Shown: positions 1 through 64,000 of the stretch, piece after piece
How positions within the stretch are numbered: the stretch's first letter is position 1
Layout: every line of letters begins with the position of its first letter
Origin: an uncultured Dehalococcoidia bacterium
GTDB taxonomy: Bacteria; Chloroflexota; Dehalococcoidia; Lucifugimonadales; CATQGZ01
Direction of reading: 5' to 3'
Length of the DNA: 64,000 bases
NCBI GenBank assembly: GCA_958295685.2
Contig: OY282365.1
Coordinates: forward strand, 395,395 to 459,394
Position numbers and translations under genes: made by a program
The notes under the pieces: model-generated
Seen by the model: only the letters and a program-made list of their open reading frames with translations
What the model was told of the DNA's origin: nothing
The model's database searches: none

Positions 1-22
1 GACGCCTCTGGTCGCCGCTGGC

Positions 23-1150
23 ATGGGGAAGTCGGCAACGGGAATCGAAATCATGCCAGTCGGTGTACTGGCCGGCAATGGGATCGCTCAAGCTGCCAAC
101 GGAGTGTCCAAAGCCATGCTCGAAGCCGCAGGCAGCGAATTGATCGGCAGGGTCACGTCCGAGGAACCGGCCCCGGCGGAGTTCGCGTTCCCGCACGTCA
201 GCATCACGGAAGCTGCCTTCCCTGAGCCGACAGAGGCCGCGATCGCCAAGGCGCGGCAGTGGCTGGCCAACACCGATGACGACCCCACCCGGACGCTGTT
301 GAACCTGGCGTGTATGACCATTCTCGAAAGCGTGAGCTATACGCGAAAAGATGGTCAGTACCTCCGGTGGGACTATCGATCTGGCCGGACGCTCAGGGCG
401 AGGGTGAACAAGGGGCCGATCCAGTCATTCCAGGGTGCTCTTGGCTCTCGGCTGTTCGAGATGGTCCAGGACATAGACATCCTCAAGCAGGAGTACGGAG
501 GCGGTTATCCCGAGTTCATCACCGGCTCGTCTCTGGAACTGTTGCGAGACCTGCCGGACGGGCGATTCGACATGGTGATAACCTCACCGCCCTACGCGAA
601 CAGATACGACTACACTCGAACCTACGCGCTGGAACTCGCCTGGCTTGACCTGGATCAGAAAGGCTTCGCCAGCCTCAGACAGCGGATGCTGTCCGCCACT
701 GTCGAGAACAAGACGAAATTGGAGTGGCTGAGGCGTGTCTACTGCGATAACCAGACCCTGCTGAATGAATCGCTGGGGATGTACCGGAACCAGGGAGCAA
801 TCCGTGAAGTGCTCGCGATTCTCACAGAGCGCATAGATGAACTCGGCAACAGACACGTGATCCGTCTGATTGAAGGGTACTTCCTGGAGATGGCGGTCAT
901 CGTCGCCGAGCTGGGCCGTGTCACACGACCTGGCGGAACTGTGATCATGGTGAACGACAACGTTCAGTACCACGGCGAAGAGGTGCCGGTCGACCTGATA
1001 CTCTCCGACTTCGCCGAGCAGTCCGGCTTCGTCTGCGAGAAAATATGGATGCTGCCCCGTGGCAAAGGCAATTCAAGTCAGCAGATGCGCCGCTTCGGCA
1101 GGCGCGAGATCAGGAAGTGTGTCTACAAGTGGGTGCGCGCGAGTGACTAA
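23..1150 (+). CDS. Type II DNA methyltransferase, SPPY-motif (N4-cytosine/N6-adenine) class
   Basis: 375-aa ORF with catalytic motif FDMVITSPPYANRYDY. The frame is open to the left window edge, so the true start may lie upstream. A PD-(D/E)XK nuclease ORF follows 31 nt later. Confidence 0.8.
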   Translation: MGKSATGIEIMPVGVLAGNGIAQAANGVSKAMLEAAGSELIGRVTSEEPAPAEFAFPHVSITEAAFPEPTEAAIAKARQWLANTDDDPTRTLLNLACMTILESVSYTRKDGQYLRWDYRSGRTLRARVNKGPIQSFQGALGSRLFEMVQDIDILKQEYGGGYPEFITGSSLELLRDLPDGRFDMVITSPPYANRYDYTRTYALELAWLDLDQKGFASLRQRMLSATVENKTKLEWLRRVYCDNQTLLNESLGMYRNQGAIREVLAILTERIDELGNRHVIRLIEGYFLEMAVIVAELGRVTRPGGTVIMVNDNVQYHGEEVPVDLILSDFAEQSGFVCEKIWMLPRGKGNSSQQMRRFGRREIRKCVYKWVRASD

Positions 1151-1181
1151 CCTTCGTGACGCGAGGCTCAGATCGACTCTG

Positions 1182-2087
1182 ATGTCCGAGAGGATCCGAC
1201 ACCGCACAGACCATGCGCTGCGGCAGGTGATCAATGCGTTCACAGGCGAGTTGGACTTTCATCCTCTCGATGACCTGATGATCAGCCGTCAGGCGTGGGA
1301 ATACACAGTCGTAGCCCGCATCGAACCCAAGTCGGTGTTTGCTCACCCCCTCCTCATCCGAGAACATCCCCGAACCTCGCAGTACTACCGCGGGATCGCG
1401 CTGCTGCCCCAGAAACGTGTAGCTGATATGGCTGTAGCCGTCTCCTCCTGGGAAGACGGCTCGCGTAGGTCGCCCATCACGAAAGAGCAAAGTACCAGCG
1501 TAGCTCGTCTGTACAACGCGGTCATCTCATCCATCATCGAAGGTACGACCAACTGGACCCTGCAGGACGGCTATCGGAACATAATAGCCAACATGGGCAT
1601 CGGGCTGGACGGCACGTTCCGCAACATCATCGGGCGCGACGCCGAAAATCTGGTGAAGACTCGCATCAGGAACTGGCTTCAAAGCCGAGGGATGATCCTT
1701 GAACAGAGCCCGGACGCCACACAGTTCCGGCTGCCCAGCGGGTACTTGATGCGGTTCGGGTCCGAGCCGGACATCCTGTTCCGGCAGGAGGTCGCAGGTC
1801 GTACCAGAAAGGCAGCAACGATTGAGATCAAAGGAGGCAAAGACCCCGCCGGGGCGCTGGAACGGCTCGGAGCGATGCAGAAGAGCTTCGAAGCCACTCC
1901 GCCCGACTGTGTCAACTTCCTGGTCGCCGGCGTCATCACACCGGAAATGAGAGCCAGGCTGGATCAGATGGGCGTCGTCAAGGTCTTCCTGCTTGATGAT
2001 TTGGCCCACGACGGCGACGGGTGGTCCGACTTCATCAACGAGGTGTTCCACTACACCGTCCGTATCACCGATTCGACCGTGTCCTAG
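1182..2087 (+). CDS. Type II restriction endonuclease candidate (PD-(D/E)XK; possibly XcyI/Cfr9I-like)
   Basis: ATG at 1182 inside track ORF 1059..2087. Nuclease core GSEPDILF...ATIEIKGGKD (PD...ExK). Adjacent to and co-oriented with the methyltransferase. Confidence 0.6.
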   Translation: MSERIRHRTDHALRQVINAFTGELDFHPLDDLMISRQAWEYTVVARIEPKSVFAHPLLIREHPRTSQYYRGIALLPQKRVADMAVAVSSWEDGSRRSPITKEQSTSVARLYNAVISSIIEGTTNWTLQDGYRNIIANMGIGLDGTFRNIIGRDAENLVKTRIRNWLQSRGMILEQSPDATQFRLPSGYLMRFGSEPDILFRQEVAGRTRKAATIEIKGGKDPAGALERLGAMQKSFEATPPDCVNFLVAGVITPEMRARLDQMGVVKVFLLDDLAHDGDGWSDFINEVFHYTVRITDSTVS

Positions 2088-2120
2088 GCCGCTGGTGTCA
2101 TCAGCGCGTCCCAGATAGAC

Positions 2121-2218
2121 AACCGCCTCCCACGACGGGGACTCGTGAATCGCCCGCGCCTCCCATCCTCCCAATCCTGCTAATCCTCCAATCCTGAGAA
2201 TCCTGATTCAGACAACCC
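2121..2218 (+). repeat. Upstream module (one unit) with phased AATCCT hexamers, abutting the -35 of cassette A
   Basis: ...ACTCGTGAATCGCCCGCGCCTCCCATCCTCCCAATCCTGCTAATCCTCCAATCCTGAGAATCCTGATTCAGACAA. Same module as 15753-16058 (3 units, minus sense) and 61197-61399 (2 units). Confidence 0.7.
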
Positions 2219-2445
2219 TTGACGACGCCGAACCGCTGTGCTAGAGTATCCCCATGACACAGCCGCCTCTCTCCACAAACCAGCCCGCACGACTCCTGAA
2301 GCACCTGTCACAAAAGTGTCGCATAAGTGTCGCATAGTGTCGCATGAGTGTCGCAAAAGCGTCGCATAGGTGTCGCATAGTGTCGGCCAAAATCGCACCT
2401 CCCAGCTACGAAATACCCGAAAATGCGACACTTTCGGCAAAAATT
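2219..2445 (+). ncRNA. Candidate promoter-linked structured leader/ncRNA cassette, copy A
   Basis: -35 TTGACG 2219-2224, 17-nt spacer, -10 TAGAGT 2242-2247. Conserved block CATGACACAGCC. Tandem 10-11-nt words GTGTCGCATAA from 2316 to 2386. Conserved loop AAAATCGCACCTCCCAGCTACGAAAT. Inverted word CGACAC 2426-2431, then TTTCGGCAAAAA. Co-oriented with the DUF1501 gene at 2604. Confidence 0.5.
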
Positions 2446-2603
2446 CCCGGAGCCGCCGCTCCCCAGAGGCTCCCGGCTCACCGTCATCGGTCGGTCTTGT
2501 CATGCGTGTGTGGGCCGTAGTAGGATAAGCCTCAGAGAGAATGTGGGGAATCGTCGTTCGAGATAGGGAAGCGGGCGCGTGCCCTAGCCTGTAGGAGGGA
2601 GAA

Positions 2604-3767
2604 ATGGGAAGCCGCAGACAGGAGCCGTCGCTGGTAGTAATCCAGCTCAGCGGAGGGAACGACTACCTGAACACCATCGTGCCGTACAACGACGGGGAGT
2701 ACTACGACTACCGTCCCACGGTGAACATAGAGAGCGAGCGAGTGCTTCCGATAGACGACGAGTACGGCTTCAACCCAAACATGCGGGCCATCAAGGAGCT
2801 GTACGACGAGGGGAAGGTGGCGGTGATCAACGGGATAGGCTACCCGGAGCCCAACCGCTCCCACTTCCGGTCTATGGACATATGGCACACGGCCCTGCCG
2901 GAGGACATAGGAGTCGAGGGCTGGCTGGGTCGAGCGACGCGGGAGTTGGACCCAGGCGGTGAGAACGTCCTTACGGCGGTGAACTTCGGGCGTGGACTTC
3001 CGAGAGCGCTGGGAGTTCGCGGCGTTCCCGTGGCCTCGGTGGGGAACCTGGAGAGCTACGGACTGTTCCCTGACCTTCAGGACGAGAAGCTGCGGAGATA
3101 CGCTCTGGAGGCGTTCGCGAAGATGTACGGGGGCGAGCGCGGCAGGGACGCGGTCATGGACTTTCTGGGTCAGACCGGTACTGACGCCCTGAAGGGAGCG
3201 GACCTTCTTCGGACGGCCGTCGACAAGTACGAGTCCGGCGTGGAGTACGCGGCCTCTCCGATAGGCCAGAGCCTGCGGGACGCGGCGAAGGTGATGTTCG
3301 CGGACCTCGGCACGCGGATCTTCTACACTCAGCAGGGGAGCTACGACACCCACTCTGGCGAGTTGGCCACCCACGGCAGCCTGATAGGAGAGATGTCGGC
3401 TGGCGTGTCGGACTTCTACGCCGACCTGAAGGAGCACGGCAGGGAAGACGACACGACGCTGCTGATATTCTCCGAGTTCGGCAGGCGCATCAAGGACAAC
3501 GGGTCGGGAACCGATCACGGGTCTGGCGGCGTGGCGTTCGTGATCGGGGGGTCTGTGCGTGGAGGGATGTACGGGGAGTACCCGTCGCTGAAGGAGGATC
3601 GCCAGTTGGAGGGAGACCTCCACTACAACAACGACTTCAGGTCGACCTACTCGACCATCCTGGAGAGGTGGCTCCACGTGGAGGCGTCGCCGATAGTGAA
3701 CGGCCACTTCGAGCAGTTCGACTTCATATCCAACGGGAGCGGCAACGGAAGCGGCGCGGCGAACTGA
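2604..3767 (+). CDS. DUF1501 domain protein (sulfatase-like fold)
   Basis: 387 aa; LVVIQLSGGNDYLNT, GYPEPNRSHFRSMDIWHTA and GTDHGSGGVAFVIGG are typical of DUF1501. Confidence 0.75.
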   Translation: MGSRRQEPSLVVIQLSGGNDYLNTIVPYNDGEYYDYRPTVNIESERVLPIDDEYGFNPNMRAIKELYDEGKVAVINGIGYPEPNRSHFRSMDIWHTALPEDIGVEGWLGRATRELDPGGENVLTAVNFGRGLPRALGVRGVPVASVGNLESYGLFPDLQDEKLRRYALEAFAKMYGGERGRDAVMDFLGQTGTDALKGADLLRTAVDKYESGVEYAASPIGQSLRDAAKVMFADLGTRIFYTQQGSYDTHSGELATHGSLIGEMSAGVSDFYADLKEHGREDDTTLLIFSEFGRRIKDNGSGTDHGSGGVAFVIGGSVRGGMYGEYPSLKEDRQLEGDLHYNNDFRSTYSTILERWLHVEASPIVNGHFEQFDFISNGSGNGSGAAN

Positions 3768-3807
3768 GTCACAGCAGCAGCCCACCCCAGAACAGAAAGG
3801 CCCAGAA

Positions 3808-4623
3808 ATGAACGGCGAAGAATTGAAGAGGCGTCTGGAGGCGGGCGGCATCGTGTACGGCACGATGCTGAGCACGAGCAGGAACCCGCGCTGGGCCGAG
3901 CCCATGGCTGGCTTCGGACTGGACTACGCGATCATCGACATGGAGCACTCCCCGCGTGGCAGATCCGAGGTCGCCGACTTCCTCGCGGGATTCGGCATGA
4001 GCGGCGTGGTGCCCATCGTGCGCATACCCATTCCCGACTCACACTACGTCACCATGGCGCTCGACGCCGGAGCCCAGGGAGTGCTCGCTCCCTACTGCGA
4101 GACCGTGGAAGAGGTGAGGGAAGTCGTCGCCGCGGCCAAGTGGCGCCCGCTGAAGGGAGCGCTGGTCCGCAGGGTCATGGAGACAGGCGAGTTTCCGAGC
4201 AGCGCGACCAGAGCCTACCTCGAGGAGCGCAACCGCAACAACGTCTGCATCATCGGCATCGAGAGCGTCCCTGCCGTCGAGAATCTTGAAGACATACTGA
4301 AGGTGGACGGCATCGACGGAATCTTCGTGGGACCCAACGACCTCAGCATCACCCTCGGGATCCCCGACCAGACGGACCACCCGGACTACGAGGCCGCGCT
4401 GAGGCGGATAATCAGCACGTGCAAGGCCCACGACACGCCGACCCTCATCCATCACACCAACGTGGAGACGACGGTGAAGTGGCTGAAGGAAGGAGCCCGG
4501 TTCGTGCTCCATACCACGGACGCCCGCGCGATGCACAACGGGTTCAGAGAGGAATTCACCGCCATCAGGGCCGCGGCAGGGGACGTCTCGGATGCCCTGG
4601 GCGAGTCCACCGAGGTTATCTGA
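3808..4623 (+). CDS. HpcH/HpaI family aldolase
   Basis: 271 aa; GLDYAIIDMEHSPRG and GIDGIFVGPNDLSITLG are typical of 2-keto-3-deoxy-acid aldolases. Confidence 0.8.
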   Translation: MNGEELKRRLEAGGIVYGTMLSTSRNPRWAEPMAGFGLDYAIIDMEHSPRGRSEVADFLAGFGMSGVVPIVRIPIPDSHYVTMALDAGAQGVLAPYCETVEEVREVVAAAKWRPLKGALVRRVMETGEFPSSATRAYLEERNRNNVCIIGIESVPAVENLEDILKVDGIDGIFVGPNDLSITLGIPDQTDHPDYEAALRRIISTCKAHDTPTLIHHTNVETTVKWLKEGARFVLHTTDARAMHNGFREEFTAIRAAAGDVSDALGESTEVI

Positions 4624-4712
4624 CGCCTTCTACTCAAGGACAGCGGGTAGACCGGGCGAGACAGCCAAGGGGTCTCCTGTCGCGCTCTCGATGGATACGT
4701 CGGGGTGAGACC

Positions 4713-5033
4713 CTAGTTGCCGCACTCGCCGCACCGGCAGAGCTTGCGGAGTACCCCGAACGGGTAGATGCCGGTATAGTGAGTGTCGCTCCACAGGAAC
4801 TGCACCGCGTACCTGCCGACCATCAGATAATCCTCGGCTCGGATGTCCGCCGCGACGGTGGCCGGGTCTAGCAGCTTCCTGTTCGACCACTCCTCGACGC
4901 ACTCGGCGCAGCCGCAGTTGATCCGGAGTTCCCTCGCCTCGTAGACGCTGCGGTGACCGTCCACCCACTCGATGAGGACGCGCCCGCCGCCGTCGTCGAG
5001 TTCCACCCGCGCCGGCCTGGGGTTGTTGCTCAT
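4713..5033 (-). CDS. DUF971 domain protein
   Basis: ATG at 5033 (MSNNPRP...). LRINCGCAECV and FLWSDTHYTGIYPF are DUF971 hallmarks. Confidence 0.7.
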   Translation of the reverse strand: MSNNPRPARVELDDGGGRVLIEWVDGHRSVYEARELRINCGCAECVEEWSNRKLLDPATVAADIRAEDYLMVGRYAVQFLWSDTHYTGIYPFGVLRKLCRCGECGN

Positions 5034-5087
5034 CGGACCACCCCCTCGATCCCGTCTCCCCACGAACGGAGACCTTTGAACACCGTC

Positions 5088-5107
5088 ATTCCGGCGAAAG
5101 CCGGAAT
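5088..5107. repeat. REP-like hairpin ATTCCGGC-GAAA-GCCGGAAT
   Basis: Perfect 8-bp stem in the intergenic context GTCATTCCGGCGAAAGCCGGAATCCAG. A degenerate second copy lies near 33465-33500. Confidence 0.6.
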
Positions 5108-5194
5108 CCAGAAGCCATGACGTCCAAGTTGCCGGTGACTATCGTCCTGCTTGGGAGTTGCGCAAGGTCTCCGGAAGCGGGAACCCATGCCGCC

Positions 5195-6301
5195 CTATTC
5201 GATCACCTGAGGTTCGGAGGCGTTCTCGTAGTCCGTCAGCGCCTCCACCCCGTCGTCGGTTACCACCGCTAGGTCCTCGACGTGATAGCCCGCGGTATCC
5301 GGATCGTAGTGCGCGGGCTCGATGCACAGCACCATGCCGGGCGCCAGCGTCTCCTCGGTGGTCGGCTTTAGCATGGGGTGCTCGTGCAGCCCCAGCCCCA
5401 GCCCGTGGCCGATGTGGGCCATCCAGAAGGGGAGCCCGGCCCTCTCGTATGCCGCCTCGCACAGCGAGTACAGGTCGCCCGCGCGCAGGCCCGGCCTCAC
5501 TGCCTCGATCGTCTCGGCGTGGACCTGGTACAGCCTGTCGTACATGCTGCGCTGGCGAGGGCTTGGCTTTCCGACGAAGGCCGTCCTCGCCACGTCGGAC
5601 CAGTAGCCGGTGAAGCTGCCGCCCACGTCGGTATGCACCACGTGGCCGGTCTCCAGCCGCGCCGCGCCCGGGCGGGCGTGCCACTCGAACGACCGCGTCC
5701 CCGTTCCCAGAAACATGAAGTTCATCACGTCGGCTCCCGCAGACGTCACCCCCGCGGCTATCCGGTCCGCTACCTCCTTCTCGGTGTCTCCGGCCCTTGC
5801 CGTTTCGAAGGCCCTGCGGATCGACGCATCGGTAGCCCTCGCAGCCGCTGCCAGGGCGTCGATCTCCTCCTGAGTCTTGATCATCCTGGTACGGTCCATC
5901 AGACCGCCGCAGTCGACCAGTTCGGCGCGTGGCAGCCGCTCGCGCAGCCGGCCCATGAACGCTGCGGGCAGCGAGTGTGTCTCCACACCCAGACGCGCCC
6001 CGGCCAAGCCCTTCTCTGCGACCGTGTCGGCCAGCAGGTCGACCGGAGAGGTCACGAACTCCTTGTAGGTGCGCATGTCCTCAATCTCGCAGTCATCCCG
6101 GCAGGCGGCGTCCTCGCCCTTGCACAGGACGATGGCAGGGTCTCCCTGCCCCGGCCACAGGAGCAGCGCCAGCCGGTCGGGTATCAGGCGTTGCGTGACT
6201 ATCCGCGCGCCCGACAGGTACGACACGTTCTCCAGTGAGCTGGCGACGATGCCGTCCAGGCCGGACTCGGCGAGCAGGTCCTCGAAGCGGTCTATGTTCA
6301 T
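5195..6301 (-). CDS. M24 family Xaa-Pro aminopeptidase/creatinase-like peptidase
   Basis: 368 aa; HTDVGG, HIGHGLGLGLHEHP and CIEPAHY are metal-ligand motifs of the M24 pita-bread fold. Confidence 0.85.
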   Translation of the reverse strand: MNIDRFEDLLAESGLDGIVASSLENVSYLSGARIVTQRLIPDRLALLLWPGQGDPAIVLCKGEDAACRDDCEIEDMRTYKEFVTSPVDLLADTVAEKGLAGARLGVETHSLPAAFMGRLRERLPRAELVDCGGLMDRTRMIKTQEEIDALAAAARATDASIRRAFETARAGDTEKEVADRIAAGVTSAGADVMNFMFLGTGTRSFEWHARPGAARLETGHVVHTDVGGSFTGYWSDVARTAFVGKPSPRQRSMYDRLYQVHAETIEAVRPGLRAGDLYSLCEAAYERAGLPFWMAHIGHGLGLGLHEHPMLKPTTEETLAPGMVLCIEPAHYDPDTAGYHVEDLAVVTDDGVEALTDYENASEPQVIE

Positions 6302-6454
6302 CGGCGTCCATCCTGAGGAATGATACGGCCATAACCTACCAGAAACGGTTTGTCTCGGACAACCGGCGCTTGTGATCCACCAGTATGACCCACGCCCCGA
6401 CGGTGTTGTAATATGGCGGCGTTCGCCTCACACACACTATCGCGGAGAGTCGAC

Positions 6455-8074
6455 ATGGCATTCGACACGCTGATTTTGAACGGTACGGTGGTAGATGGGA
6501 CCGGCAAGCCGTCTTACCTGGCAGACGTGGGCATCGCCAACGACAGGATAGCCGCCGTCGGCGCACTGTCCGCGTCCGAGGCGGCCAGCCGGATCGATGC
6601 GGCAGGCTGCGTCGTGACGCCGGGATTCATAGACATGCACGCACACTCGGACGTGACCATGCTGGACGACCCGAGAGGGGAGAGCAAGGCTCACCAAGGG
6701 GTTACGACCGAGGTCACCGGGAACTGCGGCAGCACTCCATATCCGGCAGGCGTCCTGGGCAGCGGCGAGGCGCTGAGAAGGAGGCAGCCGACCCACCCGA
6801 TACCCCACTCTCCGACCATGTGGGCGTGGACCGACCTCGACAGCTGGGCGTCGCATACGGAGGAGGCGGGCATCGGCCTGAACATCGTCCCGCAGGTGGG
6901 TCACGCCGCTCTCAAGAACGCCGCGGGAGCCTCTATAGACCGGCCTGCCGGCCCCGACGAGCTGGCTCTGATGAAGAAGCTGGCCGCTGAAGCGGTGGAG
7001 CAGGGCGCGGCCGCGCTCAGCAATGCCCTAACAGGCCCCCACTTCGAGGGTGCGCCGACCGACGAGATAGTCGAACTCCTTGAGGCTGTCAGGCCCTACG
7101 AGAACGCCTTCTACTCGACGCACCCCAGGCTGGCCGGAGGATGGCACTTCAAGGCAGCGGAAGAGGCCGTCGAGATAGGCAGGCGCACCGGGATCGTGGT
7201 CGAGTACTCGCACATAGCCATCATAGACTCGCGGCACCATGGGAAGGCGGACGAGATGGCCGCGATATTCGAGAAGGGCAGGGAGGAGGGAGTGGACGTC
7301 GCCTTCGACCTCTATCCTTATCTGGCGGGCGCAGCGGGTTTCAAGTCCCTGACCCCGCCTTGGATGGAGGGACAGGGCGTTGAGGCGGCGCTGGAGATGC
7401 TGGCCGACCCCGCCACACGGCGGCGCGCCAGGGAGCAGATGGAGGGCGGCTGGTGGGGCGACATGCCCTGGCACTTCGACAAGATAGTGATAGTGAAGGT
7501 GGGACCCAACGGCGACCGCGGCCACCTTGGCCGCTCGCTGGCGGAGATCGCGGACTCCAGGGACGCCCATCCCCTGGACACCCTACTCGACATGCTGATA
7601 GAGGACCACAGTGTCGAGTCGGTCATGCACAACAGGACGGAGGAAGACATGCGCCGCTTCCTGGTCCATCCGCTGTCCATCATAGGATCGGACGGCACGG
7701 CGGTATCGCCGCACGGGATATGGAGCGTGACCCAGCCTCATCCGCGCATCTACGGGACTCACCCTAGGGTGCTGGGTAGGTACGTCCGTGAGGAGGGCGT
7801 CCTGTCGCTTGAGGACGCCGTCCACAAGATGAGCGGGTTTCCAGCCGAGAGGATCGGCCTCAGAGACAGGGGTCGTATAGAGGATGGGCTTGCGGCGGAC
7901 CTGGTGGTGTTCGATCCTGAGACGGTGTCGGACACCGCGACCTACCAGGAGCCGCACCGCTACCCTGACGGGATATTCCACGTGTTCCTCAACGGCGAGG
8001 CCATCGTCAGGGACGGAAAGCACACGGGTGCCCTCCCCGGTCGTGTGCTGAGGCGCGGACGCCATGGATATTGA
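6455..8074 (+). CDS. N-acyl-D-amino-acid deacylase (D-aminoacylase, amidohydrolase family)
   Basis: ATG 6455 (MAFDTLILNGTVVDGTG...). VTPGFIDMHAHSD metal motif and C-terminal ADLVVFDPETV. Confidence 0.85.
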   Translation: MAFDTLILNGTVVDGTGKPSYLADVGIANDRIAAVGALSASEAASRIDAAGCVVTPGFIDMHAHSDVTMLDDPRGESKAHQGVTTEVTGNCGSTPYPAGVLGSGEALRRRQPTHPIPHSPTMWAWTDLDSWASHTEEAGIGLNIVPQVGHAALKNAAGASIDRPAGPDELALMKKLAAEAVEQGAAALSNALTGPHFEGAPTDEIVELLEAVRPYENAFYSTHPRLAGGWHFKAAEEAVEIGRRTGIVVEYSHIAIIDSRHHGKADEMAAIFEKGREEGVDVAFDLYPYLAGAAGFKSLTPPWMEGQGVEAALEMLADPATRRRAREQMEGGWWGDMPWHFDKIVIVKVGPNGDRGHLGRSLAEIADSRDAHPLDTLLDMLIEDHSVESVMHNRTEEDMRRFLVHPLSIIGSDGTAVSPHGIWSVTQPHPRIYGTHPRVLGRYVREEGVLSLEDAVHKMSGFPAERIGLRDRGRIEDGLAADLVVFDPETVSDTATYQEPHRYPDGIFHVFLNGEAIVRDGKHTGALPGRVLRRGRHGY

Positions 8075-8591
8075 GGGCGTTCTGTTCACGGAGTCTGAGA
8101 TTCAGGCCCGCGTGGGCAGCATGGCTCATGAGGTCGCGGGGCACTACAGAGACGAGCCGTGCACCGTGGTGTCTGTCCTGAAGGGGGGATTCCTGTTCAC
8201 GGCGGACCTGATCCGACACCTCACCATGCCGGTCTCCCTCAGCTTCGCCGCGGTGTCGAGCTATGGGTCAGGGACTACGAGCGGAACGCTGAGGCTCGAT
8301 CTCTTCCCGTCCGGGCTGGAGATACGGGGTCGCCGCGTTCTCCTGGTAGACGATATCCTCGACACGGGCCGCACCCTTGCATTCCTTCGGGACAGGCTCA
8401 TCGCTGCCGGCGCGCGAGAGTTGAAGACGTGCGTGTTCCTGGACAAGACGAGCCGCCGGACGACAGACTTTCGGCCCGACTTCCGCGGCTTCGACGTCCC
8501 GGACGTGTTCGTTGCGGGATACGGGCTCGACTTCGCAGGGAGCTACCGCAACCTGCCGCACATAGTCGCCATGCGCCCTAGGGGGTCTTGA
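8064..8591 (+). CDS. hpt: Hypoxanthine phosphoribosyltransferase
   Basis: 175 aa; VSVLKGGFLFTADL and PRPP loop VLLVDDILDTGRTL. Overlaps the preceding gene by 11 nt. Confidence 0.9.
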   Translation: MDIEGVLFTESEIQARVGSMAHEVAGHYRDEPCTVVSVLKGGFLFTADLIRHLTMPVSLSFAAVSSYGSGTTSGTLRLDLFPSGLEIRGRRVLLVDDILDTGRTLAFLRDRLIAAGARELKTCVFLDKTSRRTTDFRPDFRGFDVPDVFVAGYGLDFAGSYRNLPHIVAMRPRGS

Positions 8592-8628
8592 CCGTACGGA
8601 GGAGCCATCCTCTCCCTGATCCGGCCTG

Positions 8629-9849
8629 CTATTCTTCCTGTTCCTGCTCATCCCAGGATACGAGGTGCCCGGTCTCTTCGGCCTTGCGCCGCACGGCGTG
8701 GTAGACCTCGTCGAGGGGCAGACCCTTATCCAGCGCGATGCGGCGGCATGACTCGTACTCGGGGGCCACGCTGACGGCTCGTCCTCCGATCCTCTTGATC
8801 TTGACTTGGGCTCTGCCCAGCGCGGTGTCGACCTCGACGACTTCGCGCTCGGCTTCGTACCTGGCGATGGGCCGCACCCTGACTCCAAGGGTGGATGACT
8901 CGCGCATGATGAGGTCGACGGCGCGAGTTTCCAGGTCGGACGGGACGATGACGCTGATCATGATGCCGGGTCGGTTCTTCTTCATCTGTATAGGCGTGAA
9001 CCAGACGTCCCGGGCTCCTATCTCGAACAGGCGCTCGTGCAGATAGCCCAGCAGATTCCCGCCCATGTCGTCCACGTTGGTTTCGAGCAGGGTGTTGCCG
9101 GTCACGAATGGCGCGCCGGTCTCTTCGCCGACCCACAGCGCGAGGGCGTTCGGGTAGTGGCGCGACTCACGGCTGCCAAGCCCGTAGCCGATGCGTTCCA
9201 GGATGAGGCCGGGCCGGTGGAAGGCTGCCAGGGTGGTGATGATGGCCGCCCCCGTGGGAGTTACCATTTCGCCGGTCTCGGCGGCGTTGGCGTGGGCGGG
9301 CGCCACCGGCGCGCGCGCCATTGCCATGAGGGCGGTCGTCGCGGGCGTCGGGACCGGAAGCGGGCCGTGTTCGCTCATGACAATCCCGCCGCCGGCCGGC
9401 AGGGCTGAGGAGTAGACGCGTTCTACCCTGAGCAGTTCCAGACCTGCCACGCTGCCGACCACGTCGACTATGGTGTCCAGGCTGCCGAGTTCATGGAGCC
9501 TGGCGTCTTCGGCGGTGGTTCCGTGCGCGGCGGCCTCTGCCTCGGCGAGCCGGCGCAGAATCGCGCGGGAGCGCCCGGCAACCGCAGGCTCTAGGGATGA
9601 GCGGCCGATCATCGTGTCGAAGTCGCGCCAGCTCAGTCCTCGCGGGGCGCCTTCGCACAGTTCGACGGAGACCAGGGTTCCGTCGACCCCTCCTCGCCGC
9701 GCGCGGCTTGGCGCGAGACTGAACCCCTCGACGTCCAGCTTTCGAAGCTCTCGCTCCAGGTCGGAGACCGTTACGCCGGCGTCGATGATCGAGCCGAGGA
9801 TCATGTCCCCGCTCGCGCCGCCTATACACTGGAAGTAGGCGCTCCGCAG
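8629..9849 (-). CDS. larC: LarC-like nickel insertion protein (DUF111 family)
   Basis: The track ORF starts at MILGSIIDAG, but the conserved N-terminus AYFQCIGGASGDM continues in frame upstream. The only plausible start is CTG at 9849, 8 nt after a GGAGG and 1 nt after the radA stop. Confidence 0.75.
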   Translation of the reverse strand: MRSAYFQCIGGASGDMILGSIIDAGVTVSDLERELRKLDVEGFSLAPSRARRGGVDGTLVSVELCEGAPRGLSWRDFDTMIGRSSLEPAVAGRSRAILRRLAEAEAAAHGTTAEDARLHELGSLDTIVDVVGSVAGLELLRVERVYSSALPAGGGIVMSEHGPLPVPTPATTALMAMARAPVAPAHANAAETGEMVTPTGAAIITTLAAFHRPGLILERIGYGLGSRESRHYPNALALWVGEETGAPFVTGNTLLETNVDDMGGNLLGYLHERLFEIGARDVWFTPIQMKKNRPGIMISVIVPSDLETRAVDLIMRESSTLGVRVRPIARYEAEREVVEVDTALGRAQVKIKRIGGRAVSVAPEYESCRRIALDKGLPLDEVYHAVRRKAEETGHLVSWDEQEQEE

Positions 9850-9850
9850 T

Positions 9851-11242
9851 CTATTTGCCTCCTGTGCGTGGGGTTTTGCCGGTCAGGCACGCCCTCACGG
9901 CCTCGGAGACCGTGCCGACCTGGCGCGCGTCCAGGCTTTGCGGCAGGTCTCCGAGGCTGCGGTCGTCCACTGGAAGCAGGCACTTCCCCAGACCCAGACG
10001 GGCGGCTTCGGCGATGCGTCTGCCGAGCTGGGGCACGCCGCGGACCTCTCCGCCCAGTCCCAATTCGCCGACCGCGGCGAGGTCGGGGGCGAGGGGGATG
10101 CTCCTGAAACTGGACGTGATGGCGAGCGCGACCGCAAGGTCGGCCGCCGGCTCGCTGACTTTCAGGCCGCCCGTCACGTTGACGACGACGTCTTGATTGG
10201 CCAGCGGTATGCCGGCGCGCCTGCTCAGCACGGCGCATATGAGTAGGAGCCGGGTCAGGTCTGTTCCGGTGGCGACTCGCCTGGGCGCTGGCAGCGACGA
10301 CGGCGTGGTGAGAGCCTGCACTTCAACGAGGATCGGTCTGCTTCCCTCTATGACCGCCGTGATGGCTGAGCCGACCGACCCGGCCCTGCGGTCTGACAGC
10401 AGAGTCCGGGAGGGGTCCGTCACGTCGACGAGTCCGCGCTGGGTCATTTCGAAGACCCCGATCTCGTTGGTGGAGCCGAAGCGGTTCTTGACGGTTCGGA
10501 GAAGCCTCCACGAGCTGATTGGGTCGCCCTCCATGTGGAGCACGACGTCGACCATGTGCTCCAGTATCCTGGGCCCCGCGATGTCGCCGCCTTTGGTGAC
10601 GTGGCCGCTCAGCACGACGGGCGTCTCGGTCGACTTGGCCCATTCCATCAGCCGGCGCCCGCATTCGCGCACCTGCGAGGCGGTGCCGGCCCCTGATGAA
10701 ACCGAGTCGTCGTATACCGTCTGTATGGAGTCCACCAGCGCGGCTGCCGGCCTTCTGTTGTTCAGGTGATCCAGTATCGAGTCCACCTGTGTCTCCGTGG
10801 TCAGGAAGAGGCCGCGCCCCTGTATTCCGAGTCTGTCGGCGCGCATCTTCACCTGCGCCGCCGACTCTTCCCCCGAGACGTAGAACGCTTCTCCGGCCGA
10901 GCCTGCGATATCGGCGGCAAGCCTGAGCAGGACGGTCGACTTGCCGATGCCCGGGTCGCCGGCGATCAGGACGGCTGAGCCTGGAACCAGTCCGCCGCCC
11001 AGCGTCCTGTCGACCTCTGCCGACGAGGTAGGGATGCGCGGCCGGTCGGCGGTCGATACGTCGGTCAGTTCTCTGACGGCGTCTCCGGCGGTTCCGATCC
11101 AGCCGGGTCTGTGGGCGCGTCCTCTGTGGACCTCGGCGAGCGAGTTCCACTGACCGCAGGCGGGGCACCGCCCTTCCCACTTCGGCGTTTCGGCGCCGCA
11201 GATGCCGCAGGCGAAGACGACCCTGCTCTTTTCGGCGGACAT
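9851..11242 (-). CDS. radA: DNA repair protein RadA/Sms
   Basis: 463 aa; zinc finger CGICGAETPKWEGRCPACGQWNS, Walker A GDPGIGKST, KNRFG motif and Lon-like C-terminus. Lies downstream of clpC, as in Gram-positive genomes. Confidence 0.95.
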   Translation of the reverse strand: MSAEKSRVVFACGICGAETPKWEGRCPACGQWNSLAEVHRGRAHRPGWIGTAGDAVRELTDVSTADRPRIPTSSAEVDRTLGGGLVPGSAVLIAGDPGIGKSTVLLRLAADIAGSAGEAFYVSGEESAAQVKMRADRLGIQGRGLFLTTETQVDSILDHLNNRRPAAALVDSIQTVYDDSVSSGAGTASQVRECGRRLMEWAKSTETPVVLSGHVTKGGDIAGPRILEHMVDVVLHMEGDPISSWRLLRTVKNRFGSTNEIGVFEMTQRGLVDVTDPSRTLLSDRRAGSVGSAITAVIEGSRPILVEVQALTTPSSLPAPRRVATGTDLTRLLLICAVLSRRAGIPLANQDVVVNVTGGLKVSEPAADLAVALAITSSFRSIPLAPDLAAVGELGLGGEVRGVPQLGRRIAEAARLGLGKCLLPVDDRSLGDLPQSLDARQVGTVSEAVRACLTGKTPRTGGK

Positions 11243-11302
11243 GGCCTTCCAACCTACCGGCGGAGCGCGCGGAGTAGGGGCGGGGATGGGATGCGGGTCG
11301 AG

Positions 11303-13753
<2,451 letters not shown>

Positions 13754-13852
13754 GTGTCAAGTCTCCTGTGGCGTTCGTTGTCTGTGGTAGCGCGGGACTT
13801 TGGTTGTGGTCCGTACTCGTGCTATGTGCTTTCGGTCTCCGTGTCCCGATAC

Positions 13853-15133
13853 CTAAGAGTAGTCAGGATTGTAAGGGTCCTGGCTGCTCTGAAAGAAGCC
13901 GCCCTCTTCTTTCGCCTGCTTCAGGCTGAGCCCTAGGCGCCGGCGTTCCGGTTCGATCCTGAGTATCTTGACCCGTATGGGTTCGCCTTCGCTCACGGCT
14001 TCTTTGGGATGGCCGATCATTCTTTCGCTCAACTCCGATATGTGGATCAGGCCCTCGATGGCTCCTTCGATGCGCGCGAACGCGCCGAAGTTGGTCAGCT
14101 TGGTCACGGTGGCATCCACGACGTCGTCTACGTGGTAGCGCTCATTGATCGTGTCCCAGGGTTCGGGCTGCAGGCGCCTGAGGCTGAGCGCGATTCGTTT
14201 GTTCTCCGCGTCGACGCGGAGAACGTATACGTTCAGTTCGTCTCCGACCTTCACGACCTCGCCGGGCGAATCGACCTGTCCCCATGAGAGCTCGGAGATG
14301 TGGATGAGGCCGTCAGCGCCGCCGAGGTCTACGAACGCTCCGAAGTTGCTGATCCCGGTTACCCTTCCGCTGCGGACCTCTCCTTCCCGCAGCTCTTGGA
14401 TCAGCCGAGCCTTCTGAGCGTCCCGCCGCTCCTGTACTGCCTGCCGCTCGGAGAATATCGCCCTGTTCCGGCTTCTGTTGACTTCGAGGACCCTCAGGTC
14501 TATCTCTTTGCCGACGTATTCCTCGCGGGGGTCCACGTCGGGGGTGGCGGGCGTCTGGTCATCGCGCGCCTGCCCTGCGTCGGCCTCACCTGCGTCGGCC
14601 TCACCTGATTCCTCTGCCAGCGGTTCCTTCGGGTCAGGGGGCTGCTGGTCGGGCTTTCGAGTATCCCTGAAGTGGGCCCTCGGGACGCTCGCAAGCTGTG
14701 AGATGGGAACGAACCCCTGGACGTTCTCGGCCTCTACGATCGCGCCGCCCCTGTTGAAGCCGAGTATCGTGCCCTTGGCAATCGTGCCCTTCTCCATGGC
14801 CACCTCGAGGACACGCCAGCCGTGCTCTCCCGCGGCCCGGTCGATGGACAGGATCGCGCCTTCATCTCCGGTTTCGGGTCGCACGACGAGGGTGACGATC
14901 TCGTCGCCCACTGACAGACGCCCACGCGCGGCAGAGTCCAGGGTTTTCATCTCGCCTGGCGGCACGACGCCCTCGGACTTGGCGCCAACGTTCACCAGTA
15001 TCCCATCCGCGTCCGCGCGCATTACGACCCCTTCCACCATGTCGCCTCTCTTCAGAGGCTTCATAGGCTTTATCGAGTCGAGCAGCTCCCCCATTTCGGA
15101 GGACGGGCCGCTTTCCTGCCCCATGGAGTTCAT
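13853..15133 (-). CDS. rpsA: 30S ribosomal protein S1
   Basis: 426 aa with four S1 domains (e.g. GRVTGISNFGAFVDLGG, ATVTKLTNFGAFARIEG). Contains an acidic low-complexity insert with a 15-bp tandem duplication (GEADAGEADAG). Confidence 0.85.
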   Translation of the reverse strand: MNSMGQESGPSSEMGELLDSIKPMKPLKRGDMVEGVVMRADADGILVNVGAKSEGVVPPGEMKTLDSAARGRLSVGDEIVTLVVRPETGDEGAILSIDRAAGEHGWRVLEVAMEKGTIAKGTILGFNRGGAIVEAENVQGFVPISQLASVPRAHFRDTRKPDQQPPDPKEPLAEESGEADAGEADAGQARDDQTPATPDVDPREEYVGKEIDLRVLEVNRSRNRAIFSERQAVQERRDAQKARLIQELREGEVRSGRVTGISNFGAFVDLGGADGLIHISELSWGQVDSPGEVVKVGDELNVYVLRVDAENKRIALSLRRLQPEPWDTINERYHVDDVVDATVTKLTNFGAFARIEGAIEGLIHISELSERMIGHPKEAVSEGEPIRVKILRIEPERRRLGLSLKQAKEEGGFFQSSQDPYNPDYS

Positions 15134-15177
15134 ACTAGAGAATCATCAGAGTTGGGTCAGAGTTGGGATGGAGCTTC

Positions 15178-15207
15178 ATTATAGACACTATCGGCGCGGG
15201 ATGTAAA
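15178..15207 (-). promoter_or_regulatory. Candidate rpsA promoter
   Basis: Minus-sense TTTACA (15207-15202), 18-nt spacer, TATAAT (15183-15178), about 45 nt upstream of the rpsA ATG. Confidence 0.55.
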
Positions 15208-15334
15208 GATTAAATGCGCCCTGTACCTGTGCAGTCTTCACGCCATCATTCCCGCTAAGGGCCGGAACCGCCAGCGAAGCGGTCCGTCGAAAGAGCCGCG
15301 AGACGCGGAGGCGGGGTCGGGAGTGAGCGCGCAA

Positions 15335-15457
15335 CCCCCTGGCAGTGACCTATTTTCCCACTCCGTCGCCAGAGCAGTATCGTCAGCGCTGAGACGTTTC
15401 ACTACCGTGTTCGGAATGGGAACGGGTGGGCCCGCCTCGCCAAGACCACCAGGGGGG
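15335..15457 (-). rRNA. rrf: 5S ribosomal RNA, not linked to 16S/23S in this window
   Basis: Minus-sense CCCCCUGGUGGUCUUGGCGAGGCGGGCCCACCCGUUCCCAUUCCGAACACGGUAGUGAAACGUCUCAGCGCUGACGAUACUGCUCUGGCGACGGAGUGGGAAAAUAGGUCACUGCCAGGGGG. It aligns along its length with E. coli 5S (CCGAAC...GUGAAAC...GGGAA..CUGCCAGG), and helix I closes the ends. Confidence 0.95.
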
Positions 15458-15515
15458 ATGGCGTTACGTTTGAAAGCAGCCCGGCCGCTATTGCGACGGA
15501 CGGGGCGCATCAATA

Positions 15516-15544
15516 AATATATCCGCCTGGGGTCTGGCTGTCAA
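15516..15544 (-). promoter_or_regulatory. Proximal promoter (P2) of the 5S rRNA gene
   Basis: Minus-sense TTGACA (15544-15539), 17-nt spacer, TATATT (15521-15516), about 60 nt upstream of the 5S 5' end. Confidence 0.6.
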
Positions 15545-15560
15545 CAGCCGCCGCAGGTGA

Positions 15561-15753
15561 TTTTTTTGCCGGAAGTGTCAGATTTTCGGGCATTTCGTAG
15601 CTGAGAGGGCCGATTTTGGCTGACACTATCTGACACTCGTCTGACACTTATCTGACACTATCTGACAGTCGCTTCGGGAGTCTTGCGGGCTGATTGTGGA
15701 GAGAGGCGGCTGTGTCATGGGCATACTCTAGCACAGCGGTTCGGTGGTGTCAA
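15561..15753 (-). ncRNA. Candidate promoter-linked structured leader/ncRNA cassette, copy B (distal promoter P1 of 5S rRNA)
   Basis: Minus-sense TTGACA (15753-15748), 17-nt spacer, TAGAGT (15730-15725). CATGACACAGCC block, tandem words GTGTCAGATAA, loop AAAATCGGCCCTCTCAGCTACGAAAT, inverted word CTGACAC (plus-strand 15575-15581), then TTCCGGCAAAAAAA. Confidence 0.5.
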
Positions 15754-16058
15754 TTGTCTGAATCAGGATTCTCAGGATTGGAGGATTAGCAGGATTGGGA
15801 GGCGCGGGCGATTCAGGGGTGCCCCTACACGTTGGGACGGCTGTCGGTCACGGGGGATTGTCTGAATCAGGATTCTCAGGATTGGAGGATTAGCAGGATT
15901 GGGAGGCGCGGGCGATTCAGGAGTGCCCCTACACGTTGGGGCGGCTGTCGGTCACGGGGGATTGTCTGAATCAGGATTTGCAGGATTAGGGGATTAGCAG
16001 GATTGGGAGGCGCGGGCGATTCAGGGGCGCCCCTACACGTTGGGGCGGCTGTCGATCT
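15753..16058 (-). repeat. Three tandem 104-bp upstream modules with phased AATCCT (AGGATT) hexamers
   Basis: Units start at 15753, 15857 and 15961. Each carries ATTGTCTGAATCAGGATTCTCAGGATTGGAGGATTAGCAGGATTGGGAGGCGCGGGCGATTCAGG.GTGCCCCTACACGTTGGGGCGGCTGTCGGTCACGGGGG. Confidence 0.85.
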
Positions 16059-16147
16059 GGGGCGCGCTGATGACATCATAATGGCGCGGAGAGGCTGAAC
16101 GACGGACGCGGTTGACCCTCCGGGAACGCTGTTGCTACACTCGCGTC

Positions 16148-16861
16148 ATGGATGTATCGGCTATAGGGGCGCTCACGTTCGACGTTTTCGGCACAGTGGT
16201 GGACTGGCGCGCCACGATCATCCGCGAGGGCCGCAGGCTCGGCGCCGAGAAGGGCATACGCGCGGACTGGGCGGCGTTTGCCGATGCCTGGCGGGGTGGG
16301 TATGAGCCCGCGATGCGGAGCGTGCGTACCGGCGAGCGGCCCTGGGCGAAGATCGACGTTCTCCACAGGGAGATACTCGACGGGCTGTTGGACAGGTTCG
16401 GACTCTCGGGTCTGACCGAGGATGAGAGGGACCACCTGAACAGGGTGTGGCACCGCCTGGACCCCTGGCCCGAGGCGGTGGAGGGAATCGGCCGCCTGCG
16501 GCGCCGGTTCGCGGCGGCCGCTCTGTCCAATGGCAACATGGCTCTGCTCACCAACATGGCGAGGAACGCGGGCATCCCTTGGGACTGCATCCTTTCGTCC
16601 GAGTTGGCGAGGCAGTACAAGCCCGACCCGTCGGTCTACCTGACCGCCGCAGACCTTCTCGGACTCCCCACGGACCGGGTGATGATGGTCGCCGCGCACG
16701 TCCACGACCTGAACGGCGCGAAGGCGGTCGGGATGAGGACGGCCTTCGTTCACAGGCCGCTGGAGTTTGGCTCGAACCGTTCTCCGGAGACTCCGCCCGC
16801 CGGGGCTTTCGACGTCTGGGCCACCGACTTTCTGGATCTGGCGGCTCAGCTTGGCGCGTAA
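16148..16861 (+). CDS. Haloacid dehalogenase type II (HAD superfamily hydrolase)
   Basis: ATG 16148 (MDVSAIGALTFDVFGTVVDW, nucleophile motif DxFGT). Also ALSNGN and KPDP motifs. Confidence 0.8.
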   Translation: MDVSAIGALTFDVFGTVVDWRATIIREGRRLGAEKGIRADWAAFADAWRGGYEPAMRSVRTGERPWAKIDVLHREILDGLLDRFGLSGLTEDERDHLNRVWHRLDPWPEAVEGIGRLRRRFAAAALSNGNMALLTNMARNAGIPWDCILSSELARQYKPDPSVYLTAADLLGLPTDRVMMVAAHVHDLNGAKAVGMRTAFVHRPLEFGSNRSPETPPAGAFDVWATDFLDLAAQLGA

Positions 16862-18032
16862 GCCCAACGTCCTGGTCGCGCAGGGCGGCGGGCCGACCGC
16901 GGTGTTCAATCGCAGCCTGTACGGTCTGGTGGACGAGGCGTCCCGCAGCGAGTCTCTCGGCAGTGTCCTCGGGGCGTCCTTTGGCCTGGACGGGCTGCTC
17001 GGAGGCAGGGTGATCGACCTGAGCGGCCTGCCGGGCAGCGTCTGGCGGCGAGTGGCGCGCACGCCGGGCGCGGCCCTCGGCTCCAGCCGTCGGAGGCTTC
17101 GAGTCGAGGATGCGTCCACTGTGCTGGAGGTCCTAGAGACCCAGAGCATCGGATACTGCTTCGTCATCGGCGGGAATGACTCGGCGGAGACGGGGCTCGG
17201 CATCAGCCGGGAGGCGCGTAAGGCCGGATATGACCTCCGCGTGGTCTGCGTTCCCAAGACGATCGACAACGATCTGGTGTTGACGGATCACACGCCGGGA
17301 TACGGCAGCGCGGCGCGGTTCGTGGCGATGGCCGCGGCAGGGGCGGGCAGCGACGCCGAGTCGATGGGGGCCGCGGCGCCCGTGACTGTGATCGAGGTGA
17401 TGGGCCGAGATTCGGGGTGGCTGGCGGCCTCGTCTGCGCTGGCAAGGATGGAGAGCCGAGACGCCCCCCACGTCATATCCGTTCCCGAGGTTCCCGTGGA
17501 TGAGGACGCGTTCGTTGCGGAGATGGAGGCTGCCTGCGTCTCCCATGGTTTTGCCGTGGCGGTGGTTGCGGAGAACGCGCGGGGCGTCGACGGTCCGCTG
17601 GGGGGTCAGACCGAACCCTGGCACGTGGACGACTTCGGCCACCGGTATTTCGACGGGCCGGGCCGATACCTGGCCGGTCTGGTGGGGCGCCGCCTCGGAG
17701 TCAGGGCGCGGCACGAGAAGCCGGGCACCATCCAGCGCTCGATGGCCGCCGCCGTATCGGGGACGGACGCCGAGGAGGCGGATATGGCGGGCCGGGCGGC
17801 AGTCCGCGCCGCTCTGGAGGGCCATAGCGAGGTTATGGTGACCCTGGCGCGCGAGCCTGGGGAGCGGTACGTCTGCACGACGGGCCTGGCGCCGCTGGCC
17901 GAGGTTGCCGGGCGAGTGAGGCCGATGCCGAGCCGCTACCTGAGCGGCGGATTCGCCGTCACCGACGCGTTCGTCGAGTACGCAAGGCCCCTGATAGGGG
18001 CGCCCCTGCCCAGGTTCGGACGGCTCCGCTGA
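16851..18032 (+). CDS. Phosphofructokinase family protein (PfkA family, possibly PPi-dependent)
   Basis: TTG 16851 overlaps the HAD stop. Motifs LVAQGGGPTAVFN, FVIGGNDS, PKTIDNDL and VMGRDSGW. Confidence 0.75.
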   Translation: MARKPNVLVAQGGGPTAVFNRSLYGLVDEASRSESLGSVLGASFGLDGLLGGRVIDLSGLPGSVWRRVARTPGAALGSSRRRLRVEDASTVLEVLETQSIGYCFVIGGNDSAETGLGISREARKAGYDLRVVCVPKTIDNDLVLTDHTPGYGSAARFVAMAAAGAGSDAESMGAAAPVTVIEVMGRDSGWLAASSALARMESRDAPHVISVPEVPVDEDAFVAEMEAACVSHGFAVAVVAENARGVDGPLGGQTEPWHVDDFGHRYFDGPGRYLAGLVGRRLGVRARHEKPGTIQRSMAAAVSGTDAEEADMAGRAAVRAALEGHSEVMVTLAREPGERYVCTTGLAPLAEVAGRVRPMPSRYLSGGFAVTDAFVEYARPLIGAPLPRFGRLR

Positions 18033-18053
18033 ACGGCGGGGGAGGCTTCGTCC

Positions 18054-19082
18054 ATGAGATTCGGTTGGTCCAACTCGCTGCTTCTGGTCTTCGTAGCGGT
18101 CGAGGCCGTGACGGGGCTCTTCTCCCTCACGGCGGGCGGCGCGCCTGACGCCGCGGCCTTCATCATCGTCCATAGAATCGCGGGGTACGGCATACTGGTC
18201 GTTCTGGCCTGGAAGCTCAGGCTGGTCTTCTCTTCACTGAAGTTTCCCAGGTCGAGAGCGCCCCGGTACGCGTCCATCGTACTCATGGTGACGCTGCTGG
18301 CGGCGCTCGGAACCGGGTTCGCCTGGTCGCTGGCGGGACCGTACAGCTTCGCCTGGTTCAGCGGTGTCAGCTGGCACATCAACTTGGGCGTCCTGCTGCT
18401 CCCGGTTCTCGTGTGGCACGCGATATACCAGACGCGCGGGTTTCCTCTGTCGTTCTGGGCCGACCGGCGCTCGTTTCTGAGGCTGACAGGCGTAACGATT
18501 GCGGGGCTGGCGGCCTGGCAGCTTGCGGAGTTGGGCTCGCGTCTGGTCAGGGCGGACGCTTCGGACAGGCGCTTCACCGGCTCCTACGAGGCGAGGAGCT
18601 TCTCGGGAAACGACTTCCCGCTCACGTCGTGGCTGAATGACAGGCCGGGGCGGGTGGACCCCGACGGCTGGAGACTGGAGGTGTCCGGCGCCGTGTCCCG
18701 GAGGCTGTTACTGTCGTATGAGGAGATGGGCGGCGAGTCCGAAACGACCGCTACGCTGGATTGCACAGGAGGCTGGTACTCGACGCAGGTCTGGACGGGG
18801 ACGTCCGTGGCGGAGCTTCTCGCGCGGGCGGGCGTGCTTGACTCCGCGGCCAGCGTGACCTTCACGTCGGTCACCGGGTACTACAGGCGCTTCTCGCTCG
18901 ACGAGGCAAGCGGCTATCTGCTTGCCGCCAGGGTGGGTGGCGAGAGGCTGTCCCACGGCCACGGCTTCCCGGTCCGCCTGGTGGCTCCGGGAAAGCGCGG
19001 ATTCGAGTGGGTCAAGTGGATCGACCGCATCGAGGTCAACGAGACGTCCAAGTGGCTGCAGCCGCCCCTGCCGATCCAGTAG
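18054..19082 (+). CDS. Membrane-anchored molybdopterin-dependent oxidoreductase (sulfite oxidase/MsrP-like domain)
   Basis: N-terminal hydrophobic helices, then an oxidoreductase Mo-binding domain (TLDCTGGWYS, GFPVRLVAPGKRGFEWVKWI). Confidence 0.7.
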   Translation: MRFGWSNSLLLVFVAVEAVTGLFSLTAGGAPDAAAFIIVHRIAGYGILVVLAWKLRLVFSSLKFPRSRAPRYASIVLMVTLLAALGTGFAWSLAGPYSFAWFSGVSWHINLGVLLLPVLVWHAIYQTRGFPLSFWADRRSFLRLTGVTIAGLAAWQLAELGSRLVRADASDRRFTGSYEARSFSGNDFPLTSWLNDRPGRVDPDGWRLEVSGAVSRRLLLSYEEMGGESETTATLDCTGGWYSTQVWTGTSVAELLARAGVLDSAASVTFTSVTGYYRRFSLDEASGYLLAARVGGERLSHGHGFPVRLVAPGKRGFEWVKWIDRIEVNETSKWLQPPLPIQ

Positions 19083-19090
19083 GGGGAGAG

Positions 19091-19585
19091 CTATGGATGG
19101 TCCTCATAAACGACTCGGCCATTCTCGCGCGCCCAGCTAATTGAGAATCCGACGTGAGATATTGTGTTACTACTTCTATTCAACTGGCGCTCTGCCTCAA
19201 CTACTGCAACTCTCGGATCAAGTTCGTAAATTGTCTTGCATCTGGTCTGGTTGTTTGCGTAGAAGACGGCGAGATACAATTTGGCGTTCCTCGTTATTCT
19301 CACCAGAGACTCCGCGCGCTTACTGGCGGGTTCCTTGAACATCCTGTCGATCTGACCGCTTCCGCCTTCTTTGCAGGATAGGTACTCATACTTTTCATTT
19401 GGATCACTGTAGGCATGAGCATCCGCATCACGTTTGGAATGGATCAACACATGTCCGAGTATATCTGCAATGATCATCTCCTTGATCAGACCTGGCTGGA
19501 GCAGGTTGTTGATTCCTACTGATCTAGCCAGGATGCCGGCTTTGAGCACCAAGTCGATAATCCTGCGGTAAGTGCCGCTCGCCAC
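19091..19585 (-). CDS. Small type II restriction endonuclease candidate (PvuII-like by eye)
   Basis: 164 aa in a low-GC islet. GINNLLQPGLIKEMIIADILGH...DADAH...EKYEYLSCK resembles the PvuII segment [22 protein letters not shown]...NDAVD...QEYELKS. Lies 2 nt downstream of a methyltransferase. Confidence 0.5.
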   Translation of the reverse strand: MASGTYRRIIDLVLKAGILARSVGINNLLQPGLIKEMIIADILGHVLIHSKRDADAHAYSDPNEKYEYLSCKEGGSGQIDRMFKEPASKRAESLVRITRNAKLYLAVFYANNQTRCKTIYELDPRVAVVEAERQLNRSSNTISHVGFSISWARENGRVVYEDHP

Positions 19586-19587
19586 TC

Positions 19588-20382
19588 CTACAACAGCCTC
19601 TCGGTTGCATCACGTCCCACATCTACTAGTCTTGCGTTTGCCGCCTCGACAAAAGCCTTGTCTTTCTCGATTCCTATGAAGCGTCTCCCCAATCTTCGAC
19701 ATACGACTGGACATGTGCCGACACCTGCAAATGGGTCGAGAACCAAGTCTCTTTCGACTGAGCTTGCCTTCACTAGCCGCTCAATGAGCTTTTCCGGTTT
19801 CTGGATAGTGTTGAGGGCTTCTCTGCTGGCTAATTCCTTCGACTTGTATGTTAGTTGCTTTATGTCTCCCCAGACGTCTCCTGGGTTCTTCCCTCTTTCG
19901 TTGAACTTAGTTTTGCCGAACCTTCCGTTCACAACAGACGGCACTCGCTCGCATCGCAGCCTGTGCTCCAGTTCGACAAGCTGGTCTACTCGAATCGCGT
20001 CGAGGTTGAACGTCTTGGGTCTCTTTCCTTTGACGAAATAGCATATCACGTCGTAGTTGTTGGTGTAGTTGATTCTCCCTTGAGCCAGACGGCTCGGTTG
20101 AAACCAGATGATCCTGGAACAGAGTTTGAGGAAAGGGCGATAGTCGATGAAGTCGATGCAGTCAGATTTTCCGAACATATACAGGGCCGCGCCATCCTTC
20201 ATCTTGGCAGCGAATATCTCTATCAACTTCAGATTGAATGCCTGTATATCGTCGATCTTATCCCACTTGTTAGTCGTTACTCCGTACGGCCCGTCGCAAA
20301 TTATGAGATCGATTGACTCGTCATCGATTTCAGGGAGTAGATCGAACGCGTCGGCATGGTAGATCCTATTGACAGCGAGCAC
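19588..20382 (-). CDS. Type II DNA methyltransferase, beta-class (N4-cytosine/N6-adenine)
   Basis: 264 aa; motif IV DLIICDGPYGV is N-terminal and motif I VLDPFAGVGT is C-terminal. Low-GC codon usage. Confidence 0.85.
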   Translation of the reverse strand: MLAVNRIYHADAFDLLPEIDDESIDLIICDGPYGVTTNKWDKIDDIQAFNLKLIEIFAAKMKDGAALYMFGKSDCIDFIDYRPFLKLCSRIIWFQPSRLAQGRINYTNNYDVICYFVKGKRPKTFNLDAIRVDQLVELEHRLRCERVPSVVNGRFGKTKFNERGKNPGDVWGDIKQLTYKSKELASREALNTIQKPEKLIERLVKASSVERDLVLDPFAGVGTCPVVCRRLGRRFIGIEKDKAFVEAANARLVDVGRDATERLL

Positions 20383-20398
20383 GCGTACCCCCCCTTCT

Positions 20399-23300
20399 CT
20401 ACCGCGCCCTCGACAGGCGGCGGAACAGGTTGGGGACGGATTCGTGCATGAGCGTGTAGATGACGGGGATGACTATCAGCGTGAGGAATGACGAGCTGAT
20501 CAGGCCCCCGATGACCACTGTGGCGAGCTCGGCGCTGATGATGCCTCCCTCGCTGCCGACGAATGCGGCCAGGGGGAGCAGCGCGAAGCTGGTGGTGAAG
20601 GCGGTCATGAGAATGGGCCTCAGACGTATCCTGCCGCCGTGCACCAGCGCGTCGCGGATGCTCATGCCGCGCTCCCTGAGTTGCTGGACGAAGGCGATCA
20701 GGACGATGGCGTTTGTCACGACGACGCCGATGAGCAGCAGGATCCCCATCAACGCGGGCAGGCCGAGCGTGCGTCCCGTGACGGCGAGGGATACGAGCAC
20801 TCCGATCAGGGCGAGCGGGAGGCTCATCACTATTATGAAGGGGTTCCTGAGCGAGCCGAGACTGGCGACCATCACGAGGTATACGAGCACGACTCCGGCG
20901 GCCATCGCCAGGAAGATGTCTTCGAAGCCCTCCGATATCTGCTCGAAGACGCCGCCGGTTGCAACCTCGACGCCGGGAGGCAGGTCAAGGGCGTCTATGC
21001 GGGACTGGACATCCTGGCCCACCGCGCGCGCGTCGTCGGACGTGATCGCCCCGGTGATGCTGGCTGACCGCCGGCCGTCGGAGCGGCTGATGGTGACCGG
21101 CCCCTTGGCCACGTCAACCGAGGCCAGGTCACCGAGCCTGGCAGACCCGGCCGGGCCCTCGATCACGAGGTTCTCCACGCCCTCGACGCCCTCCGCCTCT
21201 CTCGCGCCGCCCCTCAGCACCACGTTGGTGGGCGCCCCTCCGATTCGCACCTGTGTGACCGCGCTGCCCACGAGGGCTCTGCTTAGCTGAAGCGCGACCT
21301 CTCTGGCCGTCAGCCCGATCTCGGCGGCTCCGGCCGGGTCCACGTCGATCTCGATCTGGTCTCTGGCTTCGGTTACGTCGCTGGTAACGTTTACGACCCC
21401 GTCGACCGTGGCGACGTCGTCCACGAGCCTTTCGGCCACCTCCGCTATGGCGTCGTAATCGGCGCCCGTAATGCTCAGTTCCAGGCCTGCCGTGGGCGGG
21501 CCGCTGGTCAGTTCGTTGACGGAGATCGTGCCGCCGTCCGGGACGGGCAGCTCATCGCGGAGGTTGTCTGCTATGTCATCGGGAGCTTCGGAGGAGAGGC
21601 GGACGAATACCAGGGCCTGGTTGAATCCGCCGACACCGACACCTGCTCCCGGTCCGAACGAGTTTACCGGGCTGCCCACGGTCGTCTGATACACGTCGAC
21701 CGTTCCATCGTCGGAGAGCCTCGACAGGGTGTCCTCGACCCGTCCGACGTGTTCGAAGGTCTGCCCGGCCGGAGCGCCGGGTGGGAGGGTCACCTCTATC
21801 GAGAGGAATCTCTCGGCGCCCGATGGGAAGAGCGTTATCGGTATGACGGCGAGCAGTCCCAGGCTTCCGACGGTCACCACCAGGGCGATGGCGAGCGTGG
21901 CGGCCTTGTGTTTGAGCGCCCAGGACAGGGCGGGCACGTAGGCGCGCTGCATCCAGGTGTGCGGCTCGTCGGCCGCGCCGCCATCGTCATCCCGCGGTAC
22001 GTCTCCGGGGCGCACGAGCGCGGCCCCGAGCACGGGCACGGCCGTCAGGGCGACCAGCAGCGACGCGGCCAGGGCGAAGCTGACCGTCAGCGCGAAGGGA
22101 AGGAAGAACGCCCCGACCAGCCCCTGAATGAACGCCAGCGGCACGAACACCACGATTGTCGTGAGCGTAGACGCGATGATCGCGGGTCCGACCTCCACCG
22201 TGGCGTCCAGGGCAACCCTGACCCTGTCCTTGCCGCTCTGGATGTGGCGGTAGACGTTCTCCAGCACGACGATGCTGTCGTCCACCACCCGCCCCACTGA
22301 GATCGCCAGTCCACCGAGAGTCATGAAGTTCAGGGTCATGCCGTTCAGACCCATCAGCAGGACGCCCGCGAAGATGCTGAGGGGGATGGACAGCCCTATC
22401 ACCAGGGTCGGCCTGAAGCTGAGCAGCAGTCCGCGCGCGATGGTCGGGCGCGGCGAGACCAGGAACGCGAATACGACGACGATGGCGAACAGGAAGCCGA
22501 GGACCGCCTCGCGCTGGAGGGTGTCTATCTGTCTACGGATCGCTGGCCCGTTGTTGCTGATGGTGGCTATCTCGACGTCGGGCGGAAGCCCGTCCAGCGC
22601 GTCCAGAGCCTCCAGCACCCCTGACGTCACGTCCACCGTGTTGGCGTCGGGGTCTTTGATTACGCCCAGGCCGAGGCTGGGCTTTCCGTTGGTCCTCGAT
22701 ATGCTCGAGGCGACCTCGCCGCCTGCGCTCACGTCGGCCACGTCCGAGAGCAGCACGGGTTCTCCGGGCGGGTCGTCGGAGAACCCGACCACGAGGCCTT
22801 CCATATCCTCGATCGAGTCGTAGCCGCTCGATGCCTTCACCGGGAGGAAGCGCCCACCCTCGATTACGGCGCCGGCTGGAAGCGCCACGTTGTTATCGGA
22901 TAGGGCCCTGGATACCTGCGCCGGCGACAGTCCGTGCCCGGCCAGGCGCTCCGGGTCGAGCGCGACGACGATCTGCGGCTCCGATCTGCCCGTTACCTGG
23001 ACGTCGAAGACTCCGTCGACGCCCGAGACGGCAGGCAGTACCAGCGTGTCCAGGATGCGCTGCAGCTCGCCGAGGTCCCTGTCGCCGAGCAGGCTGATCT
23101 GCAGCACCGGGAACGCCTCCGGGTCGACGCGTCCGACCAGCGGGTCGTTCACGCCCTCGGGCAGCGTCAGTCGTCCAACGTTGCCGGCGATCACACGCTC
23201 CGCCTCCTCCATGTCCGTGCCGAACTCGAACTCAGCGAAGACCAGCGAGCGGTTCTCGGACGAGACCGACCGAAGGGAGTCGAGCCCCTCGACTCCGGAT

Positions 23301-23515
23301 ATGGCGTTCTCCACGGGGACCGTGACGTCGCGGGCCACGGCCTCGGGGTTGGCGGACGGGTAGAAGGTGGAGACCGTGACCAGAGGGAACTCTATCTCTG
23401 GGAACAGCTCCACCTGGAGGGTTCGGTACGTGAATATGCCGCCGAGGATCAACAGAACGATGACCAGGACGGTCACGGAGCCTCGACGCAGCGCGAGCTC
23501 GGTCAGGAATCTCAA
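20399..23515 (-). CDS. RND superfamily efflux permease (AcrB/HAE family)
   Basis: 1038 aa with 12-TM duplicated architecture and large periplasmic-type loops. No adaptor or outer-membrane factor gene is adjacent. Confidence 0.9.
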   Translation of the reverse strand: MRFLTELALRRGSVTVLVIVLLILGGIFTYRTLQVELFPEIEFPLVTVSTFYPSANPEAVARDVTVPVENAISGVEGLDSLRSVSSENRSLVFAEFEFGTDMEEAERVIAGNVGRLTLPEGVNDPLVGRVDPEAFPVLQISLLGDRDLGELQRILDTLVLPAVSGVDGVFDVQVTGRSEPQIVVALDPERLAGHGLSPAQVSRALSDNNVALPAGAVIEGGRFLPVKASSGYDSIEDMEGLVVGFSDDPPGEPVLLSDVADVSAGGEVASSISRTNGKPSLGLGVIKDPDANTVDVTSGVLEALDALDGLPPDVEIATISNNGPAIRRQIDTLQREAVLGFLFAIVVVFAFLVSPRPTIARGLLLSFRPTLVIGLSIPLSIFAGVLLMGLNGMTLNFMTLGGLAISVGRVVDDSIVVLENVYRHIQSGKDRVRVALDATVEVGPAIIASTLTTIVVFVPLAFIQGLVGAFFLPFALTVSFALAASLLVALTAVPVLGAALVRPGDVPRDDDGGAADEPHTWMQRAYVPALSWALKHKAATLAIALVVTVGSLGLLAVIPITLFPSGAERFLSIEVTLPPGAPAGQTFEHVGRVEDTLSRLSDDGTVDVYQTTVGSPVNSFGPGAGVGVGGFNQALVFVRLSSEAPDDIADNLRDELPVPDGGTISVNELTSGPPTAGLELSITGADYDAIAEVAERLVDDVATVDGVVNVTSDVTEARDQIEIDVDPAGAAEIGLTAREVALQLSRALVGSAVTQVRIGGAPTNVVLRGGAREAEGVEGVENLVIEGPAGSARLGDLASVDVAKGPVTISRSDGRRSASITGAITSDDARAVGQDVQSRIDALDLPPGVEVATGGVFEQISEGFEDIFLAMAAGVVLVYLVMVASLGSLRNPFIIVMSLPLALIGVLVSLAVTGRTLGLPALMGILLLIGVVVTNAIVLIAFVQQLRERGMSIRDALVHGGRIRLRPILMTAFTTSFALLPLAAFVGSEGGIISAELATVVIGGLISSSFLTLIVIPVIYTLMHESVPNLFRRLSRAR

Positions 23516-23562
23516 GTTATCTTCCTTTCGTCATTTCCGGTACGTTGTCGGAAGCGTGCGCG

Positions 23563-24660
23563 TCACCCCACGCGGTAGGGGGCCAGGGCATCCTCGTTCA
23601 GATCGATGCCCAGGCCCGGCCTGTTGGGTGGGCTCACGCAGCCGTTCTTTACGGCGAGGGTGTGTTGGTACATCCTGCCCCACATCGGATCGGTGGAGTC
23701 GCTGTAGTATTCGACCGTCAGGCCGTTGGGGATGGCGGCGACGAGGTGCACGTGCACGTCCTGGTTGCCGTGTGGGGCCACCGGCAGGTCGTGAGCCTGT
23801 GCGAGCGCGGCGACCTTCATGAACTCGGTTATGCCTCCCATGATCAGCGCGTCGGGCTGGATGATGGCCGCGCAGCGGTTCTCGATCAGGTCCCTGAAGC
23901 CGTATCGGGTGTATTCGTTCTCGCCGGTGGCTATGGGGATGGTGGTGGCTCTGCTGACGAGCCTGTGGCCCTCGTAGTCGTCGGGGTTGACCGGCTCCTC
24001 GAACCAGAAGACGTCGTGCGGCTCCATCTTGCGGGCGATCTCTATGGCCTCGTAGAAGCGGTAGGCGCAGTTGGCGTCGACCATGAGCTTCACGCCGGGG
24101 CCGACCGCCTGGCGGACGACCCTGACGCGCTCGACGTCCTCGTTGATGGGCGCGCCGCCGATCTTCATCTTGACGGCGTTCGCGCCTAGGGACACGGCCC
24201 TCTCCATCTCGGCCGCCAAGTCGTCCAGGCCCTTGCCCTCCTCGTAGTAGCCTCCTGCGACGTAGACCGGGACCGTATCGGCGAAGCCGCCGAGCATCTT
24301 GTAGACCGGCCTGCCTGCCGCCTTCCCCTTGATGTCCCACAGGGCGATGTCTATGCCGCTGATTATGCGCGTGGTGATGCCGCGGCGGCCCACCAGCTTG
24401 GGCTGCCACATGTCGTCCCATATGCGTTCGTTGTCGAACGGGTCCTGTCTGACCGCGTACTGCTTCAGGTGGCGCAGGATGCCGCGGCCGATGTCCTCGG
24501 CCTCCTGGACCGCGCCGCAGAGTCCTACGCCGGTGAGGCCGTCGTCGGTCTCTATCTTCACGACGTCCAGCCCGGCGGTGGGGTAGACGTACCTGCCGTT
24601 TCGGATGGGCTTGGGACGCTTCCAGCGGTAGGTCTCCATCGTTACGTCGGTGATCTTCAT
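23563..24660 (-). CDS. Enolase-superfamily enzyme (mandelate racemase/muconate lactonizing family; acid-sugar dehydratase-like)
   Basis: ATG 24660 (MKITDVTMETYRW...). Motifs KMKIGG, LMVDAN, WFEEP and GENE. Confidence 0.8.
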   Translation of the reverse strand: MKITDVTMETYRWKRPKPIRNGRYVYPTAGLDVVKIETDDGLTGVGLCGAVQEAEDIGRGILRHLKQYAVRQDPFDNERIWDDMWQPKLVGRRGITTRIISGIDIALWDIKGKAAGRPVYKMLGGFADTVPVYVAGGYYEEGKGLDDLAAEMERAVSLGANAVKMKIGGAPINEDVERVRVVRQAVGPGVKLMVDANCAYRFYEAIEIARKMEPHDVFWFEEPVNPDDYEGHRLVSRATTIPIATGENEYTRYGFRDLIENRCAAIIQPDALIMGGITEFMKVAALAQAHDLPVAPHGNQDVHVHLVAAIPNGLTVEYYSDSTDPMWGRMYQHTLAVKNGCVSPPNRPGLGIDLNEDALAPYRVG

Positions 24661-24706
24661 GCCGTGCGCCCTCCGTAATGCTCGATTCCGGGTTATCCGG
24701 CCGGGG

Positions 24707-24955
24707 TCATTCGACAGGTATGCGCTCATGCACGTGCTCACCGGCCAGTGAACGGTGGGCAAAGAGCAGGCACGCCTGGATGTCTTCAGACTCCAGGACC
24801 GGATATTCCCGGAGAATCGTCTCAGCAGAATCGCCGGCCGCAAGCATTCCCAGGACGTGCTCCACCGCGATACGCATATCGCGAATGATTGGCTTGCCGC
24901 CAAAGACGTCTGCGTGCACGGTGATGCGCTCCAGCAGATCGGTGTTATTCGTCAT
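24707..24955 (-). CDS. DUF433 domain protein (antitoxin-like), orphan
   Basis: ITVHADVFGGKPIIRDMRIAVEHVLGMLAAGDSAETILREYPVLESEDIQACLLFA matches the DUF433 pattern. No toxin gene follows. Confidence 0.7.
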   Translation of the reverse strand: MTNNTDLLERITVHADVFGGKPIIRDMRIAVEHVLGMLAAGDSAETILREYPVLESEDIQACLLFAHRSLAGEHVHERIPVE

Positions 24956-25003
24956 GTCTTTTCCTTCCATAGCTCAGGGAATTTTTGACTGCCGGGCGCC
25001 CCG

Positions 25004-26125
25004 TCATTCGAACCTGGCGGGGTCGAATGCGTCGATCCCGACGTCGGACGTTCCGGTCGTGAGGATGTCCGCAGCAATGCGGCCCATCGACGGGCCCAGC
25101 AGTATCCCCTTCCGCTCGGCTCCGGTGGCGAGGATGACGCCCTCCATGCCGGGGACGTGTCCGAGCAGCGGGAGCCTGTCGGGCGTTACCGGCCTAAGGC
25201 AGGCGGTCTGGCGCGCCAGCGCCGTGTCTCCCAACGATGGCAGCAGCCTGTGGAGAGATGCCATGATCCGGTCGCGGGCCTCGGTGGTCGGGGTCTCGTC
25301 GAACCCGACCTCCTCCTCGGTGGTGCCCGCCCACAGGAGGCCGTCCGGCTTGGTCGTAGCGTAGTTGCCATTCCAGCCGATCGAGCACTCGACCGGCGGG
25401 CCCGGCGCCCTGAGCCGGAGTATCTGCCCCTTGAGCGGCCCGACTTGAACGCGGATGCCGAGCCACTCGGACGCCTCCGAGCTCCATGGCCCTGAGGCGA
25501 TCACCATCCGCTCGCAGGGGAGCGTCTCGTCTCCCACCCTGACGCCGGAGACGCGGCCGCCCTGCCGGACGAGTCCTGAGACCGCCCCGTTTCGTATGGA
25601 GGCGCCCAGACCCTCGGCCGCCCGTGCCAGCGCGAGGCTGAACCGGTACGGGTCCACCTGCGCCGAGCCCTCGACGTGAATCCCGCCCAGGGCCTCCTCC
25701 GAGATGCGCGGCTCGACCCGGCGCGCATCCGTCGAGCTCAGCCAGCGGACGGAGTAGCCCTCGTGTCCCTGCTGCCGAGCCACGGCGTCCTTGGCGGCCT
25801 CTGCCTCCGCCTCGTCGAAGGTCAGCGTCAGGAGCGGCTTGCTGCCGTAGCCCGTCTCCAGACCCGTCTCGGAGGGCAGGCCGGCGCCCATCTCGGCGTG
25901 AATCCTCATGCCGTCGAAGGCCATCGCCTCCAGTACGTCCGGGACTCCGCTGCCGGTTACGGGGCTCAGGCCGCCCAAGGCGAAACCGGATGCGTGGCTT
26001 CCGATCGAGTCCCGCTCGACGACTGTGGACGCCACTCCGGCCATGCCCAGGAAGTAGGCCGTGGACAGCCCGACGACCCCGCCGCCTACGATTACCACAC
26101 CGTCGTTCTTCACCGGCATAGACAC
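25004..26125 (-). CDS. FAD-dependent oxidoreductase (DAO/glycine oxidase family)
   Basis: 373 aa; N-terminal dinucleotide fold VVIVGGGVVGLSTAYFL. Confidence 0.85.
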   Translation of the reverse strand: MSMPVKNDGVVIVGGGVVGLSTAYFLGMAGVASTVVERDSIGSHASGFALGGLSPVTGSGVPDVLEAMAFDGMRIHAEMGAGLPSETGLETGYGSKPLLTLTFDEAEAEAAKDAVARQQGHEGYSVRWLSSTDARRVEPRISEEALGGIHVEGSAQVDPYRFSLALARAAEGLGASIRNGAVSGLVRQGGRVSGVRVGDETLPCERMVIASGPWSSEASEWLGIRVQVGPLKGQILRLRAPGPPVECSIGWNGNYATTKPDGLLWAGTTEEEVGFDETPTTEARDRIMASLHRLLPSLGDTALARQTACLRPVTPDRLPLLGHVPGMEGVILATGAERKGILLGPSMGRIAADILTTGTSDVGIDAFDPARFE

Positions 26126-26135
26126 CGGGTGCGGT

Positions 26136-27248
26136 TTAAGTATCGGGCCATGGCGCGAGGGTTGCTTCGATCTCGAGCGTGCCGGCGTCTCTGTGCACGG
26201 TCAGCGTGACGGTGTGCCCCGGCAGGAGGGTGTTGAAGTAGCTCACCATCTCGTCGACTGAGGACACTGGGCGGCCGTCGACAGCGGTGATGACGTCGCC
26301 TCGGGCCGTGCCGAGGACCGCTCGGAACGGCTCCAGCCCGATGCTCTGCGCCGGGCTGCCGTCTGAGACGGAAGCTACCGCAACGCCCGCGGGTATGCCG
26401 AGGTCGTCCCTGACCTCGGCCGAGATCGGGCGGCTGCTTATCCCGAGCCACGGCCTGCGCACCTCGGCGGAGACGAGCAGCTGTGGGAGAAGGTTCTGAA
26501 GGGTGTTGCTGGGCACCGCGAAGCCTATTCGGAACTCGTCCAGCCCCTGGAAGGGCAGGGTTCTGATGGACGAGTTGACCCCGATAACCTCGCCGCCGGA
26601 GTTGAGCAGTGGGCCCCCGGAGTTGCCTGAGTTCAGGGGCGCGTCGGTCTGGATCATGTCCGGTATGGGGCGGCTGAGCGCGCTGACCGGCGCGCGCCCC
26701 CGGCCGCTGACCACGCCGACCGTCACGGAGTTGAAGTTGCCGAACGGGCTTCCGATGGCGACGGCCATCTGTCCTGGAACGACCTCGGAGGAGTCCGCCA
26801 GTGGCAGCGGTTCGATCTCGGAGACCTCGGCCGGATCTACCTGAAGCACTGCCAGATCGTCGGCCGGGCTGTTGCCGAGCATCTGGGCTTCCAGCACGCG
26901 GCCATCGTGGAGCCTGATGTTTATGCTCTGGGCATTGGCGACCACGTGGTCGTTGGTGACCACGTGTCCGTCACTGTCGACCAGGAATCCGGAGCCGCTG
27001 CCCGGACCGGCCGCCGTCAGGGTCACCTCGAGTTCGACCACGGCCGGACTGGCGCGCTCGTACAGGTCGGTGACCATCTCCTCGTCGAACAGGGCGTCGG
27101 AGCCGGCGAAGCCGCCGCCCGCCGCGAACAGGCCGACGGAGAAGCCGATCAGCGCGCCCAGAGCGAGCAGCCCCACGGCGAAGCCGCGGGTCAGGCCTGA
27201 CCGCCGTGTGACCGCCTGCGGCGCGGGTTCCTGCCGTGCCTGTTCCAT
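26136..27248 (-). CDS. HtrA/DegP-like trypsin-family serine protease with C-terminal PDZ domain
   Basis: ATG 27248 (MEQARQEP...). One TM helix. Catalytic motifs TNDHVV, DLAVLQV and GNSGGPL, then a PDZ domain. Confidence 0.85.
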   Translation of the reverse strand: MEQARQEPAPQAVTRRSGLTRGFAVGLLALGALIGFSVGLFAAGGGFAGSDALFDEEMVTDLYERASPAVVELEVTLTAAGPGSGSGFLVDSDGHVVTNDHVVANAQSINIRLHDGRVLEAQMLGNSPADDLAVLQVDPAEVSEIEPLPLADSSEVVPGQMAVAIGSPFGNFNSVTVGVVSGRGRAPVSALSRPIPDMIQTDAPLNSGNSGGPLLNSGGEVIGVNSSIRTLPFQGLDEFRIGFAVPSNTLQNLLPQLLVSAEVRRPWLGISSRPISAEVRDDLGIPAGVAVASVSDGSPAQSIGLEPFRAVLGTARGDVITAVDGRPVSSVDEMVSYFNTLLPGHTVTLTVHRDAGTLEIEATLAPWPDT

Positions 27249-27295
27249 CGTGTGGACGTCCTCGTCGTGGGTGATGCTTGCCAACACAGTATATC

Positions 27296-28000
27296 TCAGA
27301 TGCCCAGGCTGCCGAGGATGTCCCGAATCGGCCGCCGGATGCAGGTGAATATCGGCGTATCGCGGAGCGTGTACCGGCTGCCCTCGATTCCCCTGAGCTC
27401 CATGACCAGGTCGAGGAAGTCCGCGGGGGCGTCGGTCTCGAAGGCCACGACGAATTCCTGATCGTCCAGGCCGAACGAGTAGGTGGTGTTGATCTTGACG
27501 GACGGGTACTTGTGGCCCACCCTGAAGTGCTCCCCCATCATCTGCTGCCGCCGCTCCAGAGGGAGCAGGTACCACTCCCTCGTTTTCAGGAAGGGGTAGA
27601 CGACGAGGTACCGGTACTCCCCGCCGGGCCGCAGGCGCTCGCGGACGCCCTCCTGGCCTTCGTGCCGGTGCCCGCCCACGTACTGAGAGCGCCGGGTCAT
27701 GGCTAGGTACGAGTAGGGCTGTGTCAGATACTCCGCCATGCGTGTCCGCCGCAGCGCGGCGGCCGCGTCCTGGAGGTCCTCGAGCCTGTCGGCGGCTCGC
27801 CACAGCAGGAAGTCAGCGTCGCCCCGCAGCCCTATCAGACTGAAGCTACGTACGAACGCGCGGGGCGCCGACTCCGCGACGACTTGCTCGAACTCCAGCT
27901 TGACGGTTTCCGCTTGCCCGGCCATGCGGCGCCATGCGCGGTCGACGCTGTAGAAGTCGTACTTTACAAACTGCCTGCCGTTATCGTCCGCCAACCACAC
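27296..28000 (-). CDS. hemQ: Coproheme decarboxylase (HemQ/ChdC, chlorite dismutase family)
   Basis: 234 aa; [48 protein letters not shown]. Confidence 0.85.
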
Positions 28001-28053
28001 TCTCCTTGAGACGTGGTCATTATATCATCGGCGCGAGTCCCCTGGATGCAGAA

Positions 28054-28082
28054 TTGACCGGCGCGCCTTTGGAGGCTATCAT
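28054..28082 (+). promoter_or_regulatory. Candidate tatA promoter
   Basis: TTGACC 28054-28059, 17-nt spacer, TATCAT 28077-28082. GGGGGAG RBS lies before the ATG at 28116. Confidence 0.5.
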
Positions 28083-28115
28083 ATAGCCAAATCCGGGCGT
28101 TCGAAGGGGGAGACC

Positions 28116-28319
28116 ATGGGATTCCTGGGAGGAATCAGAGGACCCGAGCTGATACTGATCCTGGTGATCGTCATGATCATCTTCGGAGTCGGCAGGCTCC
28201 CGGAGGTGGGTGGCGCGCTGGGCAAGGCGATTCGGCAGTTCCGCGGCTCCGTGTCCGAAAAGAGCGAGACGAGCGAGCCTGCCGCGCTCGAGCAGGACGG
28301 CGAGAAGAAGACGACCTGA
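28116..28319 (+). CDS. tatA: Twin-arginine translocase subunit TatA/E
   Basis: 67 aa; [33 protein letters not shown]. Confidence 0.9.
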
Positions 28320-28355
28320 GGGGTACGTCCGCGCTGTCTGAAGCCTGAAGGACTC

Positions 28356-28388
28356 GAACCCCCGGCGTATGCCGGGGGTTCGCTTTTG
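28356..28388. terminator. Bidirectional intrinsic terminator between tatA and the symporter gene
   Basis: GAACCCCCGGC-GTAT-GCCGGGGGTTC (11-bp stem), followed by GCTTTTG. Confidence 0.75.
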
Positions 28389-28427
28389 TCGGAAGGTCTG
28401 TCGGCGGCTGCCCTGGGAGCGAACGCC

Positions 28428-30035
28428 TTACGCGTTGACCCTGTCGAAGAATTTCGTCACCTCTGCAGGGGGCTTCGACGTAAGCAGCGTTGCGGCGACG
28501 GCTGCAATTGTCGCTATTATGAAGCCCGGAGCGGCAGAGATGCCCATGTCCATGATTCCCCAGGGGCCTCCACTCGTGAACTGCCAGACGGTAGCGGCCG
28601 CCGTGCCGGCGATTATCGAGGCGAGGGCTCCCCAGAAGTTGAACCTGCGCCAGTACAGCGCCAGGATCGTGACCGGGCCGAAGGCCGCTCCCATCCCGCC
28701 CCACGCATAGGCGACCAGTCGGGCTATCGATTCGGGGAACAGGATGGCGAGGGTCGCCGCCACGACGCCGATTATTAACAGCAGGAGGCGGCCCAGCCAA
28801 ACCCTCCCGAAAGCGCCCAGGGTGACGCCGCGCCAGTCGCCGGTCGGCGCGTCGAGCACCCAGTTCTCCTTGTCAGGCGTGAACTCCGGGCCTCCCGTCT
28901 TGTAGTAGAGCAGGCCCACCGCGGCGTACTGGTACCGGAGCCGATACGCGTACTTCCTGATGATGGGCAGGTCATCCGCGGCTATGGCGGAGCCCAAGAG
29001 AAGCTGCGAGTCTGCGCTGCTCATTATCGCCGCGATCACGGCCGTCAGAAGCAGACCGGTCAACACGGGGAAGAAGAACGCTTCCGAGACTATGAGGTAG
29101 AGGCGCTCCGAGTCCTGCTCCGCGACGGCCAGCATCCCAATCTCCGTGAGCGCGGGACGGGCCACGAGACCCAGCAGGAACCCTAACGAGAAGATGAGGG
29201 CAATCCAAACCGTGCCGATATTGCGGCTGGCCGGTATCTTCTCCTCCTTCTCCACCGCCATGAAGCGTTGCAGTATGCGCTGCGACCCGAACGCGCCCAG
29301 TCCCCATCCCATGCTGGAGAGAATGAACACAAAGGTGATGGAGTTGCCCCCTGCGTCGGTTAGTGGGTTCAGGATGTCTGATGCCTGTCCCAGACCCTGA
29401 AACGGTTCGGTGGTAGAAAATATCAGCGTCAGCGGCAGGATGACCAAGCCGACCAGCATGAGCATAGCCTGAAACACGTCGGTCCTCGAGACCGCCAGAA
29501 AGCCGCCTATGAAGGTGTAGGAGGTCACCGCGGCGAGCGTTATCAGCACTCCCGTGCTGGGCCCGATTCCGAACACCGTCTCCATGAGCTTGGAGCCGGC
29601 GATCAGCCCGGAGTTGACGTAGACCATTATGAAGAAGATCGTTACGAGGGCGACGAGGGTCCGCAGGACTCCGGTCTTGTCCGCAAAGCGCCTCTCGAGA
29701 AACTCAGGCAGGGTCAGGGCGTCCTGCTCTATCGTATAGCGCCGCAGCCTCTTCCCGAGGATAGTCCAGACGAACCAGAAGCCCAGCACGAGACTCACCA
29801 CCGTCCACAGGTGTGCCGAGCCCTGGATGAATACCAGACCCGGGAACACGAGCATGGTCCAACCGCTGGTGGTGGATGAACTGGCGCTCAATGCCGCCGT
29901 GAAGCTGCTCAGCCGTCTGCCGCCGAGCACGTAGTCCGACATCTCCCTCAGCGGGCGGGTGCGGATCACCGCTATGCCGATCAGCACGGCGAAGTACGCG
30001 AAGAAGACGGCGAGTATCCACGGGTTGAACTCCAT
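28428..30035 (-). CDS. Sodium:solute symporter family transporter (PutP-like)
   Basis: 535 aa, about 13 TM helices. N-terminus MEFNPWILAVFFAYFAVLIGIAV and the overall pattern are typical of the SSS family. Confidence 0.8.
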   Translation of the reverse strand: MEFNPWILAVFFAYFAVLIGIAVIRTRPLREMSDYVLGGRRLSSFTAALSASSSTTSGWTMLVFPGLVFIQGSAHLWTVVSLVLGFWFVWTILGKRLRRYTIEQDALTLPEFLERRFADKTGVLRTLVALVTIFFIMVYVNSGLIAGSKLMETVFGIGPSTGVLITLAAVTSYTFIGGFLAVSRTDVFQAMLMLVGLVILPLTLIFSTTEPFQGLGQASDILNPLTDAGGNSITFVFILSSMGWGLGAFGSQRILQRFMAVEKEEKIPASRNIGTVWIALIFSLGFLLGLVARPALTEIGMLAVAEQDSERLYLIVSEAFFFPVLTGLLLTAVIAAIMSSADSQLLLGSAIAADDLPIIRKYAYRLRYQYAAVGLLYYKTGGPEFTPDKENWVLDAPTGDWRGVTLGAFGRVWLGRLLLLIIGVVAATLAILFPESIARLVAYAWGGMGAAFGPVTILALYWRRFNFWGALASIIAGTAAATVWQFTSGGPWGIMDMGISAAPGFIIATIAAVAATLLTSKPPAEVTKFFDRVNA

Positions 30036-30084
30036 GCGTCACGTGTCTCCTGGTGGAATCATCGGCTGGCGGGATCGGGCGGGC

Positions 30085-30960
30085 CTACGCGCCGATCATC
30101 TCCTGGACGGTTGCGCCGATGGCGCCCGGAGAAGGGATGATTGAGGCGCCGGCGGCTGCGAGGGCCCTCGTCTTCTCGTCGGCGCGGCCGCCGCTGCCGG
30201 TGATGATCGCGCCAGCGTGCCCCATGCGCCTCCCCGGCGGCGCGCTCTGGCCCACCACCAGAGCCGCGACCGGCTTGGTGACATCGTCCTCCATGTACTC
30301 GGCGGCCTCCTGCTCGCGGCTGCCCCCGATCTCTCCGATCAGGACGATGGCGTCGGTGTCGTCGTCGTCCTCGAACAGGCCCAGCACGTCGATGAAGGTG
30401 GTCCCGATGACAGGGTCGCCGCCGATTCCGACGCAGGTGGACTGGCCGATGCCGAGACCGGTTAGCTGATTGACCGCCTCGTAGGTCAGCGTGCCGCTCC
30501 GCGAGACGACCCCGACCCTGCCGGGCGTGTGTATGTGGCCCGGCATGATGCCCATCTTGAAGCTCTCACCCGGCGATATGATTCCGGGGCAGTTGGGGCC
30601 GATCAGGGCCGCGCCCATGTCCTGGGCGTACCGCGCCGCCTTCACAGTGTCGAGAACGGGGACGCCCTCCGTGATGCAGGCCACGACTCCTATGCCCGCG
30701 TCGACCGCCTCGATTACCGCGTCGGCCGCGAAGGGCGGCGGCACGAATATCATCGAGGCGTCGGCGCCGGTCTCGACCACAGCCTCCTCGACGCTGTTGA
30801 AGACGGGCACGTCGTCGAACGTCTCGCCGCCCTTGCCGGGGGTAACGCCCGCCGCCACGCGCGTGCCGTATTCGATGCACCTCCGCGTGTGAAAGCTGCC
30901 CTCCCTGCCGGTGATGCCCTGCACGAGCAATCTCGTGTCCCGGTCTACCAGTATGCTCAC
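30085..30960 (-). CDS. sucD: Succinate--CoA ligase subunit alpha
   Basis: 291 aa; [27 protein letters not shown], phosphohistidine loop MGHAGAII. Confidence 0.95.
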
Positions 30961-30964
30961 GGCG

Positions 30965-32116
30965 TCATCCCGCGATAGCCTCGGCGGCCTCGTTCAGGTC
31001 GTGGACCAGCCGGATGTCCAGACCGGACTCCGCGAGCAGGCGGCGCCCCTCCTCGGCGTTGGTGCCGAGCATCCGCACCACCATGGGCCGGGCTGCGCGG
31101 GGCATCGCTTCGGACGCCATGATCAGCCCGCGCGCGGCGACGTCGCACCTCAGGATGCCGCCGAATATGTTCACCAGCACCTTCTCTACGCCGTCGTCGG
31201 AGAGGATGATCGACAGGGCCTTGGCAACCTGCGCCTCGTCGGCCCCTCCGCCGACGTCGAGAAAGTTCGCAGGCCTGGCTCCCGCGCCTCCTACGACGTC
31301 CATCGTTGCCATCGCCAGACCCGCTCCGTTGACTATGCACCCGACGCTGCCGTCCAGCTTCACGTAGCTGACCCCGGCGTTGCCGGCCTCGACCTCCTTC
31401 GGGTCCTCCTGAGCCTCGTCTCGAAGCTCCGCGAGGCCCCGGTGTCTGAAGAGCGCGTCGTCGTCCAGGTTGATCTTGGCGTCCACCGCCAGCGCACGGT
31501 CGTCACGCGTAACGACCAGCGGGTTTATCTCCACCAGTGAGCAGTCGAGCTCCACGAAGGTCTCGTATAGGCCGCCGATCAGCCCGGCAACGGTGCGGAC
31601 GAGCCTGGCGTCGAGGCCGAGGGCGTAGGCTGCCTTGCGCCCCTGGTAGTCCCGCAGGCCGACCGTCGGGTCGATCTCGACACGGAGTATCCTCTCGGGA
31701 GTGGATGCCGCGACCTCCTCGATGTCCACTCCGCCGGCCTGACTCGCGATCACGACCACCCCGCCGGCGGCGCCGTCGGTCACCACGCCCAGGTAGAGCT
31801 CCATGGCGCCGTCGACCGCCTCCTCGACCAGCACGCTCCGGACCGGGACGCCCTCCGGGCCGGTCTGGTGGGTGACGAGCCGCGTCCCGATCATGGATGC
31901 GGCCGCCTCCTGAGCTTCGGCTGGCGACGAGGCCAGCCTGATACCCCCGGCCTTGCCTCGTCCGCCCGCGTGGACCTGGGCCTTCACGACCACACTGCCC
32001 CCGACCTCTCCCGCGACTCGGCCGGCCTCCTCCGGGGTCGACGCAACACCCCCCTTCGGCACGGGAACGCCTCGACGGGCGAGCAACTCCTTCGCCTGGT
32101 GCTCATGCAGCTTCAT
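30965..32116 (-). CDS. sucC: Succinate--CoA ligase subunit beta
   Basis: 383 aa; [22 protein letters not shown], an ATP-grasp domain, and [15 protein letters not shown]. Confidence 0.95.
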
Positions 32117-32139
32117 GGACGCCTAACCCCGCAGCCTGA

Positions 32140-33330
32140 CTAGAGCCTAGACGCGCCCTCTCTGATCGCGTCTATCAAGCCGTTGACCTCGTCCTCGGTG
32201 TTGAACGCCGCGACCGATATCCGCATCCCGATCCTGTCGAGCCGCATGGGGGCGGTGAGCCACTGGAACTTGACCACCGCGTTGTGTTCCTCGTATATCC
32301 GCGAGACCAGACCCCTGAGGTCGTCCGGGCTGTAGCCGTCGAAGGTCAGCGTCGTGAGCCCGGCAGAGCGGCCGGGCTCCGTGGGAGTGAGCACGTTCAC
32401 GCCGTCCATCTCGGCTGCCGCCTCCCGGAGTATCGAGGAGAGCCGTCCGGTGTGCGCGGCGACCGCGCCGGGCCCGATCTCGTCCATCACCTCTATGGCC
32501 CGGCCCGTGCCTATGACCATCGCCGTATTGTGAGTGCCCTTCTCCGCCATATGGGCCGCCGTCGGAGCCTCGATGGGCGAGTCCGGCGGGCTCCACGGCT
32601 CCCGCTCCGGCACGGGATTCGGCCGGAAGCTCGGAAGGTGGTCCGACGATACCCACAGAATCCCGACTCCCATGGGCCCGAGCAGCCACTTATGGCCCGA
32701 CCCGACCATGAAGTCGCAGTTGAGGGCGGGCACGTCCACCGGAAACTGACCGAGCGACTGCGCGGTGTCGACGACCACCGGAACGCCGCGCTCGTGGGCC
32801 AGATCGGCCGCCTCGGCGACCGGCAGCACCCGACCATCAGGAGAGGCTACGTGGCTGATGCACAGGAGCTTCGAGCGCTCCGACAGGCTCGACCTGAGGG
32901 TCTCCAGAAACTCCGCGTCGCCCCGGTCAGCCTCCACTACGCTCAGCGTCACGCCCACGTCCTGCTCCAGCGCCGTCCCGAGCGAGACGGTGCTGACGTG
33001 CTCCAGCGACGTGATGACGAACTCGTCTCCCTCGCTCCAGCCGATGCTCTGGGAAACCTGACGCATGGCCTGGGTCGTGTTCGGCGTCAGCGCGACTTCC
33101 TCGGGCTTGGCGTGGATGAATCGGGCGAGCCCCTCGCGGGCCGCCTTCTCCCTCGCCGCCTGCTCCGACGATACCGACGGCAGGCCATAGTTGTGGGCCT
33201 GCAGGGCCATCTCGTCGGACACCGCCTTCAGAACCGAGTCGGGCGGCGGGCCGTGCCCGCCGGTGTTGAAGTAGGCGGCCTTATCGGTTATGGGCAACTC
33301 GGCGCGGAGGGACTCAAGGGTCATAGGCAT
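32140..33330 (-). CDS. Class V aminotransferase-fold PLP enzyme (cysteine desulfurase/epimerase-like)
   Basis: ATG 33330 (MPMTLESL...). PLP-lysine motif SGHKWLLGPMGVG. Confidence 0.8.
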   Translation of the reverse strand: MPMTLESLRAELPITDKAAYFNTGGHGPPPDSVLKAVSDEMALQAHNYGLPSVSSEQAAREKAAREGLARFIHAKPEEVALTPNTTQAMRQVSQSIGWSEGDEFVITSLEHVSTVSLGTALEQDVGVTLSVVEADRGDAEFLETLRSSLSERSKLLCISHVASPDGRVLPVAEAADLAHERGVPVVVDTAQSLGQFPVDVPALNCDFMVGSGHKWLLGPMGVGILWVSSDHLPSFRPNPVPEREPWSPPDSPIEAPTAAHMAEKGTHNTAMVIGTGRAIEVMDEIGPGAVAAHTGRLSSILREAAAEMDGVNVLTPTEPGRSAGLTTLTFDGYSPDDLRGLVSRIYEEHNAVVKFQWLTAPMRLDRIGMRISVAAFNTEDEVNGLIDAIREGASRL

Positions 33331-33519
33331 TATGCTATGCTCCCGCAGTGTGGATTCGCCGCTCATGGTAGCCATCAACCCTGGGCATTGTCAATCTGCG
33401 AATCGATCCCCTGGGCCGCCGATACGCCGCTCTCATCACTGCCGCTCCCCAATCCCCATCCACGTCATTCCGGCGAAAAGCCTGCCTCCTGGATTCCGAC
33501 AGCCCCTGACGACCAGCCC

Positions 33520-33747
33520 TTGACGGCACCGAACCGCTGTGCTAGAGTATACCCATGACACAGCCAACCCATCTCCCACGACCAGCCCGCAGGACTCCTG
33601 AAGCGCCTGTCACAAAAGTGTCACAAAGTGTCACAAAAGTGTCAGATAAGTGTCACAAAAGTGTCAGATGAGTGTCACATAGTGTCAGGCAAAATCGGCC
33701 CTCTCAGCTACGAAATGCCCTTAAAATGTGACACTTCGGCAAAAAAA
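33520..33747 (+). ncRNA. Candidate promoter-linked structured leader/ncRNA cassette, copy C
   Basis: TTGACG 33520-33525, 17-nt spacer, TAGAGT 33543-33548. CATGACACAGCC block, tandem words GTGTCACAAAA / GTGTCAGATAA, loop AAAATCGGCCCTCTCAGCTACGAAAT, inverted word TGACAC, then TTCGGCAAAAAAA. Co-oriented with the methyltransfer cluster starting at 33946. Confidence 0.5.
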
Positions 33748-33945
33748 TCTCCCGCAGCGGGCCGAGACGCCGCTTCGCCGAGACTGCCGGACGCAGCAGA
33801 AGTCGTCGACTCACAGGCGCGGGATTCCGCCCGGCTTTCACCCCGCGCCGTGATGCTGTATCTTGGGGGTACGGCTCTGTTGACGGGGCCGCTTGTGGGC
33901 GGCGACCCATGGGCCGGGAGGATGCGATTGGCAAGGGTGAGGATC

Positions 33946-34281
33946 ATGTACTGGAAGGAGATACCCGTCCAGGTACAGGCGGTCGACGAGTCCGGGACCG
34001 TCTCCAGGCAGCTGGACGAGCGGTTCCGGCAGGGCGTGGACGCGGTCTCCATGTTCGACGGGAGCAGCGGCTCCGACGACTACCTCGATGCCTGGGAGTG
34101 GGGAAGGTACAGCGACGCCGAGGGTTCGGCGGCCGACGCGGCCGACGCCCTGGCGGAGCGCCTCGACCGGAACTTCCCTCCGGACTTCGTGGCGCGGATC
34201 CGCGACCTTCACCGCTCCGGCGGCAGGGACCCGCGCCCGGGTGCGGCGGACCATTGGACAAAGAAGGAGGCAGTGCTATGA
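33946..34281 (+). CDS. Small conserved protein of the so-called virulence-factor family often found beside B12 methyltransferases (recalled, unverified)
   Basis: ATG 33946 preceded by GGTGAGG. Starts MYWKEIPVQVQAVDESG. The stop overlaps the next start (ATGA). Confidence 0.5.
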   Translation: MYWKEIPVQVQAVDESGTVSRQLDERFRQGVDAVSMFDGSSGSDDYLDAWEWGRYSDAEGSAADAADALAERLDRNFPPDFVARIRDLHRSGGRDPRPGAADHWTKKEAVL

Positions 34282-35180
34282 CGTCTGTGTACACAAAATC
34301 GGTTCCCGGCATACTGGAACGCCTCGGAGCGGGCGACGTTCTCATCTCCGACGGCGCGACGGGGACATACCTGCAGCAGCGCGGCCTGGAGCCGGGCGGC
34401 TGTCCCGAAGAGCTGAACGTCAGCCGCCCAGAGGTGGTCAGAGGGATGTCGCGTGAGTACTTCGAGGCGGGCGTGGACATGGTCCTCACCAACTCGTTCG
34501 GCGGCAGCAGGTTCATGCTCGGCAAGTACGGCCACGGGCACCGTGTGCGGGAGTTCAACCGCCTGGCCGCCGAGCACGCCCGCAGCCAGGCGCCGGCAGG
34601 CTGCTACGTGGTCGGCTCCGTGGGACCTACGGGCGAGTTTGTCGAGCCTCTGGGGGAGGTGTCGGAGTCTGAAATGTACGACTCCTTCGCAGAGCAGATC
34701 ACCGCGCTCGCAGAGGGCGGCGTGGACGGCGTGGTCGTCGAGACCGAGGCCGCCCTGGAAGAGGTGGCTCTGGCCATCAGGGCGGCCAAGGAGAACACCG
34801 ATCTGACCGTCATGTCCACGATGGCGTTCGACAAGGTGCCGCGGGGCTACTTCACCATGATGGGGGTCACCCCGGAGGCCGGCCTTGACGGGATGATCGA
34901 GGCGGGGGCGGACGTGGTGGGCGCCAACTGCGGCAGTGGGATCGGGCTGATGCTCGACCTGGCCGAGCAGATGCGCGCGCATACCGACCGCCACCTGATC
35001 ATCCACTCGAGCGCGGGCGTGCCTGAGATAAAGAACGGCGGCATAGTGTACCCAGAGACGCCGGAGACCATGGCCGCCGGTTTCGAGAAACTCTTCGACC
35101 TCGGGATCAACATCATAGGGGGCTGCTGCGGCACGGGCCCTGCCCACATCGGCGCTCTGTGCCAGGTGCTGCGCGGGTAG
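34278..35180 (+). CDS. Homocysteine S-methyltransferase-domain protein (MetH Hcy-module-like)
   Basis: ATG 34278 after AAGGAGG. Motifs LISDGATGTYLQQRG, LTNSFG and C-terminal GGCCGTGPAHI zinc site. Confidence 0.85.
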   Translation: MTSVYTKSVPGILERLGAGDVLISDGATGTYLQQRGLEPGGCPEELNVSRPEVVRGMSREYFEAGVDMVLTNSFGGSRFMLGKYGHGHRVREFNRLAAEHARSQAPAGCYVVGSVGPTGEFVEPLGEVSESEMYDSFAEQITALAEGGVDGVVVETEAALEEVALAIRAAKENTDLTVMSTMAFDKVPRGYFTMMGVTPEAGLDGMIEAGADVVGANCGSGIGLMLDLAEQMRAHTDRHLIIHSSAGVPEIKNGGIVYPETPETMAAGFEKLFDLGINIIGGCCGTGPAHIGALCQVLRG

Positions 35181-35195
35181 GGACGGGGAGAGAAG

Positions 35196-35870
35196 ATGAC
35201 GGAGAAGACCGATGCCCCAAGGGTGACCGACGTGATCGAGCGCTACGGCAGATGCTTGGAGCTCGTCCCGATCGACCCGACCTTCCATGACGCAAGCGTC
35301 GGGCTGTACGTCAAGGACGGCGCATGCACCGTGTGGACCTTCAGCCGGAAACCCGGCGTGGGGGAGCGCATGGAGCAGATCAGGGACCGCCTCGTGAGCC
35401 TCGGCGGAATGACCCCGATCGAAGACAACGGCAACCAGGCCCGGTTCCCCTGCGGCCTCCTGCACGTCAGACCGGTCAGATTCCTCATGGCTCAGGCGGT
35501 CGGCAAGGCCAGGGAGTACGCCACCCCCAGCGGCGACATGTCCATCAAGGACTCCAAGACCGACCTTGTTCTCAGCCTGTCGGGCAGAGGAGAGGGCGGC
35601 AGGTGGCTCTATGACGTCGCCGCGGAGGGCGAGGCAGCCAACCCCGCCATGCGGCTGCGGATGGTGGTGGCGGGCTTCCTGCGCTACGGAGAGATGGAGA
35701 AGGCGGGCGACGCCTCGGTAACGTTCCCGTGCGGTCAGCGGCACGACGAACTCATGCGCCTGCTCCTCCCTTACTCCCGAAACGTCAGCGCCGTAGAGAG
35801 CATGATGGAAGCAGAGGCCCTCCGCGGCCAGATGACCACCAGCACCCTAGGCTTCACCCCGCCGACGTAG
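35196..35870 (+). CDS. Hypothetical protein with internally repeated FPCG motif
   Basis: 224 aa with no recognised family. QARFPCGLLHVRPVRFLM and SVTFPCGQRHDELMRLLL suggest a two-fold internal repeat. Confidence 0.5.
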   Translation: MTEKTDAPRVTDVIERYGRCLELVPIDPTFHDASVGLYVKDGACTVWTFSRKPGVGERMEQIRDRLVSLGGMTPIEDNGNQARFPCGLLHVRPVRFLMAQAVGKAREYATPSGDMSIKDSKTDLVLSLSGRGEGGRWLYDVAAEGEAANPAMRLRMVVAGFLRYGEMEKAGDASVTFPCGQRHDELMRLLLPYSRNVSAVESMMEAEALRGQMTTSTLGFTPPT

Positions 35871-35884
35871 GGGAGGGGAGAGCG

Positions 35885-36562
35885 ATGACGCAGACAGGCG
35901 GAAGCGTGCCCGCCGCATCCAGGGAGAGCGGCGCTCGCGGCAACCCGGCCGCAGCGCCGGATGAGGACGCCGTCTTCGCCGGAACCGACGTGCCTGTCAA
36001 GAGCCTCTTCGACTCCCTCGAAACGCAGCACAACCTGAACGTCTTCCTGCACCTCTTTCCGTCGGTGAGCCGGAAGCAGGCGCTGGACGCGATGGAGAAG
36101 CAGGCGCGCGCTCACGTGGGCCGTGTAGTCCACAGCCGCGGGGATGCCGTGAGCGGTATGCCCGTCTTCAAGGATACCCGTGTGCCCGTGAGGAACCTCT
36201 TTGATTACCTGGCGAAGGGATACGGCCTCGACGTTTTTCTGTGCGAATTCCCGTCGGTGAGCCGTGAACAGGCAGTGAGGGCGCTCACGATGGCGAGGCA
36301 GATTCTGGAGAAAGACTCGTATGGAACAGCGGCGGACGGTGACAGTGTCATTCACAGCGACCCCCAAGTCATGAGCGGTATGCCCGTATTCAAAGGAACC
36401 CGCCTGCCTGCTAAGAACCTCTTCGACTATCTGGCCGGAGGAGACAACCTCCACGTCTTCCTGGAACATTTCCCGTCGGCGAACCGTCGGGAGCAGGCGT
36501 TGGACGCGCTCAGCGAGGCGGGGGAGAGCCTGGAGACCTGCGTCCATGAGGCTGTTGCTTGA
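35885..36562 (+). CDS. Triple tandem DUF433 domain protein (antitoxin-like)
   Basis: ATG 35885 after GGGGAGGGGAG. Three DUF433-like units: FAGTDVPVKSLFDSLETQHNLNVFLHLFPSVSRKQA, MPVFKDTRVPVRNLFDYLAKGYGLDVFLCEFPSVSREQA, MPVFKGTRLPAKNLFDYLAGGDNLHVFLEHFPSANRREQA. Confidence 0.7.
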   Translation: MTQTGGSVPAASRESGARGNPAAAPDEDAVFAGTDVPVKSLFDSLETQHNLNVFLHLFPSVSRKQALDAMEKQARAHVGRVVHSRGDAVSGMPVFKDTRVPVRNLFDYLAKGYGLDVFLCEFPSVSREQAVRALTMARQILEKDSYGTAADGDSVIHSDPQVMSGMPVFKGTRLPAKNLFDYLAGGDNLHVFLEHFPSANRREQALDALSEAGESLETCVHEAVA

Positions 36563-36722
36563 TCAGGGAATCCCATACCAGCAGCGCATAGCCGGAGAGG
36601 ACGTGGGAATCATCGTGCTATCCGCAATTACGAACCGTATGAGAGACCTGGAGCCTCTGGTTCCACGGGTATTGGAAGCCCTGCGGGACTTGAAGCGCGG
36701 GCAGGTCATTCACGTCAGATAG
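36546..36722 (+). pseudogene. Internally deleted DUF5615/PIN-like toxin remnant
   Basis: 58-codon ORF (below the track cutoff) overlapping the DUF433 gene by 17 nt. MRLLLDQGIP... matches the DUF5615 N-terminus and ...GIIVLS...GQVIHV its C-terminus; about 55 central residues are missing. Confidence 0.45.
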
Positions 36723-36740
36723 AGAGAAGGACGGTCAGCA

Positions 36741-37463
36741 GTGACGCAGCCGCAAGGGCTAGAGACTTTGTTCCGGGCCAATAAGCGCGTAGTGCGCAAT
36801 GGCTCTGCGACGAATGACCTCGTGCTGAGCGCCCACGTGGATGGGAACGAGAGCGTGTTCCCGAAGATACTGGATCTCTACGTGAGGCCGGGGAGTGTCG
36901 TGGCCGACGTGACCTATGGCAAGGGCGTGTTCTGGCGGGGTGTGCCCGCCGGCCGGTACACCCTACGCGCCACGGATATTCAGAACGGTGTGGATTGCCG
37001 GAACCTCCCCTACGCTGATGGAGAGGTCGATTGCGTCGTCCTTGACCCTCCATACATGCACTCGCCCGGAGGAACTGCGCACCGTGAGCATGAGCCATTT
37101 GAGGAGTACTACGTCAATAACAGGTCGGGCGGACAGACCAAGAGCAAATACCATGAAGCCGTCCTTGATCTGTACAGGGATGCAGGGAGGGAGGCATACC
37201 GCGTCTTGCGGGAGCGTGGTGTCTTCATTGTGAAGTGCCAGGATGAAGTATGCGCGAACCGGCAACGCTTCACGCATGTCGAAATCATGCTCGATTTTGA
37301 TAAGACAGGCTTCGTTGCGGAGGACCTCTTCGTGGTGGTGAGGAACAACCGACCTGGCGTCAGTCGTGTGGTGAGGCAGGTCCACGCACGGAAAAACCAT
37401 TCGTACTTCCTTGTCTTCTGGAAACAAGGAAAGAACGGTAATGTATGGGAACCGCCGCGGTGA
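36741..37463 (+). CDS. Small DNA methyltransferase (DPPY motif, N6-adenine/N4-cytosine)
   Basis: GTG 36741. Motif I-like VADVTYGKGVFW, then motif IV CVVLDPPYMHSPGG, then HSYFLVFWK. GC is lower than the flanks. Confidence 0.75.
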   Translation: MTQPQGLETLFRANKRVVRNGSATNDLVLSAHVDGNESVFPKILDLYVRPGSVVADVTYGKGVFWRGVPAGRYTLRATDIQNGVDCRNLPYADGEVDCVVLDPPYMHSPGGTAHREHEPFEEYYVNNRSGGQTKSKYHEAVLDLYRDAGREAYRVLRERGVFIVKCQDEVCANRQRFTHVEIMLDFDKTGFVAEDLFVVVRNNRPGVSRVVRQVHARKNHSYFLVFWKQGKNGNVWEPPR

Positions 37464-37960
37464 ATCCCATTGATCTGATGGTGCAGGTCATTAATGAACA
37501 TTCGCCCAGATCGATCTGGACGGGTTCTCCGCTGGAAGGTTATCGCCGACTTGGGAACACAAACCGGGGACAGATTGGAGAGGAGTTCATTCGCAAATAT
37601 CTGGCAGGAGCGGGAATCCTGGTCGGCAACGGGTCTCGCGTAACGCCAACGGACATGCTGGTCGCCGGGAAACAGCTTGAGATAAAGACAGCCTCGTTGG
37701 GAACGAATGGGACATTCCAGTTTAACCATATCAGATTGGATAGGACATACGACTACCTCCTATGTCTGGGTATATGTCCCGACAGAATCACGTTTGTCGC
37801 GTGGCGCAAGGGTGTGATTGCGGAGGGAGGGGCCGGATCTCTTGTGCGTATGGCGGAAGGACAGAGTACTACTCATAAGATCACCAAGAAACTAACGGAC
37901 ATGGAGCCTATAGAGGAGCTTCCAAGTTGGGTTCGCAAGCAAGTCATCGGTGAGCAGTGA
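37445..37960 (+). CDS. PD-(D/E)XK restriction endonuclease candidate
   Basis: 171 aa overlapping the methyltransferase by 19 nt. Core TPTDMLVAGKQLEIKTAS (D...ExK). Confidence 0.5.
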   Translation: MGTAAVNPIDLMVQVINEHSPRSIWTGSPLEGYRRLGNTNRGQIGEEFIRKYLAGAGILVGNGSRVTPTDMLVAGKQLEIKTASLGTNGTFQFNHIRLDRTYDYLLCLGICPDRITFVAWRKGVIAEGGAGSLVRMAEGQSTTHKITKKLTDMEPIEELPSWVRKQVIGEQ

Positions 37961-38988
37961 CGATGGCGCAAGAACTGGCGAGGATTGAGAGAGTGGACAT
38001 CCGGGAAGTCTGGCCGTATGAGGCCGCCAACTTCACCCCTTGGCTCGCGGAGCACCTATCGGAGCTTGGGGAGGCCCTGGGTCTGGATCTCGAGCTGCTG
38101 TCCCGGGAAGCGCCGGTCGGCGGCTTTTCGCTGGACATCCTGGCGCGTGACGTAGTACGGGGCTATCCGGTGGTCATCGAGAATCAGCTGGAGGCTACCG
38201 ACCACACCCACCTGGGCCAGCTCCTCACCTATGCCGCAGGTTATGACGCCAACGTGGTTGTCTGGATCGCCCGGGAGTTCAGCGACGAGCACAGGGAGGC
38301 CCTGGATCTGCTCAATCGGCGTACTGACGAAAAGAGCGAGTTCTTTGGCGTGGTCGTCGAGGTGTGGAAGATCGGCGACTCCCGCCCCGCCCCGCACTTC
38401 AGGGTCGTATCCGCTCCTAACGACTGGCGGAAGCAGAACGTCAGGCCGGCGCTAACTGGGAAGGGTGAACGCTACCGCAAGTTCTTTCAGGCGCTTGTCG
38501 ACGTCCTGAGAGAGAACCATAGGTTCACTGACGGGCGTAAAGGCAGCCCTCAACTCAGCTCGCGTCATTGGATCGATCTAAATTGGTGCTTCTTCCATTC
38601 AGGCTACGGCGGTGTTGGATACAATCTCAGTTTTCCTAGAGGAAACAAGGCCAGAGTCGAGCTATATGTCGGTACAGGCGACAAAGCCTTCAACAAGCAT
38701 CTGTTCGACTCTCTGAAGGAGGCCCGTGAAGGGATCGAATCCGAGATTGAGGGCAGCCTCGAGTGGGAGCGGCTGGATGATCAAAAGGACAGCCGCATAT
38801 CGGCCGTGCGCCAGGGCTCCATATATGACCCCCCTGAGACGCTGGAAGAGATACGCGGCTGGATGGTTGAAAGGCTTCTGGCGTTCAAGCAGACCTTCGG
38901 CCCGAGGCTGGACGAGTCGATTAGGATAGCAGAGCATCGAGCAGAGGAGGGCAGCCATGCCGCTTCAGGAGACGATGACCCCTCGTGA
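37957..38988 (+). CDS. DUF4268-like protein with N-terminal PD-(D/E)XK nuclease-like domain
   Basis: GTGA start/stop overlap with the upstream gene. N-terminus EVWPYEAANFTPWLAEHLSELG...FSLDILARD...VVIENQLEATDHTHLGQLLTYAAG is typical of this defence-island-associated family. Confidence 0.6.
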   Translation: MTMAQELARIERVDIREVWPYEAANFTPWLAEHLSELGEALGLDLELLSREAPVGGFSLDILARDVVRGYPVVIENQLEATDHTHLGQLLTYAAGYDANVVVWIAREFSDEHREALDLLNRRTDEKSEFFGVVVEVWKIGDSRPAPHFRVVSAPNDWRKQNVRPALTGKGERYRKFFQALVDVLRENHRFTDGRKGSPQLSSRHWIDLNWCFFHSGYGGVGYNLSFPRGNKARVELYVGTGDKAFNKHLFDSLKEAREGIESEIEGSLEWERLDDQKDSRISAVRQGSIYDPPETLEEIRGWMVERLLAFKQTFGPRLDESIRIAEHRAEEGSHAASGDDDPS

Positions 38989-39994
38989 GCGCGTGATGAA
39001 CGCGCTCGCCGGCAGGCCGGTCGACCGGCCGCCGGTCGCCAACCCCACGAACGTCGCCACCGTCGAGCTCATGGACCTCGTCGACGCGCCCTTCCCCGAC
39101 GCCTGCCGCGACCCCGAACTGGCGGCCAGGCTCGCCGCCACAGGACACACGGAGCTCGGCTTCGACTCCGTGATGCCATACTTCACCATCATCCAGGAGT
39201 CCTCCGCCCTCGGCTGCGAAATGCAGTGGGAGGGCAAGGACAACTGGCCCACCGTCCGCATGTACAACCCCATCTGGAAGGGCCTCGACGACATACGGAT
39301 ACCCCCGGGTTTCCTGGAGCACCCCGACAACGTGACCGTCACCAAATCGCTCAGCCTGCTCAAGGAGGAGTTCGGCGGCGAGGTGGCCGTGATCGGCAAG
39401 ACGATGGGCCCTTGGACGCTCGCCTACCACGTCTTCGGCGTGGAGCGCTTCCTCCTCATGACCGTCGACGACCCCGACATGGTGAAGCGCGCCCTCGACA
39501 GGATGAAGGAGATATCCGTCCTGTTCGGACAGGCCCAGATAGACGCAGGGGCCGACGTGCTCACCTTCCCCGACCATGCCACCGGCGACCTGGTGAGCGG
39601 CGCCTACTACAAGGACTTCCTCATGGAGCTCCACCAGGAGATGGCCGAGCGGCTGGACGCGCCCCTGATCCTCCACATCTGCGGCAGGACCCTCGACCGG
39701 CTCGACTACATCGCGCAGACGGGCATGGCCTGCTTCCACTTCGACTCCCGCAACGACCCACAGGAGGCGATGGACGTGGCCGCAGGGCGCATCAGGCTGG
39801 TCGGGAATCTGAACAACCCCGAGCTGCTGTACGCGAGGGGCCCCGAAGAGGTTCGCCAGGCCGTCTACGCCTGCCTCGACGCCGGCGTGGACATGATCGC
39901 CCCAGAGTGCGCCATACCACTCGCCACCAGACTGGAGAACCTGGTTGAGATACCCAGGGCCGTCAGGGCCTGGTGCAGTGAAAACCACGAGTGA
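38957..39994 (+). CDS. Uroporphyrinogen decarboxylase-family methyltransferase (MtaA/CmuA-like)
   Basis: 345 aa; TPRERVMNALAGRPVDRPPV, ILHICG, and C-terminal IAPECAIP. Confidence 0.8.
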   Translation: MPLQETMTPRERVMNALAGRPVDRPPVANPTNVATVELMDLVDAPFPDACRDPELAARLAATGHTELGFDSVMPYFTIIQESSALGCEMQWEGKDNWPTVRMYNPIWKGLDDIRIPPGFLEHPDNVTVTKSLSLLKEEFGGEVAVIGKTMGPWTLAYHVFGVERFLLMTVDDPDMVKRALDRMKEISVLFGQAQIDAGADVLTFPDHATGDLVSGAYYKDFLMELHQEMAERLDAPLILHICGRTLDRLDYIAQTGMACFHFDSRNDPQEAMDVAAGRIRLVGNLNNPELLYARGPEEVRQAVYACLDAGVDMIAPECAIPLATRLENLVEIPRAVRAWCSENHE

Positions 39995-40000
39995 CGGCCA

Positions 40001-41047
40001 ATGCCCGGATTCATAGATTCACCTGAACGGTTCGTCATAATAGGCGAGAACATACACGCCACCCGCGTCGTGCTGCGCAACGGGCGCCGCGCCGTAACGC
40101 TGGAGGACGGCACAGAGGCCGTTCCATTCCAGACCCAGTCCGGCGAGCGGCGCCTCCTCACCGTCCCAGACTGGTTCCGGAAGACCCAGCCCTACGAGCA
40201 GGGGCAGATCAAGCACTTCCTCATCGCCATGATGAAGGGGATCGGCGGCGACCCAGACGAGCGTGAGCAGGGCGCGGCCTACGTCCAAGCCGAAGTCGCC
40301 CGCCAGGTAGCCAACGGCGCGTCATACCTGGACGTCAACGTCGACGAGGTCCACTACGACGTCGACGTCCAGAAGCGCGCCATGCGGTGGACGGTGGAGA
40401 CCGTCCAGGACTGCTCGCCCATCCCGCCCTGCATAGACTCGTCCCTCTCCGAGATCATCGCCGAGGGACTGGACGCCTACGACGGAAGGGCGGGCAGGCC
40501 CCTCCTCAACTCCGTCGCATTCGAGAGGCTCGACTGCCTCGACGCGGCCCTCGCCCACGACGCCAGAATCATGGTCATGGCCACAGGCCCCGACGGAATG
40601 CCCTCCGACGACTCGGACAGAGTGGAGAACGTCAAGGGCATCATGCAGCGCGTCACGGCGAAGGGGATAGCCCTGGACGACGTGTTCGTGGACGGCATAG
40701 TCTTCCTCATCTCCGTGGACTCCCAGAACGGCAACCACTACTTCAACGCCGTCCGCAGGCTCAGGGACATATACGGCTCCGACGTACACATAGGCGGCGG
40801 CCTCAGCAACGTCTCCTTCGGGATGCCCAACCGCAGGCTCATCAACAAGGCGTTCATCCACCTCGCGCTGGAGGCCGGAATAGACAGCGGCATAGTAGAC
40901 CCGCTCCAGACCAAGATAGCCTCGGCAATGGACCTAGACACAACCTCCGAGGCCGCCGGCCTCGCCATCGACATGCTCCTCGGCCGCGACGACTTCTGCA
41001 TGAACTTCATACAGGCATACCGCGACGGCAGACTCGCCGGCGCGTAA
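40001..41047 (+). CDS. Pterin-binding (methyltetrahydrofolate:corrinoid) methyltransferase-domain protein
   Basis: 348 aa; FVIIGENIHATR, YLDVNVDE, GGLSNVSFGMPNRRLIN are typical of the DHPS-like MeTr/MetH pterin module. Confidence 0.75.
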   Translation: MPGFIDSPERFVIIGENIHATRVVLRNGRRAVTLEDGTEAVPFQTQSGERRLLTVPDWFRKTQPYEQGQIKHFLIAMMKGIGGDPDEREQGAAYVQAEVARQVANGASYLDVNVDEVHYDVDVQKRAMRWTVETVQDCSPIPPCIDSSLSEIIAEGLDAYDGRAGRPLLNSVAFERLDCLDAALAHDARIMVMATGPDGMPSDDSDRVENVKGIMQRVTAKGIALDDVFVDGIVFLISVDSQNGNHYFNAVRRLRDIYGSDVHIGGGLSNVSFGMPNRRLINKAFIHLALEAGIDSGIVDPLQTKIASAMDLDTTSEAAGLAIDMLLGRDDFCMNFIQAYRDGRLAGA

Positions 41048-41200
41048 GGAGGCCGTGTCCTGTCGAAACCGTTCACACCGTCCGCCGTGCGCCGGCCGCC
41101 GCGCCCATCTGGATCAGGTGGTGCATTTCGGATTGACAACGCGCCGCTGCCGCACGAATAATAGTCCGTCCCTATTTCCAGACAGAGGAACATCGCCGTC

Positions 41201-41962
41201 ATGCCGATTGTCAACGAAGGCATCAAGCGTGAGCTCAATCACGTAACCAAGCCCTTCGAGCTCAACCACATCAAGGAGCTCTTCGAAAACACCGACCCGC
41301 TGATGCAGGAGGTCGCCTACGCTCTGATCACCGGCGACCAGCACGAGGTCGACCGGCTGACCAGGCAGGCGCTCGGCGACGGCTTCGAGGCCAACACCGT
41401 CCTCGACGACGGCCTCATCGCCGGCATGGCAATCGTGGGCGTGAAGTTCCGAGACAACATCATCTTCGTCCCGGAGGTGCTGGTCGCCGCCCGCGCCATG
41501 AAGGCCGGCATGGCTCACCTCGAGCCGATCCTGTCGGCCTCCGGCATCAAGCCCGTCGGCACCGTCATAATGGGCACCGTCAAGGGCGACCTCCACGACA
41601 TCGGCAAAAACCTCTGTATCATGATGCTCAGGGGCGCCGGCTTCGTGGTCCACGATCTGGGCGTCGATACCAAGCCCGACGAGTTCATCGACGCGGTCGC
41701 CGAGCACGACGCGAAGGTGTTGGGCATGTCCGCGCTGCTGACCACGACGATGCCCAACATGGGTAGAGTCATCGACGCCTTCGAGGAGGTGGGCCTGCGC
41801 GAGATGGTCAAGATCATGGTCGGCGGCGCTCCCGTGACCCAGGAATTCGCCGACGACATGGGCGCCGACGGCTACGGCAAGGACGCCATAGCCTGCGTCG
41901 AAAAGGCCAAGGAACTCGTCGGCCTCACCGCGGAGCCCGAGACCGTGGCCGCGTCTAGGTGA
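41201..41962 (+). CDS. Corrinoid (cobalamin-binding) protein
   Basis: 253 aa; B12-binding cap domain, then the DxHxxG motif GDLHDIGKNL and SALLTTTM. Confidence 0.85.
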   Translation: MPIVNEGIKRELNHVTKPFELNHIKELFENTDPLMQEVAYALITGDQHEVDRLTRQALGDGFEANTVLDDGLIAGMAIVGVKFRDNIIFVPEVLVAARAMKAGMAHLEPILSASGIKPVGTVIMGTVKGDLHDIGKNLCIMMLRGAGFVVHDLGVDTKPDEFIDAVAEHDAKVLGMSALLTTTMPNMGRVIDAFEEVGLREMVKIMVGGAPVTQEFADDMGADGYGKDAIACVEKAKELVGLTAEPETVAASR

Positions 41963-42210
41963 CCGCCTTGGATCACAAGGTCGACAGGCAGCGCTACCAC
42001 GCCAGCATGGCCCGTCTCCACGAGATATTCGCCGACATCTCCTGCACCGTCAACACGGTGTCTGCTTGGCGCTGCCCCTACAAGAACGCGCAGGACAGAT
42101 GCACGGCCCTGTTCGGATGCCGCAACCAACTCCGTTCCCACCCCTCGGACGAACTTCCCCTCTGCACCGGCAGCGACAAGCTGGACTACCGCTCCGCCTG
42201 GGAGGTCTGA
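41959..42210 (+). CDS. Small Cys-rich hypothetical protein translationally coupled to the corrinoid protein
   Basis: GTG 41959 overlaps the corrinoid-protein TGA (GTGA). 83 aa with five Cys (C-x9-C, C-x5-C...C). Confidence 0.4.
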   Translation: MTALDHKVDRQRYHASMARLHEIFADISCTVNTVSAWRCPYKNAQDRCTALFGCRNQLRSHPSDELPLCTGSDKLDYRSAWEV

Positions 42211-42327
42211 CCGGGGTCTGGAACCCTTGGCCGGGCTTTTCGCGGAAATGACGAATGGAGGGGACTGCGCCGTCGTCTGTTTGCGGTGTCCTCGGAACGG
42301 AGCTGGTATGGACACGAGGCCGGTCCT

Positions 42328-43557
42328 CTAGCCCACCACCTCGCGGAAGACGCGCAGGTAATTCAGCCCCAGTATCTTGCGCAGCTCGTCCTCGTTGAAG
42401 CCTCGCTCCGCCAGCTTTGCGGTGATCGCCGGCCAGTCGGTGAACCTGTCGAAGTCCGCGATCCGGTGACCGTCGCTGAGTCGGTGCTCCGCACGGAACC
42501 CCTGCCAGGCGAAGCCGTCCGGCGCCGCCCTGGGGTCGGGGTCGTCCTGGTACAGGTAAGACGTGTCATAGGGCCCCAGCTCGGGCGGATATTCGAAACT
42601 GGACTCCGTTCCCGGGCCCGGCCCGCACTTGTCGCTTCCTATGCCCACGTGGTCGATCCCCATGACGTTCACCAGGTGCTCCACGTGGTCCGCGAAGTCG
42701 TCCAGGGTTGCCCTGTTGTCGGGGCGGAGGAACCCGCCGATTGCCGCCACGCCAAAGAACCCGCCGTTATCCGCAATGGCCCGCGCCAGCTCGTCCCCCT
42801 TGCCGCGGTCGTGATAACAGACCGCGCTGCTCGCCGAGTGAGTCACTATGACCGGCGACGACGAGACCTCAATCGCGTCGAACCCCACCTGCTCGCTGGA
42901 GTGGCTCACGTCCACCAGCATCCCGAGCTCGTTGAGCCTGCGCACCACCTCGATGCCGTAGTAGGTGAGCCCCGTCTTGTAGCGCTCCGTGCAGCCGTCG
43001 CCGACCAAGTTCCGAAGGTTGTACGTGAGCTGCACCACCCTTAGACCCATGTTGTAGAAGGTGTCGATCCGATCCAAGTTCGATCCGAACGGCATCGTCT
43101 CCTGGAAGTCGAAGACGACGCCCCTGACGCCGTCTCGGTACACCGCCTCGATGTCGGCGGCTTTCAGCGCCAGCCGCAGCTCGCCCCCCAGCGCGTCGAT
43201 GATCGCCCGCGCCTGCGTGATCGACTCAACCGAAGTCTCGAAGGCCCCCTCCGGCGGGTGAGGCCCCGCGTAGGTCGCGCTCGCAACGTTCACCCCGGAG
43301 TCTTCCCACGCCGACATGTACTGCCGCGCCGACTCGGGGTGATCCTGGATCTCACGCACAGTCATCGCCTGGAGGCGCTTGCGTATCTCGCCGCGCGACA
43401 TGCCGCGTGCGGCAAAATCCCGCATCGCTTCGTGCATCGCCTCGGTATACAGCAGGCCCGACGTCACCCCGGGCTGCTGGCTGTCGATCACCAGCGCCTC
43501 TTCGTGGAACCGGCGTGCCTCCTCGGGCGTCATCGACGCCGCCGCTCTCCGTGCCAT
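42328..43557 (-). CDS. Membrane dipeptidase family protein (peptidase M19)
   Basis: 409 aa; VIDSQQP, LVDVSHSSEQ, IVTHSAS, IGSDKCG. Confidence 0.8.
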   Translation of the reverse strand: MARRAAASMTPEEARRFHEEALVIDSQQPGVTSGLLYTEAMHEAMRDFAARGMSRGEIRKRLQAMTVREIQDHPESARQYMSAWEDSGVNVASATYAGPHPPEGAFETSVESITQARAIIDALGGELRLALKAADIEAVYRDGVRGVVFDFQETMPFGSNLDRIDTFYNMGLRVVQLTYNLRNLVGDGCTERYKTGLTYYGIEVVRRLNELGMLVDVSHSSEQVGFDAIEVSSSPVIVTHSASSAVCYHDRGKGDELARAIADNGGFFGVAAIGGFLRPDNRATLDDFADHVEHLVNVMGIDHVGIGSDKCGPGPGTESSFEYPPELGPYDTSYLYQDDPDPRAAPDGFAWQGFRAEHRLSDGHRIADFDRFTDWPAITAKLAERGFNEDELRKILGLNYLRVFREVVG

Positions 43558-43578
43558 GCTGCCTCCCTCCCGACGCCC

Positions 43579-44325
43579 CTACGCCAGCATTCCGCCGTCC
43601 ACGCGGAGCTGAGCGCCGGTGACGTATGAAGCGTCGTCCGATGCCATGAAGAGAATGGCCTTCGCCACCTCCTCGGCCGTTCCCTCCCGCAGCATCGGCA
43701 GATCGTCCATCCGGCCGCTGCGGGGACCGTCGTCGGGGAACACCTCGTCGAGCATGTCGGTAGCGATGGCCCCCGGATGGATCGAGTTGACGCGTATCCC
43801 GTACCGTCCGTACTGAAGAGCGGCGGACCTCGTGAAGGCCTCGACCGCCCCCTTGGATGCGTGATACGCCGTCGACCACATGCTCCCCCTCATCGAGGCG
43901 ACGGACGCCAGATTTACGATGGAGCCTCCCCCCGACTCCCGCATCGCGGGTATGCACGCCTTCGTGCCCAGGAACACCCCCTCCGCGTTCACCGCCATCA
44001 CCCGCTTCCATGTATCGAGGTCCAGCCCCTCGACGGTGTTCCGCTCGTAGACCCCGGCGTTATTCACCAGTATGTCGAGAGCGCCGAACCGCCGAACGAC
44101 CTCGTCCACCGCGAGCTTCCAGGCAGAGCCGTCCGACACGTCCAACTCGATGAACGCCGCCGTCCCGCCCGCGTCGACTATTCCCGCCTCCACCTGACGA
44201 CACGGGCCTGACAGCACGTCTGCCAGCGCGACGCGGGCGCCCTCCGACGCGAACAGCCTGGCCGCGGCCGCTCCGATCCCACGCGCGGCCCCGGTCACCA
44301 TCGCCGTCTTCCCATCCAGCCTCAA
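43579..44325 (-). CDS. Short-chain dehydrogenase/reductase
   Basis: TTG start at 44325 overlaps the upstream TGA (TTGA). Motifs TGAARGIG, NNAG and the YHASK catalytic motif. Confidence 0.85.
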   Translation of the reverse strand: MRLDGKTAMVTGAARGIGAAAARLFASEGARVALADVLSGPCRQVEAGIVDAGGTAAFIELDVSDGSAWKLAVDEVVRRFGALDILVNNAGVYERNTVEGLDLDTWKRVMAVNAEGVFLGTKACIPAMRESGGGSIVNLASVASMRGSMWSTAYHASKGAVEAFTRSAALQYGRYGIRVNSIHPGAIATDMLDEVFPDDGPRSGRMDDLPMLREGTAEEVAKAILFMASDDASYVTGAQLRVDGGMLA

Positions 44326-45170
44326 GCGCGGCCCCCGCGGCCGCCTGAGAGAACCTCGTTCAGGCTGCCGCTCCGGAAGCCTCCCATGTCCAGCGTCACG
44401 TAGACATAGCCGATCGATCGGAAGTAGCCCAGCACCGCTTCCCTGGTCTCCTCCCGCACCAGCCGAGACAGGTCGCCCGGCTCCACCTCGATCCTGGCTA
44501 TAGTGTCGTGATGCCTCACCCTCAGCTGCCGGAAACCCAGGCCGCGGAGAAACTCCTCCGCCTTCGCCACCGCGCTCAGCGCCTCCTCGGTGACCTCTGA
44601 GCCATAGGGTATCCGTGAAGACAGGCACGCCTGCGCGGGCTTGTCCCACGTCGGCAGGCCCATCTCTCTCGACAGGGCGCGCACGTCCCGCTTGGTCAGA
44701 CCCGCCTCGACCAGCGGGCTGCGCACCCCGTGCTTCTCCGCCGCCTTCAGACCCGGCCTGAAGTCGCCCAGATCGTCGGCGTTGGTCCCGTTCGCCACCC
44801 ACTCATAGCCCCGTTCCGAGGCCAGCCGGCCCAGGCGCGTGTACAGTTCATCCTTGCAGAAGTAGCAGCGGCCGGCGCCGTTAGACCTGTAGTCCGCCCG
44901 CTCGACCTCGGCGGTCTCGATGACGAGGTGATTCAGGCCCAGCGTCTCGGCCAGCCGAACCGCATCCCGCAACTCCGACGGAGCGAGGCTCGGCGAGTTG
45001 GCAGTGACCGCCAGAGACCTATCACCCAGCGCTCCGTTGGCCGCCGCGGCCAAGAGAGCGCTGTCCACGCCCCCTGAGTACGCCACGACCACACTGCCCA
45101 TCTCGGACAGCGCCGCCCTCAGCGCCCTCAGCTTCCCATCCAGACCTGGTTCCCCCTCGGCCGTCCTCAT
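44322..45170 (-). CDS. PP-loop ATP pyrophosphatase, LarE-like
   Basis: SGGVDS motif VVAYSGGVDSALLA. Start uncertain (ATG 45170 or 45230). Confidence 0.7.
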   Translation of the reverse strand: MRTAEGEPGLDGKLRALRAALSEMGSVVVAYSGGVDSALLAAAANGALGDRSLAVTANSPSLAPSELRDAVRLAETLGLNHLVIETAEVERADYRSNGAGRCYFCKDELYTRLGRLASERGYEWVANGTNADDLGDFRPGLKAAEKHGVRSPLVEAGLTKRDVRALSREMGLPTWDKPAQACLSSRIPYGSEVTEEALSAVAKAEEFLRGLGFRQLRVRHHDTIARIEVEPGDLSRLVREETREAVLGYFRSIGYVYVTLDMGGFRSGSLNEVLSGGRGGRA

Positions 45171-45296
45171 CCTGCCGTCAATACTATCACACGGCAGCGC
45201 CTCGCCCGTGAGCGACCCCTCCACGTCCATCGGGTCCACCTGGCCTCGCCCTGAAACCCATTCCAACGGCACAATTGCCCACACCCTGACCGGAGG

Positions 45297-45385
45297 GGCG
45301 CGCCTTTGTGCCCCTAGGAAGCAGCGAGGAACTGGCCGAGGCGTCCGGCCTCTCGGTGGCGCGCCTTTGTGCCCCTAGGAAGCAG
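45297..45385 (+). repeat. 28-bp direct repeat x2 separated by 33 bp
   Basis: GGCGCGCCTTTGTGCCCCTAGGAAGCAG at 45297-45324 and 45358-45385; function unknown. Confidence 0.6.
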
Positions 45386-45539
45386 TCCCCTAAGCCGCTC
45401 GTCCGATACAGATGGGGGATTGGTGAGTACGCCTAGCTTTGACCTGGTATCTTCCAGGCGGCCTCAATATCGTGGCTGGCAGGCCCGGTTTGTGGAGCAA
45501 CTTATTGTGCCCTTGCAACACAAGACTGGGCACATTTCA

Positions 45540-45772
45540 GACGCGGTTTCTCCCCGGTCTCCCATCGGTTATAATATCAAAGTCAGAGAGGGACTCACCG
45601 GGTTAGTTGCGGTTTCTCCCCGATCTCCCATCGGTTATAATTCCTTCAAGCACATCAGAACGCGCCAGAGGTTGCGGTTTCTCCCCGATCTCCCATCGGT
45701 TATAATTCATCGTCGCGCCCATCCAGGCCATCATGAGTTGCGGTTTCTCCCCGATCTCCCGTCGGTTATGAC
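45540..45772 (+). CRISPR. Type II-C-like CRISPR array, 4 repeats / 3 spacers
   Basis: 36-bp repeat GTTGCGGTTTCTCCCCGATCTCCCATCGGTTATAAT at 45606 and 45671. Variants at 45540 (5' end degenerate) and 45737 (3' end degenerate). Spacers of 30, 29 and 30 bp. The sense strand is inferred from tracrRNA complementarity. Confidence 0.9.
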
Positions 45773-48700
45773 GCCAAAGGCCCCGGGTCCAGCACCCGCC
45801 CGATCTCGTTCACCTTCACCTTGCGGAAGCCCTGACTCTGGAGCTGCCGGTCGCTGTACTGGCTCGCCTTCATCTCCTTCTTCCTCACGCGGGCATCGAC
45901 GTTGGCCTCGGTGTGGTCGTCCAGCGCCACGAAGGTACCGTTCTTGGCGTTCGTAATCTTCCGGACCCGCACTATGCGGCGGTCCGGCCCTTCACCAAAC
46001 GCGCCCATGTCGTCGATCTGAAGCCTCATGATTCGCTTCGCCACGGGGTCGCGCCTTCCCGGCTTGTCCTTGGGGCGGAACTGCTCGATGTCGAAACCGG
46101 GCTGATTGGCGTCGAAGGCGGGAACGACGACCATCCTCCAACTCCCGTCGCGCATCCGCCACACGTCGGCGAACTCGTTTCCCCCGGGAAGGTAGCCCTT
46201 GTATGGCCTTCCGTCGCGGTCCCTGACTGGTATGACACTCTGGTTGTCGACGACGCGCACGCGCCGCACAGGGCGGGGGCGCCCGCCCATCGTCACGCCC
46301 CTGTTTGCCGCCCGGTCGGCGAATCTCGCGGTGACCTTGGAGACCGAGCCGCCCTCGGATTCCGCCTCGTCCCACAACTCCAGCAGCGCCGCTCTCAGCG
46401 CCTGGTCTCGCACCGATTTTATGTCGGCACGCTTCTTGAAGTCGGACAGATTCTTGCGAGTCACGACCCTGGACGGGCCGTCTTCCGAATGCTCGATCAG
46501 CCCGTAGGCCGTCTCGTTGTGCAGCTGCCCTGTAGTCTTGCCCTTCTCGCCGCGCGTTCCATGGTCTGGCTTATGGGAGACCACCAGTCTGTCGAGGAAG
46601 GGCTTCAACTGGCTGCGGTTAAAACCGTCCCACGGACGTGCCTCCCCAGCGACCGCGGCCAGTCTCTCCTCTGCTTCGGCGCGGTCGGACCCGGCGGCGT
46701 GCGCGAATCGCTGGAGCAGCCCCTGGGTGGTGTTCGCCACGACGAATGCGTCGATGGCGTGGTGGCGGTGGTCGTCGCGCTGCTTGCCCACGATTTTGCC
46801 GGCCTCGTTCACAGGCAGCATCTCCTCCAGCCTCCATCCCCGCCTGAGCAGCGCCGTCATCTGGCCCGGTATGACACGCACCCGCTTCTTGCCCTCGCTC
46901 CTCTCGTCGTACAGGTGGGCCAGATATGCGCGGGCCGTGCGGGACAGGTAGCGCGTCTCGTTGAGCTGCCGATCCAGGAAGTGGCGCTCGCCCTTGAAGC
47001 GGTCCATGGCGTCCTCATCGAATCTCCAGCGCTTGTTGCCAGGCAGCCTGAAGGCGCGGGACAGGATGGCGTCGTAGTCGTAACCGTCCTGTCCATGTCC
47101 GAACGCCTCGTGTGGAGACCGGTTGCCCTTGCCACGGTTGGCGCTGGATACGCACACGACCTTGTTCGCCATCGAGTTATCCAAAGTACGGGAGAACGGG
47201 AGGATGTGGTCGATCTCGGTTGCGTCCGACACCGCCATCTCGAATGAGAGAACTCTGCCGGTGTAGGGACAGTGGCGCCCCTGCTCCTCCCATAGGCGGA
47301 GCTTCCCGAGCGCGTCGGCTGTGATGGGTCTTTCCGCCGACTCCAGCATCTCCTTGAAGCGCTCGTTGCGCTTCCCACCCTCCCGCTGCTGTCGTTCGTA
47401 ATTCTGCTTCTGCTCCCTGTTCCTCTTCAGGTCACGCCCCAGCTCCACCACGACATCTTCCGGCCTGCCGTACGCATCGATGAGCCGGTTGACGACGCGC
47501 CGCAGCTGGTTCAGGCCAATATGGACGGTGGGGTTGGGGAACCGGCCGTAGCGGGCGGCCTCGCCGTCCTTCTCGGAGTCTTTCGTCGGGTCGGTCCCGA
47601 CCGTGGCCTGGGTGAGCACCTTGCCGTAGTAGGGCAGCCGCTCGTGGGCCTCCGCGCTGCGGAAGTCGGAGTGATGGGAGTATCCCGCGGCTTTGACGGC
47701 GTCCGAATAGACACGGCCCTTCTCCAGGTGCGGAAGCAGCTTGCGGATGGCCTTTTCGCTCAGGTTCCCGTAGCCGTCCGGGAGCGCGGCGTGGGCGACG
47801 ACTTCGGCCTGCGCGGCGTCCAGTCCCCAATCATCCAGGGCCTTCTGCCGGACGACCTCCGGGTCCTCCGTATCGAGCATGAACTGCACGATTCCGTTCC
47901 GCTCGTCGAGGGGAAGATCGAGCCAGCGGTCGCCGAACAGCGTCAGTTCCTTCTCGCCCTTCCTCCTCTTTCCCTTTATGAGACGGGCGGCGGTCTTGTC
48001 TCCATCGATCTTCTTGCGCCCGCCCGCGGCCAGGTTGAACGTGGCCCCCGAGGGGATTCCGAGATCCCGCGTGGGCTTGACGGCTCTGTTGTCCTTGCCC
48101 TCGCGTAGCTTGATGTCCTTACCCGCCCGCAGCCGTTTCAGCGCGCGCTCCCGCTCGCGTTCGTCCAGCGCGCGCTCAGGCCCGAAGCTGACCCGGAGTC
48201 TCAGGTTGTTGACCTCCTGGAGCATGCGGAACTCCTGCGCCACCGGCAACGCCTTTGCTGCCCGGCACTCTCCCTCCTCCAGCTGGCACCATCCCGGATC
48301 GACGTGCTTCAGGGGCCGCTGGAAGAAGATGATGTGGTCTCGCAGGGTGTCCCACCGCTCCTCGATCAGGCTGTGGTGAGGCTCCTGTGCCTCCCGGATC
48401 TTGTCGAACTCGTCCTCGTACATTGCCCTGTCAGGGTAGAGATCCAGACCCTGCCGGGCGCGGACGGATTCGCCCTTCTCACGCCGCGGCGCCAGGAACT
48501 CACCCAGCGTCCGCGCCCCGCTCTCTTCGATACGGTTGTGCAGCGCGCTTATCATGGCGAGCGTTTTCTTGGCCTCGCTCTCGTCGTCGGTGACTGTCTT
48601 GCGGTTCGACTTGAAGCCGCGCCGCTGGTTCAGATGGAACAGCGCCCGGCCCAGTTCGTAGGGTTCGAGCGGGTGATCGAGCGCACGCGCCCGGAGCGCA

Positions 48701-49017
48701 TACGGGTCGAGGCGTTCGAGGGCCTTGCGCTCTCTTTCATCAGGCGGCATGAGGCCGAGCTCGACGAGGGCCTGCATCAGATCGCCGCGACGCTTCAGAT
48801 AGCGGTCACGGCGGCGGCGAGCTCCACGAGCGACGCGACGGTCGGCGGCGTTGGAAGTCCCCGATTGCCGGTTGCGTCCGTCAGGGAAGATGCGGACGCC
48901 CATGTCCAGCGTCCCGCAGGGCTCACCGTCCTCGTTCAGGAGGACCGCGGCCCAGCCGACGGAGTTGGTCCCGAGGTCGAGTCCAAGCCGGTACTTCCTG
49001 CCGTCTTCAGTCGTCAT
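45766..49017 (-). CDS. cas9: CRISPR-associated endonuclease Cas9 (type II-C size class)
   Basis: 1083 aa. RuvC-I YRLGLDLGTNSVGWA; Arg-rich bridge helix RRVARGARRRRDRYLKRR; RuvC-II VVVELGRDL; HNH EIDHILPFSRTLDNSMANKVVC...NRGKGNRSP; RuvC-III HHAIDAFV. All catalytic residues are present. Confidence 0.95.
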   Translation of the reverse strand: MTTEDGRKYRLGLDLGTNSVGWAAVLLNEDGEPCGTLDMGVRIFPDGRNRQSGTSNAADRRVARGARRRRDRYLKRRGDLMQALVELGLMPPDERERKALERLDPYALRARALDHPLEPYELGRALFHLNQRRGFKSNRKTVTDDESEAKKTLAMISALHNRIEESGARTLGEFLAPRREKGESVRARQGLDLYPDRAMYEDEFDKIREAQEPHHSLIEERWDTLRDHIIFFQRPLKHVDPGWCQLEEGECRAAKALPVAQEFRMLQEVNNLRLRVSFGPERALDERERERALKRLRAGKDIKLREGKDNRAVKPTRDLGIPSGATFNLAAGGRKKIDGDKTAARLIKGKRRKGEKELTLFGDRWLDLPLDERNGIVQFMLDTEDPEVVRQKALDDWGLDAAQAEVVAHAALPDGYGNLSEKAIRKLLPHLEKGRVYSDAVKAAGYSHHSDFRSAEAHERLPYYGKVLTQATVGTDPTKDSEKDGEAARYGRFPNPTVHIGLNQLRRVVNRLIDAYGRPEDVVVELGRDLKRNREQKQNYERQQREGGKRNERFKEMLESAERPITADALGKLRLWEEQGRHCPYTGRVLSFEMAVSDATEIDHILPFSRTLDNSMANKVVCVSSANRGKGNRSPHEAFGHGQDGYDYDAILSRAFRLPGNKRWRFDEDAMDRFKGERHFLDRQLNETRYLSRTARAYLAHLYDERSEGKKRVRVIPGQMTALLRRGWRLEEMLPVNEAGKIVGKQRDDHRHHAIDAFVVANTTQGLLQRFAHAAGSDRAEAEERLAAVAGEARPWDGFNRSQLKPFLDRLVVSHKPDHGTRGEKGKTTGQLHNETAYGLIEHSEDGPSRVVTRKNLSDFKKRADIKSVRDQALRAALLELWDEAESEGGSVSKVTARFADRAANRGVTMGGRPRPVRRVRVVDNQSVIPVRDRDGRPYKGYLPGGNEFADVWRMRDGSWRMVVVPAFDANQPGFDIEQFRPKDKPGRRDPVAKRIMRLQIDDMGAFGEGPDRRIVRVRKITNAKNGTFVALDDHTEANVDARVRKKEMKASQYSDRQLQSQGFRKVKVNEIGRVLDPGPLAS

Positions 49018-49100
49018 GGAATCCCCTCTCGCCCTCGCCGTAGCTGTTCAGAGTTGATGAGGTCTCCCTATCCGCAAGCGCAGGGCGGTCGCGGCCTGTG

Positions 49101-49312
49101 GTTTTGCCGAAAACTGTCCCAAACTGTTCCATTTTGTCCCATCTCGTAGCTGAGGGGTTCGATTTCGTGGAACAAATGTGGGGCACTTGTGGAACGGATG
49201 TGGAACGGAACCGGAGCAGTTCCGGTACAATTGTGGAACAGGGTCTTCAGGGCTGCTGCTGGGTGTGCTGCTTCCATGTGAATAATATAGTACAGGGGTT
49301 CGCCGCCGTCAA
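49101..49312 (-). ncRNA. Candidate promoter-linked structured leader cassette, divergent copy E, reading into cas9
   Basis: Minus-sense TTGACG (49312-49307), 17-nt spacer, TATATT (49289-49284). 5' block CATGGAAGCAGC, CCTGAAGACCCTGT, 11-nt words CCGTTCCACAT, loop GAAATCGAACCCCTCAGCTACGAGAT, inverted word TGGAACA (plus-strand 49125-49131), then TTTTCGGCAAAAC. Ends about 85 nt before the cas9 ATG. Confidence 0.45.
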
Positions 49313-49428
49313 GGGGACTTCCCCTTCGGACCTCACAGAGTCTGAACAGTTACGCCCTCGCTGATTGGATTTGCGCAGAGATTCGGGACGGTGGTACAAT
49401 TCCTTCCGCCAAGGCTCCGTCAACGTAG

Positions 49429-49515
49429 ATTATAATCGATTGGGAGATCGGGGAGTCTCCGTTAACAAGCCTTGCACAAAATCGGAGGACGGGCTACGTG
49501 CCCGTCCTCTCCCCC
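49429..49515 (+). ncRNA. tracrRNA candidate
   Basis: ATTATAATCGATTGGGAGATCGGGGAGTCTCCGTTAAC can pair along almost the whole repeat. It is followed by AAGCCTTGCACAAAATC and an 11-bp hairpin GGAGGACGGGC-TACGT-GCCCGTCCTCT. It carries its own TATAAT at 49431-49436. Confidence 0.7.
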
Positions 49516-49626
49516 ATTCTTGAGGCCGCGCCCGTTCGTCTCCCGAGGCTCGGGAATCCTGATTCAGGCAATCTGCCGCCTACCCAGGCCCCCTCAGGTC
49601 CTCCGTGGTTCTGGTACACTCTGCGC

Positions 49627-49989
49627 ATGGAGAGGGCGCGGTTCGAGAGACTGGTCGCGGAGGCGCTGGAGAAGATACCGGACGAGATCGGCGCCGGTAT
49701 GGACAACCTGGACGTGGTGGTCGACGACTGGCCCACGCAGTCGCAGATGCTCGGATCGGGGATTGAGGAGGGAGAGTATCTCCTGGGGCTCTACGAAGGG
49801 CTGCCGCTGACCGAGCGGTACGACTACAGCATGGTGCTGCCGGACAAGATCACCCTGTTCCAGGGAGCTATCGAGGCCGTCTGCTCCACCGATGAAGAGG
49901 TGGTCCAGGAGGTGCGGGACACGGTGATACACGAGGTGGCGCACCACTTCGGCATCGACGACGAGCGGCTCCGGGAGATGGGTCTGTAG
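49627..49989 (+). CDS. Small zinc metallopeptidase-family protein (HExxH)
   Basis: ATG 49627 (MERARFERLV...). C-terminal TVIHEVAHHFGIDDERL. Confidence 0.75.
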   Translation: MERARFERLVAEALEKIPDEIGAGMDNLDVVVDDWPTQSQMLGSGIEEGEYLLGLYEGLPLTERYDYSMVLPDKITLFQGAIEAVCSTDEEVVQEVRDTVIHEVAHHFGIDDERLREMGL

Positions 49990-50010
49990 GGCAGCTACGG
50001 GCGCGCCGCC

Positions 50011-51651
50011 CTAGTCGTCGGGACCGAAGAGCTCATCCGTCTCGCGCTCGACCTGGGCCCTCAACTCCGCGGCGTCTCTGAAGCCCAGCTCCCTGTACGA
50101 CTCCGCGGAGCCGTATTCCCGCGTCTCGATGACGACGGGCATCGGCACGGCGTGCCCGAAGACGAGCGCCTGGCGCTTGGACTCCAGCCTCGCGAGCACG
50201 GAGCGCAGCCGCCGGCTGCCGGACACGCCGGTCATCACCGCGTCGAGGTCCTTCTCGTTGTCGAGCAGGCACGTGAGCTTGGTGCCCAGCTGACTCATCA
50301 CCTCGTCGTCGATCCCGCTGGGCCGCTGGTCCACGACGAGCAGTGTGACGTTGTACTTGCGCATCTCGCGGGCGATGGCGCCGAAGGTGGTCTGCGAGGC
50401 AACGCCCGGATTGAGGAACTTGTGGGCCTCTTCGATGGTGATCACCAGCGGCCTGGGCTTCCTGGCCTCGTCTCCCATCGCCTCCTCGGACTCTCTCTGG
50501 TAGCGCTCGTAGATGCGGCGGGTGAGGAGATTGGCGACCAGCACGTAGGCGGCCGTGTCGCTCCCGTAGCGCCCGAACTCGAGGACGACGTGCATCCCCC
50601 TGTCGAGGTACTGGAGGATGCGTCCAACGGAGTCGTGGCCCGAGCCCTTGTCCATGAACTTGAGTCGCTTGAGCCTGGACAGGCGGTTCTTCAGCGTGCT
50701 GAGCGCCCTCTCGTTGACGCTGAGGGCGCCGGCGAGGTCCCTGAAGGCGTCCCCCGTCGGGTGCTCCAGAAAGTGGGCGAGCCACGACTTCCCGAAGTGG
50801 CGCTGCAACGAATACGCCGCGTCGGCGGCCACGTCGGAGAGGCTGAGGCTCTCCCTGAGGAGCTGCACGTCCTCCGGCTCCACCTCGTCGAGACCTACAC
50901 GGACTACATAGTCGGGGGTGAGCCCGCGACGGCGCGAACTCTCCTCGTCGAGCGAGAAGACGGCGACCCTGGACGGGAAGAGCTGCTTCAGTCCCTTCAC
51001 CTCGCGCGAATCCTCGCTGTAGCCCTTCCAGCCGTACTCGCTCTGCATGTCGAAGACGAGGTTGCTGGCTGCCCCGCTCTGAAGGATGCCGGCGAGCAGG
51101 AGCCTGGTGAGAAAGGTCTTGCCGGTGCCGCTCTTGCCGAAGACGCCGTTGCTGCGCATCACGAACTCCGGCACGTCCAGGCAGAGCCGTGTCTCCATGT
51201 CGAGAGGGCTGCCTATCCAGAAGTGGCGCTCGTCCTCCTCGCCGAAGACGAGCCGCACGTCGTCCTCGGAGGCGAGGTGGACAGGGGAGAAGTGGGGCGG
51301 GATGGTCTTCGCGGGCTGAGGCCCCTCTACCAACGCCAGCGGGTCGTTGCTCAGCGCCAGCACGGGCTCCACGTCCAGGGCGCCGAAGGCCGCGGTTCCG
51401 AGGAGCGCCTCCGCGATGAACGGGTCTGATACGTCAGGCGGCGCGGCGCTCATGTAGGCGTCCGAGGTCTCCAGGGAGACGTTGCTGACGACGGCGAAGA
51501 ACCGCAACAGCTTCCCGCGCGCCGTAACGTACCTGCCCACCCTGACGTCCTCGACGTTGACGCCGCGGTCGAGACGCACCCTGAGCCCGTCGGTCAGGGA
51601 ACCCTTGACCACCACGCCGAGACGTCCTTCCTGGCCTGGAGAGTCGTTCAT
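50011..51651 (-). CDS. HerA-like (DUF87, FtsK-HerA superfamily) ATPase
   Basis: ATG 51651 overlaps the upstream stop (ATGA). N-terminal HAS-barrel-like LGVVVKGSLTDGLRVRL...RFFAVVSNV. Walker A GKSGTGKT, Walker B LVITIEEAHKF, and VVDQRPS. Confidence 0.8.
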   Translation of the reverse strand: MNDSPGQEGRLGVVVKGSLTDGLRVRLDRGVNVEDVRVGRYVTARGKLLRFFAVVSNVSLETSDAYMSAAPPDVSDPFIAEALLGTAAFGALDVEPVLALSNDPLALVEGPQPAKTIPPHFSPVHLASEDDVRLVFGEEDERHFWIGSPLDMETRLCLDVPEFVMRSNGVFGKSGTGKTFLTRLLLAGILQSGAASNLVFDMQSEYGWKGYSEDSREVKGLKQLFPSRVAVFSLDEESSRRRGLTPDYVVRVGLDEVEPEDVQLLRESLSLSDVAADAAYSLQRHFGKSWLAHFLEHPTGDAFRDLAGALSVNERALSTLKNRLSRLKRLKFMDKGSGHDSVGRILQYLDRGMHVVLEFGRYGSDTAAYVLVANLLTRRIYERYQRESEEAMGDEARKPRPLVITIEEAHKFLNPGVASQTTFGAIAREMRKYNVTLLVVDQRPSGIDDEVMSQLGTKLTCLLDNEKDLDAVMTGVSGSRRLRSVLARLESKRQALVFGHAVPMPVVIETREYGSAESYRELGFRDAAELRAQVERETDELFGPDD

Positions 51652-52274
51652 GGAGACAGCCTCCTCAGGATACCGCTCAGGCGCAGCGTGTCCCGGCCGA
51701 GGAGGACGGCCAGCTCGCGGCCCGCTTCGACCAGGAACCCGTGAGGATCCGGATGGCACAGGCTGGCCTGCCTGACGAAGGAGGCGGCCACGTCGTCGGG
51801 AGAGGGAACGGGCGCGGAGAGGAGAATCGTGAGGAAGTCGAGAGACGACGTGAAGGCCTGTGACTCGTCGGCGCCGCAGGAGTAGACGAATGCGTGTATC
51901 CTGGGCGGCCTCGGAGCGAGGAAGCGCATGGTCTCGCCGTCGAGCGCGTGGCCGACTACCAGGGCGCGGAACTCCGTTCGCAGGAGACGGCTCAGCTGGG
52001 GATTGTTGCGGTAGATGTCCTCCTCCGTATCCTCGTCGCGGCCGCGCGCAATCGGGCGCCTGCCCGGGTCTATGCTGGTGGTCGCAACCTCGCCGACGAC
52101 GCCGTAGACGGGGCCCTCCGCGCCGCATCGGACGAGGGCTCCGAGCGGAGGCGCCCCATAGAGCTCGTAGCAGTGGACCATGAAGTGGTCGGTCGATGCC
52201 TCGACCACTTCACCGAGGCGGTCGGGCCGTTGTTTCGGGTTGGCCGTCTCTTCCATAGCGTGCCTCACAGCCAT
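51648..52274 (-). CDS. Hypothetical protein with HAS-barrel-like N-terminus (start 52274 or 52256)
   Basis: About 208 aa. LGEVVEASTDHFMVHCYELYGAPPLGALVRCGAEGPVYGVVGEVAT parallels the barrel of the downstream ATPase. Sandwiched between NurA-like and HerA-like genes. Confidence 0.5.
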   Translation of the reverse strand: MAVRHAMEETANPKQRPDRLGEVVEASTDHFMVHCYELYGAPPLGALVRCGAEGPVYGVVGEVATTSIDPGRRPIARGRDEDTEEDIYRNNPQLSRLLRTEFRALVVGHALDGETMRFLAPRPPRIHAFVYSCGADESQAFTSSLDFLTILLSAPVPSPDDVAASFVRQASLCHPDPHGFLVEAGRELAVLLGRDTLRLSGILRRLSP

Positions 52275-53479
52275 CTCAGCCGCTTGGAGCGGCTCTTCTC
52301 CGAAGTGCGTACCGGCAGCGCCTGGTCGTGGAGGGCCGTATCCACCTGCTCGACGAAGAGGCGCCGGTCGCCGGCGCTGATGACGGCCTGCTCGTGCGCC
52401 TCCATCAGCGCGACCGGGTACCCCTGCCCAAGGCGGCACTGTTCGAACGCCAGGGAGTGGGTCAGGTCGAGCAGCGCTGGGTCGGCCGCCACCCACGAGG
52501 GCGTCTCCACCCGGGCGACCTCCTCGCCGGCGTGGAGGTAGAAGAAGCACACCTCCTGGCCGGAGTAGTGGTTGGCCACGAGGGGCGAGGAGCTGCGGAA
52601 CAGACCAGACCGCTGTCCCGGCCGCAGAATGTCCCAGAACAGATCCCTGTCGACCACGCCATCGGCCACGTCGTCGCACGGCCGGGCGCCCGGGGCCGTC
52701 TCTCGGCAGTGCCGTTCGCACTCCGCGGCATGGTACGGACAGGCGGCCAGCCGCAGGGCGTTGACCACTTCCACCCCTGCGGGCATGCTCACGTAGCTGG
52801 CGACCGCCAACGGCCGATCGGCGGCCAGACCCCTGAGGCGGTCGAGCGCCTCCATGAGGCCGTTGTCGACCAGGTCGCGCCTGACGTAGTCCTCATAACC
52901 GTGGCCGGAGATGCCGATCATTATGAGGGAGCCGTCCATGATTGCCAGGGTCGGCAGGTCGTCAGGAAGCATGGCGGCGGTCTCGGCCAACGCGGTGGCC
53001 TCCTCGGCCATGCGCTTGGCTGCCAGGACGTTGCCTTCGATCCACACCTGCCGGAAGTGGGAGTCGGGGTCTCGGATGACGAGCTCGTCGGCTTCGGCGT
53101 AGAGACGGGCGCGGCTGCTCAGTTCGGCGTTGGGCCGTGAGCCGTAGGTCAGAGACGCTACGCCGACGTTTATCACGTAGCACCGAGCCGGCATGTTCCG
53201 GTCGGCGCCGATGTCCGACCCGTCGGTCGCGATGACGCGGTAGTCGTCCGGCGGAGGCTGGGCCGGGTACGCGGCCCCGGGGCTGTCCGACGCCGTCGGC
53301 AGCCTCCACGCCGCTGCGGGTCCACTGCGGTTGCGCTTGTCCTCGTAAGACACGGGGTCGAACCCGCGGGCGGTTTCCAGTGCGCGCTCGAGCCGCTGCC
53401 GCTTCTCGTAGGCCCGGCCCTTGAGGCCGGCGGCCATACGGTCGATCTGCATCGCTGTGTTGCCCAGGTCGAGCGGCAT
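52265..53479 (-). CDS. NurA-like nuclease
   Basis: ATG 53479, 1 nt after the upstream TAG. NurA signature Asp motifs VIATDGSDIG and LAIMDGSLIM. Confidence 0.7.
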   Translation of the reverse strand: MPLDLGNTAMQIDRMAAGLKGRAYEKRQRLERALETARGFDPVSYEDKRNRSGPAAAWRLPTASDSPGAAYPAQPPPDDYRVIATDGSDIGADRNMPARCYVINVGVASLTYGSRPNAELSSRARLYAEADELVIRDPDSHFRQVWIEGNVLAAKRMAEEATALAETAAMLPDDLPTLAIMDGSLIMIGISGHGYEDYVRRDLVDNGLMEALDRLRGLAADRPLAVASYVSMPAGVEVVNALRLAACPYHAAECERHCRETAPGARPCDDVADGVVDRDLFWDILRPGQRSGLFRSSSPLVANHYSGQEVCFFYLHAGEEVARVETPSWVAADPALLDLTHSLAFEQCRLGQGYPVALMEAHEQAVISAGDRRLFVEQVDTALHDQALPVRTSEKSRSKRLRWL

Positions 53480-53480
53480 T

Positions 53481-53987
53481 CTACCCGAGCTCCACGCGGT
53501 CGCTCTCGAAGACGACCCACCGCCCCGCGAATCCGACGCGCACCCTTCCGAGGCGTCTGATCTCAATACGGAGCCGGTCGAGCCGCCTCGTGACCTCCGA
53601 ATCGTCGGTCGTGGTCTGCGCTCCGGCCACCGACTCTCCCCAGAGACCTCTCTGGGGGAGCCTCTTGATGAGTTCGATCAGCCTGTCCAAAAAGAGTGTG
53701 AAGGCCATCTTGCAGAGGGATTCCAGAGGGTCGGCCTCGAGCGGATCGAAGAACGCAAGCCTGAGAACGAGCCTGTCCTCTTCCGGCATGGCCCACACTC
53801 GCAGCGCCGGGTATGGGGGTTCGGCGAACAGGTCGTGGGACGGGTCGCTCGCGCGGGCAGCGGCCCGGAGGGCGGCCTGAAGTGTGCGCAGCAGGGACGA
53901 GACGTTGGACACGGACAGATAGCCCGTGTCCAGCACGACTTCCAGGAGATGCTGCCCGTCCTCGACAGGCCTGCCGTCGGTCTCCAT
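53481..53987 (-). CDS. Hypothetical protein, first gene of the NurA/HerA operon
   Basis: 168 aa with a GGGAG RBS and no recognisable motif. Starts 24 nt downstream of the selB stop. Confidence 0.5.
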   Translation of the reverse strand: METDGRPVEDGQHLLEVVLDTGYLSVSNVSSLLRTLQAALRAAARASDPSHDLFAEPPYPALRVWAMPEEDRLVLRLAFFDPLEADPLESLCKMAFTLFLDRLIELIKRLPQRGLWGESVAGAQTTTDDSEVTRRLDRLRIEIRRLGRVRVGFAGRWVVFESDRVELG

Positions 53988-54011
53988 CCATGGCTCCCGT
54001 TGTAATGTCCC

Positions 54012-55916
54012 CTAGCGCAGAACTCTGGCATCCCCCACGCGGCGGGTTATGCGCTGATGGTCGAGGTGGTCCATCAGGGCGAGGGCGTACTTCCTGCTCG
54101 TACCGAACATGTCCCTGACGTCGGCGACGGTGACCTCTCCTCGCTCCTTGATACGCGCGGATATTCTATCAGCCATCTCAGCATACGCGGAGACGGCGAA
54201 CACGACGCCCCCGCCGGCCTTCACCACCTTGCCTTGGTCTACGAGCAGGTTCAACAGGTCCGGGTCGATGTCGGAGTCGGTCGGCGGGGAATATGGCGAT
54301 GACTCCAGCAACTCGACGTAGGCCTGAGTCGCCTTGCGGTCGGCCTCGGTAAGCCCCGGCTCATGGCCCGGCGCTCGCACGAGAGTCCCCTCTTCGACCA
54401 GAACCCCCTCGCTCACAAGCCCCGGCATGACGTCGCTGAAGATCTGAGGAATCACGCCGAGCCTGCTCCGGATCTCCTCTTTGGGGGCGCCCGTCCGGAG
54501 CGGGAAGCGCCGGTGATAGCCGCCCAGGAAGTCGCGCGCTCTGGCTGCGACCTCGTCCCAGCCCGGACGGGTATACAGCCGCACGCCGGGTCCCAGTGGA
54601 CGGCTGCCCAGCGCCACGACCAGACCCCCTTCGGCCATGGCGTCAAGCTCGGCCCTAGCCGCGGCAGGATCGAGGTTGGCCTTGTTCACCACAGACTCGA
54701 ACACGGCGGGCTCCGACGATGCTATGGTCGCGAGGAGCATGTCCCTGACGGAACCCTCTTCCATAACCGTCAGGCGCTCGAGGGTGGGAGCGAACCCGCG
54801 GCGATGCCGTTTCGCGTGCGTCTCGACGACGCTGCCGCCTCCAAGAGTCGTCTGGTTTGACCTGATTACAAAGTAGTCGCCCCGGGCCGCCGAGACGGGC
54901 GAGCTGAGCTTGAGCTGGGCCCACACGGTGTCCCCTGGCTCGGCCCGGTCGGCATCGAGCAGCCGGAGCCTGCAGACGACCTCGCTGCTGCCGGTGTGAA
55001 GAGTGACGTGGGTGTTGTGCCTGAGAGGGTAGGGGGCCCGGTCGAGCACGCGCAGGTGGACGTCGATGGCCGTAGTGGGGGCCAGCCAGCCGGGTATGGT
55101 CAGAACCTCGCCCCGCGCTACGCTCTCGTGTGGGATGGCCGCGATGTTGACCGCCACCCTGCTGCCGGGCTCGGCCCGCTCCAAACTCTTGCGGTGAGTC
55201 TGCAGACCCCTGATTCTGGTACTGCGGCCGGAGAGCGCCAGCTCGACTTCCTGCCCGACGTCGAGGTCGCCGTCGACGAGTGTGCCGGTGACCACCGTCC
55301 CGAAGCCGGACATCGCGAAGGAGCGGTCTATAGGCAGGCGCGGTCGCCCGAGATTCCGCTTGGGCTCCGCCTTCCTCAGGAGCGAGTCGATAGCCGAGAC
55401 CAGATCGTCCATCCCCTCCCCGGTCAGAGAGGATACGGCCAGCACGGGTGAGCCCTCGAGAGCCGTTCCGTCCAGGAGGTCGTCGACGTCCGCGGTGACG
55501 AGCTCCAGCCAGTCGTCGTCAACGAGGTCTCTCTTCGTCACCGCGACGACTCCGAGGCTCACGCGCAGCATGTCCAGGATGGCCAGGTGCTCTCGAGTCT
55601 GGGGCATCACCGCTTCGTCCGCCGCCACCACTAGGAGCGCCAGATCGATCCCTCCGACGCCCGCAAGCATGTTGTTCACGAACCGCTCGTGGCCTGGCAC
55701 GTCGACGATGCTGACCTCGTTGCCGTTCGGCAGCCGGAGCCAGGCGAAGCCGAGGTCTATGGTCATACCGCGCTCTTTTTCGGCCTTGAGGCGGTCCGGG
55801 TCGATTCCTGTAAGCGCCCGTACCAGTGCGGACTTGCCGTGGTCGACGTGTCCGGCGGTGCCGACTACAAACACGGTGGCGGCCCCACGTTCGGAAGGAT
55901 GGCCTGAGAATAGCAC
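54012..55916 (-). CDS. selB: Selenocysteine-specific elongation factor SelB
   Basis: GTPase motifs GTAGHVDHGKS, DVPGHERF and TKRD, then winged-helix C-terminal domains. An alternative GTG start at 55874 gives MFVVGTAGH. Confidence 0.9.
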   Translation of the reverse strand: MLFSGHPSERGAATVFVVGTAGHVDHGKSALVRALTGIDPDRLKAEKERGMTIDLGFAWLRLPNGNEVSIVDVPGHERFVNNMLAGVGGIDLALLVVAADEAVMPQTREHLAILDMLRVSLGVVAVTKRDLVDDDWLELVTADVDDLLDGTALEGSPVLAVSSLTGEGMDDLVSAIDSLLRKAEPKRNLGRPRLPIDRSFAMSGFGTVVTGTLVDGDLDVGQEVELALSGRSTRIRGLQTHRKSLERAEPGSRVAVNIAAIPHESVARGEVLTIPGWLAPTTAIDVHLRVLDRAPYPLRHNTHVTLHTGSSEVVCRLRLLDADRAEPGDTVWAQLKLSSPVSAARGDYFVIRSNQTTLGGGSVVETHAKRHRRGFAPTLERLTVMEEGSVRDMLLATIASSEPAVFESVVNKANLDPAAARAELDAMAEGGLVVALGSRPLGPGVRLYTRPGWDEVAARARDFLGGYHRRFPLRTGAPKEEIRSRLGVIPQIFSDVMPGLVSEGVLVEEGTLVRAPGHEPGLTEADRKATQAYVELLESSPYSPPTDSDIDPDLLNLLVDQGKVVKAGGGVVFAVSAYAEMADRISARIKERGEVTVADVRDMFGTSRKYALALMDHLDHQRITRRVGDARVLR

Positions 55917-56101
55917 AGGCAGGGCGAAAAAATCTGCGCCTGCGCTCTCGTTTGCAAACCGACCGGCGGGTAGCTGCGATGCAACTCTTGTGAGTGAGCC
56001 GTCGTGGGAGCCGATGGAACCTTTTCGATCCCTCAGTCGTCATAGCAGTACGGGCCAAAAAACGATGTTCCGTTGGAGACGAAGATACACCAGGAGGGGT
56101 C

Positions 56102-57910
56102 ATGAACAGCTATATGACGGCGGTGACGTTGACCATAGCCTGCGTGCTCACGCTCGCAGCCTGCGGCGGCTCAAGCGGTGAAATCGTGGCCGATAAGTCA
56201 GTCGGAGAGGCGCCCATAGAGCAGACCGTACCCCGTGAAGTCGTCAAAGAGGCGCCCATAGAGCAGCCCGTAACCCGTGAAGTCGTCAAAGAGGTACCCG
56301 CAGAGGAGACCGTGCCCCGTGAGGTCGTCAAAGAGGTCACCGTGGAGAAGCAGGTCGTGGTCGAAAGGGAGGTGGAGGCTGCCAGTGAGATGATAGCGAG
56401 TGCGGCGCCAGCTCCGGCGGCCCAGGCCGCTCCGTATGCTACGGCGGCTCCGATGGCAGCGGCGGCCCCGCAAAGCGGGCCCCCGGCGGCCACGACGTTC
56501 CGGGACTACCAGCGGTCGAGGTTCGTCTCGGCAGCCGAAGACAGCGTATCCACCTTCAGCCTCGATACCGACCGCACCTCGTACCATCTGGCCCTCAACT
56601 GGGCCAGATCGGGTTACGACGTGGAACCCGACTCCGTGAGGGCTGAGGAGTGGATCAACGCCTTCGACTACGGTTACGATCCGCCCCGGCGCAGCGACAG
56701 CTTCGCCATATCCACCGACGTCTTCAGACATCCGCTGGACGGTCGCAAGCACCTGGCGCGCATCGCCTTCCAGGCCCCGGAGATGCGTGACGACGCCCCT
56801 CTCAACGTCACCCTGGTACTCGACTCGTCAGGGTCGATGCGCGAGGGCAACCGTGTCGACGTCGCGCGGGAGGCCGCCGAGAGCATCAGGCGGAGCCTGA
56901 GCAGCCGCGACCGCATAGCCGTCGTGCACTTCAGCTCCGACGTCATTGACGATCTGACGGTCGAGCACAGAGACCCTGACGACCCTGACGTGACGCGGTC
57001 GATCGGCCGGCTCGCGCCTCGCGCATCCACAAACGTCCAGGCGGGCCTGAACCTCGGCGTTCGGCTTGCCGATCAGGCTCGCTACCAGCGCCCGGAAGCC
57101 TACAACTACGTCATCCTGATGTCGGACGGCGTGGCCAACGTGGACGCCACCGACCCGTTCGCCATACTGGAGTCGGTGGGCGGTGGGGACAGCCGCAACC
57201 CGCTGCGGCTCATCACGATCGGCGTGGGGATACAGAACTACAACGACTACCTGCTGGAGCAGCTGGCACAGCACGGCAACGGCTGGTACCGCTACCTCAG
57301 CACGACCGATCAGGCCCGGGCGACGTTCGCCCGGGACAACTGGCTGGCTCTGTCCACACCCTTCGCGGACCAGACCCGCGCCCAGGTAACCTGGGACCCG
57401 GACGTGGTGACCGCATGGCGCTTGATCGGCTACGAGAACAGGGTCACGTCGGACGAATCCTTTGCTCAGGCCCGAAAGGAGTTCGCGGAGATACCGGCGG
57501 GAGCCGCCGCCACCGTCTTCTACGAACTGGAGCTGAGGTACGAGTCGTGGAGCGGGGCCGTGAGCCTGGGCGACGTCGAGGTGAGGTGGAGCACGCCCTC
57601 CACGGGCGAGTCGAACCGACAGCACGCCGCCATCCTGAGCAGGCCGGGCGCCGAATTCGATACCCTGGACGACGCCCTGCTCCGGCTGGGCGCCATAGTC
57701 GCCCTATCGTCCGACCTGTACGGCAGCCTGCCGTACGTCGACTACGCCGACTCTCTCGTGCATCGGGACCTGGCCGCCCTGCTCGACGAGTTGCGGCCCT
57801 TGGAGAGGCACCTCGGTGACCTGGGCGCGTACCGAGACTTCGCGTTTCTGATGGAGCGCGTCACGCGCAGCTCCAGGGAGATGGCGCAGCCCTCCGGGTA
57901 CAGTCGCTAG
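56102..57910 (+). CDS. Lipoprotein with von Willebrand factor A domain (YfbK-like)
   Basis: ATG 56102 after AGGAGG. Lipobox LTLAAC. Three 42-bp tandem repeats (EAPIEQTVPREVVK). MIDAS motif LVLDSSGSM. WRLIGYENR C-terminal domain. Confidence 0.85.
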   Translation: MNSYMTAVTLTIACVLTLAACGGSSGEIVADKSVGEAPIEQTVPREVVKEAPIEQPVTREVVKEVPAEETVPREVVKEVTVEKQVVVEREVEAASEMIASAAPAPAAQAAPYATAAPMAAAAPQSGPPAATTFRDYQRSRFVSAAEDSVSTFSLDTDRTSYHLALNWARSGYDVEPDSVRAEEWINAFDYGYDPPRRSDSFAISTDVFRHPLDGRKHLARIAFQAPEMRDDAPLNVTLVLDSSGSMREGNRVDVAREAAESIRRSLSSRDRIAVVHFSSDVIDDLTVEHRDPDDPDVTRSIGRLAPRASTNVQAGLNLGVRLADQARYQRPEAYNYVILMSDGVANVDATDPFAILESVGGGDSRNPLRLITIGVGIQNYNDYLLEQLAQHGNGWYRYLSTTDQARATFARDNWLALSTPFADQTRAQVTWDPDVVTAWRLIGYENRVTSDESFAQARKEFAEIPAGAAATVFYELELRYESWSGAVSLGDVEVRWSTPSTGESNRQHAAILSRPGAEFDTLDDALLRLGAIVALSSDLYGSLPYVDYADSLVHRDLAALLDELRPLERHLGDLGAYRDFAFLMERVTRSSREMAQPSGYSR

Positions 57911-57916
57911 ACCCCA

Positions 57917-57961
57917 GAAGCCCCATTCCCTGATGTTCCACGCATCAGGGAATGGGGCTTC
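57917..57961. terminator. Long perfect hairpin between convergent genes (possible bidirectional terminator)
   Basis: GAAGCCCCATTCCCTGATG-TTCCACG-CATCAGGGAATGGGGCTTC, a 19-bp stem with no clear U tract. Confidence 0.5.
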
Positions 57962-57962
57962 C

Positions 57963-58397
57963 TTACGGCTCTCGCCTCGAAGGCAGCGCGACCAGCGCGC
58001 TGCCGGGTGTCGTGGTCTCCCGCCGGGCGTTGACGAGCCTCAACTCGCACTCGACCAGGTTCTCGCCGCCGCGGACGTACTTCCTCGTAACCGTCCCCTC
58101 TGCGTAGACGGGTGAACCGGGAGTGTCCATACCCCGGTATTGGACGCTTAGCCTCTTTAGCGTGCCTGCCTCACCCATCCAATCGGTCACAAGCTGCGCC
58201 AGGAACGAATTCTTCAGAGGGCCGTGCACGATGACGTCGTGGACGCCGCTGTCGCGGGCGAACTGCCTGTCGTAGTGAAGCTCGTAGTAGTCATACGTGG
58301 CGCAGGCGAACATGACCAGCTGCCGCGTCGTCGGCGTCTTCACCAGCGTGGGGAGTCTCGTTCCCTCGCCGACGTCCTCGAAGTACAGCTGAGCCAT
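57963..58397 (-). CDS. MaoC-like (R)-specific hydratase hot-dog protein
   Basis: 144 aa; YELHYDRQFARDSGVHDVIVHGPLK. Confidence 0.75.
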   Translation of the reverse strand: MAQLYFEDVGEGTRLPTLVKTPTTRQLVMFACATYDYYELHYDRQFARDSGVHDVIVHGPLKNSFLAQLVTDWMGEAGTLKRLSVQYRGMDTPGSPVYAEGTVTRKYVRGGENLVECELRLVNARRETTTPGSALVALPSRREP

Positions 58398-58401
58398 TCC
58401 C

Positions 58402-58872
58402 TCAGCCGTTCCGGGTCGGTCGGTCGCTCTCCGTGGGGTCGTAGAAGATCCCGGTGCTTCGCCTGCGGGCGGCCAGATCTCCGAACTGGTTCACGTACTC
58501 GATGTCCCTCTCGATGAAGATCATCCTGCCCACCCGGCCCTCCTTCTCGAAAACGGCCGAGATGGATGCGGTCACGGTGATGCTGTCCCCCGGCCTCACC
58601 GGCTGGAAGTACTCCCACTCGCTGCCGCCGTCGAGACCGATGCCGGGAGGATACTCGAAATCCACCGGCGCCGCGCCGTAGGCGTGCAGGAAGGTGGGAG
58701 GAGCTATGATCCCCCCGTATCGCCCGCGGCGCGCGGCCGCTTCGTCGGAATAGAGAGGGTTCGGGTCCCCGATCGCCCTGGCGAACCTGATGATCTCGCC
58801 CCTCTCCACCTCCCAGACGACCGGCTCGGACCGCGTCCCTATCGCGGCCTTCATCTCCGGAGTAATGGGCAT
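58402..58872 (-). CDS. MaoC-family dehydratase N-terminal-type hot-dog protein
   Basis: 156 aa; FARAIGDPNPLYSDEAAAR, PPTF. Paired with the downstream MaoC gene. Confidence 0.7.
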   Translation of the reverse strand: MPITPEMKAAIGTRSEPVVWEVERGEIIRFARAIGDPNPLYSDEAAARRGRYGGIIAPPTFLHAYGAAPVDFEYPPGIGLDGGSEWEYFQPVRPGDSITVTASISAVFEKEGRVGRMIFIERDIEYVNQFGDLAARRRSTGIFYDPTESDRPTRNG

Positions 58873-58877
58873 TCAGC

Positions 58878-59645
58878 CTACCTCCCCTCGAACGTGGGCG
58901 CCCTCTTGTCTACGAACGCGCGGATCGCCTCCAGGCCGTCCCGCGAATATGCCAGCCTCTTCTGGATAGACGAGCCGAACTCGGCGAGCTCCTGAGGCAT
59001 CGGAGACGCGGCGCGGCGCAGCAGCGACTTGGCGGCGGGGAGAAGGGCGGGAGGCAGGCTCGCCATACCCTCCGCGATCTCCAGAGCGGTGTCCAGCACC
59101 CGGCCCGGTGGGACTACGCGGTTGACGATGCCCATCTCCAGCGCGCGCCGGGCGGGGATGTCCAGTCCGTATACGATCTCCGCGGCGGCGGACGGCGTGA
59201 GATGAAGCGTCCGCAGATACTCCCAGCCCACAGGGTAGCCCAGCCTGGCCTGCCCCATGCGCATCTTCGCGTCATCGGCCATGACCACCATCTCGCAGGT
59301 CTCCAGCGCGAGGTTCATGCCGCCGCCCACTGCCCATCCGTTCACCGCTCCGATGAGAGGCTTGGGCAGGTCGTCCGGATGGAAGACGTCCCCGAATCTC
59401 GGATCGACCCGCGGGTCGAAGAAGCCCTCCCCCTTGGAGGCTGCCTCCTTCAGATCCAGCCCGGCGCAGAAGAACCGGCCCACGCCCGTCACGACGCCCA
59501 CACGGGCCTCCGGGTCGTCACGCAGCCTCGCGTGCGCCTCGACGAGGCCCGTGACCAGCTCGTGGCCGAGGGCGTTGCCTCTCTCCGGCCGGTTCATAGT
59601 GATGACCGCGATCGGCCCGCGCATCTCGTAATCGACGAACGGCAT
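58878..59645 (-). CDS. Enoyl-CoA hydratase/isomerase (crotonase family)
   Basis: 255 aa; ITMNRPERGNAL, FCAGLDLKE, AVNGWAVGGG. Confidence 0.9.
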   Translation of the reverse strand: MPFVDYEMRGPIAVITMNRPERGNALGHELVTGLVEAHARLRDDPEARVGVVTGVGRFFCAGLDLKEAASKGEGFFDPRVDPRFGDVFHPDDLPKPLIGAVNGWAVGGGMNLALETCEMVVMADDAKMRMGQARLGYPVGWEYLRTLHLTPSAAAEIVYGLDIPARRALEMGIVNRVVPPGRVLDTALEIAEGMASLPPALLPAAKSLLRRAASPMPQELAEFGSSIQKRLAYSRDGLEAIRAFVDKRAPTFEGR

Positions 59646-59718
59646 AGGCTCCTCCCAAATCGGTCCGAGCGCATTAAACCTACTCGGCAGGCAGACCGCA
59701 AGATGTTACTCGTTCAGA

Positions 59719-59900
59719 TCTGAGGAGCCCTCTCCATTCCCCACTGACCACTGACCACTCGCCACTGACCACTGTTCCCCCCCTCTGGCAAGGGGTCTGA
59801 GGAGCCCTCTCCATTCCCCACTGACCACTGACCACTCGCCACTGACCACTGTCCCCCCCTCTGGCCGGGGGTCTGGGGGCTTGCCCCCAGTTTCCAATGG
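59719..59900. repeat. 76-77-bp tandem repeat (about 2.4 units) containing a CCACTGA heptamer run
   Basis: Units start at 59719, 59796 and 59872. Each holds CCACTGACCACTGACCACTCGCCACTGACCACTG, then CCCCTCTGGC.GGGGTCTG. The last ends with hairpin GGGGGCTTGCCCCC. Confidence 0.85.
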
Positions 59901-59979
59901 CCACACCGCATCGAGGGGATTTGATACACTTGCGCCACGAAACGGTACTTGAGCAAAAGAGGCAAAGAGGAGGTTCCCA

Positions 59980-60627
59980 TTGACGACAAACGCGCAGCCT
60001 GAAGCCTTCCATAAGCGGCTGGGAGGCCGAGTGGTCAAGGTACTCGCACGAGGAGCTATTCTCCTTCTGCCGCTGATAGTCACATTCTGGTTGATCCAGT
60101 TTGCTTTTAGGACCATGGATCGCCTGCTCCAGCCCCTCATCTCGACAACCCTCGGCAGGGAGATACCGGGACTGAGCTTCGGCATCATCATCCTGGCGCT
60201 GTTTGTGGTCGGCGTCCTGAGCTCCAGTGTGATATTCAAAACACTCGGCTATCTCATAGAGCGGGGCATATCCGCCGTGCCGGGCATAGGCTCCATCTAC
60301 GGCACCACGAAAAAACTCATCCCCGGCTCACAGCCGACCGATGCCCCAACCGGTTTCGATACGGTGGTTCGAGTGGAGTACCCGCGCCTCGGAGCATGGG
60401 CAGTGGGCTTCTTGATGAGCATCGTCGACGACGGACAAGGGACGCAGTACGGCGTAGTCTACATGCCTTCGACCCCCATGCCTCAATCCGGCTGGCTGGT
60501 GCAAGTCCCCATGAGTGAGATCGAGACACTTAACTGGTCGTCGGCTGAGGCGATGCAGTACATAGTGTCTGCCGGAATCAACTCCCCAAGTTCGATTGAG
60601 GCGAAAATGCTGGAGTCCGCTACCTGA
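59980..60627 (+). CDS. DUF502 family membrane protein
   Basis: TTG 59980 after AGAGGAGG. LLLPLIVTFWLIQFAFRTMD, YPRLGAWAVGF, PMPQSGWL. Confidence 0.75.
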   Translation: MTTNAQPEAFHKRLGGRVVKVLARGAILLLPLIVTFWLIQFAFRTMDRLLQPLISTTLGREIPGLSFGIIILALFVVGVLSSSVIFKTLGYLIERGISAVPGIGSIYGTTKKLIPGSQPTDAPTGFDTVVRVEYPRLGAWAVGFLMSIVDDGQGTQYGVVYMPSTPMPQSGWLVQVPMSEIETLNWSSAEAMQYIVSAGINSPSSIEAKMLESAT

Positions 60628-60868
60628 GCGCGGGCCCGACGAAATCGGTCGAAGCCCTCCAAACTCCGACTTCAGAGTCCGCTGCGGGAAGGCGTCGTGG
60701 TAGCCGCATGAGCCTCCGGGCCTCTCCTGCCGCGGCCATCGTCGGAGGTGCGGGCCGATGTTTGCGACGAACCCTGGCGCGGGCCCGACCGCCGACAGAC
60801 GCCGCAAGCTCGACTCCTCCGGCGGTAACAGTTCAGAGTTCGTGAGATCCGAAGGGGGAGTCCAGAGG

Positions 60869-60983
60869 GGTTCTCCCCTCTGGCAGGGGTCTGGGCCAGG
60901 CGTCCGAGACCCCCAGGCTACCGGCTGGAGGTTCTCCCCTCTGGCAGGGGGTCTGGGGGCTTTGCCCCCAGTTTCCAAATGGG
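60869..60983. repeat. Intergenic repeat GGTTCTCCCCTCTGGCAGGGGTCTGGG x2, plus GGGGGCTTTGCCCCC hairpin
   Basis: Copies at 60869 and 60930. The segment 60936-60983 is near-identical to 59856-59900. Confidence 0.8.
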
Positions 60984-61196
60984 CGGGTGGGTGGGGAAAC
61001 CAGCCGTCTGCTTTATCAGGACTGCGCTGATCGAAAGACTTCATCAACTCTGAACAGTTACCTCCGGCGCGTCGCCGTCGGCGCCTCGTCGACGCTGACG
61101 TACACGGCTTCCGGCGAGCGCTGAGAATACCCGTCAGTAGAGAATCGCGTGCAGGGGGACTCGGTTCCAGACCGGCGGCTCCCTCTCGCTGCCGCC

Positions 61197-61399
61197 AGCC
61201 GCCCCAACGTGTAGGGGCACTCGTGAATCGCCCGCGCCTCCTATCCTGCTAATCCTCCAATCCTGAGAATCCTGATTCAGACAATCTCCCCTCCCCCGTG
61301 ACATCGCCAACCGCCCCAACGTGTAGGGGCACTCGTGAATCGCCCGCGCCTCCTATCCTGCTAATCCTCCAATCCTGAGAATCCTGATTCAGACAATCC
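61197..61399 (+). repeat. Two tandem 112-bp upstream modules with phased AATCCT hexamers, abutting cassette D
   Basis: GCCCCAACGTGTAGGGGCACTCGTGAATCGCCCGCGCCTCCTATCCTGCTAATCCTCCAATCCTGAGAATCCTGATTCAGACAAT at 61201 and 61313. Confidence 0.85.
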
Positions 61400-61635
61400 T
61401 TGACACCACCGAACCGCTGTGCTAGAGTTTCCCCATGACACAGCCGCCTCTCTCCACAAACCCGCCCGCAGGACTCCTGAAGCGCCTGTCGCAAAGTGTC
61501 GCATAAGTGTCGCAAAGTGTCGCATAAGTGTCGCATAAGCGTCGCATAAGCGTCGCATAAGTGTCGCAAAGTGTCGGGTAAAATCGCACCTCCCAGCTAC
61601 GAAATGCCCTCAAATCCGACACTTTCGGCAAAAAT
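61400..61635 (+). ncRNA. Candidate promoter-linked structured leader/ncRNA cassette, copy D
   Basis: TTGACA 61400-61405, 17-nt spacer, TAGAGT 61423-61428. CATGACACAGCC block, eight tandem words GTGTCGCA(T/A)AA, loop AAAATCGCACCTCCCAGCTACGAAAT, inverted word CCGACAC, then TTTCGGCAAAAA. Confidence 0.5.
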
Positions 61636-61722
61636 TCCCGGATCCGCCGTTCCCCAGAGGCCGCCGGCGCTGGGACCGGAGCGTAGCCCCAACGAGGTGA
61701 GGATTTGGCTGAGTCCGCGCCC

Positions 61723-61765
61723 TTGACAAGGAACTGTAGTTCTGTCTATACTGGAACGACTGTTC
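61723..61765 (+). promoter_or_regulatory. Promoter with two overlapping Gram-positive-type LexA (SOS) boxes
   Basis: TTGACA 61723-61728, 18-nt spacer, TATACT 61747-61752. GAACTGTAGTTC 61731-61742 lies inside the spacer and GAACGACTGTTC 61754-61765 lies at or just after the start site. Both are GAAC-N4-GTTC. Confidence 0.65.
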
Positions 61766-61783
61766 TTTCAGAGGTCGTCCAAC

Positions 61784-62686
61784 GTGTCAGCGCGAGCAGA
61801 CTACAGAGAGACCGAGTGCCGAACGGCCCTCAACCGGGTAGACGGCATGGGCTTCCGGTGGTCCCTGAATCCGTACAGAGGCTGCGTCCATGGCTGCCAC
61901 TACTGCTTCGCGCGCCGCTACCACTCGTACCTCGACCTCAGCCCGGGCTCCGACTTCACCGGGATAATCTACGTCAAGACCAACGTCGCCGACGTGCTTG
62001 GGCTGGAGCTCTCCAGGCGCTCGATGCGCCGGGAGGGAGTCGTCGTGGGCACCGCCACGGACCCCTACCAGCCGATCGAGGGCAGGTACCGTCTCACCCG
62101 GCGCTGCCTCGAGGCCCTCGCGCGATGGCGGAATCCGGCGAGCCTGATCACCAAAGGGACGCTGGTAGTGCGAGACATAGACGTGCTCAGCGAGGCCTCG
62201 CGCCGTGCGGAGTGCTCGGTGATCTTCAGCATCACGACGATGGACGTGGAGCTGGCCCGCAAGATCGAGCCGGGCACACCTCCGCCCGCGAAGCGCGTCG
62301 CGGCCATGTCGCGGCTGGTCGGGGCCGGGATAAAGGCGGGGGTGGCGCTGGCGCCGGTCGTCCCCGGCATCACCGACGGAGCGGCGAATCTCGAGGCCGT
62401 GGTCCGCGCGGCCGCCTCCGGCGGCGCCCGCTTCCTCTGGGCGGGCGCGCTCAACCTGAAACCCGGCACCAGAGAGCACTTCCTGGAGTTCGTCGAGCGC
62501 GAGTACCCGGAGCTCACGACGCTCTACGACAGACTCTATCCCGGCGCGTATGCCCCCGGAGCGGTGCAGTCGGAGATCGGCCGTGTCGTGGGGGCGTTGA
62601 AGCTCAGGTACGGGATACGCGAGGCGCGGAAGCCTCCGAGCGAGCCGCCGCCCCAGCAGCTGCGGCTCGAACCCGGACGGCGCTAG
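61784..62686 (+). CDS. Radical SAM protein, DNA-repair-photolyase (SplB-like, COG1533-type) family
   Basis: GTG 61784. LNPYRGCVHGCHYCFARRYH (CxxxCxxC cluster), 300 aa. Confidence 0.8.
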   Translation: MSARADYRETECRTALNRVDGMGFRWSLNPYRGCVHGCHYCFARRYHSYLDLSPGSDFTGIIYVKTNVADVLGLELSRRSMRREGVVVGTATDPYQPIEGRYRLTRRCLEALARWRNPASLITKGTLVVRDIDVLSEASRRAECSVIFSITTMDVELARKIEPGTPPPAKRVAAMSRLVGAGIKAGVALAPVVPGITDGAANLEAVVRAAASGGARFLWAGALNLKPGTREHFLEFVEREYPELTTLYDRLYPGAYAPGAVQSEIGRVVGALKLRYGIREARKPPSEPPPQQLRLEPGRR

Positions 62687-64000
62687 GGCAGGCGCCTCTC
62701 GCCGAATATCGACTCTATCGAGTATGCCCTGAAACTGTTCCGCATCGTCGGACTTCGGACCTCTGCCTTCCAGACCTCGTTCCCGTCCCCGTCGACCTCC
62801 ACAATGACGCGCGGGGGGTCCGAGTCGTTCGACTCCGTGTTGATGAGGGTGTTGCCGTTTCCCAGACGGAACGCGCTGCTCCGTCCGCGAGCGTACAGGT
62901 CGGGCTCGTGCCGGTACTCCCACACCTTCGTTACGCCCAGATCGTAGGTGTTCAGAGCCAGTTCGATCGCCCTGGAGTACCCCCCGCCCTCCTCCTCAGG
63001 GCGGCCGCTGCCGTTGTCGTAGACCAAGATGTTCCCGTTGGGCAGCTCCGAGGCGGTGTGCTGGCCGTAGAACCTGTCCGCAGGGTTCAGGAAGTGGTAG
63101 TCGGTGTCCGGCCCGCCGAGCTGCCACTCGATAGACTCGCCGTCCGGGGAGATGGAGATCACCTGGTCCCAGTTCGCCAGCGAGACGACGTAGTTGCCCC
63201 GGACGCCCAGGGCGAGCGAGTTGGCCCGCTGCCAGGCTATCGGCTGCTGCCCCGGGTTCCAGTCGACCCGCTGGTCGAGCGAGAAGTGGTCCAGGGCGCT
63301 CCATATCTCACGCGTCGTGTCGTTCGTCTGGTCCCATACCCTTATCGAGTCGACCAGCGTCTGCGTACCGGGGCCGCCGCCGTTCTCCGTGTCGTCGATC
63401 TCGATGACCTCATGGGCCAGGTATAGCACCTCGGTGTCGGACAGTATCAGGAAGTCACGGTTCACGAACTTGTCGATGGGGTTGGCCGCCAGACGGTCGA
63501 CCAGCTCGCCGAGCGGCGTGATCTCCTTGAGACAGCAGTTGAACCGCCTTCCGAGCGGCCCGCCTTCCAGGAAGACGAGGTTGTAGTTGGGCTTCTGGCG
63601 AACGGTGCGGGCGCTGACGGGCATGTCCGGCAGGGTGACCTCGTGCCGGTAGTACCAGACGACGACGGAATCCTCGTCGAGCGCCACGTAGTAGCTGTCA
63701 GGGTTGTCTTCGAGGTCGAACAGCACGAGACCGGTCGGGCTGCCCTCGACGGTGAGATCCATCCTGGCCAGAGCATCCGGCAGCTCTCCGGTCGTGAACG
63801 AGCCCCCTGACCCGGCGGACGTGCTTCCGTCCTCGGCCACGGCGAAGGCATCGTAGAAGTAGGTAGTCAGTGGGCGGAGACGCACCACCGGCACGCTGTG
63901 CTCGGCTGCCGCGAACTCGGTGGTGCGGGTGATGAAGGAGCCGACGTCCGCATTGTGATATGCCACGCGGACCCGGGCAGGGCTGTCGAGTGAGACCTCC
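62683..64000 (-). CDS. Arylsulfotransferase (ASST)-like beta-propeller protein, 5' end probably outside the window
   Basis: Track ORF 62683..63966, but the frame stays open to position 64000. Family call by eye from the propeller-like repeat pattern (NGNILVYDNG, GNGNTLIN); weak. Confidence 0.45.
   Translation of the reverse strand, partial: EVSLDSPARVRVAYHNADVGSFITRTTEFAAAEHSVPVVRLRPLTTYFYDAFAVAEDGSTSAGSGGSFTTGELPDALARMDLTVEGSPTGLVLFDLEDNPDSYYVALDEDSVVVWYYRHEVTLPDMPVSARTVRQKPNYNLVFLEGGPLGRRFNCCLKEITPLGELVDRLAANPIDKFVNRDFLILSDTEVLYLAHEVIEIDDTENGGGPGTQTLVDSIRVWDQTNDTTREIWSALDHFSLDQRVDWNPGQQPIAWQRANSLALGVRGNYVVSLANWDQVISISPDGESIEWQLGGPDTDYHFLNPADRFYGQHTASELPNGNILVYDNGSGRPEEEGGGYSRAIELALNTYDLGVTKVWEYRHEPDLYARGRSSAFRLGNGNTLINTESNDSDPPRVIVEVDGDGNEVWKAEVRSPTMRNSFRAYSIESIFGERRLP

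Follow-up and report, generated by a model that had tools for sequence, protein, structure and literature searches.

A five-copy intergenic repeat family with a promoter-like site, a tandem word array and a candidate hairpin leader in a Dehalococcoidia genome

A window of 64,000 nucleotides from an uncultured Dehalococcoidia bacterium (the whole stretch of DNA that was analysed) contains a five-member family of homologous repeats, here called cassettes A to E. They lie at 2219-2445 (A, plus strand), 15561-15753 (B, minus strand), 33520-33747 (C, plus strand), 61400-61635 (D, plus strand) and 49101-49312 (E, minus strand). Our best explanation, which we give about an even chance of being right, is a mobile repeat that brings a promoter with it and is transcribed into a leader folded as a word:anti-word hairpin; the word is the short unit of a tandem array within each cassette, and the anti-word is an inverted copy of it further along.

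The family can be recovered from the window in several ways. The promoter pattern TTGACNNCNNCGAACCNCTGTNCTA has five matches in the 64 kb where 0.01 are expected, and the loop pattern AAATCGNNCCNCNCAGCTACGANATG has five where 0 are expected. With filters off, a search of the whole window by a covariance model built on the cassette 3' half recovers exactly A-E at 78-110 bits; the next match reaches 12 bits. Both degenerate patterns and the model thus find only these five sites, as the initial annotation had proposed, and the covariance-model check that it called for gives no sixth copy in the window. All five cassettes are intergenic. Cassette E has only about 60% identity with A-D and shares their architecture; the parts that are best conserved are the promoter and the loop.

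The order of parts is the same in each copy: TTGACR, 17 nt, TAGAGT (TATATT in E), 6 nt, ATG, a 5' block, the word array, a loop core, the inverted word and TTYCGGCAAAA. The 5' block ends in CCTGAAG..CCTGT, and its earlier description needs a correction for B, which reads CTCCCGAAGCGACTGTC. The anti-word reported within this block is present and is only 5-6 nt long. The loop core shared by the copies is AAATCG-NN-CCNCNCAGCTACGANAT. The core coordinates given earlier hold, but the element is larger than was stated: in blastn comparisons between the five regions, A and B have a left end in common (TGTCATCAGCGCG), and A and D have a right end in common about 35 nt past the A-run. The element at A spans about 2094 to 2477, including a conserved GC hairpin after the A-run. 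The parts of the cassettes are listed below by position and strand.

2094-2218, plus: upstream unit of A, with left end TGTCATCAGCGCG, AATCCT sub-repeats and GAATCCTGATTCAGACAA (blastn, motif search, sequence)
2219-2247, plus: promoter-like site of A, TTGACG, 17 nt, TAGAGT, with TGn ahead
2254-2256, plus: ATG of A, 6 nt past the -10
2305-2388, plus: word array of A, 8 words, core GTGTCGC
2390-2414, plus: loop core of A, AAATCGCACCTCCCAGCTACGAAAT
2423-2443, plus: anti-word of A, ATGCGACAC, then TTTCGGCAAAAA
2444-2477, minus: GC hairpin of A, with the minus-strand T-run next; antisense intrinsic terminator-like
15527-16078, minus: cassette B, whole; three upstream units at 15753-16064, left end near 16073
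15725-15753, minus: promoter of B
15716-15718, minus: ATG of B
15618-15668, minus: array of B
15592-15616, minus: loop core of B
15575-15583, minus: anti-word of B
15561-15574, minus: tail of B
15527-15560: reverse hairpin of B
33400-33781, plus: cassette C, whole; one degenerate upstream unit from about 33400
33520-33548, plus: promoter of C
33555-33557, plus: ATG of C
33607-33690, plus: array of C
33692-33716, plus: loop core of C
33726-33734, plus: anti-word of C
33735-33747, plus: tail of C
33748-33781: reverse hairpin of C
61193-61668, plus: cassette D, whole; two upstream units at 61193-61398
61400-61428, plus: promoter of D
61435-61437, plus: ATG of D
61486-61579, plus: array of D
61581-61605, plus: loop core of D
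61614-61622, plus: anti-word of D
61623-61634, plus: tail of D
61635-61668: reverse hairpin of D
49068-49312, minus: cassette E (divergent copy), whole
49284-49312, minus: promoter of E (TATATT)
49275-49277, minus: ATG of E
49167-49241, minus: array of E, 7 x 11 nt, core GTTCCAC
49141-49165, minus: loop core of E
49124-49131, minus: anti-word of E
49102-49113, minus: tail of E
49068-49101: reverse hairpin of E

By our parsing the arrays hold 5-9 words each, and not 4-8 as first counted. The steps from word to word are 11,11,10,11,11,11,10 in A; 10,11,11,10 in B; 11,10,11,11,11,11,10 in C; 10,11,10,11,11,11,11,10 in D; and 11 throughout (six steps) in E, for a mean period of about 10.6 bp. TRF finds the period 10-11 arrays in A-D and also higher-order periods of 21, 22 and 32 nt. 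In E it scores just a 2-copy stretch (49188-49209), and the 7-word, period-11 register given for that copy is our own parsing; read in this way, the E words have a conserved 7-nt core and a free 4-nt spacer in strict 11-nt register.

Further units of 104-112 nt stand upstream of the promoter, one at A, two at D and three at B, all with AATCCT sub-repeats and the near-palindrome GAATCCTGATTC. Read directly against the cassette, their sequences resemble its own promoter and 5' half, as if duplicated and since diverged; an example is GTGACATCGCCAACCGCCCCAACGTGTAGGGGCACTCGTGA against TTGACACCACCGAACCGCTGTGCTAGAGTTTCCCCATGA. The family has the features of a modular minisatellite repeat (conserved 5' module, variable tandem array, conserved 3' module, multiple copies, intergenic location), a class that is defined by architecture, as in BOX and BrickBuilt, and not by sequence. 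The window is also a mosaic of other small repeats besides the cassettes.

The TTGAC(G/A)-17-TAGAGT layout, with TATATT in E, is present in all five copies as originally described, with a spacing of exactly 17 each time and TGn before the -10 in A-D. These near-consensus, sigma-70-type promoter-like sites score 9-10 of 12 consensus positions in every copy, and shuffled sequences yield 0.1-0.3 such sites per region. An ATG lies 6 nt past the -10 in all five, a position that fits a transcript starting at AUG. Between E and A-D even the promoter spacer is conserved, and a plain promoter would not usually show this.

Cassette A points toward a DUF1501 gene, B toward the 5S rRNA plus rpsA, C toward a homocysteine methyltransferase-like gene, D toward a radical SAM gene and E toward cas9. 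Co-orientation with the next gene does hold for 5/5 copies, but it is weak evidence: at two of the sites the intergenic region is divergent, and for the remaining three p = 1/8. A second, gene-proximal promoter-like site is found 3' of A, B and D, and for C and E the promoter scan finds no promoter-like site upstream of the gene other than the cassette's own. At the locus of B, two relatives have the same gene order as the window (5S rRNA, rpsA, clpC, radA), and both lack a cassette there: their 5S rRNA is preceded by a promoter, TTGACA-17-TATAAT, a few bases past the upstream gene. In the window a corresponding 5S promoter (11/12) lies between cassette B and the 5S rRNA. Because the promoter before the 5S rRNA is conserved in relatives that lack the cassette, B is, on this sequence comparison, an addition at the locus and not the 5S promoter.

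The absence of B upstream of the 5S rRNA in two relatives is one sign that the cassettes are mobile, and the further copy elsewhere on the source contig (P0121, below) is in line with this. The 42 kb available from these relatives contains no cassette and no 10-11-nt arrays. [quoted passage not shown]

49032-49361, minus: MITE carrying E (sequence, inverted-repeat search)
49039-49064 and 49329-49354: inverted ends of the MITE (26 nt)
49032-49038 and 49355-49361: 7-bp direct repeat GCGAGGG, adjoining both MITE ends

The 26-nt arms that bracket E are 81% complementary and carry the end motif GTAACTGTTCAGAG. The same ends recur at 60825-61061 in a sister element, which is flanked by an 8-bp duplication (CTCCGGCG); the two elements agree over 40 nt at the left end and about 30 nt at the right end, and their interiors are unrelated. 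The defining marks of a MITE, terminal inverted repeats and a target duplication, are found for E only: in A-D we see no inverted ends and no target-site duplication, and the window contains no transposase gene. Since E is in a MITE and A-D are without its ends, the module from the -35 to the hairpin past the A-run occurs in two different vehicles. The earlier idea that the cassettes are portable is strengthened by these findings (E in a MITE, B missing from two relatives).

The initial annotation stated that the inverted copy changes with the word, and so it does: GTGTCG/CGACAC in A, GTGTCAG/CTGACAC in B, GTGTCA/TGACAC in C and GTGTCGG/CCGACAC in D are perfect inverted repeats. In each of A-D the inverted word and a word of the same array form a perfect inverted repeat of 10-12 nt, and in E the inverted word matches its own array at 8/9 positions. 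The best complementarity of each anti-word to its own array, for A to E, is 9, 9, 9, 8 (9 with G.U) and 8 of 9, against 6/9 when anti-word and array are exchanged between E and A-D. The minimum-free-energy folds of A-D include the word:anti-word helix. In a MAFFT alignment of the five copies, 89% of the cells in two long-range helices are paired, and 6 of 13 pairs change on both sides, compared with 1.9 +/- 1.1 in shuffles (0/500 reach 6) and at most 2 in slid controls. The five sequences (with one more inferred) are related, and the tested structure was derived from them, so the covariation is suggestive only. Within A-D the compensatory change comes down to only two or three independent events: the anti-word of A fits the array of D, and that of B fits the array of C. 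G.U pairs that are workable on the sense strand only (in the last word of D, the penultimate word of A and the GGGAC copies of E) hint that the structure is formed by sense RNA.

The far end of the element is marked by a structure on the opposite strand. A terminator scan finds no sense-strand terminator after the cassette in any of the five copies. On the opposite strand, all five have what defines an intrinsic terminator, a GC-rich hairpin (-18.7 to -24.6 kcal/mol) that ends 1-2 nt before a direct T4-T7 run; 12.7% of random 50-mers from the window do as well, and a strict terminator scan reports the opposite-strand element in A and C only. The hairpin sequences are unrelated in B, C and E, and the structure is conserved. 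From these predicted folds, the hairpin and T-run look like an intrinsic terminator facing the cassette. We found no antisense promoter for it to serve, and by analogy it may insulate the cassette against incoming transcription. Insulation of this kind is carried by some insertion sequences.

Relatives of the cassettes were sought widely. In Rfam (release 15) the 5S rRNA is the sole match above the gathering threshold in the whole window, and at a cut-off of E <= 10 nothing but noise matches cassettes A, C and E; the Rfam check is thus in agreement with the earlier remark that the element is no named RNA family. The loop pattern has 15 matches in 185,579 GTDB species genomes, nearly all of them coding sequence by eye, with no cassette; several share a recurring reading frame, again by eye, and a Dehalococcoidia look-alike scores just 16 bits with the covariance model. 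The metagenome search proposed earlier was run as a scan of JGI metagenomes with the loop pattern; it gives 8 matches, by eye none with cassette features. IMG/VR searched with the loop, promoter and MITE-end patterns returns nothing, and blastn against plasmids and phages returns nothing relevant. When the translated sense frame is used as a protein query, one further copy (P0121) is found elsewhere on the 2.5-Mb source contig, and this is the one cassette-derived ORF in all among 5.8 billion protein clusters; an antisense-frame query finds no further copy. Back-translated by analogy with B and C, P0121 would have the word GTCAGAT paired with ATCTGACAC. The best outside match of the window's ribosomal protein S1 has 77% identity, and named S1 matches further down the list are from Chloroflexota or Dehalococcoidia. 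The family looks private to this deep-branching Chloroflexota lineage.

Our preferred reading, the promoter-donating repeat with a hairpin leader, brings these observations together as follows. The element would be a dispersed, lineage-restricted intergenic repeat of roughly 230-550 bp that equips any downstream sequence with a promoter and with a 5' transcript that is structured and non-coding. Transcription from the predicted sigma-70-type promoter would start at the conserved AUG, which is at the expected position. In the sense RNA, one word would pair with the anti-word over 9-12 bp, closing a conserved loop of about 34-40 nt with the core AAAUCG-NN-CCYCYCAGCUACGARAU, and the first RNA nucleotides could pair with another word. 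Transcription presumably continues into the next gene, in which case the cassette would serve the gene as an additional, distal promoter with a leader. At C and E it would be the sole promoter-like site that the scan finds upstream of the gene. Arrays would lengthen and shorten via slippage, the opposite-strand hairpin and T-run would block incoming antisense transcription, and the spread would be by duplication and transposition, with one copy inside a MITE and one absent at the same site in relatives. Several findings go against a leader. The hairpin needs one word, yet the arrays hold 5-9 and are kept in both subfamilies; the period of about 10.6 bp and the core/spacer pattern of E suit protein binding on one face of the DNA better; the promoter spacer is conserved across both subfamilies; A, B and D each have their own proximal promoter-like site; and the mobility of A-D is not marked by inverted ends or a target duplication. 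A more ambitious version, which we regard as unlikely, is that the cassettes are a new class of mobile regulatory RNA gene, in which a slippage-prone word array and an anti-word evolving with it fold into a hairpin whose register varies, the loop is a docking site for a partner, and array length tunes, or heritably and reversibly switches, transcription or stability of the downstream gene, cas9 included.

Other readings explain some of these features in a different way. A rather doubtful one is that each cassette is a stand-alone, multi-copy, trans-acting sRNA whose loop pyrimidine tract pairs with purine-rich ribosome-binding sites and whose 3' end is the GC hairpin. Multi-copy sRNAs with C/U-rich loops are known (LhrC, csRNAs, RsaE and the 'cuckoo' RNAs), and here the tract is CCYCYC, which in A and D becomes CACCUCC, an exact match to the 16S 3' end. 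Conservation is highest in the promoter and loop, the folds of A-D put the tract between the word:anti-word arms (in some copies within a small inner 3-bp stem-loop; in E part of it is predicted to pair), a stable GC hairpin stands past the A-run in every copy, and three cassettes precede genes with promoters of their own, as one would expect if the cassette were a gene in itself. However, the sense strand has no U-tract after the hairpin (the T-run is on the other strand), and the word array is left unexplained; with no member in relatives, the family is no conserved regulator. Another rival is a DNA-level operator or iteron array, in which an oligomeric DNA-binding protein would occupy the inverted word and, at one word per helical turn, the array, and would control either the cassette promoter or the promoter after it. 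We find this distinctly doubtful; candidates for the protein would be an OmpR/PhoB-type regulator, a MraZ-like protein or a ribbon-helix-helix protein of the ParR or omega kind. The words resemble the direct-repeat boxes of such systems (Pho box CTGTCATAAAACTGTCAT, TorR box CTGTTCATAT, Mollicutes MraZ box AAAGTGK). The iteron alternative was raised in the initial annotation, and the mixed 10/11 periods with a mean near 10.6, the strict 11-nt register of E with its conserved 7-nt core and free 4-nt spacers, the conserved promoter spacer and the retention of arrays in both subfamilies are on its side. Against it, the words differ between cassettes of one genome, the inverted copy covaries at positions that a single protein would either fix or ignore, and the word of E is wholly different. 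Of the features expected of an OmpR/PhoB-type operator the periodicity is present, but there is no -10 at a Pho-type distance past the last word, no single recognition sequence and, by Pfam, no regulator gene in the window.

It is decidedly unlikely, in our estimate, that the cassettes are a selfish repeat with no host function, where the hairpin serves propagation, the arrays are by-products of slippage and the promoter is incidental. Such a repeat would be in keeping with recent slippage, as shown by the 21-, 22- and 32-nt periods, with confinement to one lineage, with upstream units that read as partial duplications and with a window that is a mosaic of other small repeats; it would not lead one to expect an architecture that is kept between E and A-D at about 60% identity, a promoter and loop that are the most conserved parts, or an opposite-strand terminator conserved in structure and not in sequence. 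Very improbable is a single-stranded-DNA hairpin recognized by an HUH nuclease, either like a rolling-circle origin, where the loop would carry the nick site and the 11-bp repeats would be bound by the nuclease, or like an element derived from IS200/IS605 that lacks inverted ends. The loop includes CTACGA, the core of the pMV158-family nick site TACTACG/AC (a sequence confirmed in Lactococcus plasmids), that origin has three repeats of about 11 bp, and A-D have GC hairpins near both ends and neither inverted ends nor target duplications. But the match is only a 6-mer, plasmids and phages give no similarity, no Rep or TnpA gene is in the window, the cassettes are on both strands and follow gene direction rather than the replication strand, and the loop is far larger than in known origins. 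A pMV158-type rolling-circle origin in the strict sense was rejected, as the nick sequence TACTACGAC is not matched beyond CTACGA and the window has no Rep gene. Lastly, a leaderless small protein gene starting at the conserved ATG is extremely improbable. Although the ATG is 6 nt past the -10 in all five copies, the E frame is open over 69 codons, through IEPLSYEM, and two differences between E and A-D in the IEPLSYEM block are synonymous, B, C and D disagree in frame, a stop interrupts the frame of A, no reading frame can be kept through words of 10-11 nt, Pfam has no match, and the protein clusters include only the one cassette-derived ORF mentioned above. The ATG frame in A-D ends after 23-38 codons inside the array. 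We therefore set the coding reading aside, the frame not being conserved across copies, open only in E and without a Pfam family; the original view of the cassettes as non-coding is upheld by 1-nt indels that shift the frame in B and C and by stops within the arrays, and the ATG may begin a short leaderless ORF of irrelevant sequence. A type III toxin-antitoxin RNA (ToxI-like) was also considered and rejected: the units are 10-11 nt as against about 34-36 nt, and the downstream genes are mutually unrelated.

If the promoter is active, the promoter-donating element would rewire the expression of unrelated genes, cas9 included, in a poorly known Chloroflexota lineage, and a compact natural promoter-plus-leader module would join the few promoter-carrying repeats known in bacteria. 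With its matched anti-word, the word array would be a rare case of a minisatellite co-evolving with a distant partner. Even an inert element would mark a genome that builds mosaic intergenic repeats at high density.

Among the closest known systems, pneumococcal BOX elements and the BrickBuilt repeats of Porphyromonas gingivalis share the modular layout. BOX elements (boxA-boxB(n)-boxC) are intergenic, have a predicted stable RNA structure and affect neighbouring genes. Like the cassettes, they combine a conserved 5' module, variable tandem units and a conserved 3' module; their boxB is 45 nt, and they have no built-in consensus promoter and no sequence relation to the cassettes. The pMV158-family double-strand origin also shares a hairpin with CTACGA in the loop and tandem repeats of about 11 bp, but its parts are in a different order, the cassette loop is about 34-40 nt, there is no Rep gene in the window and no sequence similarity, and the cassettes are chromosomal, five in 64 kb, rather than on plasmids.

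Promoter-bearing MITEs and minisatellite repeats are already known (PMC10969869, PMC4596501, PMC3575422). BrickBuilt, a MITE, is like the cassettes species-restricted, always intergenic and multi-copy, with a leader, a tandem array and a tail and with promoter elements aboard (PMC4596501). Its unit is 23 nt and it has small inverted ends (PMC4596501), whereas the cassette unit is 10-11 nt and inverted ends occur only at E, where they come from a separate MITE; the cassettes have in addition a covarying inverted word and a conserved loop, and the sequences of the two are not similar. Like the cassettes, the Correia elements of Neisseria and further MITEs with promoters (PMC10969869) are small dispersed repeats that carry sigma-70-type promoters before unrelated genes. 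Correia elements fold in RNA and can alter transcript fate (PMC10969869), and the cassette RNA is predicted to fold too; what defines them, however, is a pair of inverted ends with a TA duplication, and they lack a tandem word array (PMC10969869), while cassettes A-D are without inverted ends. Putative mobile promoters (PMC3575422) resemble the cassettes in that near-identical promoter regions stand before unrelated genes in one genome, but they are a descriptive class without a defined structure, whereas the cassette promoter travels with a structured transcript. The cassettes belong with these promoter- and minisatellite-bearing repeats (Correia, BrickBuilt, BOX and mobile promoters), with none of which they share sequence, and are not a new kind of system; features of their own are an anti-word that evolves together with its word, a conserved loop and a reverse terminator.

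The type II CRISPR locus in the window is minimal, and consists of the following elements:

45540-45774: CRISPR array of four 36-nt repeats, overlapping the 3' end of cas9
45766-49017, minus strand: cas9 (1083 aa)
49430-49509, plus strand: tracrRNA-like anti-repeat and hairpin, upstream of cas9

Neither cas1 nor cas2 was found by Pfam among the neighbours of cas9. On the upstream side, 21 nt separate the cas9 start codon from the MITE that carries cassette E, the divergent member of the five-copy intergenic repeat family (cassettes A-E). A second MITE (60817-61069) shares its ends with the MITE of cassette E and is flanked by an 8-bp duplication, CTCCGGCG; inside, it contains GC hairpin modules in place of a cassette.

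The window also holds the following genes:

1059-2087: XcyI-like restriction endonuclease, adjoining cassette A
19588-20382 (coordinates in listed order): N6/N4 DNA methylase, separate from the XcyI-like endonuclease
35729-38988: islet of DUF433, DNA methylase and DUF4268 genes
50011-53566 (coordinates in listed order): HerA-NurA pair, adjoining the cas9 region

The islet, with a homocysteine methyltransferase-like gene on one side and URO-D, pterin-binding and B12-binding genes on the other, has the appearance of a block for defence or modification that was inserted there.

The 5S rRNA gene (15337-15453) stands alone, with a predicted promoter of its own, directly upstream of rpsA and with no 23S rRNA gene nearby. 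This arrangement is kept in two relatives that do not have cassette B (L016, 9607-9723; L017, 9592-9708). When the pattern of the loop core, a conserved stretch of the cassettes, was searched in GTDB genomes, a non-coding-looking stretch of a Dehalococcoidia MAG matched it (L015, 1753-1787), with CCCATGACA and TTTTTCG close by. Because it scores just 16 bits and has no word array, this match is probably due to chance.

Other repeats are also present. Within a von Willebrand-A domain gene, a 42-nt unit is repeated in tandem three times (56206-56336) and in frame, each unit being 14 codons. Further intergenic repeats (59719-59875, 59851-59900 and 60931-60980) include a 77-nt tandem unit with CCACTGA heptads and a recurring hairpin module, CCCCTCTGGC.GGGGGTCTGGGGGCTTGCCCCCAGTTTCCAA.

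The motif GAATCCTGATTCAGGCAA is elsewhere a component of the upstream units (104-112-nt repeats 5' of cassettes A, B and D), and also occurs at 49554-49571, approximately 55 nt before an ATG (49628) at which the Zincin_1 gene likely begins; this ATG is 6 nt past TGn-TACACT, a -10-like element. The motif may be a regulator site common to the upstream units and the Zincin_1 gene.

Follow-up and report, generated by a model that had tools for sequence, protein, structure and literature searches.

How a cas9 gene with a tracrRNA gene and a CRISPR array came to lack any companion genes for spacer acquisition, and what such a locus might still do, is the question raised by the region described here. 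The window, i.e. the entire 64-kb stretch of DNA that was analysed, had been described in the initial annotation as containing a stand-alone type II-C-like cas9 with a tracrRNA and a mini-array, devoid of adaptation genes, and our analysis supports this description. The features listed in Table 1, taken together with the comparisons presented below, suggest that this is very probably a degenerate type II-C locus from which the adaptation genes have been deleted, presumably leaving behind the interference module.

Table 1. Positions, in the window, of the features of the cas9 locus
Feature	Position	Strand	Remarks
CRISPR array	45540..45772	+ (crRNA sense, antisense to cas9)	4 repeats, 3 spacers
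Repeats, 36 nt	45540-45575, 45606-45641, 45671-45706, 45737-45772	+	
Spacers	45576-45605 (30 nt), 45642-45670 (29 nt), 45707-45736 (30 nt)	+	
Deletion junction	45763..45775		cas9-sense ...GGCGTCAT joined to AACCGACGGGAG
cas9	45766..49017	-	1083 aa, type II-C, intact ORF
Extra segment, ~330 nt	49018..49353	-	between tracrRNA gene and cas9 start
Promoter TTGACG-17-TATATT	49312-49284	directed at cas9	inside extra segment
tracrRNA gene	49392..49515 (RNA about 49405-49515, predicted ends)	+	anti-repeat pairing, conservation
-10-like box TGGTACAAT of tracrRNA gene	49392-49400	+	
Anti-repeat	49429-49466	+	strand shared with crRNAs
Terminator hairpin	~49485-49509	+	11 bp, G+C-rich, 3' of anti-repeat

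The Cas9 protein is full length, and its match to the model TIGR01865 (613 bits, with a cut-off of 100) extends over model positions 1-1021 of 1070. Pfam domains RuvC_III, HNH_4 and Cas9_a are all detected in it, and the catalytic residues, as identified by alignment to solved Cas9 structures, namely D14 (RuvC I), E525 (RuvC II), H604 and N627 (HNH), and H753 and D756 (RuvC III), are invariant across the family alignment. Thus, the early description of an intact enzyme with both sets of nuclease motifs holds, and the alignment gives no sign of truncation or inactivation. The protein differs at 4 of the 283 columns that are invariant among 14 relatives (the relatives themselves range from 2 to 41), and its terminal branch in the tree has a length of 0.23, compared to a median of 0.32, indicating, as far as sequence can tell, a Cas9 free of decay on a branch of ordinary length. 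This intact state may perhaps reflect a recent loss instead of selection. Among solved structures, those that match best are compact Cas9s 1055-1095 aa in length (E values of 1e-55 to 1e-69), GeoCas9 and Nme1Cas9, both of type II-C, being among them; SpCas9 is recovered far below these, at 1e-15. All neighbors of the protein, in a tree built without type II-A and II-B references, are located in cas9-cas1-cas2 loci, and these comparisons place it with type II-C orthologs rather than with those of types II-A or II-B. The nearest Cas9 is only 72-74% identical (72% for the best among 7179 homologs), which is too distant for dating the deletion or reconstructing the ancestral junction. The genes flanking the locus code for a PP-loop ATPase (NAD_synthase-like) and a Zincin_1 metallopeptidase, in agreement with their first description as an ATPase and a metallopeptidase.

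The array consists of four repeats, as originally counted, with the two inner copies being identical and the two outer copies carrying three mismatches each. The last repeat overlaps the stop codon of cas9, and the outer end of the distal repeat is degenerate, as in the terminal repeats of the relatives. Repeats 1-3 have TATAAT as their 3' end, and the repeats of the relatives, which are oriented as in the window, likewise end in a TAnnnT box (TATAAT, TACAAT, TAAACT or TATACT). Each terminal repeat retains the half that is needed of it, be it the promoter or the tracr-pairing part, and every spacer is preceded by a repeat bearing TATAAT and followed by the intact tracr-pairing 5' half of a repeat. 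The spacers, at 29-30 nt, are of the length that is the mode in the type II-C relatives (29-30 nt). The candidate repeat-internal promoters show a perfect -10 box with no clear -35 or extended -10 box. Repeat-internal promoters were reportedly described by Zhang et al. and Dugar et al. in 2013 in the type II-C systems of Neisseria meningitidis and Campylobacter jejuni. Our locus resembles these in possessing a Cas9 of about 1080 aa, a 36-nt repeat, spacers of about 30 nt, a tracrRNA upstream of cas9, an array oriented opposite to cas9 and repeats with a -10 box at their 3' end, but differs from them in the absence of cas1, cas2 and the leader, and in its repeat lacking the extended -10 (TGn) motif.

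The tracrRNA, already judged convincing in the initial annotation, displays an anti-repeat that is predicted to pair with nearly the full length of the 36-nt repeat, interrupted by a 3x3 internal loop and two bulges (-81.5 kcal/mol for the repeat:tracrRNA cofold). Its gene carries the conserved motif CCGTTAACAAGCC..CACAAAAT, and of 17 relatives that were searched, 15 possess the same element. As Rfam returned no family match in 44800-50000, even at E <= 1, the identification of the tracrRNA rests on anti-repeat pairing and conservation. The anti-repeat is separated from cas9 by about 410 nt, as against 70-200 nt in the relatives, and the extra segment located in this interval, which contains repeats of the word TTCCACA in addition to the promoter, probably represents an inserted repeat element that carries a promoter.

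Of the minimal type II-C operon, which comprises cas9, cas1 and cas2 without csn2 or cas4, the locus has only the first gene: cas1 and cas2 are absent and no fourth gene is present. The reported lack of cas1, cas2, csn2 and cas4 in the window was confirmed, and no type II copy of these genes was recovered from the rest of the genome either. As this is a MAG (2.67 Mb, 6 contigs, 94.5% complete), a distant type II cas1-cas2 pair might in principle lie in the missing part, but the canonical site for the pair is demonstrably empty. Searches with the type II Cas1 and Cas2 of the relatives using tblastn gave no match in the window, and their sole match in the whole genome was a weak one to a type I-G cas1. 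The Pfam Cas1 and Cas2 models likewise gave one match each in the genome, at C1:1588003-1590004, 1.15 Mb from the locus. Neither leader-like sequence nor fragments of cas1 or cas2 are left in the locus or the genome, and no further copy of the window repeat was found anywhere else in the genome. No distant cas1-cas2 pair associated with the window repeat was found; the only pair recovered is that of a type I-G system, which differs in repeat, leader and spacer length. This system encodes an intact-looking Cas4/Cas1 fusion and Cas2, along with Cas3g, Csb1 and Csb2 (NCBIfam scores: cas4g_cas1g 737 bits, cas3_GSU0051 740, Csb2 315, Csb1 72, Cas3-extension 303), and has an array of 88 repeats with spacers of 35-39 nt, whose repeat is unrelated to that of the window and whose leader is different. 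Compatibility of the type I-G module with the type II-C array is unlikely, and, given that the type II-C leader has been lost too, help in trans is unlikely.

The relatives of the locus point to the origin of this state. Full versions of cas1 and cas2 directly follow cas9 in 85 of the 91 assessable relatives (80 of at least 583 matches to the family cas9 in public metagenomes were taken). In these, cas9 is followed by cas1, the start of which overlaps the stop of cas9, then by cas2, by a conserved leader about 80-90 nt long, and by an array of mostly 8-73 repeats, nearly the same in sequence as those of the window and identical in orientation. The prevalence of exactly this cas9-cas1-cas2 arrangement (85/91) shows that the lineage is of type II-C and that the window copy is a deletion derivative, the state of its cas9 locus being, by this comparison, derived. 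Alignment of the cas9 3' ends reveals that the overlap region of the cas9 stop and cas1 start has been joined to a point 3-5 nt inside the repeat. At this point the relatives read ...GTC(A/G)TGATCGGCCG..., with the cas9 TGA overlapping the cas1 ATG or GTG. The Cas9 C-termini are alignable as far as DPGP, and the TAA stop of the window cas9 is derived from the repeat, with the protein being altered only in its last two or three residues. In the relatives, cas1 (303 aa), cas2 (108 aa) and the leader together take up the interval from cas9 to the first repeat, which measures about 1.31-1.35 kb and, in two loci, as much as about 1.5 kb. With the cas9 stop region fused 3-5 nt into the repeat, one deletion, 1.34 kb or more in length, has therefore taken out cas1, cas2 and the leader. 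The junction, between the unique cas9 3' end and the repeat, shows a microhomology of 2 nt.

Intact loci of Chloroflexota relatives, for example L014, L005 and L006 from Dehalococcoidia MAGs, share with the window a Cas9 of 71-74% identity with a matching C-terminus, near-identical repeats (one mismatch to L006) and the tracrRNA architecture. Unlike it, they still possess the leader, 23-48 repeats and both adaptation genes, cas1 (303 aa) and cas2 (108 aa); the inserted promoter element is absent from them, and their tracrRNA lies 70-200 nt away from cas9. Type II-C loci of the "cas9 only + repeats" kind are known from Campylobacter coli clade 3 (Pearson et al. 2015, PMC4607530), and the window represents a further example of this configuration. 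Both combine a type II-C cas9 bearing nuclease motifs and a repeat array with the absence of cas1/cas2 at the locus, and the genome recovered here lacks type II cas1/cas2 altogether; in both, sister lineages hold the full cas9-cas1-cas2 operon, and spacer acquisition is presumed impossible. The host of the present locus, in contrast, is a member of the Chloroflexota (Dehalococcoidia), its Cas9 lineage is only distantly related, its junction is readable where cas9 stops and the loss of the leader is demonstrable. Moreover, a complete type I-G system is encoded elsewhere in its genome, while no other cas genes were present in those of C. coli (PMC4607530).

Given the above observations, the ancestor had a divergent tracrRNA gene, cas9, cas1, cas2, a leader and an array, and the newest repeat-spacer units, however many these were, also went with the deletion. 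In the present locus, cas9 is likely to be transcribed from the promoter within the inserted repeat element and the tracrRNA divergently, while each of the three spacers could be transcribed from the TATAAT of its upstream repeat, as in the type II-C arrays of Neisseria and Campylobacter. The predicted crRNA would comprise a guide of about 23 nt and the 5' part of the next repeat, and its duplex with the tracrRNA would load Cas9 for the cutting of matching DNA. New spacers would be beyond its reach because both the integrase and the leader site have been lost, and we read the locus as interference-only and apparently incapable of spacer acquisition. As for the targets, no exact match to 22 nt of any spacer (at the end adjoining the downstream repeat) was found in a viral contig collection, and a search of 400 genomes from the host's order with spacer 1, allowing up to 3 mismatches, was equally negative. 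Self-targeting or a regulatory role was considered and is ruled out, as no spacer matches its own genome with fewer than 6 mismatches.

The loss of cas1-cas2 has occurred in at least 7 independent events among the relatives, the Cas9 family being found in Chloroflexota, Pseudomonadota and uncultured lineages. Analogous cas9-array junctions are seen in the independent assemblies of L019, L043 and L094: the deletion ends at nucleotide 1 of the repeat in L019, at the repeat start in L094, and 15 nt before the repeat, in non-leader sequence, in L043. In three of the four deletions ending in an array (the window, L019 and L094) the distal end point is the leader-proximal repeat edge, which is the kind of site nicked by the Cas1-Cas2 integrase, and the proximal end point coincides with the start of cas1 or falls just inside it; L043 weakens any rule of exact repeat borders. 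Different routes of loss are indicated by L026, where a phage-type integrase adjoins a truncated cas1, and by L074, where a truncated cas1 is followed by a transposase of the IS256/Mutator family. One might envisage from these patterns a recurrent and mechanistically biased loss of cas1-cas2 which yields a stable, possibly selected, "frozen-memory" Cas9 module, with the excision being effected either by aberrant strand transfer by the Cas1-Cas2 integrase itself or by microhomology between the starts of cas1 (ATGAT) and the repeat (ATTAT); we consider this scenario improbable.

Alternative explanations for the locus have also to be weighed. Assemblers tend to collapse CRISPR arrays and the genome, like its named relatives, is a MAG, raising the specter of a collapse or misjoin at the repeats that merely simulates the absence of cas1-cas2. 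However, the junction sits on a 2.5-Mb contig and is not a repeat-to-repeat join, but links the unique cas9 3' end to the array through its 2 nt of microhomology with a clean in-frame stop, and similar junctions recur in L019, L043 and L094, making such an artifact exceedingly improbable. Only slightly more credible is an array that is updated in trans, either by the type I-G Cas4/Cas1 and Cas2 or by recombination with the arrays of other strains. Borrowing of type II-C adaptation machinery by type VI systems is documented (PMC8092290), spacer exchange by transformation has been proposed for the cas9-only C. coli (PMC4607530), and the Cas4g/Cas1g fusion and Cas2 located 1.15 Mb away look intact; nevertheless, the type I-G repeat is dissimilar, its spacers are 35-39 nt as opposed to 29-30 nt, the type II-C leader is deleted, and there are just 3 spacers where intact relatives mostly have 8-73 repeats.

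A more serious contender, though still an unlikely one, is a non-functional relic heading for loss, which looks intact only because the deletion is recent. The tiny array and the lack of a spacer target fit such a relic, as do related loci that are visibly decaying, namely L018, with 18 stops in the frame of its cas9, a split cas1 and only 2 repeats, and L025, whose cas9 contains a stop and whose genome is devoid of cas1. The two genomes that represent the host's genus lack cas9 entirely; an empty site is not definable, with the flanking genes lying on separate contigs in these two and 14.5 kb apart in a genome of the same family. Against a relic speak the Cas9 itself, which departs from just 4 of the 283 invariant positions and has an ordinary branch, the intact tracrRNA and inner repeats together with the retention of the needed halves by the terminal repeats, and the strong promoter directed at cas9.

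A degenerate type II-C locus that has presumably kept its interference module hence remains the favored interpretation. While current understanding of CRISPR biology is unchanged by it, there is a practical implication for annotation, in that loci of this kind are to be labelled as degenerate type II-C rather than as a new subtype. The Cas9, being intact, compact, from a high-G+C host and provided with a defined crRNA:tracrRNA pair, could also interest enzyme prospectors. The readable junction documents a class 2 CRISPR system losing adaptation while keeping its interference module, and it bears on the length of time for which interference-only modules persist.

Comparison with 27 related loci from species genomes and 80 from metagenomes (of at least 583 matches) indicates that the type II-C locus of the window was shaped by a single deletion that took out at least 1.34 kb and, in addition, some repeat-spacer units, an event that accounts for its entire layout. 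Most of the Cas9 relatives are from MAGs of Dehalococcoidia and other Chloroflexota, and in 85 of the 91 loci with enough downstream sequence to be assessed full cas1 and cas2 genes lie directly 3' of cas9. In close relatives the TGA of cas9 overlaps the ATG or GTG of cas1 (...GTC(A/G)TGATCGGCCG...), and cas9 is followed by cas1 (303 aa), cas2 (108 aa), a conserved leader and the array, which places the first repeat ~1.31-1.35 kb from cas9 (up to ~1.5 kb in two loci). In these close relatives the leader is ~80-90 nt long (..CCGAACCTGTCTCCAAGCTGG..). Across L005-L031, L036-L042 and L090, the 75-90 nt that separate cas2 from the array are conserved and hold an inverted repeat, e.g. gccaaatctcttt..aaatcagagacttggc, ending ~5-10 nt before the first repeat, which may be a leader-anchoring element for the integrase. 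The repeats of these relatives are near-identical to those of the window (one mismatch in L006) and in the same orientation, most of their arrays have 8-73 repeats, and their degenerate repeat is always at the cas-distal end.

The window Cas9 ends in ...GRVLDPGPLAS before its stop, as against ...GRVLDPGPPKS in relatives, and on the cas9 sense strand the junction reads GGCGTCAT joined to AACCGACGGGAGATCGGGG. The cas9 stop/cas1 start region is thus fused within a repeat, 3-5 nt inside it (ATTATAACCGATGGG), with a 2-nt AT microhomology. The fourth repeat overlaps the cas9 stop, and the TAA stop codon itself comes from the repeat. No leader-like sequence is left at the window locus. The distal repeat (45540) shows degeneracy at its outer end, as terminal repeats do in relatives, and so probably marks where the array originally ended.

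Features of the window locus, the type I-G system of the same genome, and related loci with lost or decayed genes; positions without a locus or contig name are window coordinates
Feature	Position	Strand	Details
cas9	45766..49017	minus	1083 aa
CRISPR array	36-nt repeats from 45540, 45606, 45671, 45737		plus-strand repeat GTTGCGGTTTCTCCCCGATCTCCCATCGGTTATAAT; spacers 30, 29, 30 nt
tracrRNA anti-repeat	49429-49466	plus	ATTATAATCGATTGGGAGATCGGGGAGTCTCCGTTAAC; pairs with repeat
Extra segment between tracrRNA gene and cas9 start	49018-49353		~330 nt; absent in relatives
Type I-G CRISPR-Cas, complete	C1:1575000-1596670 (L003, L004)		Csb1, Csb2, Cas3g, Cas3-extension protein, Cas2, Cas4g/Cas1g
L019			cas1 codon 26 fused to repeat nt 1; 4 repeats left
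L043			cas1 codon 98, 15 nt, then array of at least 55 repeats
L094			repeat abuts cas9 stop; ~25 repeats left
L026	L026:13236-14462		phage-type integrase gene adjoins cas1 truncated at ~codon 85
L074	L074:3200-4791		IS256/Mutator-family transposase gene after cas1 codon 77 (truncated)
L025			genome without any cas1; one stop in cas9
L107			cas9, anti-repeat and array; no cas1 within 1.2 kb of downstream sequence
L018 (DAOUHG010000137.1)	L018:7846-12559		cas9 region with 18 stops in the frame read; cas2 kept; cas1 in two pieces; 2 repeats

The remaining components bear out the initial annotation, which had described an intact Cas9 with RuvC and HNH catalytic motifs, a four-repeat array and a convincing tracrRNA. 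The Cas9 scores 613 bits against the equivalog TIGR01865 (positions 1-1021 of 1070 covered) and contains the Pfam RuvC_III, HNH_4 and Cas9 alpha-helical lobe domains. Its closest solved structures are compact Cas9s of 1055-1095 aa (E 1e-55 to 1e-69), which include GeoCas9 and Nme1Cas9, whereas the SpCas9 structure is matched much more weakly (E ~1e-15). In an alignment of 15 family members the catalytic residues D14, E525, H604, N627, H753 and D756 are invariant; the window protein departs from 4 of the 283 columns invariant in the other 14, which themselves show 2-41 such departures each, and its terminal branch in the Cas9 tree is 0.23 (median 0.32).

The inner two of the four repeats are identical, and the repeat has no further copy in the whole genome (2.67 Mb, 6 contigs, completeness 94.5%), in which the window spans C1:395395-459394. 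Repeats 1-3 end in TATAAT at the 3' side, and relatives keep TAnnnT at the same place (TATAAT, TACAAT, TAAACT or TATACT), which would match the repeat-internal promoters known in Neisseria and Campylobacter type II-C arrays; the promoters here are predicted. The degeneracy of repeat 1 is confined to the tracr-pairing half with the putative box kept, and repeat 4, whose box went at the junction, retains its pairing half, so that every spacer is preceded by a putative promoter and followed by an intact handle. None of the three spacers matches the host genome itself or the viral contig collection, and spacer 1 has no match among 400 genomes of the host's order. About 155 bp past the distal array end lies a perfect 28-bp direct repeat, GGCGCGCCTTTGTGCCCCTAGGAAGCAG, found nowhere else in the genome, with two copies (45297-45385) separated by 33 bp that hold a CCGAG...CTCGG inverted repeat.

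The anti-repeat pairs with nearly the whole repeat (cofold -81.5 kcal/mol), the exceptions being one 3x3 internal loop and two bulges of a single base. After it come the motif AACAAGCC..CACAAAAT and, at ~49485-49509, a G+C-rich hairpin of 11 bp. Rfam has no family matching this region. The same element, divergent and upstream of cas9, is found in 15 of 17 relatives searched, in the order anti-repeat, CCGTTAACAAGCC, CACAAAATGAG, GGGCGGGCTACGGCCCGCCC, with a common -10-like box ~35 nt 5' of the anti-repeat (TGGTACAAT in the window, 49392-49400). The anti-repeat lies 70-200 nt from cas9 in relatives but ~410 nt in the window. In the extra segment the word TTCCACA recurs at 49169-49239 and the ends are inverted (CTGTTCAGA...TCTGAACAG). 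The segment appears to belong to the promoter-carrying repeat family of this genome; it contains a predicted promoter, TTGACG-17-TATATT, aimed at cas9 (49312-49284) and likely now supplies the cas9 promoter. Two genes past the tracrRNA gene, directly after a zincin-like metallopeptidase gene, is a HerA (DUF87, HAS-barrel) and NurA pair (50011-53566, minus strand), part of what suggests a defence-rich neighbourhood.

Neither the Pfam Cas1 and Cas2 profiles nor tblastn with the type II Cas1 and Cas2 of relatives matched anything in the window, in agreement with the absence of both genes claimed at first. Genome-wide, Pfam Cas1 and Cas2 have one match each, both 1.15 Mb away in the type I-G locus (C1:1588003-1590004), and tblastn found no type II cas1 or cas2 in the rest of the genome, only a weak match to the type I-G cas1; a cas1-cas2 pair of this repeat type at another site, which would have refuted the initial annotation, was thus not found. 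The type I-G system has a 594-aa Cas4g/Cas1g fusion (737 bits) and an array of 88 repeats of CTATCCGCGACCTAGCGGTCGCGGCCCCATTGAAGC. Addition of spacers to the type II-C array in trans by this machinery is unlikely, given that the two repeats are unrelated, that type I-G spacers are 35-39 nt as against 29-30 nt in the window and its type II-C relatives, that the type II-C leader is lost, and that the window array has three spacers only. The gene directly upstream of the type I-G system encodes an SNF2/DrmD-like helicase of 1075 aa that also has a weak match to PLD-like proteins, and a small array-like pair at C3:15777-15868 carries a related repeat (..GCGGCCCCATTGAAGG).

Loss of cas1-cas2 is recurrent in the family: 6 of the 91 assessable loci lack the full pair, L107 is a seventh case, and on a 64-row Cas9 tree the seven rows without the pair, window included, require seven independent changes. 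L026 and L074 arrived at the loss along different routes, and L018 is a decaying type II-C copy of a different kind. The leader-proximal repeat edge is the end point in three of four array-fused deletions, an under-powered sample. In L107, a more distant relative, the tracrRNA position differs from that of the Chloroflexota group: the anti-repeat TTCTGCTAGGAT, which complements the repeat start ATCCTAGCAGA, sits between cas9 and the array (7204-7340).

The lineage shows all the features of type II-C, and the window copy lacks only cas1-cas2 in the operon, through a traceable deletion. Incomplete type II loci were mentioned by Chylinski et al. 2013 (PMC3737331), and in Campylobacter coli clade 3 loci described as 'cas9 only + repeats' belong to a type II-C lineage with cas9-cas1-cas2 sisters and are inferred to be unable to acquire spacers (PMC4607530). 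As both the configuration and the inference are the same here, the window locus is one more case of a known configuration and its novelty is low. With Cas9 intact and cas1, cas2 and the leader gone, the original proposal of a stand-alone locus capable of interference without its own adaptation is supported, interference itself being inferred, and the locus most likely serves for interference alone, its three spacers frozen.

Follow-up and report, generated by a model that had tools for sequence, protein, structure and literature searches.

Does a compact string of genes that encodes a NurA nuclease, a HerA ATPase, and two uncharacterized small proteins close to cas9 represent a new immune system or a variant of a DNA repair machine, and which of the two small proteins belongs to it? 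NurA-HerA is the model helicase-nuclease for DNA end resection in archaea and some bacteria and, to our knowledge, has been investigated solely as a complex of two proteins. The string in question lies in a 64,000-nucleotide stretch of a contig from an uncultured Dehalococcoidia bacterium (hereafter, the window). A preliminary description of this DNA reported four co-oriented, tightly packed genes that correspond to no named system; the genes are real, as confirmed by checking the coordinates in the sequence, and the absence of a named system with this composition was upheld. We denote the protein encoded between nurA and herA as C and the 168-aa product of the gene upstream of nurA as orf168. 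The features are, in the order of transcription of the string, followed by cas9:

54012..55916, minus strand: selB, which heads the co-directional string and encodes a selenocysteine-specific elongation factor (Pfam domains)
53481..53987, minus strand: orf168 (P0001), lineage-restricted orphan of 168 aa that matches no family
52265..53479, minus strand: nurA, NurA-family nuclease of 404 aa (Pfam PF09376)
51648..52274, minus strand: C, predicted (from its fold) free-standing HAS-barrel with a C-terminal helical domain, 208 or 202 aa
50011..51651, minus strand: herA, HerA/DUF87 hexameric ATPase-translocase of 546 aa (Pfam PF01935)
45766-49017: cas9, beginning 994 nt past the herA stop

The selB product contains the GTP_EFTU domain, the SelB beta-barrel, and both SelB winged-helix domains (Pfam). 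Two of the junctions were read from the sequence as originally reported: nurA starts (53479) 1 nt after the TAG of orf168, and the ATG of herA overlaps the TGA of C as ATGA. The short overlap reported between nurA and C holds only if C starts at the ATG at 52274, which yields 208 aa and a 10-nt overlap. The likelier start is the ATG at 52256, which is also that of the public gene call and yields a protein of 202 aa, with an 8-nt gap and a GAGG 7 nt upstream; the originally reported length of 208 aa is the alternative. The 24-nt spacing between the selB stop (54012) and the orf168 ATG is likewise correct, but the proposal that an operon begins there is not supported: because the spacer holds a ribosome-binding site only, with no promoter-like site, the operon probably does not start just after selB. 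All four genes are under purifying selection, with dN/dS of 0.13-0.29 in comparison with a congener (0.23 for nurA and 0.18 for C).

The assignments of NurA and HerA hold in profile searches, both proteins scoring above the Pfam cut-offs. NurA, the only one encoded in this genome, matches PF09376 over model positions 2-254 of 254 (72.8 bits vs the cut-off of 21, 4e-20). The two DGS motifs noted at the outset are located at residues 86-88 and 182-184, and D86, S88, E160, D182, G183, H362, and E363 are invariant across 24 homologs. NurA has no PDB sequence match, so that the invariant residues could not be placed on a solved NurA and the clade is distant from the characterized enzymes. HerA matches the DUF87/HerA family PF01935 (85.1 bits vs 23.2, 1e-23) and contains the expected Walker A (GKSGTGKT, residues 172-179) and Walker B (VITIEEAH, residues 403-410) motifs, whereas its own HAS-barrel (PF09378) scores 21.4 bits, under the Pfam cut-off of 25.2. 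All PDB sequence matches of this protein are HerA proteins, the best being a SIR2-associated HerA. The scores against the NCBIfam repair-HerA equivalogs are far below the cut-offs (NF040819, 61.1 bits vs 970; NF040937, 62 vs 800), and therefore this HerA is a distinct bacterial clade to which a function can be ascribed by analogy only.

Protein C showed no match in Pfam, NCBIfam, or PADLOC at E-values up to 1. The AlphaFold model of C has a pLDDT of 91 and a pTM of 0.84, and in a PDB fold search, the top 50 hits, without exception, are N-terminal regions of HerA (E-values from 2e-6 to 4e-4), with archaeal HerA N-termini at the top. Because all these matches correspond to the HAS-barrel part of HerA, C is predicted to be a free-standing HAS-barrel; such a reading of the middle protein had already been offered, and it is borne out by the fold search, not by sequence. 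Indeed, BLASTP detects no significant similarity between C and the partner HerA, and profile-profile comparison shows a weak, yet collinear, match of C to the HerA N-terminus. Most likely, C is distantly paralogous to the HerA N-terminus, with a helical domain in the position of the lost ATPase. It also contains a conserved acidic loop (residues 80-86), which is not retained in the Anaerolineaceae version of the protein. A second, approximately 197-aa gene in relative L134 was considered as a duplicate of C and rejected as an unrelated, lipoprotein-like ORF.

We examined the distribution of these genes in 41 close relatives and 301 Chloroflexota genomes and the gene neighborhood in related loci (100 in Dehalococcoidia for the position of C, 120 for the presence of cas9). 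In the sample of 301 Chloroflexota genomes, C was found in 122, the HerA ortholog in 121, and NurA of the same type in 119, each of which also encodes C. nurA and herA, encoded in one string in the window, occupy nearly the same set of genomes; common descent inflates statistics of this kind. Among the close relatives, NurA and C are common to the same 35 of the 41 and absent from the same 6. C adjoins herA or nurA at all loci examined: in the 100 Dehalococcoidia loci, it adjoins herA wherever the sequence continues, and in other classes, nurA and C are adjacent and herA is located elsewhere. With selB controlled for, evolutionary distances of C and of NurA show similar partial correlations with those of HerA (partial r of 0.65 and 0.62, respectively). 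The protein matches of C, among those listed, are all from Chloroflexota, Dehalococcoidia, or Anaerolineaceae. The flanking genes, selB, Zincin_1, HemN, and YchF, are kept across an order, and in most of the Dehalococcoidia loci, nurA has selB upstream. In relatives, nurA and C are often separated by small toxin-antitoxin (TA)-like and transposase cassettes; the genes in this position were considered as extra partners and dropped, being unrelated (GNAT, nucleotidyltransferase/HEPN, PIN, peptidase, and transposase-like). nurA, C, and herA (hereafter, the trio) are single-copy, vertically inherited core genes of the chromosome with housekeeping flanks.

Several observations connect the trio to repair of broken DNA. 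SbcD scores above the cut-off in this genome, where sbcD is not linked to the trio, the two being separated by about 350 kb of the same contig. Among the close relatives, SbcD was detected above the cut-off in 34 of the 35 genomes with the trio vs 2 of the 6 without it (p = 7e-4, a significance that shared ancestry inflates as well). At one Anaerolineaceae locus, nurA-C-herA is followed by a co-directional 859-aa ORF that appears SbcC/Rad50-like on inspection of its sequence rather than by profile search. This genome encodes no RecJ, and neither AddA nor RecB was found above the cut-off. In lineages like this one, with RecJ, AddAB, and RecBCD not detected, an additional component of the machine may carry more weight, as 5' resection may depend mainly on NurA-HerA. 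RecJ was found in all 6 of the relatives that lack the trio, although complementarity between RecJ and the trio is not significant (p = 0.16).

Taken as a whole, we consider it likely that nurA-C-herA encodes a chromosomal DNA-end-processing machine with C as the third component, orf168 being outside the machine and the cas9 locus an insertion. By analogy with the archaeal and Deinococcus complexes, NurA and HerA presumably associate here as well, and end resection would be their function in vivo: double-stranded DNA would be driven by a HerA hexamer along the central channel of the latter, the strands would then be cut by a NurA dimer seated on the ring of HerA HAS-barrels, and broken ends would thereby be resected for recombination, together with SbcCD (Mre11-Rad50-like). 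The Chloroflexota machine would include C as its third component, putatively a subunit of defined stoichiometry, located where NurA and HerA meet, that might form an extra barrel ring or serve as an adaptor holding or gating NurA. The trio is most likely a three-component variant of the known NurA-HerA end-resection machine, in which the action of C is predicted.

The closest described bacterial counterpart is the NurA-HerA complex of Deinococcus radiodurans (PMC9960219; PDB 7wrw/7wrx). There, too, nurA and herA are adjacent on a bacterial chromosome; HerA consists of a HAS-barrel, a RecA-like ATPase, and a helix bundle, and the HAS-barrel is the docking surface of NurA, which sits on the barrel ring with a 6:2 stoichiometry (PMC9960219). 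The Deinococcus system has a role in DNA repair (PMC9960219), which we extend to the Chloroflexota genes by analogy. In contrast, the Deinococcus HerA is not among the sequence matches of the present HerA, and the Deinococcus system was described and reconstituted as two proteins, whereas in the window C is encoded between nurA and herA. The archaeal HerA-NurA systems that operate with Mre11-Rad50 (Sulfolobus, Pyrococcus, and Thermococcus; PMC3326311, PMC5715905, and PMC12977600) comprise the same two enzyme families, and the Mre11/Rad50-type link is paralleled here by the co-occurrence with SbcD and by the apparently SbcC/Rad50-like ORF at the Anaerolineaceae locus. Unlike in these archaea, sbcD is unlinked here, HerA scores below the cut-offs of the NCBIfam archaeal HerA equivalogs, and the genome encodes C, a putative free HAS-barrel subunit of a kind not known to be described in archaea.

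As for the role of C, one possibility, plausible although it falls somewhat short of probable, is that C is an obligatory third subunit, forming a ring of HAS-barrels sandwiched by the HerA hexamer on one side and the NurA dimer on the other, or replacing the HerA barrel as the dock of NurA. Because C copies the domain by which HerA holds NurA, an undescribed subunit or gate is predicted. If C is indeed obligatory, the Chloroflexota enzyme would be three-layered, and the view of bacterial NurA-HerA as a two-component system would fall short for an entire phylum. C is a conserved, previously unstudied small protein that is translationally coupled to its partner. Alternatively, but rather unlikely in our assessment, C could be a regulator, either a decoy that mimics the docking barrel of HerA and keeps NurA inactive until HerA is on a DNA end or a chaperone of HerA ring assembly. 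This alternative is consistent with C adopting the fold of the NurA-binding surface in the studied complexes (PMC9960219) and with several classes keeping C beside nurA, with herA elsewhere; the acidic loop of C also recalls, at the sequence level only, the acidic NurA-binding patch of the Deinococcus HerA, but the Anaerolineaceae version of C lacks this loop. In Dehalococcoidia, moreover, the ATGA coupling and the invariant adjacency of C and herA suggest that the level of C is probably near that of HerA, as would be expected of a subunit more than of a regulator.

The preliminary description also pointed to phage defense, given the known immune systems with HerA and the cas9 locus about 1 kb away. 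An anti-phage or anti-plasmid function similar to those of Sir2-HerA and DUF4297-HerA, with NurA as the effector, appears very improbable. There are resemblances: Sir2-HerA/Nezha, DUF4297-HerA, and TdpAB all combine a HerA-type hexameric ATPase with an effector on the HAS-barrel face, both the fold search with C and the sequence search with HerA hit anti-phage HerA proteins (including the best PDB match of HerA), and the TA-like and transposase cassettes between nurA and C in relatives would be compatible with a defense context. The PADLOC check, however, returned a partial match only: the HerA models match just the C-terminal ATPase part of HerA (best E-value, 4.5e-28), and NurA, C, and orf168 have no match. 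The NCBIfam anti-phage HerA equivalogs score far below their cut-offs (NF042943, 75.9 bits vs 800; NF042944, 55.1 vs 850), and unlike in the described systems, neither Sir2, DUF4297, TdpB, nor a similar cognate effector is encoded beside herA. The neighborhood is not that of a defense island or a mobile cassette either: the trio consists of vertically inherited, single-copy genes found across the phylum with conserved housekeeping flanks, it co-occurs with SbcD, and C has no homologs in 72,556 plasmids, 50,697 phages, or the IMG/VR viral contigs. Conservation of this kind, as core genes of the chromosome, is the outcome that the preliminary description itself had named as speaking against its reading. 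The reported distance to cas9 is correct (994 nt), but its relevance is not, since cas9 is present in 0 of the 120 related loci; the cas9 locus is a lineage-specific insertion, and its proximity is coincidental. Because cas9 is nearby by coincidence and orf168 belongs with selB (see below), nurA-C-herA with orf168 is not a new immune system, which removes a false lead from the interpretation of this locus.

Finally, orf168 showed no family match in Pfam, NCBIfam, or PADLOC at E-values up to 1, and its family comprises 92 clusters, every one named hypothetical. The predicted model (pLDDT of 82) yields generic, ferredoxin-like PDB fold hits only, none of them with E ≤ 0.001. The possibility that orf168, NurA, C, and HerA form a single four-component complex, suggested by orf168 ending 1 nt before nurA in the window and by the adjacency of the two genes in 13 of the 15 relatives that have both, is scarcely credible and is largely refuted by the distribution of orf168, which was identified in 18 of the 41 relatives, including 15 of the 35 with the trio (it is absent from the other 20) and 3 of the 6 without it (Fisher p = 1.0). 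These three genomes that lack the trio, as well as relative L132, keep orf168 directly after selB with no nurA nearby, and in relative G025, orf168 stays with selB, whereas nurA is found at a distance of 5 kb on the opposite strand. orf168 is a selB-linked gene in the same string, outside the NurA-HerA machine. In all genomes examined, orf168 immediately follows selB, so a more fitting reading of the string is selB-orf168 and then nurA-C-herA.

On the minus strand, selB, orf168, nurA, the gene for a protein denoted C, and herA form a string of five co-directional genes, followed by a Zincin_1 gene and cas9:

55916-54012, minus strand, selB
53987-53481, minus strand, orf168 (P0001), 168-aa orphan
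53479-52265, minus strand, nurA (P0002), 404 aa
52256 or 52274 to 51648, minus strand, C (P0003), 202 or 208 aa
51651-50011, minus strand, herA (P0004), 546 aa
49498-49989, convergent with herA, Zincin_1 gene
45766-49017, cas9, beyond the Zincin_1 gene

The selB/orf168 spacer is 24 nt, orf168 and nurA are 1 nt apart, and C and herA share an ATGA overlap. The nurA/C junction is an 8-nt gap with the 202-aa start of C, which is the public gene call and has GAGG 7 nt 5' of it, or a 10-nt overlap with the upstream ATG start. The 24-nt spacer contains no sigma-70-like promoter, and no convincing terminator was detected within the selB-to-herA string, suggesting that transcription probably starts upstream of selB. 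The four genes from orf168 to herA are all under purifying selection (dN/dS 0.13-0.29 against a congener). At most of the Dehalococcoidia loci compared (50011-55916 in the window, and L011-L110), the next gene within ~5-25 nt of selB is nurA, or orf168 with nurA behind it; throughout an order, genes for a translation factor and for DNA repair thus seem to be transcribed as a single unit, with no evident functional link.

The orf168 family is small, comprising 92 clusters, every one annotated as hypothetical, and a fold search with the orf168 model (pLDDT 82) yielded no significant match. Among 41 relatives from 38 families of the order, a profile search detected orf168 in 18, namely, 15 of the 35 that encode nurA-C-herA (hereafter, the trio) and 3 of the 6 that do not (Fisher p = 1.0). 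In these three trio-less genomes, orf168 again follows selB, and in two of them the convergent Zincin_1 gene comes next, reproducing the window layout minus nurA-C-herA. One genome (G025) retains orf168 after selB, with nurA 5 kb away on the opposite strand, and two loci (L132 and L133) have orf168 after selB with nurA not nearby. At every place examined (the window, L132, L138, L139, L140, and L141 among them), orf168 is located directly 3' of selB. The four-gene NurA/HerA operon proposed in the preliminary description is therefore not supported: distribution independent of the trio and constant adjacency to selB largely rule out orf168 as a NurA-HerA partner, and the string appears to consist of two units, selB-orf168 and nurA-C-herA. 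In the orf168 protein, a PQxxLWG motif is invariant, and one helix is rich in arginine (R135, R140, R144, and R145). That this protein assists the selenocysteine machinery as an accessory not yet recognised, for example by binding SelB or SECIS RNA, is pure speculation.

NurA and HerA were recognized with the Pfam profiles PF09376 (72.8 bits, cut-off 21) and PF01935 (85.1 bits, cut-off 23.2), respectively. HerA contains Walker A (GKSGTGKT, residues 172-179) and Walker B (VITIEEAH, residues 403-410) motifs, and its own HAS-barrel matches Pfam below the threshold; in NurA, the DGS aspartates D86 and D182 as well as E160, H362, and E363 are invariant across 24 homologs. The score of HerA is far below the NCBIfam equivalog cut-offs of both the archaeal repair and the anti-phage HerA models, and the sole PADLOC match was to part of HerA. 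PDB sequence searches matched HerA to HerA proteins of several kinds and returned no match for NurA. Judging from these comparisons, this NurA and HerA represent a distinct bacterial clade of both families.

Protein C belongs to no sequence family in Pfam, NCBIfam, or PADLOC, and its ~1,250 homologs carry only the label hypothetical and no Pfam domain. AlphaFold modeling from a 21-sequence alignment (pLDDT 91, pTM 0.84) revealed a beta-barrel (residues 19-132) followed by a helical domain (residues 135-206). In a Foldseek search against the PDB, the best 50 matches were all HerA chains, archaeal, Deinococcus, and defence-type (~130-150 aligned columns, E 2e-6 to 4e-4). Plain BLASTP found no match between C and its partner HerA; profile-profile comparison with the first 150 residues of the latter gave a weak, collinear match (E 0.0017, 118 columns). 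These results bear out the free-standing HAS-barrel initially suspected in C and indicate that C, as modeled, is an old and diverged duplicate of the HAS-barrel region at the HerA N-terminus, with the ATPase missing. A loop (residues 69-102, consensus DPxRxPIARG...VYxxNPQLxRLLxTEF) is strongly conserved, with R72 invariant, R77 near-invariant, and an acidic stretch (residues 80-86) that is absent in the Anaerolineaceae version.

C and NurA are each encoded in the same 35 of the 41 relatives and are both absent from the same six. Across 301 evenly sampled Chloroflexota genomes, C was present in 122 and the HerA ortholog in 121; this NurA type (E < 1e-12) was found in 119, and C in all 119 of those. 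Three genomes have C but no strong NurA match: in one the C gene is interrupted, in another C is only a fragment and the assembly is 81% complete, and in the third NurA matches more weakly (4.6e-9). Of the sampled Chloroflexota genomes, 44 (such as G115, G151, and G253), all without C, encode a second and distant type of NurA, which matches this NurA at E of about 1e-6 to 1e-9. At 100 Dehalococcoidia loci, herA is immediately downstream of C wherever the sequence continues, and nurA is usually just upstream of C, sometimes split off by unrelated cassettes or relocated. Other classes keep nurA and C adjacent, with herA at a separate locus; thus, C always lies beside one partner. With selB distances controlled, partial correlations were 0.65 for C-HerA, 0.62 for NurA-HerA, and 0.53 for NurA-C, so that covariation of C and HerA as strong as that of NurA and HerA lends weak support to a C-HerA tie. 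In relatives, genes have repeatedly been inserted between nurA and C (L050, L051, L076, L043, L046, L052, L060, L074, and L134), with inserts encoding GNAT acetyltransferases, nucleotidyltransferase/HEPN and PIN toxin-antitoxin-like pairs, peptidases, and transposase-like proteins; C-herA is unbroken at every such locus.

In the Deinococcus and archaeal complexes, six HerA HAS-barrels form the pore face on which a NurA dimer docks, with a 6:2 stoichiometry (PMC9960219). Being a free HAS-barrel, translationally coupled to herA and evolutionarily inseparable from nurA, C would most plausibly be located at the NurA-HerA interface. There, it could act as a decoy gating NurA; we favor C as an extra ring or adaptor between HerA and NurA. 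We read nurA-C-herA as encoding a three-component NurA-HerA machine, a variant of the known one; full-text literature searches turned up no account of NurA-HerA with a HAS-barrel protein as its third component.

The context of the trio is ordinary, that of core repair and not defence; what sets the trio apart is protein C alone, a conserved and unstudied barrel. SbcD scored above the cut-off in 34 of the 35 trio-positive relatives compared with 2 of the 6 trio-negative ones (p = 7e-4). RecJ was detected in all six trio-less relatives and the trio in all 12 RecJ-less ones, with none lacking both, a trend that is not significant (p = 0.16). The window's own genome (G000) encodes SbcD; RecJ was not found there, AddA and RecB searches gave nothing above the cut-off, and its entire family (four genomes, G000 and G001-G003) has no RecJ match. 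This end-resection enzyme set, with SbcD and NurA-C-HerA retained, is unusually small. In an Anaerolineaceae genome (G223, locus L123, 1765-7803), nurA, C, herA, and an 859-aa ORF form an overlapping co-directional string. From its sequence, the ORF product looks like a putative SbcC/Rad50-like protein; the string resembles the archaeal herA-mre11-rad50-nurA operon, except that no sbcD/mre11 follows within the locus. The SbcD co-occurrence, this neighbor, and the RecJ/AddA/RecB pattern are all pointers to repair.

The defence role originally considered was not borne out because the YchF, HemN, selB, and Zincin_1 neighborhood is kept across the order, the trio genes are single-copy, cas9 was found in 0 of 120 related loci, and plasmid, phage, and IMG/VR collections contained no C homologs. 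Given its absence at that position in all these loci, cas9 is excluded as a gene linked to the trio and looks like a lineage-specific insertion beside the Zincin_1 gene. The encoded Cas9 (within window positions 45766-49515), 1 kb from herA, is intact, with 1083 aa and RuvC_III, HNH, and Cas9 alpha-lobe domains.
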